From assembly GCA_964016885.1 (NCBI GenBank), contig OZ024742.1, positions 279,992,001-280,056,000 of the forward strand: a stretch of 64,000 nucleotides of DNA, in the 5' to 3' direction. Origin of the DNA: Eledone cirrhosa. Taxonomy: Eukaryota. Positions within the stretch are counted from its first letter, which is position 1, and every line of letters begins with the position of its first letter. Positions 1-64,000 of the stretch are shown piece by piece. The position numbers were made by a program, and so were the translations under genes. The notes beneath the pieces are model-generated. The model searched no databases. It was not told the DNA's origin and was given only the letters and a program-made list of their open reading frames with translations.

Positions 1-1269
1 ACTCATTGGAAGGGCCTTTAGATTGTCACTGTTTTCTCTTAGATACTCTGCTCTTTAATTACAGAAACCTGCCGATGTCAACCTTGCCTTATTTTCAAAG
101 TGCTAGTCCAGTAATGGGGTCGATTATTTCCCTCTCAATCTTTCAATAGAAGAAATCGTCTGTGTTCAGACTAGTGAAGAATTGACTCTACCAGTTTTAA
201 ATACCCAATATATTTTCATGTCAGGTGGCGCCCTTGCGACAACAATAGAAATTCATGCTCAATGGATGGATGGATGGATATTGTTTCCGTTTTTAGTGTG
301 TATATATGTACCTATAATTATATTGAATGATCTAGAATTCATTTTATAATTAGAACTCGATTTTAACGTTTATATTTTTAAATAGTTCTTACTTCGACGA
401 TGTTAGATGTCCTGTTAAATGTTATATTTATACGGACAGCACGTATTTTATTTTTTATAGATCTTATCGTCATTCCATGTTATTACCAAATTTCACTAGC
501 TGCTTTATTAACTACTTTCGAATTTATTGTATTCTTTAATTATGTCTTCTCTCAAGTGGTTGCTTGCCAATCGATAGCTTGTTCGTTTGTTTTGTGTGTT
601 GTTTAAATAGCTGTGAATTATTTTAGTTTGCAGCGTTTTAAAACTCAGTATCATATTTTAATCCATAATATTTCTTTTTATTAAACTAAATACATTTGAA
701 GTTTAATATTTGTCAGCTTATTTTTTGAAAAGCTGCCATGATGCAGATAAACTATGAATAATCGCCGACTATGTCGAGGTAAATACGTCTGGTCACCGAA
801 TATTGGACAGGACAACCACCTCTACTGAGGCAGATTTTCTAAAGGCAAATATATTTTCACATTTCCTCAATGCTTCATCAGTGAACCAAATATAAATCCC
901 GGTTTATTTTCTCATCTATAGCCTGTTGTAAAACTCACCTGATGCTTTTAGATTGAGGCTGTCTCCTAAGAAATTATCAATATGTAGTAACTTAGTCAAA
1001 ACTGTGTAACGCATTTTGAGGTGTGTTTTCCTTTTAATCTGTAGGTGTTCAAAAACTTTTCGGTAACATTTCAACAAGGGCATTTTGATTCCACTTCCAA
1101 AATGTGTAAAATCAGTCGACTGGAATTTGCAGATGACATGGTATTACTTAACTCGACAGAAGGTAATCTCTGATTTGTACTTGATTGTTTTGATGCCGCG
1201 TGCTGCATGGCTGGGATGAAAATCAGGGCTGCGAAAATGAGACACTCACCCACTGAAGAAAGCCTGCGC

Positions 1270-1550
1270 AATGAACTCTACATGTGAATGAAGTTTCACT
1301 GAAGCAGGTAGAGAAGGTCAAGTATCACGAGGCTGTGTGTACGAGTGATGGCAGGAAGGATTCCTGAATTAAGTGTAATTCGGTAATCAGAAAAACTCAG
1401 ATAGGTGTAAAAGCCAAACTTGCTATCCTCAATTCAGTATTTGTGCCAACATTTACCTATGGTTATGAATCTGGGGTCATGACTGAAAGAATACGAGCGG
1501 CCGAAATGGGGTTGCTCCCAAGGGTCTTTAGAGTAATGTTATTCGATAGA
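1270..1550 (+). mobile_element. Degenerate RTE-clade LINE fragment (RT C-terminal region)
   Basis: Manual translation gives QVEKVKY..., KAKLAILNSVFVPTFTYGYESGVMTERIRAAEMG, resembling the RTE-type 'K..Y...V.P.L.YG.E.W...R..AAEM' tail; interrupted by frameshifts. Confidence 0.6.
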
Positions 1551-1874
1551 GAAGAAGAAGACGAAGAAGAGGGAAGAAGTCGATGATATGATTCTCGGAT
1601 AAAATTCCCTAGCTTACTGTCTCTGGGTGAAATTTGGGTCGGGCTTCAATCTGTGACGTCACTACTCCCTACCGTTTACTACTGGTAGTGAGTCAGGTAC
1701 ATACGGAACTGGACATAACGCATTTTAATAAAATCCGCTGACGAAGCCCTGCTGGAATTCGTCCGGCCATGACCCTCTCACTCAATGAAACTATAAGCAT
1801 ACACTTGTGAAACAGTATCTCGTTGTTCAGAGTGCACGCATAATAGTTATGTAGTAAGTACAGTGGAAGTACAC

Positions 1875-2035
<161 letters not shown>

Positions 2036-2600
2036 AACATACGTCGGCGTTGTTTTTAAGAGAGAGATAGGTGAGAGAAAAATGAGAAAGAATATATATG
2101 GAAAGAAGAAGGGAACAGTGAGAATATGACAAGCAGAGAAAAATAGATAGAGAGATAAAGGGATGACGAGAGAGAGAAAGGGAGAGGGGGAGAATGGGAG
2201 GTTTTTATTTAGACGCTTAATACATTTTCAGAAGAAATACAAGTTTATTATATATAACTGAGAATTTTCCGAATCATTTCTGTCAAACCTAATCCATACA
2301 GTATTCGCTAAGTGATTTTTTTTTTATTGTTAATTCTATCTTCCTCTTCGAATAAACCAAACTCTGATAAACGTTCGTCAGAATCCGCCGCGTTTCTACT
2401 AAGTTAGTTAGAAAGAAGTTTTACACGGCTTGGTGACGGTGATACTACACATACGTTGCTCTTTTAAAATCAAACAGGTTCAAAAACATCTCGGAAAATG
2501 TTTTGACAGGGAGAATTTAAGTCGGATTTAATTATTAGACTTTTCTCCTAAAAACATCACAGTCAAATCAATATCGTTCCGCAGCACGTCTTTGTGTTTA

Positions 2601-2670
<70 letters not shown>

Positions 2671-3634
2671 TGTATTTACATACATCTCTCTCTATATATA
2701 TATATTTGCATCCACCGGGAGACGGTGTACATATATATATATACATATATACGTAAACACATGTGTGCGTGATATACGTGAGCTACTCTGTCTATGTGTC
2801 AATGTCTCTTTTTATAAGTGTGTGCGAGGTTGTTTGTCAGTATGCGTACGCTTACCAATTGTGGTTATTCTTACGTCTGAGAAGTAATATTTCCATTTTC
2901 AGGAAAATGGAATTATTTAAGATATATCTGTCTTGATTTGTTTCGTGTAATTTTCTACTGACGTTTTATTATTATATCCTGTACATTTTTGTTTAACTTC
3001 TTTTATTTGCCTACGTTGGTAATAATTCTATAGACAAGCGACATTTGTTGATTATATAATTTTTTGTCATCTCTTCTTATTGAAGCTCAATATTATGATA
3101 TATATATATATGTATGTATGTGTTTATGTGTTTATGTGTGTATGTGTGTGTGTGTGTGGGTGTAGAGCGAGAGAGAGCGAGTGAGAGAGAGTGAGAGGGG
3201 AGAGAGAGAGTGGAAGAAATAAGGTGGGATGTAATGTGAGGATAAGTGAAATTTATATATATAAGGAATGGACCTACGTCGGTTTCCACGATGAGTATGC
3301 CATTTCTCTGTTCAACAGATCAGCCTGTTCATGAATTTAACGGGTATGTGACTGGGCATTCCACCGATACGTATGCCCGTAACATAATTCTCAGGGAGAT
3401 GCAGCGTGACACTGCACCTTAGAAGGCTTGATCATTGAATTACGGGTATAGTCCATCGGACTCACTTACAAACATTTGTCATCTATGCAATTTCTCTCAC
3501 AGGTCACGGGACGACCGGAAGCTATGGTAAATGATACAGTTTGCACGAATCCCAGACTGATTTTCCCATTTGGCGTTACTGCATGCATATACACCCAGAC
3601 ACACAGACAAACACATGCCTAAATATATATATAT

Positions 3635-3696
<62 letters not shown>

Positions 3697-3698
<2 letters not shown>

Positions 3699-3880
3699 CG
3701 AAGGAAATGTGGTAAGGAACCAGATGGACCATAACGCACCAGAGAGTACTCAATACTTAGGGTAGTAGAGTGGGTAATAGGAAAAAGTATGACCCCTATA
3801 TTCCTGAACCATGAGATTACTTCCTGGGTACTGACCCATAGGCTAAGTCTCGTATTTTGCATAACTTTGGGTCATACGTT
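3697..3880 (-). mobile_element. Tiny PLE remnant: pLTR tail fused to a short RT piece, inside (TA)n
   Basis: 3697-3797 matches the pLTR tail at 6923-7020 and 43580-43682. 3798-3875 matches RT sequence at 42768-42845 (LSLWVSTQEVISWFRN). Confidence 0.8.
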
Positions 3881-3882
3881 TT

Positions 3883-4010
<128 letters not shown>

Positions 4011-4744
4011 TGGGTTAGGAGGTGAGGCTCTGCGGTTACTGAAAACGAAGTGTTAGAAGGTAATCGGGAAACAAACAAGAGAAGAATAAAAAGGTTTCCC
4101 TTCGTCAGCTGTTTACTACGGATCTTGGATATTACATCGATCCGTAGCGCGCCCATCAAAAGGCCAGCGAAGTTGGTAGAGCATTCAGTCCCAAGGTCGA
4201 GTTCGATGTAGAGTTATTTCCACAACAAATTAGCAGACCATAGTTTAGAACAGGTGTTTCACCCAACTTGTGTATGCTTATAGTGAAAACGAATGAAGTT
4301 ATGAGCTGGCTAGATTCTGCGCGCCAGATGTCGAAAGTTGAAAGACAAGGAAGACAACTCGGTTAGATTATTTTAGCGGGAACAACTTTTGAAGATCAAT
4401 CGCTTGTGATAGTTCAGTCCAGGTTATACTTTTGGTTATCATGGATCTTTCTAGTTACGTAATAAAACCTTCGCAGATGGGGGCAGCGATTAAAAAAAAA
4501 CCGGCTCTCGTGTTAAAGTAAGTACTGTTACGTAACCTCTGCAAGATAGTTACTCTTTCATCGATGCACAACTGATATGACACTGCTCCTTTTCCGTTTG
4601 ACATCGATTTGGTGAGCATTTTACATTGAATGGAGGATTTGACATCTGGATCATTGCGTGACCAACCGTGGCTTTCCAGCTTCATGTATGATCAGTTATC
4701 AAGGAGGTTAAATGTTTAAATGTCGTTTAGTGGTTAAGAAAACT

Positions 4745-5240
4745 CTCCTTAAACCGACTGGACTATTGCCATCAACTATGGTCACCCCAGAGTGTCAAAT
4801 TAACTACAGACTTGAAGCAATCAAACGAAGCTACACCATGAGAATGATTACAATGAACGAGATGCGCTAGTAGGAGAGGCTGAAAAACGGGAGAGATGCA
4901 TGGTGATACTCATATGGAATATCCTGGGTGGGTGGCTGGCAGCAAACTTCGGCATTGAAAACCGAACCAACCCACGAACAGGACGCCGCAGAGTAGTACC
5001 AAAGTTCTCATCCTTCACATCAAGAATAAGAAATAAATACTGCAATAACCGAGGTTTCAAGACTCCCAGCTTTTTAATAATCTGTCAATAAATCAGAGAT
5101 CCACATGGTGTACATGTAGATGATTTTAACAAACATCTTGACATTCTGCTAACCAACTTCAAGCATGAACCCACTGACCAAGGCGAAGCACGAATAAGGG
5201 TGGTAGCCAGAAACTCCCTTTTACAACAATGACCAACCAA
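4745..5240 (+). mobile_element. Degenerate CR1-group LINE 3' fragment
   Basis: Reads LDYCHQLWSP...RERCMVILIWNILGGWLAANFGI, similar to the CR1/L2-group RT C-terminal signature LDYCSQLWSP...RRERY.IIY.WKIL.G..PN. Confidence 0.6.
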
Positions 5241-5744
5241 GGAGAGTTGGGTATAAAGAGTAAAAGATTATATATATAAAATTATATATAATCTTTATGG
5301 GTTGCCCTTACCAATAGGTCATTTTCCGGAAGTTAAAATCTTGCTGCTCCCACCGCCTAATTTTGTTTCAATCAGCAAAACACGGAATGTGCAACGTTTC
5401 AGCGCAGTCGGACAGATGTTAGGTGACCCTCAAAACCCTTAAAGTTGGAACATAGCATAGGCAACGATTAATTCTGTTCAAAAGCGGTATACTGTTCGCT
5501 ATCACGACCATTTATATATCCAGGCAACGCCAGCAAATGTTTTAAAACGTTCTGAATCAAATTTACCAATAGTTAATTTGAAATTCCTGAAATAACATGA
5601 ACAACTTAAGAAATAATAGGTTTTCTTAATAAAGAAAACAACTTCTATAAGGGAAACGCATTTTTATTTACAACAATAACTTGTATAAAATCAAAAACAT
5701 AATGTGAACATTGAACACTGAATATTGAACATTATTTTGGCATT

Positions 5745-6012
5745 ACGGGGTCGATAAAACAAAGTACCAGTAATGTACTGGGTATTTGCTGGCCTTGTGC
5801 CTAAAATAGAAACACTTATTTTTGCATAATAAATTGACAGTATAGGTAGAGGGTCGGACATGGTTTCCAGCATAGTTACGTCCCTTTACGATCTGAGTTC
5901 AAATCCCGCCGCGGTTAACTTTGCCTTTCATCCATACGGGATCGATAAAATAAAGTATCAGTAATGTACTGATGATTGCTGGCCTTGTGCCAAATGTAGA
6001 AACAATTATTTT
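5745..6012 (+). mobile_element. SINE copies (octopod-like SINE with TTTGCCTTTCATCC..GGGGTCGATAAA core)
   Basis: ctgagttcaaatcccgccgcggttaactttgcctttcatccatacgggatcgataaaataaagtatcag with a B-box-like gttcaaatcc. The same motif recurs at 12170-12310, 36775-36910, 46110-46258, 46880-47190 and 63350-63447. Confidence 0.75.
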
Positions 6013-6014
6013 TG

Positions 6015-6380
6015 AATAAGAGAGGATTTAGTGGCAGTTGGGTATGATTTACGGTTTTCGGTAACGATCTGTAAAACAAATTGTTTCTCAGTTTCCTCTT
6101 TTCTGAGATTTTTATTGTAATCCTGAACTAGGTTGACACCTCTTTCTGCAACATCATTCACAACAACTGTCTTCTCAAGTTTTTCAAGTCCACTTTTGTA
6201 ACCAGTATCATCCTTACAGGTTGAAGGGTCTTTCTTTGTCGAGGAAATTGATTCTGATAGAAAATCTCGTCAAGAATGTTTTTACAAAAGACGAAAACTC
6301 GATGTTTGGAAAAGAAGAAAAGACATTTTGGTATAGAATGTACTTCTTTAGTTGATTGTTTTTCTTCTTCCTCTTCTTCA
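6015..6380 (-). pseudogene. hAT-like (hATm-type) transposase C-terminal remnant
   Basis: Minus-strand translation LEKTVVVNDVAERGVNLVQDYNKNLRKEETEKQFVLQIVTENRKSYP contains the VVND.AERG motif of hAT-related transposases; not shown in full by the ORF track. Confidence 0.65.
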
Positions 6381-6429
6381 CCTTTGTCTGCTTCCAGTAT
6401 AACTTGAGCAATATTTGCCTTAACATCTT

Positions 6430-6660
6430 CTTACTCTCCTTGCTCTCCTTTTCTCATTGCTCTCGTTGCTCTCCCTTTTTCACTGCTCTCCTTGCTCTCT
6501 TTTTCTACATGTTCTCCTTACTCCCCTTTTCTCATTGCTCTCCTTGCTGTCGTATTCTCCTTCCACTCCTTGCTCTCTTTGCTCTCCTTTTCTCCTTGCT
6601 CTCATTACTACCATTTTCTCCTTGCTTTCCTTTTCTCATTGCTTTCCCTTTCTCCTTCTA
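6430..6660. repeat. Pyrimidine-rich degenerate minisatellite (ttgctctcc / ttttctc motifs)
   Basis: Repeated ttgctctcc and ttttctc(a/c)ttgct motifs. Confidence 0.7.
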
Positions 6661-6749
6661 TCCACGTAATTATTTATATGCAAATACAAATTAGAAAAGG
6701 GGAGCTAGGAGAAATATGAAAGCAAGGATAGTAAGGAGTGTGTATATAA

Positions 6750-6784
<35 letters not shown>

Positions 6785-6855
6785 TATATATTACTCAATA
6801 CCGAGTACTCATTTCTCTCAGCTGTCAACCACATATATACATATATATATATATG

Positions 6856-6924
<69 letters not shown>

Positions 6925-7317
6925 CAAAGGAAAAGTGGTAAGGAACCAGATGGACCATAACGCACCAAAGTACTCAATACTTAGGGTAGTAGAGTGGGTA
7001 ATAGGAACGAGTAGGGCCCCGTCGGCTGAGCTCAAGCCGTTTCGACGGCTAATTCTGGACTAAATGAAAATTGTTATCCTGTTAAATAAATACCCCAACT
7101 TCTCAGGCGGTAATTCCATATATGGTAAAAGTGCTTGTCACGAGGATTGGTCAAAACTTTGTTGTTGAGACACATGATTCTATCATACCATTTTGTGGAA
7201 GGTAGGGGTAGCTGAACTTGCCAGTAGAAGAAAGGGGGAGAGGGAGTGGGGAAAACCCAGTCGAGCGTTGAAAGTGACAGCTACAGCAGATTCAAAGGAT
7301 AGGAGGTTGAAAAAAGT

Positions 7318-8798
7318 ATACGTTAAGCAAAACGCCAGACTTAGCCTCTGGGTCAACTCCCAGGAAGTAATCTCATGGTTCAGCAATATGGAGGACAAAC
7401 GAGACACACAATTCATCCAGTTTGATATAGAGAGTTACTATGCTTCAATTATCTTACCGCTCTTTACGGCCGCCTTGGACTTTGCCCAGACACTTGCGCC
7501 CATCACCGACCAGGAAAGAAATATCATCCTCCACACCAGGAAGACAGTCCTACTTTTCGACAACTCCAAATGGATAAAGAGTGCTCCCGACTCCCCCTTC
7601 GACGACAGTATGGGCGCGACGGATTCGGCTGAGGTCACAGATCTTTTAGGATTATTCCTACTAGTTAAACTCACCGATATGTTTCCTGCTTTCGGCGGTG
7701 GATTGTACCGTGATGATGGGCTCCTTACCCTTAAAGGGTACAACCCCAGTAGTACAGACCGGGTCCGTAAACAATTAATCAGCTTCTTCCGCGACTGGAG
7801 ATTTAAAATAACCCTACAAACGTCCCTAACCCGAGTAAACTTCCTGGACGTTACCCTTGTCCTCGATAATGATCTGTACTACCCATACTGGAAACCAAAC
7901 GACAACTTGCACTACATCCACCGCCGGTCAAACCATCCTAGAAACATCACCAATAATCTGGTTAAAAACACCTCCCTCCGTATATCTCGTTTGTCCGCTA
8001 ATGAGCAGATATTCGAGGAACATGCGCCTTATTACAACCAGGCCCTCAAGCGGAGTGGCTTCCTGGTGGAAATATCTTACTGTCCAGCTTCCATTAGCGG
8101 AACCAGCAAGCGACACCGCCGCTCACGCAACGTAACATGGTTCAATCCTCCCCACAACGCCGAAGTGACAACACCTATCGGAAAAAATCTTCTTTAGGCT
8201 CATCGAAAAACACTTCCCACTACAACACCGCTACCACAACATAATTAACAAACATACCATCAAACTCTCCTACAGCACCACACCTAACTTTGCACAAAAC
8301 ATCGTCTCCTCTATCAACAAAAAACTCAACCCCTATGGAAGAAATAACCTAGATAGCAGTGGAGAGCCCACCAGGAGGTGTAAATGTCCTGATGGATCCA
8401 TTTGCCCCCTCGACAACAGATGGAGAGATCGTAATGTGATCTACCTGTGCAACGTGAGGACGGACACCTCCAACAAAGCTTATATAGGATTAACCGCTTG
8501 TGACTTCAAGACCCGGCTATACCAACACAGACACAAGACCCGGCTATACCAACACAGACATACTTTCCGAAACCCGGCCCGGCGTCACGCCACTACACCT
8601 TCGGGCCACAGCTGGGACCTCAAAGATAACAATATAACCTATAATCTCACTTGGAGCTTACTGTCCAGAGCCAACTCTTACACGGGAGGACGCCCTCCGT
8701 GTAACTTATGCTCGGAGGAAACATTACAAATGCTGTTTTCGACAGACCAACTCCCAAACAAGAAAGACGAACTGGTAACTGCATGCAAACACATGTAG
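7318..8798 (+). pseudogene. PLE-1 reverse transcriptase + GIY-YIG endonuclease (frameshifted)
   Basis: RT motifs QFDIESYY, MGATDSAE, LYRDDGL, NFLDVTL, SNHP, WFNPP. Frameshift near 8190, linker CKCPDGSICPL, then VIYLC..AYIGLT..FKTRLYQH..CNLCSEE. Confidence 0.93.
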
Positions 8799-9892
8799 AC
8801 AAGGGCTGAAACACCCCACTTGCCGATTTGTAATGGGTAACACCTGCTTACAAAGGTAGACGTAACGTTTTTCTATGGATGTTCTCATATATTTTTTATC
8901 GTTTCCTCTATATTTCCTTCTTCCCCCATTCCTTCTTAGTCCTTCCACCCCAGATCTCCTACTTTGTCGTCGTTCTTTTCACCTTCTCGCCCACCCCGAG
9001 GCAGCCCTTCGGTCCTCTATAGCCTCAGTATTCCCACCCCCCTTATTCTATGATAGAATTGGCCGAATCCGCTCGTTATAGAAGATGTGCTAGACCCCAG
9101 ATACTTGCTTTTATCTATGATTGCTGCCCCATTTCCGTGATTTCTAGATTTCTTAGTGGTATTCCTGCTTTAGTTTCTCGTATATCAGTATTTTTTTTTT
9201 TAGGGGGGGGGGGGGAATTCTGAATTAATTTTTCGTATTAGTTTTTCATATATATCGTACGAGCATTTATGTAGTTTGTATTGTAGCAGTACCCATATAT
9301 ATCGTATTAGTATTCATGTTTCGGGATTCTGAATTAATATTTCGTATTAGTTTCGGGGCTCTGAATTATTATTTCGTATTAGTTTTTCTTTTTTTAGTAT
9401 TTTGGCCCTCTACTTGTTGACCTGTCATTGTAAGATAGATTTTGCCGATTACTACTAACTCATAAAATTCTTTCACTACAATCTCGTATTTAGTATTCCA
9501 TCCCGCCTATTACACTTTTTTATAGCTTAGCAGTACCAGTGAGGGATTTGATGATTGTGGAAGAGGAATAGTAACCATAAATTGTGTTTTTTTTATATTT
9601 TTTATATTTTTTATATTTTTCTATATATTTACTCCATATAGATTTACTTATTGTTTCGACTTCCTGCCCCCTCCCCTTCTCTAGTATACTTTTTTCAACC
9701 TCCTATCCTTTGAATCTGCTGTAGTTGTCACTTTCAACGCTCGACTGGATTTCCTCCACCCCTCTCCTTCTTTCTTCTACTGGCAAGTTCAGCTACCCCT
9801 GCCTTCCACATAATGCCATGATAGAATCATGTGTCTCAACAACAAACTTTTGACCAATCCTTGTGACAATTACTTTTACCATATATGGAATT

Positions 9893-9989
9893 ACCCCCTG
9901 AGAAGTTCGGCTATTCATTTAACAGGATAAAAAATGTTCATTTAGTCCAGAATTAGCTGTCGAAACGGCTTGAGCTCAGCTGTCGGGGT
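9893..9989 (+). ncRNA. Type I hammerhead-like motif in PLE-1 pLTR (non-canonical core)
   Basis: acccc-CTGAGAA-(stem II cggcta/tagctg with long insert)-GAAA-cggcttgagctcagctg-TC-ggggt. The core has a C3/A8 mismatch. The inverted copy at 7016-7111 has a mutated cleavage triplet. Confidence 0.6.
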
Positions 9990-10001
9990 CCTACTCGTTC
10001 C

Positions 10002-10152
<151 letters not shown>

Positions 10153-13100
10153 TCACACTCCTTGCGATCCTTGCTTTCATATATATTACTCAATACCGAG
10201 TACTCATTTCTCTCAGCTGTCAACCATCTACGGATATCTGTATGTTAGGGTCGCCCGTAGCTATACTTAATTTTCTGAAAGTTGAAATTTTGCTGCTCCC
10301 ACATAAAAAAATAGGCGTTTGCCCTATACCTGATTTCTGTCCCTTATCCTTCTAATACCAAGAATAAGTCTAAACAAGTTTCTAATTTAAGAGAAAATTA
10401 TATGAGGTAAAAGAATTTCACCGGAAAAAATAACTTTCCAGGCAGAAACTTATTTATTTACTCTCTTACGTGTTTCGGTCTACTGACTGAGGCCATGTTG
10501 GTGCACCGCCATTGATGCTACACGATCTATACCCAACTTTCCTTCGTTTTTTTATTTCTTTATAAGGTTTCTTATCTCAAAACGTATGTTAAGAGATATT
10601 GTTATACCAGTATAGAGAGCCAGAAAATTACTTTCTATCAAATAGGCACAACACATTAGATATTGAAAGAACGTTAATAAACAAGTGACATAAATGTACA
10701 AGTGCTGGTTGACAGTATGGGAGAATGAGAGCGAGGGAGAGAGAAGGAGAGAGAGAGGGAGAGAGAGAGAGAGAGAGAGCGCGCGTGTGTGTGTGAAAAT
10801 GTGTGTGTGTGTGTGTGAGGAGGCTCTTGTCGTGCACACAGTCATAAAGTGTGATATTGATAAAGTTAAGAGAATATGGCAATGCAAATAACCGAGAAAT
10901 GTTTGAATGAAACCAATTTTAGTGTCTGCTGTCGTGCAAATTGCTACAAAATCCGCGATGGTAATAGATTAAATTACAAACCTTAAGAATTGGGAAGGAC
11001 AATATAAAATGTACACCAGTAATTGTTTCCCACTCGCAATTCATACATAACTGTCCTCTCTTGGTATCGACGATCAGTGGTCCAGTTTTTCGGTCAAAGT
11101 GTTTCGGCCTTCTAATGAGAATTAATTTAATTTTGGATTAATATTTGACAGACACCTGCTCTCTTAACATACGCCCCAGGGAGGTGTGACACAGAATCTA
11201 ACCAGACTGGAATCTTGAATTATATATACTAGCAGGAAAACCACCCGGCGGGTTTTTTTCTGCTAGCATGTGTAGTGTGTATTTTGATATTATACGCAGG
11301 TATATATATATAGATATGATACATCAAATAAAATCGTAATTGACAATATATAATACATAGAAATTGAACGAAGACTGCGTTACACTGTTTTATGTAATCA
11401 GTAACGTAATCCATGATACATTAAAAAAGACGATATTATATATAAACTGCATTAGGAGAAAATTAGTATGTTTATTTAAGCGATCGCCACCGGAAGTGTT
11501 GACATTTCAGAAATTCTAAAGAAGTGAATCTTTAAATAAACAAAATATATTTAATGAACAGCCACGAAATTTAGTAGATACATTATGTAATATTCATTCA
11601 TTATTTATTCAAAGTAATCCAACTTATTTTACAAACGGGATAAAAATAAGAAAATCCGGACGCAATCCCGCAGGCCTTCCTTTATTATAGTTTAAATGGA
11701 CCATCTTGTGAGCATTCCACAGTCCTGTCACGTGTATCGTTGACGTAATTCTCTGAATAATCTAGCGTGTCAGAAGGTGAGATGGGGCTGGTAAGTCAAA
11801 TTATAAGAAGAGTCGGTATTGTGTTATGGAGTGTATGTGGCGGAGTATTAAATAGAGATGGGTACACAACATTTAAAATGGTTCTCAGTGAGTGGTATCA
11901 TTTTAATTAGTACAGGCTTTCAAACAGTTTTTGGGTACCCGATTTCAGACGCAAGGCTTGGGTTGATCCGAAGCTATGTATGATACAGAACACTTGGTCA
12001 AGGGGTCAGGTGTTGAGATTTAACCGGGGACCTTATAATTGCCAAGCGAACTTCTTAACCATACCGTCTATCTATCTATTCGTATCACTATTATAACCAG
12101 CAACAGGGTTGTGGGTTCTTAGAACCATTAGAGCATGGGACAAATACTTGGAAGTATCTGATCCAGCTCTTTAGGTTCTGAGTTCAAATGACTTCCATCC
12201 TTCCATATTTGACAAGATAAAGTACTCTTCACATTCTGTGGCTCAATGTAATCCACTTCCCCCTCTGTCAATATTACTGGTATTGTGCTTAATGTAGAAA
12301 CTGTTATAACCGGTAACGTTTTCTAATAACTATCGCAATGCTTAAGGACAGAGAATTATCTAAATGTTTCTGTAAGTACCCATAAAAAAGAGATATTGAC
12401 AATTTACTTGAAAAAATATACCTGCGTGCAAACAATCAGCTACGTAGGACAACAACCTGGATCATATATGCATACATCCGTCCTCTTTTCCATTCGAAGG
12501 ACTAATTTCGGATCGAAGACTGATGAGAACCAATAGAAATGGTCATTACATATCTTAATTTCAGTATCAAACGCTTGTTTTTTTAGTTAACAAGTTATGC
12601 TTCATTTCATTTCTTTGCTTCTCGTTGATATTTCATTCACACCGTAATCCCGTAGTCAATAAACACATCAGTACCAATAAACCATCCATCCATGAAACCT
12701 GAACTTCTGATGGAGAGGGAAAGGTGTAGTTGCATTTAAACCTTGTGGATAAGGGAGAGAAAATAAGTAAGATGAGAAAAAGGAAACATTGATTCCATTA
12801 CGTTACTAGAATTGTATTAATCGACTTCAAAATTATGAAAAGACAAAACTAGGCTCGGCTAGATTTCAACTCATAGTTCGAACGCAGAGAGCCTGAACGT
12901 ATACAGCACATCATTCTAGGCGACATTATAACGATTCTGCTAATTCGCTAGCTTACTAACAGTAACGTTGATTAGATGGAAATTTTCTACAATGTTCCTC
13001 TCCCATTTATAAAATTGGCTTCGTGTTTAATCGACATGAAGTCATTATCGAACAAAGGAAAAAAAACAAAACATGGAAAACATTTTACTGGACCTTAAAT

Positions 13101-13397
13101 TGAACAATTTTTCTCAGCGAATAGTGTGTGTGAATGTTTTGTTTTTTTTCTTTTTTTTAATTGAAATTGTATGAAAGCATGAAACGGCTATGTCAGAAAC
13201 CATTTTACGATATTGATTTGTGTTGTTGAGCACACTTCCTTCACAATAAAGAAAGGGTATCTTTCATTTATCCAAAAGTATATACATACATATATATACA
13301 TACACATGAAAATTAATTCTATATACCCGCTCATATGTATACATATATATAAACACACACATACATATATATATATATGTATGTGTATATATATATG

Positions 13398-13493
<96 letters not shown>

Positions 13494-14811
13494 GTTATAT
13501 CCATTCATGTACATATTTTCATGTATTACCAATGCAAATGAAAGCGATGTAGCGAACAACATCAACAACACCAAAATGCATAAATATCCTCGCCATTGTT
13601 ATTTCTACCGTTACTATAGACATCAACGTCAGCGATCTCAATGTGTTGTTCAGTTGGATGTTGCAGGGAGTGGTATAGAGGAGGGCATGGCAGGAGAAAG
13701 CGGAGAGAAAACTGGTTAAAAGCTATTAATATAACGTTATATCCATTATACTAAACTCCACTGTACAAAACTTTTCCAAAGTGAGAGTAGTAGCCAAAGT
13801 CTATGTATCACATACACAACACAGCAGATGACTAACCGGAAGTTCAGTAGTAAATTAGGCTGCCATTTGATCATTTCAGGTTTCGCTTTATTATTGTATT
13901 GTTTATTTCGTTACATAAACGCTGGCTTTGTTAGTGAAAGTTGATTGTAAAGATGAACGGCTTCCATTTTGTCTTTGCAAATCCTCGCTCTTATTATCCG
14001 ACATAAAGCATTCCCCATAATTATATATAGCATTGCAGAATATCTTGTCAATTAGGATTTATTGTATCAGAGAGAGAGGCTATTAAACTGCCTCCTACTA
14101 ATATCGATAGATACTAATTAAAAGTTGTGTGGCGAAGTAGCCAGCTGATGGTGTATGTGTGTGCTTAAGAGATGACATTGTTGTTGTTTCAATATGAATA
14201 TATGTAACGTGGTTAAATGTATATGCAGATTTATGCACTCTCCATTTATACAGACAATGCACACAAATATACACAGAGAGTGTGTAGAAGAAATCAATAA
14301 AATAGACGTATATATGTAAGTATATATATATGTGTGTGTGTGTGCGTGTGCGTGTGTATATGTGTATGTACAAATATATATATATATATATATATATATG
14401 CATATAAAATATATATATATTCATACACACACACGCGCACACATATATATATTTGTGGCTGTGCGTGCGTATACATATATATATAGATGCATATACATAT
14501 AATCTTACTTGTAAATTGTAATGTATACGTATCACTATGTGCGTGACCATATATATATGTGTATGTGCATGTGTATGTGTGCGGGTGTATGCGTATGTGT
14601 GTCTGTATGTGTGTGTTTGTGTGTGTAGGTGTGTATGTCATTTTACGTGCATAGAGGAGTTGAAGAATATATAAGCGTTTCTATGCAAATAAGTGCATAA
14701 TTGCACAGCAATTTGATAATATGATTATAACGAGAGTATACATATGATACCTCCAATTCATATATATATTCATATATATATATATATAAATATATATATA
14801 CATATATATAA

Positions 14812-14852
<41 letters not shown>

Positions 14853-15587
14853 AACGTAGGCAGATACATGCACACATACATACGTGCATACATACAAAAA
14901 TACAGACATGCATACATACATACACACATCAATACGTACATTCATGCACTCACAAATACATACATATACCTACACACTTGATGGGTGCATCTTGATTTCT
15001 TGAATTACTATTACTTGATCCTTTTCTCACACATGGGTGTCACGAGCACGACATTTTAAACCTGCCATGGACTTGTAATTGTTTTTTCATATGCCGCAGC
15101 TATATACGTTATTCCCAGTTTGTTGCGTGTTTTGCTTTAGTTTTAACTGACGTCGCAGTCCAACACTAGATTAATGTATCCTTCTTTGAGTTTATCGTTT
15201 TCAAGTATTTTGTCTTTTTCAGCTATGAACAGCCATGCTCATGAAACACATGTCTAAGATACTTAGATCAGGTGATACTTAAAGATTTTTTCAAAGAGAA
15301 GAAAGGCCTTGCACAGGACCAGTCCCACCCTCTAAACAACGGCGATGAATATTTTCTTGTCTTATAATAATATGGTAAAAAGGACCAGGTGCCTGGTACT
15401 GCCTGTGGGCGAATCACGCGGTTCGGAAACTAAATCGAGTGTTTCCATGTTACTGCACGCATATAAATATATATAAGCTGAGGTACATACTTTCGCCCGG
15501 GTAAACAGATGATAAGAGAAGACAGGTAGAAGAGAAAACGACTGTATTGGATGCGCTGTCTGGATTACAGTAAGAAGCGAGACCGTG

Positions 15588-16433
<846 letters not shown>

Positions 16434-16656
16434 ATTGGAATAAATGCTCTGAAATAGCGATATATATGTGAATATAGACATAGAATATTCGAAAATATTC
16501 TGTATGTTTATAATAAACGTTTTGAAGACCTAATCGCTATAGAATAGAATACGTCACGTATTACAATTAGATTCTCGATAAAAGCAAGGGAAGTAAGTCT
16601 ACGCGTTTCATTCTTGTTAGAATTCATCAGGACTACATATCCAGTGCTTTCATCGA
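16434..16656 (-). repeat. Inverted partial copy of the 311-bp unit, including a hammerhead on the minus strand (16571-16656)
   Basis: Reverse complement of the unit segment tcgatgaaagc...atttattccaa, with one visible mismatch. Confidence 0.93.
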
Positions 16657-19600
16657 CAACCGCTCTTTCAAACCAGTTCCTGTACACAGCTAAGTATTCT
16701 ATAAGTCTCTAGCTGTGTCATTCTCGATGAAAGCACTGGATATGTAGTCCTGATGAATTCTAACAAGAATGAAACGCGTAGACTTACTTCCCTTGCTTTT
16801 ATCGAGAATCTAATTGTAATACGTGACGTATTCTATTCTATAGCGATTAGGTCTTCAAAATGTTTATTATAAACATACAGAATATTTTCGAATATTCTAT
16901 GTCTATATTCACATATATATCGCTATTTCAGAGCATTTATTCCAATTTCTAATTTCTGCCGGACCGGCAACCGCTCTTTCAAACCAGTTCCTGTACACAG
17001 CTAAGTATTCTATAAGTCTCTAGCTGTGTCATTCTCGATGAAAGCACTGGATATGTAGTCCTGATGAATTCTAACAAGAATGAAACGCGTAGACTTACTT
17101 CCCTTGCTTTTATCGAGAATCTAATTGTAATACGTGACGTATTCTATTCTATAGCGATTAGGTCTTCAAAATGTTTATTATAAACATACAGAATATTTTC
17201 GAATATTCTATGTCTATATTCACATATATATCGCTATTTCAGATCATTTATTCCAATTTCTAATTTCTGCCGGACCGGCAACCGCTCTTTCAAACCAGTT
17301 CCTGTACACAGCTAAGTATTCTATAAGTCTCTAGCTGTGTCATTCTCGATGAAAGCACTGGATATGTAGTCCTGATGAATTCTAACAAGAATGAAACGCG
17401 TAGACTTACTTCCCTTGCTTTTATCGAGAATCTAATTGTAATACGTGACGTATTCTATTCTATAGCGATTAGGTCTTCAAAATGTTTATTATAAACATAC
17501 AGAATATTTTCGAATATTCTATGTCTATATTCACATATATATCGCTATTTCAGAGCATTTATTCCAATTTCTAATTTCTGCCGGACCGGCAACCGCTCTT
17601 TCAAACCAGTTCCTGTACACAGCTAAGTATTCTATAAGTCTCTAGCTGTGTCATTCTCGATGAAAGCACTGGATATGTAGTCCTGATGAATTCTAACAAG
17701 AATGAAACGCGTAGACTTACTTCCCTTGCTTTTATCGAGAATCTAATTGTAATACGTGACGTATTCTATTCTATAGCGATTAGGTCTTCAAAATGTTTAT
17801 TATAAACATACAGAATATTTTCGAATATTCTATGTCTATATTCACATATATATCGCTATTTCAGAGCATTTATTCCAATTTCTAATTTCTGCCGGACCGG
17901 CAACCGCTCTTTCAAACCAGTTCCTGTACACAGCTAAGTATTCTATAAGTCTCTAGCTGTGTCATTCTCGATGAAAGCACTGGATATGTAGTCCTGATGA
18001 ATTCTAACAAGAATGAAACGCGTAGACTTACTTCCCTTGCTTTTATCGAGAATCTAATTGTAATACGTGACGTATTCTATTCTATAGCGATTAGGTCTTC
18101 AAAATGTTTATTATAAACATACAGAATATTTTCGAATATTCTATGTCTATATTCACATATATATCGCTATTTCAGAGCATTTATTCCAATTTCTAATTTC
18201 TGCCGGACCGGCAACCGCTCTTTCAAACCAGTTCCTGTACACAGCTAAGTATTCTATAAGTCTCTAGCTGTGTCATTCTCGATGAAAGCACTGGATATGT
18301 AGTCCTGATGAATTCTAACAAGAATGAAACGCGTAGACTTACTTCCCTTGCTTTTATCGAGAATCTAATTGTAATACGTGACGTATTCTATTCTATAGCG
18401 ATTAGGTCTTCAAAATGTTTATTATAAACATACAGAATATTTTCGAATATTCTATGTCTATATTCACATATATATCGCTATTTCAGAGCATTTATTCCAA
18501 TTTCTAATTTCTGCCGGACCGGCAACCGCTCTTTCAAACCAGTTCCTGTACACAGCTAAGTATTCTATAAGTCTCTAGCTGTGTCATTCTCGATGAAAGC
18601 ACTGGATATGTAGTCCTGATGAATTCTAACAAGAATGAAACGCGTAGACTTACTTCCCTTGCTTTTATCGAGAATCTAATTGTAATACGTGACGTATTCT
18701 ATTCTATAGCGATTAGGTCTTCAAAATGTTTATTATAAACATACAGAATATTTTCGAATATTCTATGTCTATATTCACATATATATCGCTATTTCAGAGC
18801 ATTTATTCCAATTTCTAATTTCTGCCGGACCGGCAACCGCTCTTTCAAACCAGTTCCTGTACACAGCTAAGTATTCTATAAGTCTCTAGCTGTGTCATTC
18901 TCGATGAAAGCACTGGATATGTAGTCCTGATGAATTCTAACAAGAATGAAACGCGTAGACTTACTTCCCTTGCTTTTATCGAGAATCTAATTGTAATACG
19001 TGACGTATTCTATTCTATAGCGATTAGGTCTTCAAAATGTTTATTATAAACATACAGAATATTTTCGAATATTCTATGTCTATATTCACATATATATCGC
19101 TATTTCAGAGCATTTATTCCAATTTCTAATTTCTGCCGGACCGGCAACCGCTCTTTCAAACCAGTTCCTGTACACAGCTAAGTATTCTATAAGTCTCTAG
19201 CTGTGTCATTCTCGATGAAAGCACTGGATATGTAGTCCTGATGAATTCTAACAAGAATGAAACGCGTAGACTTACTTCCCTTGCTTTTATCGAGAATCTA
19301 ATTGTAATACGTGACGTATTCTATTCTATAGCGATTAGGTCTTCAAAATGTTTATTATAAACATACAGAATATTTTCGAATATTCTATGTCTATATTCAC
19401 ATATATATCGCTATTTCAGAGCATTTATTCCAATTTCTAATTTCTGCCGGACCGGCAACCGCTCTTTCAAACCAGTTCCTGTACACAGCTAAGTATTCTA
19501 TAAGTCTCTAGCTGTGTCATTCTCGATGAAAGCACTGGATATGTAGTCCTGATGAATTCTAACAAGAATGAAACGCGTAGACTTACTTCCCTTGCTTTTA

Positions 19601-20643
19601 TCGAGAATCTAATTGTAATACGTGACGTATTCTATTCTATAGCGATTAGGTCTTCAAAATGTTTATTATAAACATACAGAATATTTTCGAATATTCTATG
19701 TCTATATTCACATATATATCGCTATTTCAGAGCATTTATTCCAATTTCTAATTTCTGCCGGACCGGCAACCGCTCTTTCAAACCAGTTCCTGTACACAGC
19801 TAAGTATTCTATAAGTCTCTAGCTGTGTCATTCTCGATGAAAGCACTGGATATGTAGTCCTGATGAATTCTAACAAGAATGAAACGCGTAGACTTACTTC
19901 CCTTGCTTTTATCGAGAATCTAATTGTAATACGTGACGTATTCTATTCTATAGCGATTAGGTCTTCAAAATGTTTATTATAAACATACAGAATATTTTCG
20001 AATATTCTATGTCTATATTCACATATATATCGCTATTTCAGAGCATTTATTCCAATTTCTAATTTCTGCCGGACCGGCAACCGCTCTTTCAAACCAGTTC
20101 CTGTACACAGCTAAGTATTCTATAAGTCTCTAGCTGTGTCATTCTCGATGAAAGCACTGGATATGTAGTCCTGATGAATTCTAACAAGAATGAAACGCGT
20201 AGACTTACTTCCCTTGCTTTTATCGAGAATCTAATTGTAATACGTGACGTATTCTATTCTATAGCGATTAGGTCTTCAAAATGTTTATTATAAACATACA
20301 GAATATTTTCGAATATTCTATGTCTATATTCACATATATATCGCTATTTCAGAGCATTTATTCCAATTTCTAATTTCTGCCGGACCGGCAACCGCTCTTT
20401 CAAACCAGTTCCTGTACACAGCTAAGTATTCTATAAGTCTCTAGCTGTGTCATTCTCGATGAAAGCACTGGATATGTAGTCCTGATGAATTCTAACAAGA
20501 ATGAAACGCGTAGACTTACTTCCCTTGCTTTTATCGAGAATCTAATTGTAATACGTGACGTATTCTATTCTATAGCGATTAGGTCTTCAAAATGTTTATT
20601 ATAAACATACAGAATATTTTCGAATATTCTATGTCTATATTCA
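16657..20643 (+). repeat. Tandem array of 311-bp units (~12.8 copies), retrozyme-like
   Basis: caaccgctctttc recurs at 16657, 16968, 17279 ... 20389 (period 311). Copies are essentially identical (one visible G>T at 17244). No ORF. Confidence 0.96.
16720..16809 (+). ncRNA. Type I hammerhead ribozyme (first of 13 tandem copies, +311 each)
   Basis: agtc-CTGATGA-attct(aaca)agaat-GAAA-cgcg-TA-gact: canonical core, stem II attct/agaat, palindromic stem III ACGCGT, GUA cleavage after 16780. Stem I is extended by attctcgatgaaagca/tgcttttatcgagaat. Confidence 0.92.
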
Positions 20644-20657
20644 TATATATATATATT

Positions 20658-20706
<49 letters not shown>

Positions 20707-20715
20707 ATCTATATT

Positions 20716-20858
<143 letters not shown>

Positions 20859-20874
20859 ATATTTATATGTATAT

Positions 20875-20991
20875 AAGTTGAAAAAAAAAATGAAAACGAA
20901 ATTTCATTTCTCACTCTTAGTATGGCACTTACTTAAATGTAAGTATGTATGTATACGTACATACACATATGTATACAGACGTACAGTAACA

Positions 20992-21052
<61 letters not shown>

Positions 21053-21493
21053 GCATACAGATACACATACATATATGCACGCATCAGTTTAGCCGACGTT
21101 TATTATAACGCAGCTTTGTTCGCTTGTTTGTCAACAAATCGACAGCCTGAATTTATGCCATACGGTGTTAAGGCAACCACGTCACCTTTTTATTCAACAC
21201 TGACACAGGAACGATGTACTAGTTTCAAGCTTGTTAGCTATCATCAGCACCGTTTACCCATCTGCCAGATAGTTGAACGTTCGAAAGTATATACTTTCCT
21301 TATGAAAATTAACGGCTGAGCAGCCTAATTTGCATATTGAGTGAGTTAAATCGGTCAGGCATAACGAAAACGACAAGTTGAAAAAAAAGAACTGAAAACG
21401 AAATTTCATTTCTCACTCTTAGTATGGCACTTACTTAAATGTAAGTATGTATGTATACGTACATACATATATGTATACAGACGTACAGTAGCA

Positions 21494-21538
<45 letters not shown>

Positions 21539-21978
21539 GCATACAGGTACACATACATATATGCACGCGTCAGTTTAGCCGACGTTTATTATAACGCAGC
21601 TTTGTTCGCTTGTTTGTCAACAAATCGAACAACCTGAATTTATGCCATACGGTGTTAAGGCAACCACGTCACCTTTTTGTTCAACACTGACACAGGAACG
21701 ATGTACTAGTTTCAAGCTTGTTAGCTATCATCAGCACCGTTTACCCATCTGCCAGATAGTTGAACGTTCGAAAGTATATACTTTCCTTATGAAAATTAAC
21801 GGCTGAGCAGCCTAATTTGCATATTGAGTGAGTTAAATCGGTCAGGCATACCGAAAACGACAAGTTGAAAAAAAAAATGAAAACGAAATTTCATTTCTCA
21901 CTCTTAGTATGGCACTTACTTAAATGTAAGTATGTATGTATACGTACATACATATATGTATACAGACGTACAGTAGCA

Positions 21979-22029
<51 letters not shown>

Positions 22030-22184
22030 GCATACAGGTACACATACATATATGCACGCATCAGTTTAGCCGACGTTTATTATAACGCAGCTTTGTTCGC
22101 TTGTTTGTCAACAAATCGAACAGCCTGAATTCATGCCATACGGTGTTAAGGCAACCACGTCACCTTTTTCTTCAACACTGACAC
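20875..22184 (-). repeat. Tandem array of ~487-500-bp units (~2.7 copies) carrying minus-strand hammerheads
   Basis: Units start at 20875, 21375 and 21862; length differences come from an internal (TA)n. Confidence 0.92.
21210..21254 (-). ncRNA. Type I hammerhead ribozyme (second copy at 21697-21741)
   Basis: Reverse complement reads aacggtg-CTGATGA-tagct(aaca)agctt-GAAA-ctag-TA-catcgtt. Confidence 0.85.
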
Positions 22185-22680
22185 ATGTATGTACGTATAC
22201 ATACATACTTACATTTAAGTAAGTGCCATACTAAGAGTGAGAAATGAAATTTCGTTTTCATTTTTTTTTTTCAACTTGTCGTTTTCGGTATGCCTGACCG
22301 ATTTAACTCACTCAATATGCAAATTAGGCTGCTCAGCCGTTAATTTTCATAAGGAAAGTATATACTTTCGAACGTTCAACTATCTGGCAGATGGGTAAAC
22401 GGTGCTGATGATAGCTAACAAGCTTGAAACTAGTACATCGTTCCTGTGTCAGTGTTGAACAAAAAGTTGACTTGGTTGCCTTAACACCGTATGGCATAAA
22501 TTCAGGCTGTTCAGTTTGTTGACAAACAAGCGAACATAAGCTGCGTTATAATAAACGTCGGCTAAACTGATGCGTGCATATATGTATGTGTACCTGTATG
22601 CATATGTGTATATATATATATGCATGCTACTGTACGTCTGTATACATATATGTATGTACGTATCCATACATACTTACATT
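22185..22680 (+). repeat. Inverted, circularly permuted copy of the ~487-bp unit
   Basis: Reverse complement of the preceding array, spanning a unit junction. Confidence 0.9.
22398..22442 (+). ncRNA. Type I hammerhead ribozyme in the inverted copy
   Basis: aacggtg-CTGATGA-tagct(aaca)agctt-GAAA-ctag-TA-catcgtt; 7-bp stem I with one G-U, palindromic stem III ACTAGT. Confidence 0.85.
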
Positions 22681-22699
22681 ATATATATATTTATATATA

Positions 22700-22780
<81 letters not shown>

Positions 22781-22799
22781 ATATATATGAAAATATTCA

Positions 22800-22915
22800 G
22801 GATCCCAATGGCTGAGCTCCGGCCGTTTCGACAGCTTTTCATATAACCCACTCTACTATCCCAAGTATCGAGTACTCAGGTGCGTTACGGTCCACCTGGT
22901 ATCTTACCACACCCT
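22800..22915. mobile_element. Rearranged pLTR-tail fragment of the PLE-1/PLE-2 family
   Basis: ggctgagctccggccgtttcgacagc followed by cccactctactatcccaagtatcgagtactcaggtgcgttacggtccacctgg, the opposite orientations of the pLTR end. A similar stub lies at 40384-40450. Confidence 0.7.
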
Positions 22916-22920
22916 CTCTG

Positions 22921-22972
<52 letters not shown>

Positions 22973-23019
22973 ATGCGCGATCGCGCGTGCGTGTATGCGT
23001 GTCTGTGTGAGAGACATAA

Positions 23020-23420
23020 CGAAACAGTCAAAAATCTTCCAGATGCACTTGATTCGCTTTTTTTACCGTCTGTGCATAGCATATGAAGATTTGGATGTAT
23101 ACACACTCGTGAACAACCTCCATATAACTGGCCATGGGTAAAAACTGATTCACTCCTATTCAATCCTGTAACTTTGACACTCTGGCCCTGAGCTTTATTT
23201 ATCGGCATACCAAAACTGGCTCTACTACGGAACTGAAGTTTTGAGAATTTGAATGGCAGCTAAGTAGAGGATAAGATGAAAGTAATCTTTGGAATAAATG
23301 CAGTTTCTCCTTGATGATTGCCTCGAAGGATATTGACGTCTTGGAGATGGTGCTGGATCCGCCTGACTGTTAATCGTGTGTCATCGTATATAAGTAGCGG
23401 GTCTAGGTTTCTCAAAATCG
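23020..23420 (-). pseudogene. Helitron PIF1-like helicase C-terminal remnant
   Basis: ILRNLDPLL..DTRL and PINKAQGQSVKVTGLNRSESVFTHGQLYGGCSRV match Helitron helicase motifs LRNL.P..LCNGTRL and TINKSQGQ....G..L...VFSHGQLYVA.SRV. Confidence 0.85.
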
Positions 23421-23966
23421 TATATATATATATATATATATATAATTAGAAGACTGCAAACATAGAAGTTTAAGATGGTAATATGGATGGAACAAAAGAA
23501 GGACCCCTTCGTCAGCTGTTAACTGCAGATCATAGATGTATCGGCGCTTAAAACAGGACAACGAAAACGATCAGCAGCGCGCCCAAGGCCTTTTATCGAT
23601 CAAAAGACAATGAAGGGACAGAAAAGAAAAAAAATAGTGAGGAGAGAGGAAGAAGGAGGAAAAAACGAAGTAAACAAACCGAATGAAAGGGGACGTGGAC
23701 AATGGAACATGTAAGTGAGTAACCGAGGAAAGAATAGAATAAATTACAACGAACCGATTAGAGCTAAGTTGTGTGGTGTAATAAATACGAGCGATGTAGT
23801 TCGTGCGATCTCAACAGACAGAGGGTAGAGAGAGAGAGAGAGAATGAGAGAGAGAGAAAAATGGTGAGAGAGAAGGAGAGAGTCGATATGAAAGCGTGGT
23901 GGCACCACAAATCGAACAAAACAGGTAGAGGTGTCACAGCGGTAAATACACAATTACAAGAAACGA

Positions 23967-23998
<32 letters not shown>

Positions 23999-24014
23999 GG
24001 CCGGAAGATAGGTA

Positions 24015-24059
24015 AATATTGCTGATGAGATGTAACAACATCGAAACTAGTCCAATATT
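24015..24059 (+). ncRNA. Canonical type I hammerhead ribozyme in a solo element (23993-24352) related to the ~487-bp family
   Basis: aatattg-CTGATGA-gatgt(aaca)acatc-GAAA-ctag-TC-caatatt: perfect stems I and II, GUC triplet, flanked by (TA)n. Confidence 0.92.
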
Positions 24060-24514
24060 CCTTGTCTGGCTTTCTGGAGAATAGAGGAAAGGTGTTTCCT
24101 CAAAAACCAGTATGACTCTAAAAACCGGTTTGTCTGTGTGTTTACATACAGAATAGCTGGACACTCACAGTAAAGTGACCAATGAAAAACTCGGTACATC
24201 TACATATGTGCACGTGTGTGTATTCATATGCATACTAGTATTTCAGTATACATATGTGGATGTACATTTTTAACTTAATTGTTTAAGCGTCAGTCATACA
24301 AAAGTGAGTTACAAACGAAACGAAATTTAATTTCGTTTCGTTATTTGTTTTTATATATATATATATATATATATATACAATATATATATATATACAATAT
24401 AGATATACCCATGAAAATCATACCTTAACGGTTGGAAATTCACTGGATAGCGAATTTCCAACCGATAAGGTATGATTGTCATGGGTACGTCTCCATTTCT
24501 AAAACAAACTTTTG

Positions 24515-24579
24515 TATTTCATCTGATGAAAGCGTACCAATGTTGTCTTGGTTGACCTTGAAATATATATAATAAAATA
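24515..24579 (+). ncRNA. Probable type I hammerhead
   Basis: tatttcat-CTGATGA-aag..accaa/ttggt..ctt-GAAA-tatata-TA-ataaaata; imperfect stems. Confidence 0.55.
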
Positions 24580-24713
24580 AATATGGTTTTATAAATATAG
24601 TTTCCATTTATTTAATATCATTGAATATTTACTCCAGTAAGGTGTAGAGTGCTCTAAATCAGTTATAAACATTTATATTTCTCGGAATTCCAACAAATTA
24701 AATACAACTTCTA

Positions 24714-25930
<1,217 letters not shown>

Positions 25931-25941
25931 TTTCACATTTA

Positions 25942-26665
<724 letters not shown>

Positions 26666-26666
26666 T

Positions 26667-26740
<74 letters not shown>

Positions 26741-26866
26741 ATAATAATAAATTTGAAGACTAAAATCCAAAGAGGTTTCGATAGGGATATATATATATCA
26801 AATATATATTTATTTCACCCGTTATGGGTGAAAGTAGCGATTCTCTGCTTAAACCTTAATCTGTTA

Positions 26867-26961
<95 letters not shown>

Positions 26962-26979
26962 GTATGTATATATATATAT

Positions 26980-27089
<110 letters not shown>

Positions 27090-27127
27090 AGAGAGAAATT
27101 AATAGGTAGATAGATAGATAGATAGAT

Positions 27128-27174
<47 letters not shown>

Positions 27175-27711
27175 TAGATATAAATATATATTTTTATATA
27201 TGTGTGTGTGTTTAAAAAAAAACGTTCGAATTTATGGAATGCTGACAACGAACTTGTTGAGAGAATGCCATACGGTTGATTCACAAATTGATCATAAGAC
27301 GTGTAATTCGCCGAAAGGCATAACTCGTACTGTCTCTACCATTGTTGTTGTGTCCCAAAGTGTAGTGGAATGAATAGTGTCAGCATCGAGAATCTGAAAC
27401 TATTGAGATATCCAGAAGTTAGCTTAGGAGAAGGGAATATCCATTTTCACCGTTGTCTTTACAAACACATATACAGAGTGAAACAGAGAGATAAACAGGC
27501 ATGGGGAGAGACAAGACCCACTTCCACTGCTTTGTCGAAAGAAAACTGCCATAGCTCAGGTTATAAGCGTTGTATCATTTGCTTGCTTCTCACGTTCTGA
27601 ACAACGCCAAAAAGGATTTTTGGTCTTGAGATCATGTGAACGATCTTAGTCGATTGGATTTTTTTTCCAATTAATATAACAATGATAACAGTAATTATGA
27701 TCTTGATTTTA

Positions 27712-27719
27712 GTAGTAGC

Positions 27720-27777
<58 letters not shown>

Positions 27778-27787
27778 ATATTATTAT

Positions 27788-27823
<36 letters not shown>

Positions 27824-27830
27824 GAGTAGT
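27712..27830. repeat. (GTA)n microsatellite
   Basis: Directly visible; explains the poly-V/poly-T ORFs. Confidence 0.95.
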
Positions 27831-29054
27831 AGATGTTATGGTTGTGGACATGCTGGTGGTGGTGGGGTTGTAGTTCTAGTAATTCTATAAAGAACCGCCG
27901 TGGATATCTTATTTTCTCTTATCTCATATGCTTCTGGTGTGTTGAACCTGCATATAAATTCGATTATGGGTCGTAGACTTCTTGATATTTGGTTATTTAA
28001 AGCTTGAATAACAGATTTCTACTCTCTTCAGCAACTGTTATTAACTTTGTTTTAGAGCCGGCTGGTGGTTTTAGGAAGATATTTACGACACTCATCACTG
28101 AATTTATGGTGAAGCATGGTTTCCTCCAGCTAATATCTTCTTTGTAATTGTTGGATGCTTACTGTGTTTCAGTAGCTTCGATTAGGAATTTCAATTATTC
28201 GTTGAAATATTAATTTTTGCGCTTCCTATGTTGGTGGCGTGTGGTACAATGTTGCTTTGTCGAAGAATTACGTTGCTTATATTGTTAATGAGCATCTTTA
28301 CTACTGAGATGTCTAAATCAAAACTAAATAATAAAATATATAGCCATTTTAATGAGTTATTTTAGGAGATTACTCTCGTGTATTGCATACAAATGGAACA
28401 GCATTTATTCTTGCTCAATGAGGTGATTTCACGTTACAGACATCAGAATAAATTATATTTTAAAGACTTGTATAAATTGCAGTAGAGATATTAGAGGAGA
28501 CATGGCAATGCAAATGACAGCAAAACAACGAGCACAAAAATCTAAACAATTCAAATTAGGAAAAATGTTTACAAGTTAGTGATAATCATGGAGAAATCCA
28601 TAACTACAAAATAATTAAGTTAACGGCATCAGACAGCGCACCCAGAAAGTTCGTAATGCAGATATCAACAGAATAACACTTAATGAAACCGAATATAATA
28701 AGGAAATCAAAGATATAGCCAATGAAAAGCAACAACGTGACCATAATCAAACAGATACTGCCATGCAACACGAATTAACCTATGGCAATAAATGACATTC
28801 TTCAGAAATAGGATATGCTAACCAAACCGACATATACAGATAAAACATCCACAAATATGCCAATGGAAATCAATCCCACGATAAGAAAAAAGACACAATG
28901 CTAACAAATGTTTTATTTTTCTTTCTAACTTTTTATAGAAACACGCCAATGAAACCAATAACCACACATAGACAAATGAAAGTTCTTAAAATGCTTAAAA
29001 TCATTCGTCATAATATTGCAGTATTCTGAAACGTGGGACACGAGCAAAACATTT

Positions 29055-29614
29055 AGTTCTCTTTCGGCCTCCACCCGCTTTCATGTCGCCACAGTGTCGG
29101 CCGCATTCCACGCCATGCTGCCCTCAACGAGGTCATTAAGCATTGGTTGGACGCTGCAGGCTTCCCTTCCCAGCTCGAGCCGATGGGGCTGAATCGAAGG
29201 GACGGAAAAAGGCCAGATGGCATGACCATCTTCCCGTTCCGCGGTGGCAAACGCCTCGTCTTGGATGCCACTTGCACCGACATTCTCTGCAGTTGCAACC
29301 TGGTGCAGTCTGCGACTGACCCATGTTCTGCTGCACGTCGGGCTGAGAGGGCCAAACTCCTCAAATACCGGTCGCTCTCCGACAGGTTTGCGGTTGTACC
29401 CCTGGCAGTGAAGACTTCTGGTGTCCTCGGCCCAAGGTCTACCTCCTTACTCACCACCATAGGCACTGAGCTGGCCAGCCGCAGGTGTGAGCCCCGCGAG
29501 TTGGAGTGGCTTTTCCAGCGTGTCTCCCTTGCCGTCCCCCGGGGAAACGCCTTCTCCATGCTGTCTGCCGGGGCTGTGGGTGGGCCCCATCGTGTACCGT
29601 TGTGGTTGTTGTAG
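29055..29614 (+). mobile_element. CRE-like non-LTR retrotransposon 3' fragment (zinc knuckle remnant + restriction-like endonuclease)
   Basis: GC-rich island in AT-rich DNA. Open frame reads HPLSCRHSVGRIPRHAALNEVIKHWLDAAGFPSQLEPMGLNRRDGKRPDGMTIFPFRGGKRLVLDATCTD...RVSLAVPRGNA, with an RH..N and RPD..D signature. Confidence 0.8.
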
Positions 29615-31301
29615 AAGAAACAGGAAGACAACAACTGGAAAGTTTGATTTTCTACTTCATCATTTACTTCTGCATTAATTGATCCTCTACCGTTTCACTA
29701 ATGACGAGTTTTCCAATATAAATATACATATCAACACCCATCAATATACTCTACATCATGTATTCAGTACTTTCTTTATCTTTCATTTAGAAACTAAAAT
29801 GTGAATATAAAACTATATTATGCAGTTATACTTATTTTATTCAAGCAAGTCAAATGTTTTATGAGGGAGATATAGCTGTGAATTCCTAGCAGCCGAACGA
29901 CTTTTTGCAGACTTCGTTCGTTAGTTATTTATGTCGAGTTTTATTTATTATTGCATCGACTCTTTTTTTAGATGCATAACCGTTCACCAAAACATTGCTG
30001 CGCATGTTTATCCAATGTCGTAGTTAACGCCATGTTGGTTTCCACTTTTACGTCAAAATCCTACAAGTCTTCTGCTGAACTTTATTCAGTGAAATATGTC
30101 TGTTGTGTTTTCGTAGAAATATAATAAACCTTCATTCCGTGGACTCATGATAACAAGTGTTCAAGTTAACATCTTTATATTTCAGAAATACTATTTATCT
30201 AAGACACATTTATCCAATGCGACCTGCCTTTAGTTTTTAATCGGTAGTGTGTGATTTGATAGAGATTTAGCCGCTATTTCAAGCAGAACTTAGCACTATG
30301 CAGAAAAAGACCTGTTCAATGTTGTATCGATTTAATGTGTTTGTATATAGAGGCCTTCGATATAATAACATTTTATTCGTTTGTAGTCTTGTAATGTATT
30401 ACAAATGCACGTCTATGTTTAGAAGTGATACATATTCTGTTCAATTTTATGCATTTTATGATAACATATTAATCTATTCCATTGTCAGTGTGAACTATAT
30501 AATCCTTTAGTAAAGTTTATGCATGTTTGATTTCTTTTAAAGTGTCTTGTGTGTGTGTTGTTTATTTAGTATGTTAAGCATGTATGTGTGCATGTGGTCG
30601 TATAATTCTAGAGAATGAGAATTAAGCACAACATTGCTTCATACGATTGTCTAAAGAGTCATTAAAATTCACCTCTAAAACTATAATTTATTCCAGAAGA
30701 TGAGATTGCAAAGGTTTTAAATCGTTAAAGGATGTATTGAATCGATGGACACAAACAATACATCTACAATGAATAAGGAAATATTGAAAGTGTACGTAGA
30801 AAATAAATTAGACGTTGTATTAAATACTGTAATCATACCATATTTGGAGTAACAGGTGTCCAAAATAAAAGTTGATGCCTATATAATATATATATCATAT
30901 CATAGCGCTAGGACCAGCATAGCATGATATGCAAAAGAGGAGCATATGAAAGCGTATGTATATATAACTTCTAATACGAATGTTTTAATATGGGATCATA
31001 ACATTGCTATCACATTATCCGTGGGAGAATGCCAAACATTAGAGTTGTATGATTTTTATCCATCATCAGTGACATTTACACTAGCTTTACTAGGACAAAA
31101 ATAAGAGTATTTGCACATTAACTGATTGAACACTCGATACTTCAGTAAATTGTCACTTTTATTTTCTGCATAGCAATGTTCCGGTTTAGGCGCTACGCCT
31201 GAAATTCTGACATGTGTACGTAGATGTAAATGTATATGTAAATATGTATGTATATATGTATGTGTATAAACATACAAATATGTATTACACACACACAAAC
31301 G

Positions 31302-31357
31302 TATCTATATATATATATATATATGAATATATATATGTGTATATATATATATGTATA

Positions 31358-31444
<87 letters not shown>

Positions 31445-31462
31445 TCATATATATATATATTA

Positions 31463-31512
<50 letters not shown>

Positions 31513-31530
31513 TCATATATATATATATTA

Positions 31531-31601
<71 letters not shown>

Positions 31602-31602
31602 T
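31302..31602. repeat. (TA)n microsatellite
   Basis: Directly visible. Confidence 0.9.
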
Positions 31603-32019
31603 GCGTGTTTGTGTGTGTGCAAGAGCACCCCTACCTTAACACAGACATATTTACATATACTAGACGTTGAAATAGTACCATGCCTGGAGAAAAACCAAGA
31701 TGTGATTGATAAAATGGAATTTGTTGGGACAGCTTCTTCTAGCTCTTCCCGCTATCCCCCGCATCATCCTAACCTCTCTCAATCTATTTATCGATGTTTT
31801 AGCATTTTATTTGATATCATTTTTCCTCAGCCTCTCCGCCATTCCTTATTTCATATCTCTTCAACTATTATCCCAGTAGGTATAAATAGGAGCACACATA
31901 TTGTTCTTGTTTTTTTTTTGTTTTTTTTTTAGATTTAATTACGACAGCCATTTCAACTTTTCGAAAACGACATTGTTATCTCCTTCAGCGTTGTGTCCGT
32001 CTTCGATCTCGGATATTAC

Positions 32020-32074
<55 letters not shown>

Positions 32075-32370
32075 GTTATTATTATTATTATTATTATAAT
32101 TATTATTATCATTATTGTTGTTGTCGTTGTTATTGTTATTATTGCTGTCGTTGTTGTTGATGTTGTTATTATTGTTGTTGTTGTTATTATTATTATTATC
32201 ATTAATATCATTATTGTTATTATTGTTGTTGTTGTTGTTGTTGTTGTTGTTTTTGATGTTCTTGTTCTTATTGATTTTATTGCTTTTGTTGTTGTTGTAA
32301 GTGGTGGTGGTGGTAGAGTTGTTGTTGTTGTTGTTAGTGGTGTTGGTAGGGTTGTTGTTGTTGTTGTTAT
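32020..32370. repeat. (ATT)n/(GTT)n trinucleotide microsatellite
   Basis: Directly visible; explains the poly-I/V/N/L ORFs. Confidence 0.95.
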
Positions 32371-32907
32371 TTATCATTTCTATTTGCAATTCGCTTCTAC
32401 TTACCTGGGTTTAATATATATTTTCAAAATGGGAGAAAGAAATGATACATATAAAACACAAAAATACAAAATGAAACTCAAAAATACAAAATACATATAA
32501 TAAAACACAAAATTAAAACACAAAATAGAACACAAAAATACAAAATACATATAAAACTACAAAAATATAAATTATATATTAAAGAAAAAGAAACGTATAT
32601 ATAGAGAAATAAACCAGATAATATCAATATATTAAAATAAATACATAAAAAAATAGAATTTATAATAATGAAATATAAAACTATTTAAAACAAACGAACA
32701 AAAAGTGAAAAACATGAAAGGGAAAATATATTTTTAGTTTTACATTTTATCACGAATGTAGCTTTAACCTCGACAAAATAGATCACTCGCGAAGATATTA
32801 TTATTATATTTATTTTCATTTTATTTTGAGACAGCGATAGAGTGAGTAAGGGTAGAGAGACAGAAAGAGAAAGAGAGCTGTACACATATTTACAAACGCA
32901 CACATAC

Positions 32908-33537
<630 letters not shown>

Positions 33538-34099
33538 CGACAAACGCTAAATTAATGGTTTCAATCTCGATTGTCAAGGCAATTTTTTTGGTGTTGTATA
33601 TTTTCAGAAATTCACAATAAACACACACGTAGACACACGTGTGTTTGTGTATTCATCAGTGGATATATATGCGTGCTAGTATTTACAAAGTAAGACAACA
33701 CAGCAGATCATATGCAACATTCACGATACATATTGTATATACATACAAATATACATGCATACATACCTACATACATATATAAATATATATTTGTATTTGT
33801 GTGTGTGCATGTGTGTGATGGACTCTTACGTTATGTTCTTCGAATGAGAGTCCAATCATTTTAATTTCTTTTTACTCAACATGTTCGTTTTTGTGTCATC
33901 CGTGACACTGCATTGATTTTGAAAACCAGAATGAGAGTCCAATCATTTTAATTTCTTTTTACTCATGTTCGTTTTTGTGTCATCCGTGAGACTGCTTTGA
34001 TTTTGAAAACCAGAGTGCATCCTTCACATATAAATCGTTGAACAGAAATCCATTGTTTTCACCTTACGTTAGCTCACGTAGGCACTCAACCTGTGTGTG

Positions 34100-34700
34100 G
34101 ACATGGCACTTCATACCTTTTTGACAAATTTTCCTCCATCTGTTACGATTAGCAGCACATCCCTCAACTTTTGATGGTCATATTCCAATATGCTTGATGT
34201 TATTATTCAGCTTATCTAGAAGAGGTCTTCCTACATTGTGCACTCCCATAAGTGAGAATTTTCAGCAGACTTTCATCATTCCTCATAGCAACATGGCCCA
34301 TCTGAATTCAGACTATAGTAAGAAGGCCTCTATTCTTTGTTTATCATATTTCTGAAAAGACTGTGCACTAGAGACATTGTCCTTTCATGTGAAACCACAA
34401 TTAATTCTAGGACATCTCTTGTCATAAGTATCTAGCTGTGTATAATATATTCTATATGGTGCCGACGATTCAGACCCATACAGCAATGTTGAAACGACAA
34501 CTGCACAGTGAACTGAGATTTTGATTTTCAAACTCAATGCTCTATCATTCCATTCTCTTGCTCGTTGCATTCCAAATTCATCACTAACCTTGGCATCGTA
34601 TTTATTATTTTATCATCTAAAGATGCGCTAGAATTGATTTTTTTCCCCTTTGTATGGGAAGGCTTTCCCATACTTTATAGTCTTGTTGTTTACAATCATT
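34100..34700 (-). mobile_element. Degenerate RTE LINE, RT C-terminal part
   Basis: SLKIKISVHCAVVVSTLLYGSES...LDTYDKRCPRI matches the RTE/BovB-like 'TK..VY.AVV..TLLYG.E.W....L..F..RCLR.I' motif. Confidence 0.75.
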
Positions 34701-34859
34701 TGACTTGGTAATGCTCTTTATTTGGGCCTAGGAAGCGTTATCCCTCTTATTTGGATAAGTGTTGGTTTTGGTTGGTGCATGTCTTAGGTGTTGGTTTTGC
34801 TATTAGACAAAAGATAAGTAAATACTTTGACTTCTTTAGCAGAGGAGTGGAATGGTATT

Positions 34860-36600
34860 TTGATAACATTGAAACTTAAACTTGCTGATGATATTATCCT
34901 GACCTTAATCAGATGCTTTGCTCTAATCATGAAATCTTAAAAATCAGAAATTTCCAGCTTTTATGAGAAATTATCCTTTATTATCAGGACTATAGGTTAT
35001 CATGATAGGCCTCTGATACTAAGGGACTTCAATGCCAGAATTGGGTCACATCATGAGTCCTAGGGAAATATTCTTGGCGTAGCAATGGAAAATGCCTTCT
35101 CTCTATTTGCAATTAACATTGGCTCCTTATACTATGTTTCAAAAACGTATCAATTTCAAAACCACTTTGGTGCATCAAAGATCAAAAGAATGGTATTTGA
35201 TTGACTACAATTTAATAAAAATGCATCATCAATGTGATACTTTATTTACTCCTTCCATAGGACAAGGTGGTTATCTATATTACGTTATAAAGTATAATGC
35301 AAAATTTATTGGTGCTGAATGAAAAGTTAGGTTGTCTCAGTTGCTGGCCATAAGCCTGGACGAGATGAAATTTCGGAACATATTGAAAAATCGTGAAAAA
35401 AACCTCAAGGAAGCGACATATTCTGCTTTACTTGAAGTGCATGGGCCGCCAAAGCGTATGCATCAAGATTAGGTCAATGAAAATAATACAGAAATAGAGT
35501 CAGTAACTGAGAAAATGCATTCCACTCATGTAATATGGATAGCCAACAAAAATTCTTCAGCTAAAATAAATACTTGGATTGAAAACAAACTGTTCAACAG
35601 ACATTGAGGAAAAGGAATGGCTAGTAGGTGTTATCAAAAGCAGCCTATCTCTCAAATGGCTTCTGATGGAAAGGATATAAAAGCCTTCCATTAAGGCATA
35701 TGAGAGATTTATGGACATGGAACTCAACAACACGAGTCCTCATTGGTATTAAATTCGGACGTATCTACTTTGAAACAGTTTTAAATTCCTCAATGGTTGT
35801 GGATCGTGATGTCAGGGACGCAATTAATTTAAGGCAGGAATTCTTTGAATTGGACATATACCGAAGTCTGAAGAGCTGTTGAAACAAATGGTATCAGTTA
35901 AATCGTATGCTGATGATGTAATACCACATGAGGTGTAAAGATATGGAGGTAATGTACTGGTTCATAATCTTTTAGGTTTGTTCATTTTGTTTGGAAGAAT
36001 GGTTAATATCCTCAGAAGTTTAAAGTCTCATTTATAGCCCACCTTTTTAAATGAAAAGGTAAAAATAATTGTATGAACACCATCGGTGAATATCATTGCA
36101 TTTTATAGCGGTCAACATAATAACTCACCTTGTAGATCATGTTTATGGAGAATTCCAGTGTACTTCAAGGCTGGGAGAGGAACCATAGATATGATATATT
36201 GCTTGCGGCATGTTACAGAGTAAGTGCGAGAGAAGAACAGCCACTAAGGTTGTTGACCCCGGAATCGTGAGCGAAGTTTGTGGTCATTGCTGAAGACGAT
36301 TGGGGTTCCTTATAACATTCTTAGTGTTATAACCACTTTACATAAAACATATTCAAGCTTCTGTTAAGTCAGATAAAGCAACATCATATATATAACATTC
36401 TTAGTGTTATAACCACTTTACATAAAACATATTCTAGCTTCTGTTAAGTCAGATAAGCAACATCTTCTAAAACATGGGACAAAGAAGGATGCGTAATGGC
36501 TGCTCTTATGTTAGAGTACAATTTCAAAGACAATAGTAATGGAGTTTTATTTGAATTTGGAACGAAAGTTAGGTTGTGCAGTCATCAGGTCGAAGACACT
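34860..36600 (+). mobile_element. Highly degenerate RTE LINE (APE endonuclease to RT N-terminal part)
   Basis: LILRDFNARIG (GDFNA motif), HQRSKEWYLIDY and FKAGRGTIDMIYCLRHV.E..REKN; many stops and frameshifts. Confidence 0.75.
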
Positions 36601-36729
36601 TACTAGATCGAAAATGCTTTCAGACTGTGCGGCTCTCGTAGCTAATTTTTTGACGCAAGAGTTTTTTCCTTTCTATTGGGTATCGGCATTCCAAGAACCA
36701 GTAGTATCCTTTACCTGTCGACGGTATAA

Positions 36730-36760
<31 letters not shown>

Positions 36761-36774
36761 ATATAATATAAGTA

Positions 36775-36910
36775 TATTACTGGTACTTTATTTTATCGAC
36801 CCCGTACGGATGAAAGGCAAAGTTAATCTCGGCGCGATTGGAACTCAGAATGGCAAGGGCCGTAACTCTATGCGTTAAAGCATGGCGTCCGACCCTCTAC
36901 CGATGCTGCC
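36775..36910 (-). mobile_element. SINE copy
   Basis: tactggtactttattttatcgaccccgtacggatgaaaggcaaagttaatctcggc, the reverse complement of the motif at 5890-5965. Confidence 0.75.
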
Positions 36911-36969
36911 AATATATATATATTATACATACATATATATATGTATCTATAATATATATATATATATAT

Positions 36970-37059
<90 letters not shown>

Positions 37060-37782
37060 TGGTTAGAGTGGACTATTCCAATATTATCTTTGGTAAGGTG
37101 AAAGAAATTCTGTGTGCACTAAAAACCTCAGATGATCAGGAGTTTAAAGCAGACGAATAATTCGGCGAAAGTTAAAGTTCTTGTTTCTGAGGACAGGTCA
37201 TGTAGCAGAGCATTAATATTCAATATGCCAAAAAATCTAGGTTGACAAATTAAATTTATTTCTAAGTCCGTTTTAATACGTTTAAAACCGTACATGCATA
37301 TGTAAACAATTAGAAATGATTAATCATAAATTATTAACACCATATATAATACCTATACCAGCAATTCATCAGGGATATATGAGAAGGAACCAACTTTTCA
37401 AGTTCAAATAGTAGTAAGAGTAGACTACATACCAATCATTGAGTGTAATGTAAGCAATTAAATATGTATAACAAATACATAATTAGTACATGGAGTGTGC
37501 AAAATTATAAGTTGTGGTACAAATCATTATACTTTTACTGTTTGCAATAATATTAATTATGTTTCCTTATAGAGTTAGAACAATATTTGTTGTTAGACAT
37601 GTAGGAGTGTAAATTATCTAAGAGGCAACTGCAAGTAGTTTTAGGTAAAAAACATTAATTATCTAATATTTACAATGTTATTAATTTTCCGTATAGAGTC
37701 AGAATAATATATATTGTTAGATTGACAGGAGTGGAAATTATTTAAGAAGCAATAGCAAGCATATCGAATTTTACACAAAGAA

Positions 37783-37892
<110 letters not shown>

Positions 37893-38584
37893 TACGAAGA
37901 ATAGGTAAATTACCATTAATATTTATAGGGACATCCAATCAAACAGTCCGTTGTTGAAAATAAACCAAATTCTAGATTTTGCATGATGAACATTTCCTAT
38001 AGATCCTCATTTGCATATAGCAAATAGTAAAAAATTTGCTGAAAATGCTTATTTACATAATCGTGCAAACTTGACTGGATGTAATTAATTGGCGGAAGTA
38101 TTTAGAAACCATTAAGCACAATAGAGGTGTATATGAAAATATATAATATATATATTTATATGAAATAAACATATATCAGAACCTCGTTTCCAAAGAAAAA
38201 AAAAATCCTCATGAAAAATTTGTCGTTGATGAGACATTAACGTATCCTAAGACACTGTTATCTGTGCATTCTTGACTGCTAAAGGGATATCTGCGATAAG
38301 TTCAAGAAGAGAAGGTGGGGAAAATAATATTTTTACAACCGAGAAAAACTATTTTTCTTTGATAGCGAATCCCTCATATGCTTAATGTATATAGATATAT
38401 ATGATAGTATATGTTTTCATATACAACCCTAATATAAATATATATATATAAATCTTTACTGTCATTCCTGATGAAGGGCAAATACTCGATATGTTGACTG
38501 TTACTCTTCCTCCAAGTGTGAAACTAATAGTCTTTATGGTATTGCTTCTTCTTGTTTGTTCGTTTGTTATATATATATATATAT

Positions 38585-38680
<96 letters not shown>

Positions 38681-38905
38681 AGATGTGTGTGTGTGTGTAT
38701 AAAAAGACGGTCTGGTCAAACCTATATATGAGGTCTGATAGTATACAGTTATATAACTGGTATAGATCAGACAATATGTCAATAACATCGACCCTCCGAA
38801 ACGATCTTAAAACAATGATATGAATAGGTGAACTAACTTGACTTTGTTGTTTTTATTCTCATTGTTAATTTAATACTTTATATATATATATATATATATA
38901 TATAC

Positions 38906-38996
<91 letters not shown>

Positions 38997-39895
38997 GATA
39001 GGGAGCGGGATAAAAAGGCAGATTGATAGATAGATACCACATAATATGTTTATATTTTGTGTGAGCATATAGAAATATATGCAAGTATATGCGTGTTCCA
39101 ACTACATGTAAGAGTGTTTGTATTTATTATGTGACAGCTGGAATATCATAAATGTGATTCAGATGGAAATTTGCTTGAGTGACCTCTTGTGGAGAGGAGA
39201 AAAGCATTGGAGTGATCATCAAATGTATATATATATATATATATATTATTAACGTATCTGTCGATGTAGTTATCACCTTTGCTCGGTCATCTGATCAGAG
39301 TTGTGATGTTGTTCAGTTAGTCTTTCCTCTACGTTTCACAGAAGCTGATCAGAGCATACATATATTCATATTGAAGATTTCTCTCTTTGATTCTCGCTCT
39401 GTCTCTCACTCTCTCTCTCTATTTCTATCTCCCTCTCTCTGTCTCACTGTTTCTACCTCCTCTCTCTCTATCTACGCGAACACTCACACACACATATATA
39501 TATATATGTGTGTGTATGTGTCTGTGTCTACGTATTTTTAATGTCTATAATATATTACTATCACCTATAGAACCAAATGGAAAAGACTACAAACATAATC
39601 ATCCATAACTCCATTAGCAACATTATATATAACAACTAAACTGCATAAAGTACATTACCTGCAAACGATCTACCAACCAACAGGCCAGCCAGACAACTAA
39701 CAAGCCAGCTCACAAACCTAACAACAATTACACCAGACCACCAACAATGCAATCAGCCAATACAAGCCAACAAGTGACAATAAAACCATTACCTGATATT
39801 TAAGGATTGATATTAACATATAATGTATTCGTCACAGCTTAACATAGAACCTCAAATTGTCACCTTAGCACTTGACATTCACACTATCTATATCA

Positions 39896-39957
<62 letters not shown>

Positions 39958-40009
39958 TCTCTCTCTCTCTCTCTTTCCCTTCTCTCTTTCTATCTATCTA
40001 TCTATCTAC

Positions 40010-40052
<43 letters not shown>

Positions 40053-40094
40053 ACATACACACACTCGCTCTCTCTCTCACACATTCGCTCTCTG

Positions 40095-40129
<35 letters not shown>

Positions 40130-40521
40130 TTCTCACTGCTGCTACTATATATGCACCCACAAACACACATACAGTTTGCCTGAAGAAACTCAAAGCAACA
40201 TCGAAACACGTGAAAATCTTTCAGCAGACGGAACACAGTGGTGAAATCTTGTTGCTACCGATGTTAAGGTATTTGGAAAGGTGGTTGGATGACTTTGCGG
40301 AAGTGAAGTAAGCAGCTCTTACTTGTGAAGGATACGGGCATATGTATGACAAAGAGAAGGCTATGAAGGCAGGACTATGAAGCTACTACCCTGAATATCG
40401 AGTACTCTGATGTATTATGGTCCACCTGGTATCTTACCACACCTTTGTTATATATATATATATATATATGAAGAAATTACAGCACAAAGCCTTGTTACTA
40501 TCATGCTTAGGAGGAAGTGGG

Positions 40522-40602
<81 letters not shown>

Positions 40603-41383
40603 TATGACCCCGACGGCAGAGCTCAAGCCGTTTCGACGGCTATTTCTGGACTAAATTAGAATTTTTAGCCTGGTGGATAAATAGCCGAACTTGTTAAGGG
40701 GGTACTTCCTTATATGGGAGGATTGTAGTTGTCAAGAGGATTGGTTAAAATTTGTTGTAAACAAATAAGTCTATCATGGCATTTGGTGGGAGGTAGGGAT
40801 AGCTGAACTTGCCTGTAGAACAATACGGGAGTGAGTGGAGCGGTCAAGCGTTGAATGTGATATGTATACAGCAGATTCTAAGGATAGTGTATGAAGTGGA
40901 GGAGGGAGGTTATAGAATAGGTAAATCGAATGAGAGTAGGAGACAATAAAATATACTAGAAAAAAATATATATATATAAAATTAGATAGTGAGAAACGAA
41001 TAAAAAAATAAATCACGATGCTATCTTACAATTACAGGTTAATAAGTTGAGAATAGAAAAAACTTGTAGAAATTACAAACTGATACAAAATTAAAGGGGT
41101 TTAACACATCTGCTATACGTAGTTAGTAAAACGTATTCGGCCAATTCTATGTTAAAATTACAGGGGTGGGGGAACTGATGCTACAAGACCCGATGGGCTG
41201 CATCGGGGTAGGCGAAAGGGGAAAAGCAGACGAGGAAGAAAATAGGGGGTGGAAGGAAGTGATATGATGAGACAGGGGGAATAAGAAGACAAAGAGGAAA
41301 AGAAAAGAGTTACATCTACCTATGTAAGCTGTGGATTCCCCTAACTTATTCGGCAAGCGGGATGGGGGGATATCAGCCCTTGT

Positions 41384-43490
41384 CTACCCACCCGGGTCGT
41401 TATAGGGTTTGAGGGCGATGAATGTCGTACGCAATCTGTGTTTGCATGTGGTTACCAGTTCGTCTTTTTTGTTTAGGAGTTGGTCTTTCGAAAACAGCAT
41501 TTGTAATGTTTCCACCGAGTTACACTGACAGCGTCCTCCAGTGTAAGAGTTAGCTCTGGACAGTAAGCTCCAAGTGAGATTGTAGGTTATATTATTATCT
41601 TGGAGGTCCCAGATGTGGCCCGAAAGTGTAGTGGCATGTCGCCGGACCGGCTTTCGGAAAGTATGTCGGTGTTGGTAGAGCCAGGTCTTGAAGTCACACG
41701 CGGTTAATCCTATATAAGCTTTGTTGGAGGTGTCTGTCATCACGTTGCATTGGTAGGGCATGTTACGTTCTCGGCATTTGTTGTTGAGGGGGCACAGAGA
41801 TCTATCAGGGCAGTTACACCTTCTGGTCGGCTCTCAACTGATGTCTAGGTTGATTTTTTTTTGTTTGAGGAGACGATGTTTTGTGCGAAGTTGGTTGTAG
41901 TGCTGTAGTTTGATGGTGTTTTTGTTGATTATGTTGTGGTAGCGGTGTTGTAGTGGGAAGTGTTTTTCCAGGAGTCTAAAGAAGATTTATCGATAGGTGT
42001 TGCCACCTCGGCATTGTGGGGAGGATTGAACCACGTCACGTTGCGTGAGCGGCGGTGTCGCCTGCTGGTTCCGCTAAGGGAAGCTGGATAAAAGGATATT
42101 TCCTCCCGGAAGCCACTCCGCTTGAGGGCCTGGTTGTAATGTGGCGCGTGTTCGTCGAATATCTGTTCATTAGCGGACAAACGAGATATGCGGAGGTAGA
42201 TATTTTTAACCAGGTTATTGTTGATGCTTCTAGGATGGTTAGAGCGGCGTTGGATGTAGTGCAGGTTATCGTTTGGTTTCCTGTATGGGTGGTACAGATC
42301 ATTTTCGAGGTTACGGGTAACTTACAGGAAATTGACTCGGGTTAGGGACGTTTGTATGGTGATTTTAAATCCCCAGTCCCGGAAGAAGTTGATTAGTTGT
42401 TTACGGACCAAGTCTGTACTACTGGGGTTGTACCCTTTGATGGTGAGGGGCCCATCATCCCTGTACAATCCACCGCGGAATGCAGGAAACATTTCGCTGA
42501 GTTTAAATAGTAGGAATAATCCTATAAGATCTGTGACCTCGGCCGAATCCGTCGCGCCTATACTGACGTCGAAGGGAGAGTCGGGAGCTTTCTTTATCCA
42601 CTTGGAGTTGTCGAAAAGTAGGACTGTCTTCGTGGCGTGGAGAATGATATTTCTTTCCTGGGTGTGAGTGTTTCAGCAAAGTCCAAGGCAGCCGTAAGGA
42701 GCGGTAAGGTAATATATGCATAGTAACTCTATCTCAAACTGGATGAATTTTGTGTCTCGTTCGTCCTCCATATTCCTGAACCATGAGATTACTTCCTGGG
42801 TGCTGACTCATAGGCTAAGTCTCACGTTTTGCTTAACTTTTGGTATAACTCGGTCTAGGATCTTTTTACTGATTCTCCCTATGTCCGACTTCGTTGGGTT
42901 TATAAGCCTAATGGATGGTCTGCGGTCGAAGTCGGATTTGTGGTCCTTCAGTGTGAAGTAGGGAGTCCATGGGTCAAGGTGTCCAGTGCGGTCGGCGCTC
43001 CCGCTGCTGGAGTTAATTTGTTGTTCATCTCGATTTATGTCCTCGATAATTGAATGGTTAGCCTTTTTATAGGTGGAGTTTAGGCTCCTTCTGATCAGTG
43101 TGTGGTATCTGTCAGGGTTGACGAAATAGAGGTTTCCAGCTTTGCCGAGTGCACCATGATGTCGTTGTTGTTTTCATACTCTGTTATTTTGCTACGGAGT
43201 TGTTGTAGGAATCTGTTGTGTCTGGGTTTGAATTTAATGATCCTGACCAGGTGGAAAAGGTCGTTCTCGAAGGGTGAGAGCATATGGTTCGGAGGGGGAG
43301 ATATGTAGGTATTGAATCTCTCCTTGGTGTCGAAGTCCTGATTGTCGCGGTATCTATCGTAGAAAGAAGTTCTCCATCTTAGTCTTTTCGCAAAAAGGTT
43401 GATTGTTTTGCGTGAGCAGCCGAAGGTAAAGTTTTCTCGGTGGAACTGGGATATCCATGGTGGAGAAATAGATGTTTTTTTTTCGCATCG
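41384..43490 (-). pseudogene. PLE-2 RT + GIY-YIG ORF (multiple frameshifts)
   Basis: N-terminal STMDIPVPP..KRLRWR and LSPFENDLFHLVRIIKF; RT QFEIESYY, GATDSAE, LYRDDG, WFNPP; linker CNCPDRSLCPLNNKC; AYIGLTACDFKT. Confidence 0.93.
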
Positions 43491-43676
43491 TGCGGGTGAA
43501 GAAACTTGAGCTGGGTGGAAAAGATGGGATATGGCGTGGTAGAGTCGGAAAGTGCTCTACTAGAGAGATAGGAGATAAATAACAAAGGAATTGTGGTAAG
43601 GAACCAGATGGACCGTAATGGACGCACTAGAGTACTCAATACGTAGGGTAGTAGAGTGGGAAATAGTAAAAAATAT

Positions 43677-43775
43677 GACCCCGACGGCAGAGCTCAAGCC
43701 GTTTCGACGGCTATTTCTGGACTAAATTAGAATTTTTAGCCTGGTGAATAAATAGCCGAACTCTTCAAGGGGGTA
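43677..43775 (-). ncRNA. Hammerhead-like motif in PLE-2 pLTR (other copies 40606-40705 minus, 45219-45315 plus)
   Basis: cccc-TTGAAGA-gttcggctattt...aaatagccgtc-GAAA-cggcttgagctctgccg-TC-gggg; U3-G8 wobble core. The other copies read TTAACAA and TTGACAT. Confidence 0.65.
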
Positions 43776-45404
43776 CTTCCTTATATGAGAAGATTGTAGT
43801 TGTCAAATGGATTGGTTAAAATGTGTTGTAAACACAAATAAGTCTATCCTGGCATTTGGTGGCAGGTAGGGGTGGCTGAACTTGCCTGTAGAACAATAGG
43901 GGAGTGAATGGAGCGGTCAAGTGTTGAAAGTGATATGTATACAGCAGATTCTAAGGATAGTGTAAGAAGTGGAGGAGGTAGGTTATAGAATACGGAAATC
44001 GAATGAGAGTAGGAGAAATAAAAATACTAGAAATAAATAAAATAATATATAAAATTAGATAGTGAGAAATGATTAAAAAGAAAAAATCACAGTGCTATCT
44101 TACAATTATAGGTTAGTAAGTTGAGAATAGAAAAAACTTGTAGAAATTACAAAACTGATACAACATTAAAGGGGTTTAACACATCTGTTATAAGTAGTTA
44201 GTAAAACGTATTCGGCCAATTCTATCATAAAATTACAGTGGTCGGGGACTGATGCTACAAGACCCGATGGGCTGCATTTGGGTAGGCGAAAGGGAAAAAG
44301 CAGACGAGGAAGAAAATAGAGGGTGGAAGGAAGTGATAGGATGAGACAGGGGGAAGAAGAAGAGAAAGAGGAAAAGAAAAGAGTTACATCTACCTATGTA
44401 AGCTGGGGTTTCCCCTAACTTATTCGTCAGGCGGGGGGGGGGGGGTATCAGCCCTTATCTACGCACTCGGGTCGTTATAGGGTTTGAGGGCGAGGTAAGT
44501 CCTACGCAATCTGTGTTTGCATGCGGTAACCAGTTCGTCTTTCTTGTTTAGGAGTTGGTCTTTCGAAACCGAATAAGTTAAGGGAATCCACAGCTTACAT
44601 AGGTAGATGTAACTCTTTTCTTTTCCTCTTTGTCTTCTTATTCCCCCTGTCTCATCATATCACTTCCTTCCACCCCTATTTTCTTCCTCGTCTGCTTTTC
44701 CCCTTTCGCCTACCCCGATGCAGCCCATCGGGTCTTGTAGCATCAGTTCCCCCACCCCTGTAATTTTAACATAGAATTGGCCGAATACGTTTTACTAACT
44801 ACGTATAGCAGATGTGTTAAACCCCTTTAATTTTGTATCAGTTTGTAATTTCTACAAGTTTTTTCTATTCTCAACTTATTAACCTGTAATTGTAAGATAG
44901 CATCGTGATTTATTTTTTTATTCGTTTCTCACTATCTAATTTTATATATATATTTTTTTTCTAGTATATTTTATTGTCTCCTACTCTCATTCGATTTACC
45001 TATTCTATAACCTCCCTCCTCCACTTCATACACTATCCTTAGAATCTGCTGTATACATATCACATTCAACGCTTGACCGCTCCACTCACTCCCGTATTGT
45101 TCTACAGGCAAGTTCAGCTATCCCTACCTCCCAGCAAATGCCATGATAGACTTATTTGTGTTTACAACAAATGTTAACCAATCCTCTTGATAACTACAAT
45201 CTTCCCATATAAGGAAGTACCCCCTTGACATGTTCAGCTATTTATTCACCAGTCTAAACATTCTAATTTAGTCCAGAAATAGTCGTCGGATCGGCTTGAG
45301 CTCTGCCGTCGGGGTCATACTGTTTCCTATTTCCCACTCTACTACTATAAGTATTGAGTTCTCTGGTGCGTTATGGTCCATTTGGTTCCTTACCACAATT
45401 CCTT

Positions 45405-45442
<38 letters not shown>

Positions 45443-45600
45443 AGAGAATATGCTCCGAAATCTTTAGACGTGTCAGTCGAACCTGCATGTCCAGAATCAG
45501 ACAGATCCACACAATGATCGCGTCTCGAGCTGTCCGCCGGGGAAACAATTGTAACACACAATAAACTGAGTTCAGATATATCACTGACTTTTCATCTTCT

Positions 45601-45675
<75 letters not shown>

Positions 45676-46109
45676 GTAATCTAAGTTTTTCGAATATTAA
45701 TAATAACATTCGATTCGTTTGCAATTATGCAAACGAGCCTCAATTGTATAACCATGTCAGTAGAATGAACACTTCATACTTGCTCTTGTGTTGGCATGCG
45801 ATCAGAACTGCAGGCACTAATGTTTCTGGGTATCACCCTTTATCAGTACAGCTCACTGTTCACCTGCCAAAGTGTCAGAGCTAGTGAAACTATATGCTAT
45901 TTTGAAAAATACACAACGACTTATCGGCCTGATTTGCATGTTAGCAGACTGACTGATCAGCCAGATTTGCATATCAGCACACTGGCCAATCAGTTTCCTG
46001 TATACAAGCGATAAATGGCCGGCTTTGCCAAATTCAAATAAAACAGAATATTTCGCTCTACATTGCTGAATACAATAAATGTAATCTAAGTTTTTCGAAT
46101 ATTAATAAT

Positions 46110-46258
46110 TGTTTCTACTTTATCCCAGTTTATTATTGGTACATTATTTTATAGACCCCGTAAGGATGAAAGGCAAAGTTAAACTCGGCGCCATTTGAAC
46201 TCAGATCATAAAGGGCCGTAACTCTTTGCAGCAAAGTATGCCGTCCCACCCTCCACCG
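46110..46258 (-). mobile_element. SINE insertion with target-site duplication
   Basis: Flanked by aatattaataat on both sides; the paralogous segment at 45672-45790 lacks the insert. Confidence 0.85.
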
Positions 46259-46879
46259 AATATTAATAATAACATTTGATTCGTTTGCAATTATGCAAAC
46301 AAGCCTCAATTTTATAGCCATGTCAGTAGAGTGAACGCTTCTTTCTTGCTCTTGTGCTGGCATTGTATTCAGCCATGTAGAGCGAAATTTTATTTTATAT
46401 ATATATATATGTATAGAATATCGTATACATATCACTGACAGGTTGACAAAATATCTTTCCCTGTGGATATACACAACCTCAAGCAACTTAGATATAAGGA
46501 GCCTGAACAAAAACCCCGACTGTAAAAACAGTTTGTGAATTGAAAAATAAAATAACCAGACGACGTAAATAGATTGACATGGTCATCATCCGCATATCGC
46601 TTCTTCGAATGTTCATGCAGTTACTGAATCGGAGAATAAATCAAACCATATCATTTGATCGATATGGTCATCATTACCAGAACTAAATTCCTCATCGGAG
46701 GGTTTCTGTTTAGTATAAGGGTAGATACCTTTTAAGAGAGATTGTTTTTTCCCTCATCCACCTAGCTTGGTGCGATCAAATTAAATATTAACAATAACGC
46801 AGGAATGCGTGAACAAATAAAAAGTAAATATTTGTATAACCGGACAAAAAGACATACTTATATCTGAGCCATAATATAG

Positions 46880-47190
46880 GGTTCTAATTTAGGTACAAGG
46901 CCAAAAATTTTGGGAGTGGGTAAAGTCGATTAAATGGGCCCCAGAGCATTCCTGATAATTTATTTTATCAATCCCGCCAGAATGAAATACAAAGCTAACG
47001 TCAGCGATTTGAAATCATGTCTGATGCATAATAATGAATTCTAGTGTAGGAACAAGGCCAGAAATTTATGGGAGAGGAAAGTCGATTAAATCGAACCCAG
47101 TGCTTTACTGGTACTTTATTTTATCGACCCTGTAAGTATGAAAGGCGGAGCTAACCTCAGCAGAATTTGAACTCAGAACGTAAAGGAACG
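46880..47190 (-). mobile_element. Two tandem SINE copies
   Basis: Repeated tag...acaaggcca..aattt.ggga..gtcgattaaat....cccag...tttattttatc.ac...atgaaa motif. Confidence 0.7.
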
Positions 47191-47439
47191 ATGCATAATA
47201 ATAACGATTATCCACATTCTTTCTTTTGGTATATCGAAGACTACCTCATTTAATACACCCCTCGTATTTTGAAAGTGATAGTGTGTGGTTATAAGGGAAT
47301 TGGCGACTATTTCTAGCGGATTAAGCCAACGTGTAGAGATTTTCTTGTAGCTCATTTGCTAGTATGTAGAGATTGTCTATTATGTGCATGTGGTATATAT
47401 TCTGTAGTATTCTCACAGAAAGATGACATCATTGGATGA

Positions 47440-47710
47440 TCTCTCTCCAAAGTTAAAATTATGTCAATTGTCTTCGTCATCCTGTTTAACACGATCACTG
47501 AAAGCAGCTTGTTGGTCACCAAGCAAAAAGATTCCTCTCCAGTTTGAACAATCGCTAAGATAAACTATATTTGGCAGTTTCACAATAGCCGCTGTTTCCC
47601 ATTTTCCTGATATTTACTCATCACGCCACATCATTTCACGAAAGGTAAGTAGCAATGTTGCTATGGCTTCCTCGCCAAATGTAACAAGCTTAACGTGGTA
47701 TTCCAACTCT
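47440..47710 (-). mobile_element. RTE-type RT N-terminal fragment
   Basis: Minus strand reads ISGKWETAAIVKLPNIVYLSDCSNWRGIFLL, the 'W....IVK.PK.G.L.DC.NWRGI.LL' motif. Confidence 0.7.
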
Positions 47711-48385
47711 ATTCGCAATATTTTTTTATATCTATATTTCAATAATTATTGTAATTCAAATGAAGATGCCAACCGGAAACCATACCTGGCTAAAGAGCGA
47801 GAGCTTCCCATGAAAACAAGCTTGCTCAGAAACAGAAACTGAAATATTTAGTTGAACTATCTATACAATATTATATATTTACTCTACACTATGCAGGTAG
47901 AGTTTCGTAATTTAACCGTGCAAATATACACACCAACAACTGCACACAATTGCGCGCATGTGTAATCGGTGTTATGTGTATGTCTCGCTGAGGTAAATGT
48001 TTCATTTCACTTTTCTCGAGTTCGATAAATACAGTAGATTTGTGGTGTCATGAGCGCGTCGGTTCTTCTTCCTGCTCTTTGAGTTCTGTGTTCAAATCCA
48101 CTTGTGACACACTTAGGCGATGAAATTAATTTCACATCCATTTGCTTCACGTGCTAGCTATAACAGTCAAATCACCATCAATCGACGCTACTACCATCCT
48201 AATGGGGAAAAGGGATGGAATGACATATTGGATAATAGGAACCTGGATGAAATATGATGTAACGGTCATAAAAAAACGTTCATCAATCAGGATTTATTGG
48301 ATGCTAAAACAACAACAAAATAGGTAGTCATGAAACAACTTGTAAATGTGTTAACCACTTCCTTCGTTATATATACATATATATA

Positions 48386-48461
<76 letters not shown>

Positions 48462-48602
48462 TATATGTTGGTTGTTTACCAACACCTCAGTATGCAGATT
48501 GGAGTACTTGACGAAGTGCGCAGGTTGGTTTGGTTACTCCGGAATAATGTAAAATAAAATAAAATAAATGAGTCAAATGTTTAAAATTTGGCTTCGTTTA
48601 TT

Positions 48603-48657
48603 ACTGCTATATATACTTCGGTGACAGCCATCTTTGGCTGTGACCTCTTCAGGCAGT
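48603..48657 (-). ncRNA. Type I hammerhead (one core substitution) within inverted repeat 48545-48920
   Basis: actgc-CTGAAGA-ggtcacagcc(aaagat)ggctgtcacc-GAAG-tatata-TA-gcagt. The mirror arm (48820-48860) keeps GAAA but has lost CTGAAGA. Confidence 0.7.
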
Positions 48658-48983
48658 CCTAATTAGTGTGGTAGAATTGTTGTTTCACTGAGGAACTGGA
48701 ATCATATTATTCCAGTTCCTCAGTGAAACAACAACCCAACCAGGAACTGGGCATATCAGAGTATTGACAAAGTTAAACACCTCAACAACATGTGTACCCG
48801 TCTCTACCACACTAATTCGGACTGCCCAAAGATGGCTGTCACCGAAATATATATAGCAGTAATAAACGAAGCCAAATTTTAAACATTTGACATATTTATT
48901 TTATTTTATTTTATTTTATATAAATATATATATAAAGAATGAATAATAACAGGTAGACATTATAAAAGGTAATTTATTCAGAG

Positions 48984-49100
48984 TGCTTACAAATGTTTCA
49001 ACAGTAGTTATACAGCCTAGTCATGCTATGTGCAAATTGATAATTATTTGATTGCAGAAACTCAATTTTCAAATGCTGCCACTACCGTTTCCTCAGAGCA
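48984..49100 (-). ncRNA. Type I hammerhead with ~70-nt insertion in loop II
   Basis: tgct-CTGAGGA-aacggtagt...actactgtt-GAAA-catttg-TA-agca; intact core and 9-bp stem II. Confidence 0.75.
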
Positions 49101-49139
49101 TAATGGTTAAAATGTAAATACCCTTGTATTTCTAGAGGC

Positions 49140-49858
49140 TAGGAAAACTATTATCAAGTTTGATAACTGCTACAGGGAACGTAGGGACAGGCCCACAAAC
49201 TTCGACATCACGATGGGCTCTAACGACTCAGCGGAGGTCACGGATCTTGTGGGAATTTACATAGCCCACATACGACATGAAAAATTTAGTAATCTATAGA
49301 GGGGAATATATAGAGATGACGCGCTTTTATTAGTTAATAACATAAATAACCAAAATCTTGAAAGGTTACGGAAAAACATTAGAAATTCTTTTAATGAACT
49401 GGGTCTAAAAATAACGTACGAATACAATCTTAAAGTGGTACATTTTCTTGACGTAACTCTTAATTTGAATACTGGACTGATACGACCCTTCCACAAGATA
49501 AATGAGAACCTTGATATATTAATTTTAATTCGAATCACCTACTTTGCAGGATCATATCGGTTCCCCGTAGTATTTCTATCAGAATCTTTGCCTATCGTCT
49601 AACTCTGAGATTTCCAGTAAACATGCTGAATACTATAATAACGCATTAAGGAATGCAGACCCATCGTGATAAAATAGAATACATTGATAAGAATCTCCAT
49701 AACACACTTAGCTGCACAAGCAATCGAAGAATATATAACATGGGTACAGAAATACAAGCACACACACACAGTACCACCAGACATACTAATAGAAAATCAT
49801 CACCAAACTCAAATAAATCACGTTGTAGAAAGTATATCTGGTATAATCCCATTTTAAT
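49140..49858 (+). pseudogene. PLE RT fragment (not captured by ORF track)
   Basis: FDITMGSNDSAEVTDLVGIYI...GIYRDDALLL...LERLRKNIRNSFNELGLKIT...VHFLDVTLNL...KYIWYNP. Confidence 0.85.
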
Positions 49859-49859
49859 G

Positions 49860-50460
49860 CTTCGATTGCCCAGTGGCTGTCGAAAAAAGTGGATCATCAT
49901 GAGTCCCACAGTGGACTTGCTTTGCCTGGGCGTCGTGGCTCTAAAGGAACCAGGATACTTCCATTGAGTGCTCTATCTTTTGGTCTCTGGATCGGAACAG
50001 TAAATGCAGCTTTCGTCATATGTCACCAGACACTCAAGTATTCTTGGATTGAATGTAATGAGATCAACCTTCTACTTGCGGTCACCAATAAGATTTTCCT
50101 AATCTTCGTTACTGAGCCCCATGTGAACAAACTTTGCATAAGTTTTGCGAATGTTCACGAATTACTCTCTGTAGAGCTGCCACAACCACTCTAAACACTA
50201 TCCTTATTGTCTTTAAAGAGACATGGTGTTCTTGATCCAGAACATTGCCAATTTTCTCCACCAGCTCTAATGTTCTGATATCTCTGTCCCTCCCATACCT
50301 TTCATCATCTCACATCTCCTGCTTCTGCTGTCATTGAACCTCTTGTGCCAGTGAGGAAATCTGAAAAGTTTCAAATGCTTCTGTTGCGTTCTTCCCCAGT
50401 TTAACACCAAAACTGCATAGCGTCCTTCCAAATTACCTTCACGTCCCAACTGCATACTGG
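49860..50460 (-). pseudogene. Tc1/mariner transposase remnant
   Basis: Minus strand: GRYAV..., WHKRFND.R, and CLVTYDESCIYCSDPETKR*STQWKYPGS...RQSKS...MM..FF, matching mariner IVTGDE.W...YDPE.K.QS..W. Confidence 0.85.
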
Positions 50461-51418
50461 AAAGTAATCAGCTGTAACAAGCAGGGATTAGTAGGATATG
50501 TTCAAAGTGCTGTTACAGCTGCCCTCTTTTATGGAATGAAAAAAAAACATCGGTAACTCATCCATATCAGATGGATAGTAATGATATATTAAAATTATAA
50601 TATTCTAGAAATATACAAGAGAATATATACAAAACATTAATAAGGAATTTGCAGTATCCATGATACATCTTCAGTTTCATACCTATTATTAACTGGATTT
50701 CCAGGGTATATATCAACCCACCTGGGGCCTACCAAGATGGAAAGCTAGAAAGTGCTGCGAAATCTGGGAGCATCAACATCTGTAAAGTATACTTACAGCT
50801 CAAAGGATGGACAATTGCGCAGGATGAACATTTTCGTCATGAATGTGCCACGGGGAATATGGCCTGCGAAAATGAAATAACGATTAAGAGAAAGAGATAA
50901 CAAACATGTATACATCAATATAGAGACACATAAACACGTATATATACGTACATACACACATACTTTCATACATCAATACTTCCATTCATACAAGCATACA
51001 TAAATTCAGTCATACATACACACACAGACACATATATTCATACACACATACATATATACAAACATACATGCATGCATATATATATATACACCTTCGCTGG
51101 AGCAATCTGTGTCAATCTTCTATCTACCTACCAACATGCAGCCCCACCATTCCAATCACCTCTATCTATTAATTTAAGCTATATGTCTGGAATCCCAGCA
51201 ACTAATGTGACAACTACTCAATGGAATGCTGTCACGTCAACACCTGTTGGTATTTGACAAATATCAATTTATAGAGGCGAACGCATACATATGGTTACAT
51301 GTGTGTGTATATATTTATCTTTCTAGCGTATTCTATTTCTTTTTGTGATTAAACATTATGTGAGAGAAATTTGATAGGCGTAAATTTCAAAAGCACATCG
51401 TAAGTGTGTGTGTGTGTG

Positions 51419-51522
<104 letters not shown>

Positions 51523-51778
51523 CACACACATGTATATATATATACAGAGAGAGAGACATAGGGGAGGGGATGGGGAGGGGGATAGAGAGAGCGTCTGTAA
51601 TACTAAGACCAGAGAGGTCACTATTCATGGGAGTAATCAATGCATTGGGAGATACAAAGTGGGTAACCAGGTAGATCAAATCCCAACTGTGATGCCAAGT
51701 GGTCGGGATTATACTTATCTGTCTATCAATCACACAATCACCTTATTCCCTCTCTCACTCACTCTCTCGCTCTCACCA

Positions 51779-51884
<106 letters not shown>

Positions 51885-51903
51885 GATATATATATATATA
51901 AAA

Positions 51904-51934
<31 letters not shown>

Positions 51935-52216
51935 TATCATAAATCATGTCCTTAGAATTATTAGATAAAATATATACCATTTCCTCTCCCAATTAGCATA
52001 ATTAACCATATAAAAAATCAATTAGACCAAGCTATAAGAATAAAGGCTCCTATGAAGAAACCTCATAGGAGCCTTTATTCATAGGAGAAAGCGGCCTCTA
52101 GCGGTGGCCCCAATAGAGTATTTATCCAACTTTCCAACACCATGTAGAAACTGACTAAATATACGATCAGCATTTATGTATATGTAAACCTTTATATATA
52201 TATATATATATATATA

Positions 52217-53896
52217 TTGGGTGCGGATGCATTCATGTATATATGTGTGTGTCCGCATGTATCTGTGTGTTTCTAAATATATTGTTAATAACTCCCTCTG
52301 GTCGAGCAATCTTTGAAGTGTGGGGACAGCTGGAAAGCTTCCATTACTCATACTTCTCGCCTTCTTCACCACCTCTTCTGCGGCCTCGATATAAATACCC
52401 CCTCCGCCTCCGTGGTATTTTCTTCAAGGTTATAGGAGGCTTAGCTCTGTTTCTCGACCGTTATATCGCGTGACTATCTCCCCCTCCGCCTTTTGGGATT
52501 CTTTCTCACGTCGTGTAGACGCGTTCTTGAGACTAGTAAAATGAGGTATCCTCTTGATAAGTCGGCAGACCTCGCAAGGACTCTATGTCTTTATGATATA
52601 TTGTTTTTGTTTATGCCACGAAACTACGTAGTCGAGGAATTTAGGAGCAGTTTAGGTATGATACATTTTATTACTAATTATATCTAAATGTTTCTTCTCT
52701 CTTCATAATGTATTTTTAACTCTGATACTGGTTCAGTCTAGTTCAACTGAATTGGTCTGTCCCAGTCATTCATTGAGCAACATCGGTGAAGTTGGCACCC
52801 TTAACTCACAGTTGGGTGCGGATGCATTCATGTATATATGTGTGTGTCCGCATGTATCTGTGTGTTTCTAAATATATTGTTAATAACTCCCTCTGGTCGA
52901 GCAATCTTTGAAGTGCGGGGACAGCTGGAAAGCTTCCATTACTCATACTTCTCGCCTTCTTCACCACCTCTTCTGCGGCCTCGATATAAATACCCCCTCC
53001 GCCTCCGTGGTATTTTCTTCGAGGTTATAGGAGGCTTAGCTCTGTTTCTCGACCGTTATATCGCGTGACTATCTCCTCCTCCGCCTTTTGGGATTCTTTC
53101 TAACGTCGTGTAGACGCGTTCTTGAGACTAGTAAAATGAGGTATCCTCTTGATAAGTCGGCAGACCTCGCAAGGACTCTATGTCTTTATGATATATTGTT
53201 TTTGTTTATGCCACGAAACTACGTAGTCGAGGAATTTAGGAGCAGTTTAGGTATGATACATTTTATTACTAATTATATCTAAATATTTCTTCTCTCTTCA
53301 TAATGTATTTTTAACTCTGATACTGGTTCTGTCTAGTTCAACTGAATTGGTCTGTCCCAGTCATTCATTGAGCAACATCGGTGAAGTTGGCACCCTTAAC
53401 TCACAGTTGGGTGCGGATGCATTCATGTATATATGTGTGTGTCCGCATGTATTTGTGTGTTTCTAAATATATTGTTAATAACTCCCTCTGGTCGAGCAAT
53501 CTTTGAAGTGTGGGGACAGCTGGAAAGCTTCCATTACTCATACTTCTCGCCTTCTTCACCACCTCTTCTGCGGCCTCGATATAAATACCCCCTCCGCCTC
53601 CGTGGTATTTTCTTCGAGGTTATAGGAGGCTTAGCTCTGTTTCTCGACCGTTATATCGCGTGACTATCTCCCCCTCCGCCTTTTGGGATTTTTCTCACGT
53701 CGTGTAGACGCGTTCTTGGGACTAGTAAAATGAGGTATCCTCTTGATAAGTCGGCAGACCTCGCAAGGACGCTATGTCTTTATGATATATTGTTTTTGTT
53801 TATGCCACGAAACTACGTAGTCGAGGAATTTAGGAGCAGTTTAGGTATGATACATTTTATTACTAATTATATCTAAATGTTTCTTCTCTCTTCATA

Positions 53897-53902
<6 letters not shown>
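52217..53902 (+). repeat. Tandem array of 595-bp units (~2.8 copies), retrozyme/pLTR-like
   Basis: ttgggtgcggatgc at 52217, 52812 and 53407; near-identical copies, bounded by (TA)n on both sides. Confidence 0.95.
52549..52638 (+). ncRNA. Variant type I hammerhead with U3-A8 core (copies 53144-53233, 53738-53827)
   Basis: tcctc-TTGATAA-gtcggca...tgccac-GAAA-ctacgtag-TC-gagga; palindromic stem III ACTACGTAGT, GUC triplet. Confidence 0.8.
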
Positions 53903-53970
<68 letters not shown>

Positions 53971-54487
53971 TGATGTATATATATATACATATATATATAT
54001 ATATGTATATAAATATATATATGTGTATATATATACAAATGGAAGTCCAGTAAAATCGAAGCGCTCTGGCTGTGGCCAAGCTAAAGATATGCAATCCGGA
54101 ATATCCAGCAAAGCACTCGTTAATGTAGTGTCACATTAGAGTAATAACATACGTTAGAAATCTTGACAAATCGAAAACTGCGACCGGTGAGCCAGCCACA
54201 TGGATCAAAGCAACGTGAAAACCAACTCAGGATATTTTGAGAAACCTAATAAATATTCTTAAAAAGAATCCAGTTGCATTTTCGATGTCTTTTCTTTATA
54301 TATATATATATATATATAATAGTAATAATAATAAATTTGAAGACTACAATCAAAAGAGGGCTCGATAAGGATAAATATATAAGAACAACAGAGCAAATAT
54401 TTATTAAAATAAGAGATTAAAGTTTAAGCAAAGAATCGCTGCTTTCAACCTTAACGGGATCTTCTGTTATTTTAATAAATATTTAAA

Positions 54488-54571
<84 letters not shown>

Positions 54572-54601
54572 TATATATATATGTATGTATATATATATAT
54601 G

Positions 54602-54649
<48 letters not shown>

Positions 54650-54767
54650 AAATCAATTAAGGGAGTCATGTCCGAGACATGCACCATATACTCAAAGATT
54701 CCAATGAATAGATCCTACCATTTTATATCAACTAGAAATTTACATATATATATTTAAAATAAACACA

Positions 54768-55108
54768 TGATTATTTCTCTTTTCCTATTATTATGTTTAA
54801 AGGAGTTAGTATTGTTGGATATGTACTTAATCGGTTCGCTAAATCCGCTAGTGTGAAGGGCTTTATTATAGTAGTGGGGTGTCTTATTGAAAATAGCTTC
54901 TGAGGAAGAGAGGGTGAAGATGCTACGGCTAATATTAGGGATAAGGTTTTTAAATACTATAGGAGGATGGCAAGAGCCTTTATTTATGTATTTTAAATTC
55001 TCATTAGGTTTATGGTACGGTTTATAAGAAGCAGTAGGCAGATCTAGGTTTATATCTAGAAAATTGTCATTGGAAAGGTTAGTGTCAATAGTAATTTTAA
55101 GATTAAAA
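54768..55108 (-). mobile_element. Inverted duplicate of the PLE-3 RT thumb region
   Basis: Reverse complement of ~56562-56903 with a few substitutions. Confidence 0.85.
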
Positions 55109-55489
55109 TGTTCGTGTAGGAAGTGTTAGAAGGTGTTGGGATATTCTTATTAGAGTAATCCAAAGGATATTTATCCATGTTCAGTATTGGTTTAAAATCC
55201 TATTGACCGAAGAGTGCTCGACTTTAAAAGGGCTGGAAGGTGCCAATCTCATAAAAATGTAGAATATGCTACGATCATTCCCTTGGGAGCTGTATAAGTA
55301 TTGAAGTTTCCGTTGAAAATTAAAAAAGTCATAGGAGTGAAGAGTGCTCTATGTAAGTACCAGAGCTAAATTTAATGTATAATAAACAATACAATATAAT
55401 TACCTCATTACCAGAGGTTTCCCGAATAAGACGAATACGAAAAACGTCCTCATTCGTTCTTCGGACAAGGCAATTTAAAACATAGTGAA

Positions 55490-57550
55490 ATATTTGAAAA
55501 ATCTCCTCACGAAAATGCTGATAGACAAAGTAGAGAAAGTTGTTAAAAGAATGATATGGAAACCTTAGATTCTCGACGGACACTTTTATACGGCCTCTAC
55601 GGAACATTTTGATATCAAAACTCATAAATACCCGCAACGAGTAAAAGATATGACCACTTTTGAACTAGACTTAGTTAATTTAATCAACAATATCAAATTT
55701 CGTAAGTACTCTAACCCTTTTCAATCTAAACTATCTAATGATATTTCAATATTCAAATCCTCTAAAAATAAGTCCGTTTTCTACGACAAAACTAAAAACT
55801 TATACGAAGTTATTACTACTTTACATGACCAACACTTACTAGATAACATCACCTCTAAATACCAAATAGCTGATATAAACACGTATAATAATATAAATAA
55901 GGAATCTAAAGAATTAGCTAGTGTTTTAAAAATAGATAATAGAACTGAAACACTTGCTAAATTGCTAAACGTAATGCCTATATCAAAGATCACAAACGTG
56001 ATTTTATTAATCGTCCTAGTTGGAGATTAATCAACTCTGCTACGACTGATATGGGTCTTGCAAGCAAGAAAATTTTAAATAATATAAACACACAGATTAG
56101 AAGTAAGCCTGAATTACTCAAATGGATAAATAGCTCTTCGGTAGTACATTGGTTTAACAATATTAAAGATACAAATAGTTCTAGACTCACCCAATTTGAC
56201 ATTTTAGACTTTTACCCGTCTATTACTCACCCTCTTTTAGCGAAAGCCTTAAATTTCGCTAGAAAGTTTATCAATATTTCTGATATTGAAGAGAATGTCA
56301 TCTTCCATGTTAGAAACACTCTACTTTTTACTAATAATGACACTTGGGTAAAAATATATAACCCAGAGAGCCCATTCGATGTGTCAATGGGTTCTTTTGA
56401 CAGTGCTGATGTTTGTGATTTAGTGCGCATACACACACTTAAAGAGAAATTACCTAACCATATTTTTGGGCTTTACCACGACAATGGTCTAATACTTTCC
56501 CATACCACCATAGGCCATGACTTAGATAGATTAAGGAAAGTCTTAATACAAAACTTGGCTAGTTTTAATCTTAAAATTACTATTGACACTAATCTTTCCA
56601 ATGTTAATTTTCTAGATATAAACCTAGATCTGCCTACTGCTTCTTATAAACCGTACCATAAACCTAATGAAAATTTAAAATACATAAATAAAGGCTCTTG
56701 CCATCCTCCTATAGTTTTAAAAACCTTATCCCTAATATTAGCCGTAGGATCTCTACCCTCTCTTCCTCAGAAGCTATTTTCAATAAGGCATCCCTCTACT
56801 ATAATAAAGCCCTTCAAACTAGCGGATTTAGCGAACCGATTAAGTACATACCCAACAATAGTAACTCCTTTAAACATAATAATAGGAAAAGAAAAATAAT
56901 CTGGTTCACAACCTCCTACTCTTTAGCAGTTAAAACTAATGTAGGCAAAACATTCCTAGAGCTCTTAGATAAATATTTCCCTAGAACACATAGATACTAT
57001 AAGATCTTCAATAGAAACTGTGTCAAAATTAGCTGCTCCTGCGGTCCCCCTATTAAATCTTATATCCTCAATAAAAAAACACCCAGAGAACATCAAAATT
57101 GCTCATGTAGAGTCAAAAGTGAATGCCCATTACAAGGTAAATGCAACACCAAAGCCATTGTATATGCGGCTAAAGTGACAACCATCAGCAACAACCTACC
57201 AGCCACCAGCGAACGATATATGGGTATGACACAAGACAAATTCAAAACACATAATTACTCACATGTCGCATCTTTCCGACATCCAGAAAAAAGATTTACA
57301 ACAGCTCTGGCTAGCAGAATATGGGATTTGAAAGACTAAGGTATCCAATATAAATTGGATTGGTCAATTTTGAACCAATCTAAAGAATATGCAAGAGGAA
57401 CAAGAAGAGATGCCCACTCTGCATAAGTGAAAAATATTGGATTTTACAGAGCCTTAAATCACCAAAAACATGCCTAAACGCAAAAACAGAAATTTTCATC
57501 AGTTGCCCACACACGAAATCACACTTGCTTTCCAGCTCATATAAACTTAA
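55490..57550 (+). pseudogene. PLE-3 RT + GIY-YIG ORF (frameshifted)
   Basis: MLIDKVEKVVKRMIWK, FELDLVNLINNIKF, QFDILDFYPSI, MGSFDSAD, LYHDNGL (decayed YRDDG), NFLDINL, IIWF, CSCRVKSECPLQGKC, IVYAAKV..RYMGMT..FKTH..H. Confidence 0.93.
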
Positions 57551-58019
57551 CTCACTTTCAGATACTTATCCTCCATAGACTCTTGTTCTTCACTTTCCTT
57601 AAATTATCCTATTTACAGACTTCTCTTTCTGATTTACTTTCATTTTTAACTTTATTTTTAATTTTATTTTTATTTTTACTTCACATCCACCCCTACATTT
57701 TGATTCACTTACCTAATATCTTCACATTCCACATTTTACTTCCCCATTTTCTTTCACCACCTGATATTCTGTCACTTGCGTTTTCCACTCCAGATATATT
57801 CTGTTGTTTCCCAACCGATTTCATATTTGTACTAATTTATTAATACGGTTGGTTTCTAATTTGTGTCTATGCGTGTGAGTGTGCATATGTGTGCGTGCGT
57901 ATGTATATATATGTGTGTTTTTATATCTATGTTTTTACATACTTGTTTATACGTGTGTGTGTGTGTGGGTGAATGTATGTGTATATGTATATGTATATGT
58001 ATATGTATGTATGGGTGTG

Positions 58020-58074
<55 letters not shown>

Positions 58075-58169
58075 GCGTACGTACGTGTGATTAGATATAC
58101 ATATGGCGATATATATATATACGTGCCTCGTGTGTATGTACGCATGCATGCGCTTTTGTCTGTACGTAT

Positions 58170-58225
<56 letters not shown>

Positions 58226-58781
58226 ACGTGTGTACCTTTGTTTGTTTTCCTTTTTCTAGTGTTAATTGATAACCCCTCCCTCTTACTTTCTCTCTGATTT
58301 AAAAAAATGATTTTCATTCTCATATATTGTTTCATTTTTATACATATAGCGAGAATGACACTTCTTTTTACTATTACACTCCCTTCCCTCTTTATCTTCC
58401 GCATATAAGGGATCGCGTGTGTGTGTGTCTTTATACTCGTGCTTTCATACTCGTATGTGTATTTAATATCTTTATCTGGATGCGTGTTAACTATATTATC
58501 ATACAATTTCTTTTTCAACTCATATTATATACGTATTTGTGGTCACACATACATAAATATATTTGCCCTCATGTATGCACTTACGCACACATTTTCACCA
58601 TACACATGCATTTGTACATACACACATATGTACATTTGTGAGTGTATATACATACACATACCCTAACTATATTTCCTTATTTTTTTTATATATCTGTTGC
58701 ATTACTTTTATTTATATATTTTTTGCCCGTTAAACTCTTGCCTTTCTTGAGGAGATTTTTCAAATATTTCACTATGTTTTA

Positions 58782-58859
58782 AATTGCCTTGTCCGATGAA
58801 CGAATGAGGACGTTTTTCGTATTCGTCTTATTCGGGAAACCTCTGGTAATGAGGTAATT
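58782..58859 (+). ncRNA. Hammerhead-like motif in PLE-3 pLTR (U4C core)
   Basis: aattgccttgt-CCGATGA-acgaatgaggacg..cgtcttattcgg-GAAA-cctctgg-TA-atgaggtaatt; 11-bp stem I. The inverted copy near 55397-55474 has CCGAAGA. Confidence 0.65.
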
Positions 58860-58958
58860 ATATTGTATTGTTTACTATATATTAAATTTAGTTCTGGTAC
58901 TTACATAGAGCACTCTTCACTCCTATGACTTTTTCAATTTTCAACGGAAACTTCAATA

Positions 58959-59480
<522 letters not shown>

Positions 59481-59614
59481 CACAGAGATATCCACGGTAA
59501 GTTGTGGGGTCTAGTCTGCATGAATAACTCAATGTAATTCATACGTTGAAAAAGTTGTAGGTTAAAGTAAATCCCGGAAAACAATAAAACATTAAAAGGA
59601 AAACAGAGTCATGA

Positions 59615-60188
59615 TATAAGTTAAAACAATTAAATAAAAAATCAAGTCATTAGAAATATACTTCACTGCTTTACGATCATTTCTAGGTAATGATGATACA
59701 TCGTAACTATACTTCGATATCGATCTATGTAAGGTTTAGTTATGAAATATCAGATAAAGAGAATATTTACTTGCATGCATATCACCAGCTGTTGTCAAAA
59801 GCAATAATAATTTTAACCATTCAACCATTCAACCATTCCTTTCAAAAGGGTCATGACCTCAACTAAAGTGAATTATTTTTCATCTTAACATCATATGGAA
59901 AAAAACAATCTGATTGATTAGTTCTTCAACTACCCCAAACAAGGTCATAGAACTAAACATTATACTAATTTACTACTAATTTTGAATAAAATTATTATTG
60001 CTTTTGACCACAGCTGGTGATATGCATGTAAGAAAATATTCTCTTTATCTGATATTTTGTAACTAACCTTACATAGATCGATATCGAAGTATAGTTACAA
60101 TGTATTATCATTACCTAGAAACGATCGTATAGCAGTGAAGTATATTTCTAATGACTTGATTTTTTTATCTCATTGTTTTAACTTATAT
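59615..60188. repeat. ~200-bp-arm inverted repeat containing a long-stem-II hammerhead-like motif
   Basis: 59615-59816 is the reverse complement of 59987-60188. Consensus of the arms: ttattgctt-TTGACAA-...-GAAA-cgatcg-TA-aagcagtga. Confidence 0.8.
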
Positions 60189-60564
60189 ATATATATATTA
60201 ATATATATATATTAATATATATTAGAATTGGTACTCTGAAATTGCAATGTATATATGAATATATATTTAGTATATTTGGCAATACACTGTATGCTTAATT
60301 AAAAAACATTTTGAAGACCTTACGCTTTAAAGTAGTGACTATGTCACTGGTTGGATTCTTATAGAATTCCAGTAATAATTAGGAACTGAGTATATAGAGC
60401 GGTTGCCGGTCCAGCAAACAATGAAAATTAGTATTGGTGCTCTGAAATAGTGATGTATATATGAATGTATATATAGTATATTTGGCAATACACTGTATGC
60501 TGGTAATTACTGGAATTCTATTAGAATCCAACATTTATAATTTTCAACAAACAAAGAAAGTGCC

Positions 60565-60610
60565 AAGCTCTGACGAATACCTACAGTATGAAACAGAGAT
60601 ATGTCAGCTT
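60565..60610 (+). ncRNA. Canonical type I hammerhead in a diverged relative of the 311-bp unit (60222-60730)
   Basis: aagct-CTGACGA-atac(ctaca)gtat-GAAA-cagagatatg-TC-agctt; stem I extended by ttttcaacaaacaa/ttgtttgttgaaaa (60541-60631). Confidence 0.88.
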
Positions 60611-60857
60611 ATCTCCCATTGTTTGTTGAAAAAAGAAGTAAGTGACATAGTCACTCCTTTAAAACAATAGCGTAAGTTCTTCAAAATGTTTTTAATTAAG
60701 CATATAGTGTATTGCGAAATATACTATATATACATATATATATATATAAGGGAAAGAAATCGACGAAAATGTAACTGGAGTCCGTTTAAGAATATTTATT
60801 TGCTTCCTTCACCGGTTTCACAGTTCTTATACTTTTCAAAATTAGAGATGGATGCTG

Positions 60858-60932
<75 letters not shown>

Positions 60933-61807
60933 GTGATAACGAAATATAGAGAGAAGATCGATAAAACAAGTACCAGATTCGAAAAGTAAGATCTGGAATC
61001 CATAGTTTCGACGGAATTTTTAAAAAGTAATGCTACAGTAGTAAATGTGTGCAAATGCTATAAAATGATAAAAAGTAAATGCCCAGTGGGAATAGGGAAT
61101 ACAACAGAGGCCAAAGCCATAGAAGCCTCTACATGATAACCGGACCTACTATAAGTTGTATCTATATCCTCGACGACTTAATTTGAATAATATGATCCTT
61201 GAATCATTGCATAAAGAAAAAAGTCTGGATGGTCACTATTAAGATGCTTTTCATCATGGGTCGAGACAGTCAGCGTTGACATCTTGAAGATCAAGAATAC
61301 ACACTTTGTGTGTGCACATTTGTGTGTATGTAGGGATTGCGTATGTTTGTCACATGAAGGGTATTTAAGTAATAAGGAATTGCATATATAGGGTATGTAT
61401 GTATATATACATATATGCAAGGGGACATGGAAATACTCGGTTTGGTGTCCGACCGCAAGATTATTTTACTGGGAGTGAAAGGCCCCTAGTTCTTGTTAGG
61501 AAATCAATCTAGGAGAAGGAAAACTCTGATATAAAACACGTGACTCAATGGCAGCCAAGGATTTTTATCTTTTTTGTTACTTGTCATCGTTGTTTAGAGA
61601 GTAGGATTAGTCCAGTGAAAGACGTCTCCTACATTAAAATGACATTCCAGTGTTGCGGGAGCACGACTGTTTCTTTCGCTGCAGCATATGCAGAAAGGTA
61701 TTCAAATTCTTTGAAATACTAAAAGTTCATGTTCGTGCGACCTATGTATGAGAGAAAGGACAAGGGATGGCAATTATCGAAACCGAGATTCAGCCAATAT
61801 GTATACA

Positions 61808-61874
<67 letters not shown>

Positions 61875-61880
61875 ATATAA

Positions 61881-61922
<42 letters not shown>

Positions 61923-61981
61923 GTGTGTGCGTATATATATATGTATATATATATATATATATATGTATGTATATTTATATG

Positions 61982-62057
<76 letters not shown>

Positions 62058-63349
62058 ACAACAAATTCAATATAGAAATGAATAGAACTGTTTCATTCGA
62101 AGGAAACCAAGAGGCTTTCCTGGTGATTTCCTTCGAATGAAACAGTGCTAGACCTGTAGAAGCTATTTCTATATTAAATTTGTTATATATAGTTCTGTGT
62201 ATATGCGCGATATCACTATACACTGTTTACATATACTATTTCCTTGCTGCTTTTGTAAACACATGACCGTCATTAGCATCCACATACCCACATATCTAGC
62301 AGTCAGTAGCCATTTTCATGTTGATTTGGTGGCTGAAAATTCACGCTTATCGCTTCTGTTCTCACATTGTCATCTTTCTTCTTGCCTGAATGGTATTATT
62401 ATATTTGTGAGAATAACGTGTTGACTCCGCCCCACACCTTTTTTTGTTATATATATACACAATATAATCAGATTACCAAATATAACTAAAAGTCAAAAAC
62501 CTAAAGAAACATAAACATGAAATGAAATCGAAATATTTGTTTTTCATCACGTGAATCTTGTTAACACTTTTAGTACTCTGAATTCCGAAATGCATAGGTT
62601 AACTTTTTTTCTGTACAGCTCGAGGAAATGTTACCAATAAGCCCCGTTAGATTTAACCTGTTCAACCAACGTATATTATGAGTTCTACCTTGAAACGAAA
62701 TTTTAAGAATGCATTCAACAAAAATATTATTTAGAAATAGAATGGAATGGAATGGAATGAAATGAAACAGAGTGATTTGTTTTCTTTTGGCTGATTTTAT
62801 TATTATGGAATGCAGAAATGTGGCACATGCATTGAATTGTTGTTTTGATAGAGAGTTCAAATGTTAAATATAGAAGATTTACTTCTTCAGCAAATTCCAT
62901 TTAAAAATCACTCTTACTAATAAATATAAAAAAAAAAAAGACAACAGCATAGAGAAATATTGTACGCACACATATATTTTACACACACAAAATAAAACTC
63001 ATAGTTGCACACAATAAGCCTCTATCTATCTATCTATCTACATATTATATATATATATATATAGTTTTAATATAGAAGAGCTACTACAGGACTAGAACTG
63101 TTTCATTCGTGAGAAATCATCAGGAAGCTGGCTGTCCAAGTAAATGGTAGTATTTATGTCTTTCCTTATCTGGTGGTAGGAGAGGGTGGGAATTGGGATG
63201 GGTGTACGTCATTGGTTGTAGGATTTAACGAAAGGCGATTCATTAAAAGCTAATTCTTTAAGGCTATAATATTAACAAAGGCAGAAAGAATACTGTAAAC
63301 AAGTTCAAAATTGGAATACCAATCCTTGTTTATCACTTAAAGTAACAAT

Positions 63350-63447
63350 TGTTTCTAATTTTGGCACAAGGCCATCAATTATCCAGTGTATTACTGGTAC
63401 TTTATTTTATCGACCTCGTAAGGATGAAAGGCAAAGTTAACCTCGCA
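63350..63447 (-). mobile_element. SINE copy
   Basis: ttactggtactttattttatcgacctcgtaaggatgaaaggcaaagttaacctcg. Confidence 0.7.
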
Positions 63448-63811
63448 GTAAGACAGGTGTTTACAGGATGGGTGGGGTTCAATGGTTTAAAGAAAAGGAA
63501 GATTTTTTAGAAGCTAATTCTTTAAGGCTAAAATGAGGGTGACAAAGGCAGAAAAGGTTCCATCAACAGATTCAAGTGTTGGGGTGAACACTCTATAGTG
63601 AAGTTTCTCTAAATATATATTCCAGGTGTCGACAAACGCTTTCACACGCGCGCCCACTTACACACGTACATACACTTACACGTATGCACACACAGGCAGG
63701 CATACACACAACACACATACGTAATGGTACATACACACATACATACATACACATACATACATACATACACATATACAAATACATGTGTACATACACACGC
63801 ATACATATATA

Positions 63812-63875
<64 letters not shown>

Positions 63876-64000
63876 AGCATAAATAAATATATATACAAAT
63901 ATATATATACATACATATACATATATATACACATACACACATACACACACATATATATACATATATATATACATACACATACATATACATCTAGACGCAC

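What the first reader, a model, noticed from the sequence alone, without database searches (positions are those of the whole stretch)
16434..16656. Inverted truncated head on the 311-bp array mimics PLE insertion architecture
Seen: the array begins with a 223-bp reverse-complement partial unit joined directly to the first forward unit, the same geometry as the inverted 5' pLTRs of the three coding PLEs here (6923, 44569, 55294). Inference: the non-coding array was inserted by PLE machinery in trans rather than amplified as ordinary satellite DNA. The fold-back could also produce dsRNA.
Basis: partly seen in the sequence, partly recalled or inferred. Interest (0 to 1): 0.72.

Follow-up and report, generated by a model that had tools for sequence, protein, structure and literature searches.

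The report
Hammerhead retrozyme with Penelope insertion footprint
A 311-base non-coding repeat carrying a predicted self-cutting RNA motif sits as about 13 near-identical copies plus a mirror-image partial copy inside a TA repeat, with ends shaped like those of Penelope-type jumping genes, so it is likely a new member of the known animal 'retrozymes' and was likely pasted in by such a gene's enzyme.

Summary
Observation confirmed. 16434-16656 is the reverse complement of unit bases 68-290 (1 mismatch in 223), joined bluntly to 12.8 copies of a 311-bp unit (1 mismatch in 12 full units). Both outer ends are sense 3' ends on (TA)n, 35 nt apart on the unit, the Penelope 'tail' signature. A 76%-identical relative in the window ends at the same two sites, and 9 contigs of a public run leave the unit for TA at the short site. 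Head and body share a family allele of about 2% frequency, pointing to one template. The three coding neighbours (Hydra-like PLEs) share the topology but not the sequence or tail length (about 80 nt), so the partner is unidentified. Cleavage, circular RNA, rolling-circle copying and dsRNA are untested; no genome was available, so a pLTR origin is not excluded. PLE mobilisation of retrozymes is already proposed in print; five searches found no junction evidence for it. The scan reported this same pattern before at many other loci of this genome.

The parts
15588..16435 (.). Left target flank: degenerate (TA)n, with a TTT variant about every 18 nt next to the insert
16434..16656 (-). Inverted head: unit positions 68-290 on the minus strand; outer end is the 'long' 3' end (2 nt shared with the TA tract)
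   Evidence: 1 mismatch in 223
16434..16468 (-). 35-nt one-sided extension ('tail'): unit positions 256-290, present at the head end and absent at the body's right end
16600..16630 (-). Type I hammerhead core in the head (predicted cleavage after 16600)
16657..20643 (+). Body: 12 full 311-bp units plus 255 nt; right end is the 'short' 3' end at the unit's internal (AT)4
16750..16780 (+). First of 13 body hammerhead cores (repeats every 311 bp to 20482-20512): CUGAUGA, 5-bp stem II with AACA loop, GAAA, palindromic 2-bp stem III, predicted GUA cleavage
   Evidence: Rfam HH9 only 17.8 bits, below gathering 52
20644..20875 (.). Right target flank: degenerate (TA)n with the same TTT polarity as the left flank
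20876..22679 (-). Comparator B: second hammerhead family, 487-bp unit, 2.7 units on the minus strand plus an inverted arm of about one unit (22186-22679); tail about 61 nt
60221..60735 (+). Comparator E: old relative of the 311-bp family (74-76% over 80-130 nt), head-to-head, ends at the same two unit sites
6924..10001 (+). Comparator PLE1: 5'-truncated Hydra-like PLE, inverted head 6924-7321, tail about 79 nt
40597..45407 (-). Comparator PLE2: Hydra-like PLE in partial tandem with inverted arm 44569-45407, tail about 84 nt
54647..58960 (+). Comparator PLE3: Hydra-like PLE, body from about 55515, inverted arm 54647-55514

Best explanation
The array is a young copy of a non-coding, hammerhead-bearing 311-bp repeat (a non-LTR retrozyme) that was likely inserted in one event by a Penelope-like reverse transcriptase/endonuclease acting in trans. 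Shown: the hammerhead motif in every unit, head-to-head arms, both sense 3' ends on (TA)n, the 35-nt offset, and shared alleles in head and body. Inferred: the RNA is cut at each hammerhead into 311-nt monomers and circularised; the PLE enzyme cuts both strands of a (TA)n tract; one target 3' end primes at unit 255-264 (helped by the internal (AT)4) and copies round the circle 12.8 times; the other primes at unit 290 and stops after 223 nt; the two cDNA ends are joined bluntly and filled in. The partner PLE is not among the three in this window and remains unidentified.
For: Hammerhead descriptor hits 13 body units and the head; 1 chance core in 30 shuffled windows. Across three hammerhead families of the window 32 of 33 stem cells pair and 7 of 11 pairs change on both sides; slid controls pair 27-43% (only 3 sequences). 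The circular monomer folds at -67.3 kcal/mol, 0 of 60 shuffles as low, with stems I and II formed. Ends: unit 255 and 290; relative E ends at the equivalent two sites; in run X1, of the 6 loose-end rows shown (21 in all), TA continues from unit 264 in 9 contigs and from unit 295 in 1. All 13 body units and the head carry G at unit 73, which is about 2% of summed contig depth in X1 (359,533 of 366,761 read A). In family B all 14 substitutions or single-base indels at sites covered by four copies are private to one copy, none split 2:2. Both flanks have the same TTT polarity, so the head is not an inverted copy of the right end with its flank. Two further head-to-head joints appear in X2 and X3 contigs (16485 to 16695 and 16654 to 16704; sides of only 20-22 nt). 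In print: inverted 5'-truncated copy plus one-sided 30-40-bp tail is the EN+ PLE layout (PMC8557442; PMC3846280); a PLE protein cleaves and extends both strands and starts at two sites that bound the tail (PMC11167929); circle copying by PLEs is the proposed retrozyme route (PMC7229834).
Against: No sequence link between the unit and any PLE end in the window or PLE proteins; tails of the coding neighbours are about 79 and 84 nt, not 35. Heads are not obligatory: the solo hammerhead element 23993-24351 has none, and one contig each in X1 and X3 joins TA directly to the 5' side at unit 226. Rfam gives no hit at gathering level and only 17.8 bits to HH9. The window's variant has an extra T that shortens stem I next to the cleavage site; a large share of X1-X3 depth lacks it. 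In the 2026 preprint 8 of 9 predicted Xenopus retrozyme dimers did not cleave in vitro, and hammerhead cleavage was not needed for PAc insertion in vitro. No target-site duplication can be read: the best flank match (66 nt) is expected from the 18-nt periodicity. Only three clear hammerhead loci with heads were examined directly (A, B, E).
Confidence: 0.7

Rival explanations
1. PLE machinery inserted only a head plus one or two units, or copied a linear multimeric transcript; the 13-mer then grew or was kept uniform at the DNA level (unequal exchange, slippage). No RNA circle is needed.
For: This is the amplification model of the 2026 preprint. Unprocessed RNA was the dominant substrate of PAc in vitro. 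A very young array is uniform under either route, and assemblers can smooth tandem arrays (own knowledge).
Against: The two differences in the array are singletons and were not passed to neighbours; family B shows only private variants in 14 of 14 sites. Both are small samples.
Confidence: 0.15
2. The unit is simply the pLTR of a coding PLE elsewhere in the genome, and the array is a pLTR multimer or terminal stutter rather than an independent retrozyme family.
For: 24 of 57 Xenopus retrozyme families match known repeats, nearly all PLE ends. Earlier scan notes in other genomes resolved similar arrays this way (unchecked). No genome was available to exclude it.
Against: The hammerhead is the canonical type with helix III and an extended helix I, not the minimal PLE form. 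No match of the unit to 10 PLE proteins or ORF pieces at E below 0.5. In X2 and X3 the unit-to-unit joint has depth about 4,500-4,800, against tens for other joints. Only part of the loose ends was listed, so an ORF junction is not excluded.
Confidence: 0.1
3. Ordinary satellite with a DNA-level fold-back (replication template switch or breakage-fusion) or a long-read assembly artefact.
For: The exact junction 16656|16657 was not independently confirmed by reads (see Tried and rejected).
Against: A fold-back would invert the flank; both flanks have the same polarity. The head extends 35 nt past the body's end, to a site reused in element E. The same layout occurs in old elements whose arms have diverged by 3-14%.
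Confidence: 0.05

Closest known systems
Metazoan non-LTR retrozymes (Cervera and de la Pena 2020, PMC7229834; review PMC7761336; Li, Clavereau and Pollet 2026, bioRxiv 10.64898/2026.07.22.740005)
   Same: Non-coding tandem unit of about 300 bp, low GC, one canonical type I hammerhead per unit with a short palindromic helix III, highly self-paired predicted circle, PLEs in the same genome.
   Different: The texts seen describe no inverted arm, two-site ends or (TA)n targeting for retrozymes (the preprint has no 'junction', 'tail' or 'head-to-head'; the review says the repeats show no motif that names the partner). Expression and cleavage are shown there and untested here.
EN+ Penelope-like elements, insertion layout (Craig et al. 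2021, PMC8557442; Arkhipova et al. 2013, PMC3846280; Frangieh et al. 2024, PMC11167929)
   Same: Inverted 5'-truncated arm, head-to-head junction, one-sided 30-40-nt tail, (TA)n target, no readable TSD.
   Different: No ORF; a 13-mer of one short unit; no sequence shared with the local PLE ends.
Non-autonomous Chlamys elements such as MRC1, and pLTR-flanked cargo moved in trans in Adineta vaga (PMC8557442; PMC3846280)
   Same: Non-coding or foreign cargo inserted with PLE-type tandem or inverted structure.
   Different: Those share 3' ends or pLTRs with a known autonomous family; here no partner is identified, and the unit bears a canonical hammerhead.
LINE-1 twin priming (recalled, not read)
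   Same: Both target strands prime cDNA, giving an inverted 5' part.
   Different: L1 primes at a poly(A) tail and internally upstream on one linear RNA; here both starts lie 35 nt apart and the arms overlap in sequence.

Membership tests
Non-LTR retrozyme | Tandem non-coding unit of about 150-450 bp, GC below 45%, no LTR/PBS/PPT | tested here: met
   311-bp unit x 12.8; stops in all six frames of the dimer; GC about 39% around the junction; PBS/PPT not searched for specifically
Non-LTR retrozyme | Type I hammerhead with full catalytic core in at least two consecutive units | tested here: met
   13 of 13 body units plus the head; covariation across three families; Rfam below gathering
Non-LTR retrozyme | Multiple dispersed genomic loci | tested here: met
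   Relative E in the window; 456-591 variant contigs and several distinct TA and inversion joints in runs X1-X3, one sample; copy number not measured
Non-LTR retrozyme | Highly self-paired monomer circle (prediction) | tested here: met
   59% paired, z about -4.4, 0 of 60 shuffles
Non-LTR retrozyme | RNA self-cleavage | not testable with these tools
   needs in vitro transcription
Non-LTR retrozyme | Expression as linear and circular monomer RNA | not testable with these tools
   no raw RNA reads could be laid; see Tried and rejected
PLE-type insertion | Inverted 5'-truncated arm joined head-to-head | tested here: met
PLE-type insertion | One-sided tail of 30-40 bp | tested here: met
   35 nt (unit 255 against 290; 26 nt if the short end is placed at 264)
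PLE-type insertion | AT-rich or (TA)n target | tested here: met
   both flanks; TA loose ends in X1
PLE-type insertion | Target-site duplication (optional in PLEs) | tested here: inconclusive
   66-nt flank match explained by periodicity
Non-autonomous derivative of a named PLE | 3' end or pLTR shared with an autonomous family | tested here: not met
   Within the window only: no match to PLE1-3 or the PLE piece at 24829-25943; rest of the genome not available
Hydra clade (for the coding neighbours PLE1-3) | C-terminal GIY-YIG, RWK-like and DKT motifs, CxCX5C linker, CxxC and CxH around the EN end, (TA)n target | tested here: met
   CxCX5C in all three, DKT in PLE3, RLRW/RMIWK in PLE2/PLE3, terminal CxLC and CxH in PLE1 and PLE3 against the definition in PMC8557442; no tree was built, and not every motif survives in every copy

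The most novel reading that the evidence does not exclude
The array is a direct genomic record of two-ended rolling-circle target-primed reverse transcription: a Penelope-like enzyme primes from both strands of one cut (TA)n site at two fixed positions 35 nt apart on a single 311-nt ribozyme circle, one strand going round 12.8 times. This would supply the missing insertion-site evidence that PLEs mobilise retrozyme circles, and would name the recognition element (unit 184-300: a long hairpin followed by an unpaired pyrimidine-rich stretch). A bolder add-on, at about 5%: the lone closed 310-nt contigs in runs labelled as other organisms reflect a circle that moves between species rather than carry-over.
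Probability: 0.4. Interest if true: 0.7.

Novelty: new member of a known kind. Interest (0 to 1): 0.47.

Why it matters
How hammerhead repeats of animals (newt satellite 2 and the later retrozymes) get back into the genome is still a proposal: PLEs are suspected from co-occurrence and pLTR likeness, with copying of an RNA circle assumed. An insertion scar is the kind of evidence that tied SINEs to LINEs. Here a canonical retrozyme multimer carries the PLE-specific scar (inverted arm, two fixed starts, one-sided tail, TA target) and head and body share a rare allele. That gives exact, testable predictions: two RT start sites on the RNA and multi-turn products on a circular template with a purified PLE protein. 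The element class, the partner idea and the circle model are all published, so the gain is supporting evidence, not a new system.

Tried and rejected
No whole genome is held for this window, so locus counts and the pLTR test could not be run. Rfam at gathering threshold: 0 hits in 64 kb; the miRNA-family E-value hits at the junction only reflect the fold-back and were rejected. Metagenome scan with a 35-nt hammerhead pattern: 0 matches. Sequencing-run search: no RNA holder listed. Raw-read run X23: 0 reads laid from about 1 in 100 of the run, which the tool marks as no test. The inner junction 16656|16657 is bridged by none of the 22 pieces listed for X2, X3, X8 and X12 (1,064 more not shown), so it is neither confirmed nor refuted by reads. 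8 of the 24 listed runs were laid. Horizontal transfer was considered because 20 runs from 17 studies hold half or more of the unit's words: in the 4 non-A runs laid as contigs (X4, X5, X8, X12) there is one contig each, without flanks or loose ends, carrying alleles also present in X1-X3, so genomic residence there is not shown and carry-over of a very abundant sequence is the simpler reading. My first clade guess for PLE1-3 (Neptune) was dropped for Hydra. Pfam gave only sub-threshold GIY-YIG hits. Six hammerhead-like sites were aligned first; three (63123, 60570, 40180) were dropped before the pair count because they were decayed or misaligned, leaving 3 of 6. The first self-BLAST was swamped by microsatellites and redone on masked sequence. 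A TSD search was uninformative. The script's tail estimate for element E (41 nt) differs from my by-eye count (35 nt) because of AT-rich slippage. Literature searches found no paper on retrozyme insertion junctions; subscription journals are largely missing, the preprint's supplements are closed, and the supplements of PMC7229834 (model figure S9) were not opened.

Full report
Observation. The stretch 16434-16656 is the reverse complement of positions 68-290 of the 311-bp unit, with one mismatch in 223. It joins the first forward unit at 16657 with no exact microhomology and no extra bases. The body has 12 full units, differing at one base in total, and a 13th that stops at unit position 255 (window 20643). 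Both flanks are degenerate (TA)n.

What the unit is. A descriptor scan finds a complete type I hammerhead in 13 of 13 body units and in the head: CUGAUGA at unit 94, a 5-bp stem II with an AACA loop, GAAA, a palindromic two-pair stem III and a predicted GUA cleavage site after unit 124. Thirty shuffled windows gave one chance core in all. Rfam has no hit at gathering level and scores the motif 17.8 bits against HH9, so the call rests on the descriptor and on comparison. Two other hammerhead families in the window (487-bp family B and a solo element at 24022) keep the same core and loop with different stems: 32 of 33 cells pair, 7 of 11 pairs change on both sides, and slid controls pair 27-43%. 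That count used 3 of the 6 sites first aligned. As a circle the monomer folds at -67.3 kcal/mol, lower than all 60 shuffles, with hammerhead stems I and II formed on a long helix. This fits the definition of metazoan non-LTR retrozymes (PMC7229834, passages and Discussion seen; bioRxiv 10.64898/2026.07.22.740005, parts 1-3 of 5 seen, abstract to acknowledgements).

End geometry. The hammerhead gives the sense strand. Sense runs outward from the junction on both arms, so both outer ends are 3' ends lying on (TA)n. The right end is at unit 255, where the unit continues with an (AT)4 that could pair with the target; the left end is at unit 290. The offset is 35 nt. An inverted 5'-truncated copy and a one-sided 30-40-bp tail are the described layout of endonuclease-bearing PLEs (PMC8557442 and PMC3846280, passages seen). 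A purified PLE protein cleaves and extends both strands of AT-rich DNA and starts reverse transcription at two sites that bound the tail (PMC11167929, passages seen).

Independent loci. Element E (60221-60735), 74-76% identical to the unit over 80-130 nt, is head-to-head and ends at the equivalent of 290 on the left and 255-264 on the right. If ends were random on 311 nt the joint chance would be about 1 in 2,000 (my estimate; the short end is favoured by its AT run under any TA priming). Family B has the same layout with the long end on the body and a tail of about 61 nt. In run X1, 517 contigs lie on the unit; among the 6 loose-end rows shown of 21, TA follows unit 264 in 9 contigs and unit 295 in 1. 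Runs X2 and X3 (same sample as X1) each show one other head-to-head joint, with short sides of 20-22 nt. Against a strict rule: the solo element 23993-24351 has no head, and X1 and X3 show TA joined directly at the 5' side of unit 226. Of four clear hammerhead insertions in the window, three have a head.

One template. All 13 body units and the head carry G at unit 73, where about 98% of summed contig depth in X1 reads A; they also share A at 101 (about 24%) and an extra T in stem I. These shares come from contig depths and are rough. The head's single mismatch is private (X2 and X3 read the body base). In family B all 14 variant sites covered by four copies are private to one copy. Both flanks show the TTT form of the degenerate TA repeat, so the head is not an inverted duplicate of the right end and its flank. 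These points favour one insertion from one RNA variant over stepwise satellite growth or DNA fold-back, though they do not separate a circle from a uniform linear multimer.

The coding neighbours. PLE1-3 have RT followed by a CxCX5C linker and GIY-YIG, with DKT and RWK-like motifs where preserved, which matches the Hydra clade, nearly all of whose families insert in (TA)n (PMC8557442). Each has an inverted arm. But the unit matches none of their ends or proteins, and the PLE1 and PLE2 tails are about 79 and 84 nt. They share the footprint type; they are not shown to be the partner. No conserved hammerhead core lies in their terminal repeats.

Fold-back RNA. A transcript across the junction would form a 223-bp stem around a 67-nt loop region. 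Sense transcription diverges from the junction, so this needs read-through from outside or antisense transcription. No RNA data bear on it.

Mechanism, marked. Shown: motif, arms, ends, flanks, shared alleles. Inferred from known families: transcription, self-cleavage (likely helped by dimer formation through the palindromic helix III, PMC4209133, passages seen), ligation to a circle, two-strand nicking of (TA)n and priming at the two sites by a PLE protein. Inferred from this locus: one strand copied 12.8 turns, the other 223 nt, then blunt joining. Cautions from print: 8 of 9 predicted Xenopus dimers did not cleave, and PAc used unprocessed RNA in vitro.

Novelty. Retrozymes, the PLE partner idea and circle copying are published. 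Five searches found no description of inverted arms or two-site ends on retrozyme arrays; the 2026 preprint lacks the words junction, tail and head-to-head. Trans-moved cargo with PLE layout is known, and opposite-strand minimal hammerheads 100-700 bp apart were noted in 2014. Supplements that I did not see may bear on this. The scan's own notes list the same reading at many other loci of this genome; my reading was written before seeing them, and they are leads, not support. Verdict: a real, young retrozyme insertion with a clean PLE footprint; new member of a known kind; interest 0.47.

Noticed in passing
public runs X4, X5, X8, X12: Twenty runs from 17 studies under 18 organism labels hold half or more of the unit's 31-mers. 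Three of the four non-A runs laid give a single closed 310-nt contig and one a 280-nt contig, all without flanks; X8 carries a different haplotype from X4 and X5. Carry-over of an abundant sequence is likeliest; close relatives or a mobile circle are not excluded.
   Followed up: partly
window 20876-22679: Second hammerhead family (487-bp unit, U-U mismatch at the base of stem II, internal TA run of variable length), inserted head-to-head in the same TA tract as the 311-bp array.
   Followed up: yes
window 23993-24351: Solo hammerhead element with a textbook core and 7-bp stem I, no inverted arm, TA on both sides; its 3' end resembles family B's by eye.
   Followed up: partly
window 52218-53899: 595-bp unit x 2.8 between TA tracts with no hammerhead core, no inverted arm and no credible Rfam hit; possibly a ribozyme-less passenger or one with another ribozyme.
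   Followed up: partly
window 26059-26664, 48459-48915, 59481-60183, 62054-62190: Four more short non-coding head-to-head inserts in TA, three with one long and one short end (tails about 61, 89 and 138 nt); 26059-26664 is the end of the GIY-YIG element at 24829-25943, whose CX4CxxC linker looks Neptune-like. Family B's tail has the same length (61 nt) without visible sequence likeness.
   Followed up: partly
window 54647-55514: PLE3's inverted arm is an internally deleted copy: terminal repeat, ORF start, then a jump to mid-RT sequence and about 120 nt of unassigned sequence.
   Followed up: partly
window 15588-16435: The 848-bp TA tract switches from AAA-type to TTT-type interruptions near 15860, as if part of the tract were inverted.
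   Followed up: no
window 6792-6831 and 10187-10226: An exact 40-bp direct repeat lies outside the TA tracts on both sides of PLE1, but not in the position of a simple target-site duplication.
   Followed up: no
window 63070-63135 and 40168-40225: Decayed hammerhead-like cores of further families.
   Followed up: no

What the first reader, a model, noticed from the sequence alone, without database searches (positions are those of the whole stretch)
52217..53902. Third array (595-bp unit) hides a non-canonical U3-A8 hammerhead
Seen: each unit has tcctc-UUGAUAA-long stem II-GAAA-cuacguag-UC-gagga. The C3-G8 tertiary pair is replaced by U3-A8, so a CUGANGA search would miss it. Flanks can extend stem I (agtaaaatg..gtatc / gatac-attttatt). 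The unit is long for a retrozyme and includes a TATA-like tataaata (~52389). Established: a Watson-Crick pair at 3-8 is required and U3-A8 is a tolerated natural variant. Inference: a retrozyme-like or pLTR-multimer element producing 595-nt RNAs.
Basis: partly seen in the sequence, partly recalled or inferred. Interest (0 to 1): 0.82.

Follow-up and report, generated by a model that had tools for sequence, protein, structure and literature searches.

The report
Ribozyme hitchhiker with twin priming hairpins
This 595-base repeat, present in thousands of copies across the genome, carries a predicted self-cutting RNA and two small hairpins that sit just behind the two fixed points where its copies end; the same hairpin pair marks Hydra-type jumping genes, whose enzyme likely docks on them to start copying and would thereby spread this hitchhiker.

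Summary
The array is one insertion of a young non-autonomous retrozyme family (7,488 exact matches of the ribozyme's 3' half; older subfamilies keep the core and show a compensatory stem I change). The new part lies outside the ribozyme. Copies sit in (TA)n and end at only two points, B (80 nt past the cleavage site) and A (about 245 nt past it). Head-to-head insertions pair one A end with one B end in 36 of 37 scorable cases. Each end is followed 5-7 nt later by a bulged hairpin, RCUC...UH-GAGY. The same hairpin pair lies between hammerhead and ORF in six autonomous Hydra-clade Penelope-like families of this genome, and two or more sites occur in 25 of 35 Hydra loci from metagenomes. Best reading: a Hydra reverse transcriptase likely primes both target strands on one RNA, once per hairpin. 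I found no description of this hairpin in print or Rfam. Cleavage, expression, circles and the exact parent family remain unshown.

The parts
52217..53902 (+). One 5'-truncated, single-armed insertion of the retrozyme: 2.83 tandem 595-bp units; 3' end at fixed site B
52193..52217 (.). (TA)n target run, left side
53900..54035 (.). (TA)n-rich target run, right side
52549..52638 (+). Type I hammerhead, copy 1 (U3-A8; 59-nt stem II region; palindromic stem III; predicted cleavage after 52633)
53144..53233 (+). Hammerhead, copy 2 (predicted cleavage after 53228)
53738..53827 (+). Hammerhead, copy 3 (predicted cleavage after 53822)
52542..52574 (+). Candidate 6-bp pseudoknot: 52542-47 (5' of stem I) with 52569-74 (internal loop of stem II); inferred, covariation test inconclusive
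   Evidence: 97% of cells paired in 28 copies; inconclusive
52700..52713 (+). Fixed end B (unit position 497; also 53308, and used at 53902): inferred first reverse-transcription start
52719..52780 (+). Hairpin B (RCUC, 3-bp inner helix, 44-nt loop, 2-nt bulge, GAGC), 5 nt after end B; second copy 53314-53375
52875..52883 (+). Fixed end A (unit positions 64-72; also 52280-88 and 53470-78): inferred second reverse-transcription start; not used by this insertion
52886..52904 (+). Hairpin A (RCUC, 2-bp inner helix, 3-nt loop, 2-nt bulge, GAGC), about 7 nt after end A; other copies 52291-52309 and 53481-53499
52714..52878 (+). 165-nt 'tail' between ends B and A, present on only one arm of two-armed insertions
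52390..52397 (+). TATA-like octamer, possible internal promoter; variable in the family

Best explanation
The array is one insertion of a non-coding, hammerhead-bearing retrozyme family whose copies sit in (TA)n and end at two fixed sites, each followed by a conserved bulged hairpin, and it likely spreads by borrowing the reverse transcriptase-endonuclease of Hydra-clade Penelope-like elements, which would dock on those hairpins and prime both target strands on one RNA. Steps. (1) Inferred: a tandem copy is transcribed. (2) Inferred: the U3-A8 hammerhead cuts after GUC, probably best as a dimer through the palindromic stem III, and the monomer is ligated into a circle. (3) Inferred from ends: Hydra protein, perhaps two copies, binds hairpins B and A, nicks both strands of a (TA)n run and starts cDNA 3-8 nt 5' of each hairpin, with a few AT letters of match to the target. 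(4) Inferred: each enzyme runs round the template for up to about 7 units. (5) Shown as anatomy: the two arms are joined head to head, one ending at A and one at B; the 165 nt between the sites is the 'tail'. Single-armed copies such as this one keep either end. Confidence by step: Hydra-dependent retrozyme 0.9; hairpins set the two starts 0.7; ribozyme active 0.75; circular template 0.55.
For: Family: 7,488 exact 23-mer matches; top hits 98-100% identical on many contigs. Ribozyme under selection: core intact in 152 of 160 distinct contexts found with fuzzy anchors; identity to the window copy 0.97-0.98 in core, stem I and stem III against 0.59-0.69 in flanks and distal stem II over 24 older copies; 93.9% of cells paired, 3 pairs changed on both sides; of 122 copies with G at stem I position 1.2, 37 of the first 100 listed also have C at 2.2 (my hand count) and the rest form U-G. 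Two ends: of 72 loci, 42 were head to head; 36 were A+B, 1 B+B, 0 A+A, 5 had an end off the fixed sites (36 of 37, p about 3e-10 against 50:50); single-armed loci among the 51 picked in genome order ended 12 at A, 12 at B, 1 elsewhere. Arm lengths exclude fold-back in 15 of 34 loci. Hairpin: exactly 2 per unit, shuffles 0.13; 94% of cells paired in 12 copies. Autonomous Hydra families with 784-, 714- and 719-aa frames, the 863-aa 'X' family and the 844- and 850-aa families each show two ends and two hairpins; opposite arms are A+B in 7 of 8 (784), 4 of 4 (X) and 3 of 3 (844/850). Metagenome Hydra loci: 25 of 35 with two or more sites, 7 with one, 3 with none, against 3 of 35 on the reverse strand and 2 of 35 inside the ORF; the first inner pair, which the search did not require, pairs in 52 of 52 (C-G 39, U-A 12, U-G 1). 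Hairpin A neighbourhood is most like family X, first of 57 targets for all three retrozyme subfamilies. Units of one insertion share one haplotype on both arms: 240 locus-wide variants, 29 private, e.g. four private variants in all 6-7 pieces of L110. Literature: a Poseidon element nicks and extends both strands and starts at two internal RNA sites that bound the tail (PMC11167929); Hydra elements target (TA)n and carry hammerheads (PMC8557442 section 11).
Against: No cleavage or expression data. The hammerhead fold is not the lowest-energy fold: -29.5 constrained against -34.3 kcal/mol free for 157 nt; z -1.2; it is not formed in the predicted circle, nor is hairpin A. 5' ends of arms are not enriched at the cleavage site, 1 of 78 against 1.7 expected. 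In the Poseidon study ribozyme cleavage was not needed, uncut RNA was the main template, and the two strands showed no difference in start site; 8 of 9 Xenopus retrozyme dimers did not cleave in vitro. The outer pair of both hairpins is an A-C mismatch in this youngest subfamily, and the hairpins show no double-sided change within the retrozyme. The hairpin pattern was read off these sequences before it was tested; some metagenome loci are near-duplicates. In other organisms only 3 of 18 second copies clearly ran into (TA)n 3-8 nt before a hairpin; 4 diverged 3-4 nt before it into other sequence, 2 hit contig ends there, 7 ran through, 2 were unclear. No autonomous element with blastn-level homology to the unit was found in 30+20+30+20 Hydra loci. 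U3-A8 does not mark the partner: families 784 and X have it, but X's closer sisters 844/850 have C3-G8. Arm lengths are uncorrelated (Spearman 0.03). 'Private' variants come from a sample of 53 of thousands of loci, and a homogeneous donor array would give the same pattern. 19 of 34 loci are compatible with fold-back.
Confidence: 0.7

Rival explanations
1. Same Hydra-driven twin priming at the two hairpins, but the template is an uncut, linear read-through transcript of a tandem array; the hammerhead is slow or acts at another step and no circle is used.
For: No pile-up of 5' ends at the cleavage site, 1 of 78; hammerhead fold not lowest in energy; cleavage dispensable for a Poseidon element in vitro (PMC11167929); 12 arm 5' ends fall at unit positions 1-6, which could be the 5' end of a linear donor RNA.
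Against: Core and stems are far better conserved than flanks and show a compensatory path; insertion-wide private variants on both arms are simplest from one monomer read repeatedly; related animal retrozymes accumulate as circles (PMC7229834).
Confidence: 0.3
2. Only one end is primed on RNA; the second arm arises by cDNA fold-back or template switch and is cut off by the endonuclease, the hairpins serving as DNA-level cut signals.
For: PMC8557442 ascribes the tail to endonuclease resolution; the D. virilis endonuclease needs the tail sequence (cited in PMC11167929); 19 of 34 loci fit fold-back lengths.
Against: 15 of 34 loci have a second arm longer than fold-back allows; either end alone occurs equally often in single-armed copies, 12 and 12; hairpin A lies 3' of end A and so is not part of the terminal cDNA; two RNA start sites were shown directly for a Poseidon element.
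Confidence: 0.13
3. The mobiliser is another (TA)n-targeting Penelope-like clade (Naiad, Neptune) and the likeness to Hydra hairpins is ancestry only or chance.
For: Naiad elements also target (TA)n in cephalopods (PMC8557442 supplement); the exact parent was not found; the outer hairpin pair has decayed in the youngest subfamily.
Against: Ends keep the Hydra spacing to the hairpins in old and young subfamilies; the 311- and 487-bp hammerhead arrays of the window lack the motif, so it is not generic; Naiads lack canonical hammerheads.
Confidence: 0.05
4. A minisatellite amplified at DNA level by unequal crossover, with a fossil ribozyme.
For: Tandem units; this route is discussed for retrozyme arrays (bioRxiv 2026.07.22.740005).
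Against: Dispersed on many contigs, fixed 3' ends, variable 5' ends, inverted arms, (TA)n targets; selective conservation of the ribozyme.
Confidence: 0.02

Closest known systems
Metazoan non-LTR retrozymes (PMC7229834; bioRxiv 10.64898/2026.07.22.740005)
   Same: Non-coding tandem units, one type I hammerhead per unit, thousands of copies, coexistence with Penelope-like elements.
   Different: Longer than the 170-400 nt circles described; U3-A8 core and 59-nt stem II region; strict (TA)n target; two fixed ends with hairpins that point to a named clade of partner. The papers link retrozymes to Penelope-like elements by co-occurrence and pLTR homology, not by a cis signal (parts read).
Hydra clade of Penelope-like elements (PMC8557442)
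   Same: (TA)n target, hammerhead, 5' truncation, inverted arm, tail at one end; hairpin pair shared with six Hydra families of this genome.
   Different: No ORF; tail 165 nt against the 30-40 bp given for Penelope-like elements and about 70-105 nt in the Hydra families here; the hairpin pair is not mentioned in the passages and supplement text I saw.
Poseidon element of Anolis (PMC11167929)
   Same: Two internal start sites downstream of the hammerhead that bound the tail; both target strands extended; AT-rich target.
   Different: There the two sites are adjacent in one AC-rich stem-loop and no strand difference was seen; here each site has its own copy of a conserved hairpin and the two arms of an insertion use different sites.
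U3-A8 hammerheads (PMC3088659 section 8; S. mansoni Cercyon variants, PMC4209133)
   Same: Watson-Crick swap at positions 3-8; palindromic stem III suited to dimers.
   Different: Stem II interrupted by a bulge and extended by a long hairpin; candidate pseudoknot (pseudoknots are known in about 40% of hammerheads).
SINE/LINE shared 3' stem-loops, L1 twin priming, telomerase RNA template-flanking elements (all recalled, no call)
   Same: A short RNA hairpin shared with the autonomous partner recruits the enzyme; two target strands prime on one RNA and give an inversion.
   Different: Here both priming sites are internal and fixed, not a 3' end plus a variable internal site.

Membership tests
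Type I hammerhead ribozyme | Core N3-U-G-A-N-N8-A, GAAA and NUH cleavage triplet with Watson-Crick 3-8 pair | tested here: met
   UUGAUAA, GAAA, GUC in all three units; 152 of 160 contexts intact
Type I hammerhead ribozyme | Three helices round the core, G10.1-C11.1, open stem I | tested here: met
   93.9% of cells paired, U-A to C-G change in stem I; related copies can exceed the shuffles without structure
Type I hammerhead ribozyme | [quoted passage not shown] | tested here: inconclusive
   Candidate 6-bp pseudoknot 97% paired; C variant goes with G in 97 of first 100 of 175, but A-type copies are only 393 against several thousand
Type I hammerhead ribozyme | Site-specific self-cleavage | not testable with these tools
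   Needs an assay
Non-LTR retrozyme | Tandem units each with a type I hammerhead | tested here: met
Non-LTR retrozyme | No protein coded | tested here: met
   The only frame of 100 aa or more on the + strand starts in the TA run and has no Pfam hit
Non-LTR retrozyme | Dispersed, high copy number | tested here: met
   7,488 matches
Non-LTR retrozyme | Expressed as linear and circular monomer RNA | not testable with these tools
   Only contig data of runs not on record as RNA were at hand
Non-LTR retrozyme | Target-site duplication longer than 4 bp when present | tested here: inconclusive
   Junctions lie inside (TA)n runs
Penelope-like element insertion (pLTR type) | 5' truncation with adjacent inverted copy and a tail at one end | tested here: met
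   42 of 72 loci head to head; two fixed ends 165 nt apart
Penelope-like element insertion (pLTR type) | Repeat flanks an RT plus GIY-YIG ORF | tested here: not met
   No ORF continuous with the unit: tblastn hits in loci L031-L208 lie beside, not within, the units; no homology in 100 Hydra-related loci. The genome was sampled, not scanned whole.
Hydra clade (for the proposed partner ORFs) | C-terminal GIY-YIG with CxCX5C linker, RWK-like and DKT-like motifs, (TA)n target | tested here: met
   Read in the translations, with RWR and DKA variants in some families; motifs as defined in PMC8557442 section 11; no reference Hydra sequence was placed in the tree

The most novel reading that the evidence does not exclude
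Hydra-clade Penelope-like elements carry a so far undescribed RNA signal, a bulged hairpin GCUC...UH-GAGC, in two copies. Each copy docks one reverse transcriptase and fixes one start site, so both strands of a (TA)n target are primed at once on one RNA. This explains the tail and the head-to-head inversions of these elements, and any RNA with the two hairpins, like this retrozyme, becomes a programmable passenger for a telomerase-related enzyme.
Probability: 0.55. Interest if true: 0.86.

Novelty: new variant of a known kind. Interest (0 to 1): 0.72.

Why it matters
How Penelope-like elements make their tails and inverted arms, and which enzyme moves animal retrozymes, are named as open in PMC8557442 and PMC7229834. 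This family gives a short, conserved, duplicated RNA signal, a fixed distance from signal to end, a strict one-A-one-B rule and intact partner ORFs in the same genome. That turns both questions into a direct bench test and ties a retrozyme to a specific clade by a cis element. It could also give a compact RNA tag for insertion at (TA)n. The U3-A8 swap alone is of modest interest.

Tried and rejected
Expression: no RNA holder listed among 6 runs; this is no evidence either way. Four runs laid were contigs of unrecorded kind: the unit is covered in all, with no difference at 5% or more inside the hammerhead core. Dimer prediction for the first 475 residues of an 844-family protein gave no answer (score 0.00, alignment not used); no evidence either way. 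A C3-G8 version of this family: 0 matches. Another long-stem-II family with a different stem III: 5 matches, below the 32 of the control, three of them decayed family copies. Different stem II with the same stem III: 28 matches, all family copies or junctions. A candidate intron at about 52654-52735, seen by eye: no joint, one flanking AG lost in unit 2; dropped. An 11-bp helix joining ends A and B (z -5.3): 86% of cells paired with one double change, but absent from the folds of the older subfamily and of Hydra-784, and TA-like strands pair anyway; kept as weak. U3-A8 as a clade marker: the quick tree put families 784 and X with P0001 on one side of a branch (SH-aLRT 100; careful search unfinished; P0003 left out), but X's sisters have C3-G8; rejected. 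Correlated arm lengths or matched 5' ends: none. One search used a mis-set structure and the register energies were mis-indexed; neither is used. One search was confounded by truncated copies (7 rows) and replaced. Earlier scan notes: nothing found. Literature searches that showed no description of the hairpin pair or the A+B rule; Rfam. Repbase and Dfam could not be searched; the supplement of PMC8557442 is cut, its figures and the .gbk file of PMC11167929 were not readable, and Lünse et al. 2017 (recalled) was not in the listing; any of these may bear on novelty.

Full report
Observation. The array at 52217-53902 is real: 2.83 units of 595 bp, 99% alike, between (TA)n runs. Each unit holds a type I hammerhead with U3-A8, a 59-nt stem II region, a 10-nt palindromic stem III and a GUC site ending at 52633. 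The descriptor hit 2 of 2000 shuffles. Rfam misses it. The fold is not the lowest-energy one as a monomer (-29.5 constrained against -34.3 kcal/mol). The palindrome forms no hairpin alone but a -12.9 kcal/mol duplex with a second copy, as expected for dimer-type animal hammerheads (PMC4209133, parts 1-2 of 4 read).

The family. The genome (3.0 Gb, microsatellite-rich) holds 7,488 exact matches of a 23-mer from the ribozyme's 3' half. Periods of 595 and 591 bp dominate the young copies; older subfamilies are 75-90% identical, one with a period near 580 bp. The core was intact in 152 of 160 distinct contexts found with fuzzy anchors, and none of the 160 had C3; a C3-G8 form had 0 matches. Over 24 older copies, identity to the window copy is 0.97-0.98 in core, stem I and stem III and 0.59-0.69 in flanks and distal stem II. 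The named structure is 93.9% paired over 28 copies with three pairs changed on both sides; relatedness can inflate this. One stem I pair runs U-A, U-G, C-G: 122 copies have the G, and 37 of the first 100 listed also the C (hand count). This argues for selection on the hammerhead fold. U3-A8 is known: natural cases in PMC3088659 (passages and section 8 read) and about 1,300 in S. mansoni Penelope-like elements. A 6-bp pseudoknot between 52542-47 and 52569-74 is 97% paired but its genome-wide test was inconclusive.

Insertion anatomy. I mapped 72 loci: 51 taken in genome order and 21 from the best hits. Most ends abut (TA)n. 5' ends vary; 3' ends fall at unit position 497 (B, 80 nt past the cleavage site) or 64-72 (A, about 245 nt past it). 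Of 42 head-to-head loci, 36 are A+B, 1 is B+B (with an atypical flank), none is A+A, and 5 have an end elsewhere (one of these was cut by the locus edge and ends at B). Two of the 36 are a local duplicate; p stays near 5e-10. Single-armed loci in the genome-order set end 12 times at A, 12 at B, once elsewhere. In 15 of 34 simple two-armed loci the arm lengths exclude fold-back of one cDNA; 19 allow it; arm lengths are uncorrelated. Better (TA) matches elsewhere in the unit are not used as ends (seen), so target match alone does not set the sites. Arms run through the cleavage site; 1 of 78 5' ends lies near it, against 1.7 expected. Units within an insertion share one haplotype on both arms, including private variants in 15 of 53 loci. 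That fits one monomer read round and round, but also a homogeneous donor array.

The hairpins. Each end is followed after 5-7 nt by RCUC, a short inner helix, a loop, a 2-nt bulge and GAGY. The unit has exactly two such motifs, against 0.13 in shuffles. They are kept in older subfamilies (94% of cells paired, no double change); the outer pair is an A-C mismatch in the youngest. The 311- and 487-bp hammerhead arrays of the window lack the motif.

The partner. The window holds broken Hydra-type ORFs. A genome search gave intact families. Six were examined: 784, 714, 719, X (863 aa), 844 and 850. Each has a hammerhead, two fixed ends in (TA)n and two hairpins before the ORF; in 714 and 719 the second hairpin has only one inner pair by my descriptor. 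Opposite arms were A+B in 7 of 8, 4 of 4 and 3 of 3 loci of families 784, X and 844/850. Family 784 has the most similar ribozyme: U3-A8, two pairs and a bulge at the base of a 54-nt stem II. Family X has U3-A8 and the most similar hairpin A, first of 57 targets for three retrozyme subfamilies (the 844/850 families were not in that ranking). X's sisters have the same hairpin forms but C3-G8, so the swap does not mark a clade. No element with direct homology to the unit was found; the parent family stays unknown. Outside this genome, 77 Hydra-type metagenome loci were fetched; 47 had the ORF start, 35 of them 170 nt or more upstream. Of these 25 have two or more motif sites, 7 one and 3 none; controls gave 3 and 2 of 35; spacing is mostly 53-82 nt; the first inner pair pairs in 52 of 52 without being required. 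Three of 18 second copies clearly run into (TA)n 3-8 nt before a hairpin; the rest diverge into other sequence, hit contig ends, run through or are unclear. A published Hydra consensus in the supplement of PMC8557442 shows the hairpin by eye, while the held supplement text has no 'hairpin' or 'stem-loop'.

Mechanism. Shown: the anatomy, the two ends, the A+B rule, the hairpin positions, their sharing with Hydra elements. Inferred: transcription; cleavage and ligation to a circle, by analogy with PMC7229834 (parts 2-4 of 6 read); docking of Hydra protein on each hairpin; priming of both target strands; joining of the two cDNAs. The closest experiment is PMC11167929 (parts 1-2 of 4 read): a Poseidon protein extends both strands, starts at two internal sites that bound the tail and needs RNA 3' of them. 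That paper saw no strand difference in start site and no need for cleavage, which counts against steps 2 and 3 as I frame them. PMC8557442 (passages, sections 11 and 20, supplement rows) notes a 30-40-bp tail often at one end only and lists one octopus Hydra family, so the one-sided tail is known in outline. The 2026 preprint (parts 1-3 of 5) already argues that animal retrozymes derive from Penelope-like elements. PMC6962438 (passages) only counts squid hammerheads.

Novelty and verdict. The element is a new variant of a known kind, and U3-A8 is not new. The duplicated hairpin, its fixed distance to the ends and the strict A+B pairing did not appear in searches or in Rfam; Repbase, Dfam, subscription papers and some supplements were out of reach. 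It gives a direct test of how these elements prime and of which enzyme moves a retrozyme. Interest 0.72; best explanation 0.7.

Noticed in passing
window 16445-20642: 311-bp array, 12.8 copies, with a minimal C3-G8 hammerhead and a short inverted arm in (TA)n; by eye its two ends lie about 36 nt apart and it lacks the Hydra hairpin, so it likely has another partner.
   Followed up: partly
window 20875-22500: 487-bp array with an inverted arm and a minimal hammerhead read on the minus strand; no Hydra hairpin.
   Followed up: partly
window 7178-8798 (+), 41384-43700 (-), 7031 (-), 3771 (-), 22816 (+): Broken copies and short end pieces of the Hydra-784 lineage; the short pieces carry its first hairpin and recur often in the window.
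   Followed up: partly
window 54647-57560: Old two-armed Hydra insertion of the 714/719 lineage, frameshifted, with a hairpin at 55366 on the minus strand.
   Followed up: partly
window 60570 (+): Another hammerhead-like motif, C3-G8, single copy.
   Followed up: no
window 25336-25680 (-) and 29057-29614 (+): A GIY-YIG fragment with a different cysteine linker (weak Pfam hit, below cut-off) and a 185-aa frame that looks like a retroelement endonuclease by recall, with no Pfam hit.
   Followed up: no
L036, L037, L040, L046, L047, L049, L050, L058, L095, L115, L117: Twelve arm 5' ends fall at unit positions 1-6, like the window copy, at the 5' strand of a long hairpin; several others fall at 402-404, the 3' foot of stem II. 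Possible stop sites of the enzyme or the 5' end of a donor RNA.
   Followed up: no
window 52634-52704: The RNA just after the cleavage site can fold into a long hairpin that takes up the 3' strand of stem I, and three GAGG/CCUC registers compete round the core: a possible on-off switch.
   Followed up: partly
L378 3583-5993, L382: Hydra family X (725 exact ribozyme matches, 863-aa ORF with a long low-complexity insert) and its 844/850-aa sisters: several intact, apparently young Hydra families in one genome.
   Followed up: partly
L284 upstream of 477: A metagenome Hydra locus with a candidate G3-C8 hammerhead core, the third possible 3-8 pair.
   Followed up: no
L120; L073/L076: Whole insertions duplicated with their flanks in tandem (period about 2.9 and 2.55 kb), so DNA-level duplication also adds copies.
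   Followed up: no
run X4, record 9: One run holds the unit as a single closed contig of the 591-type with no variants; tandem DNA and a circle would both give this.
   Followed up: no
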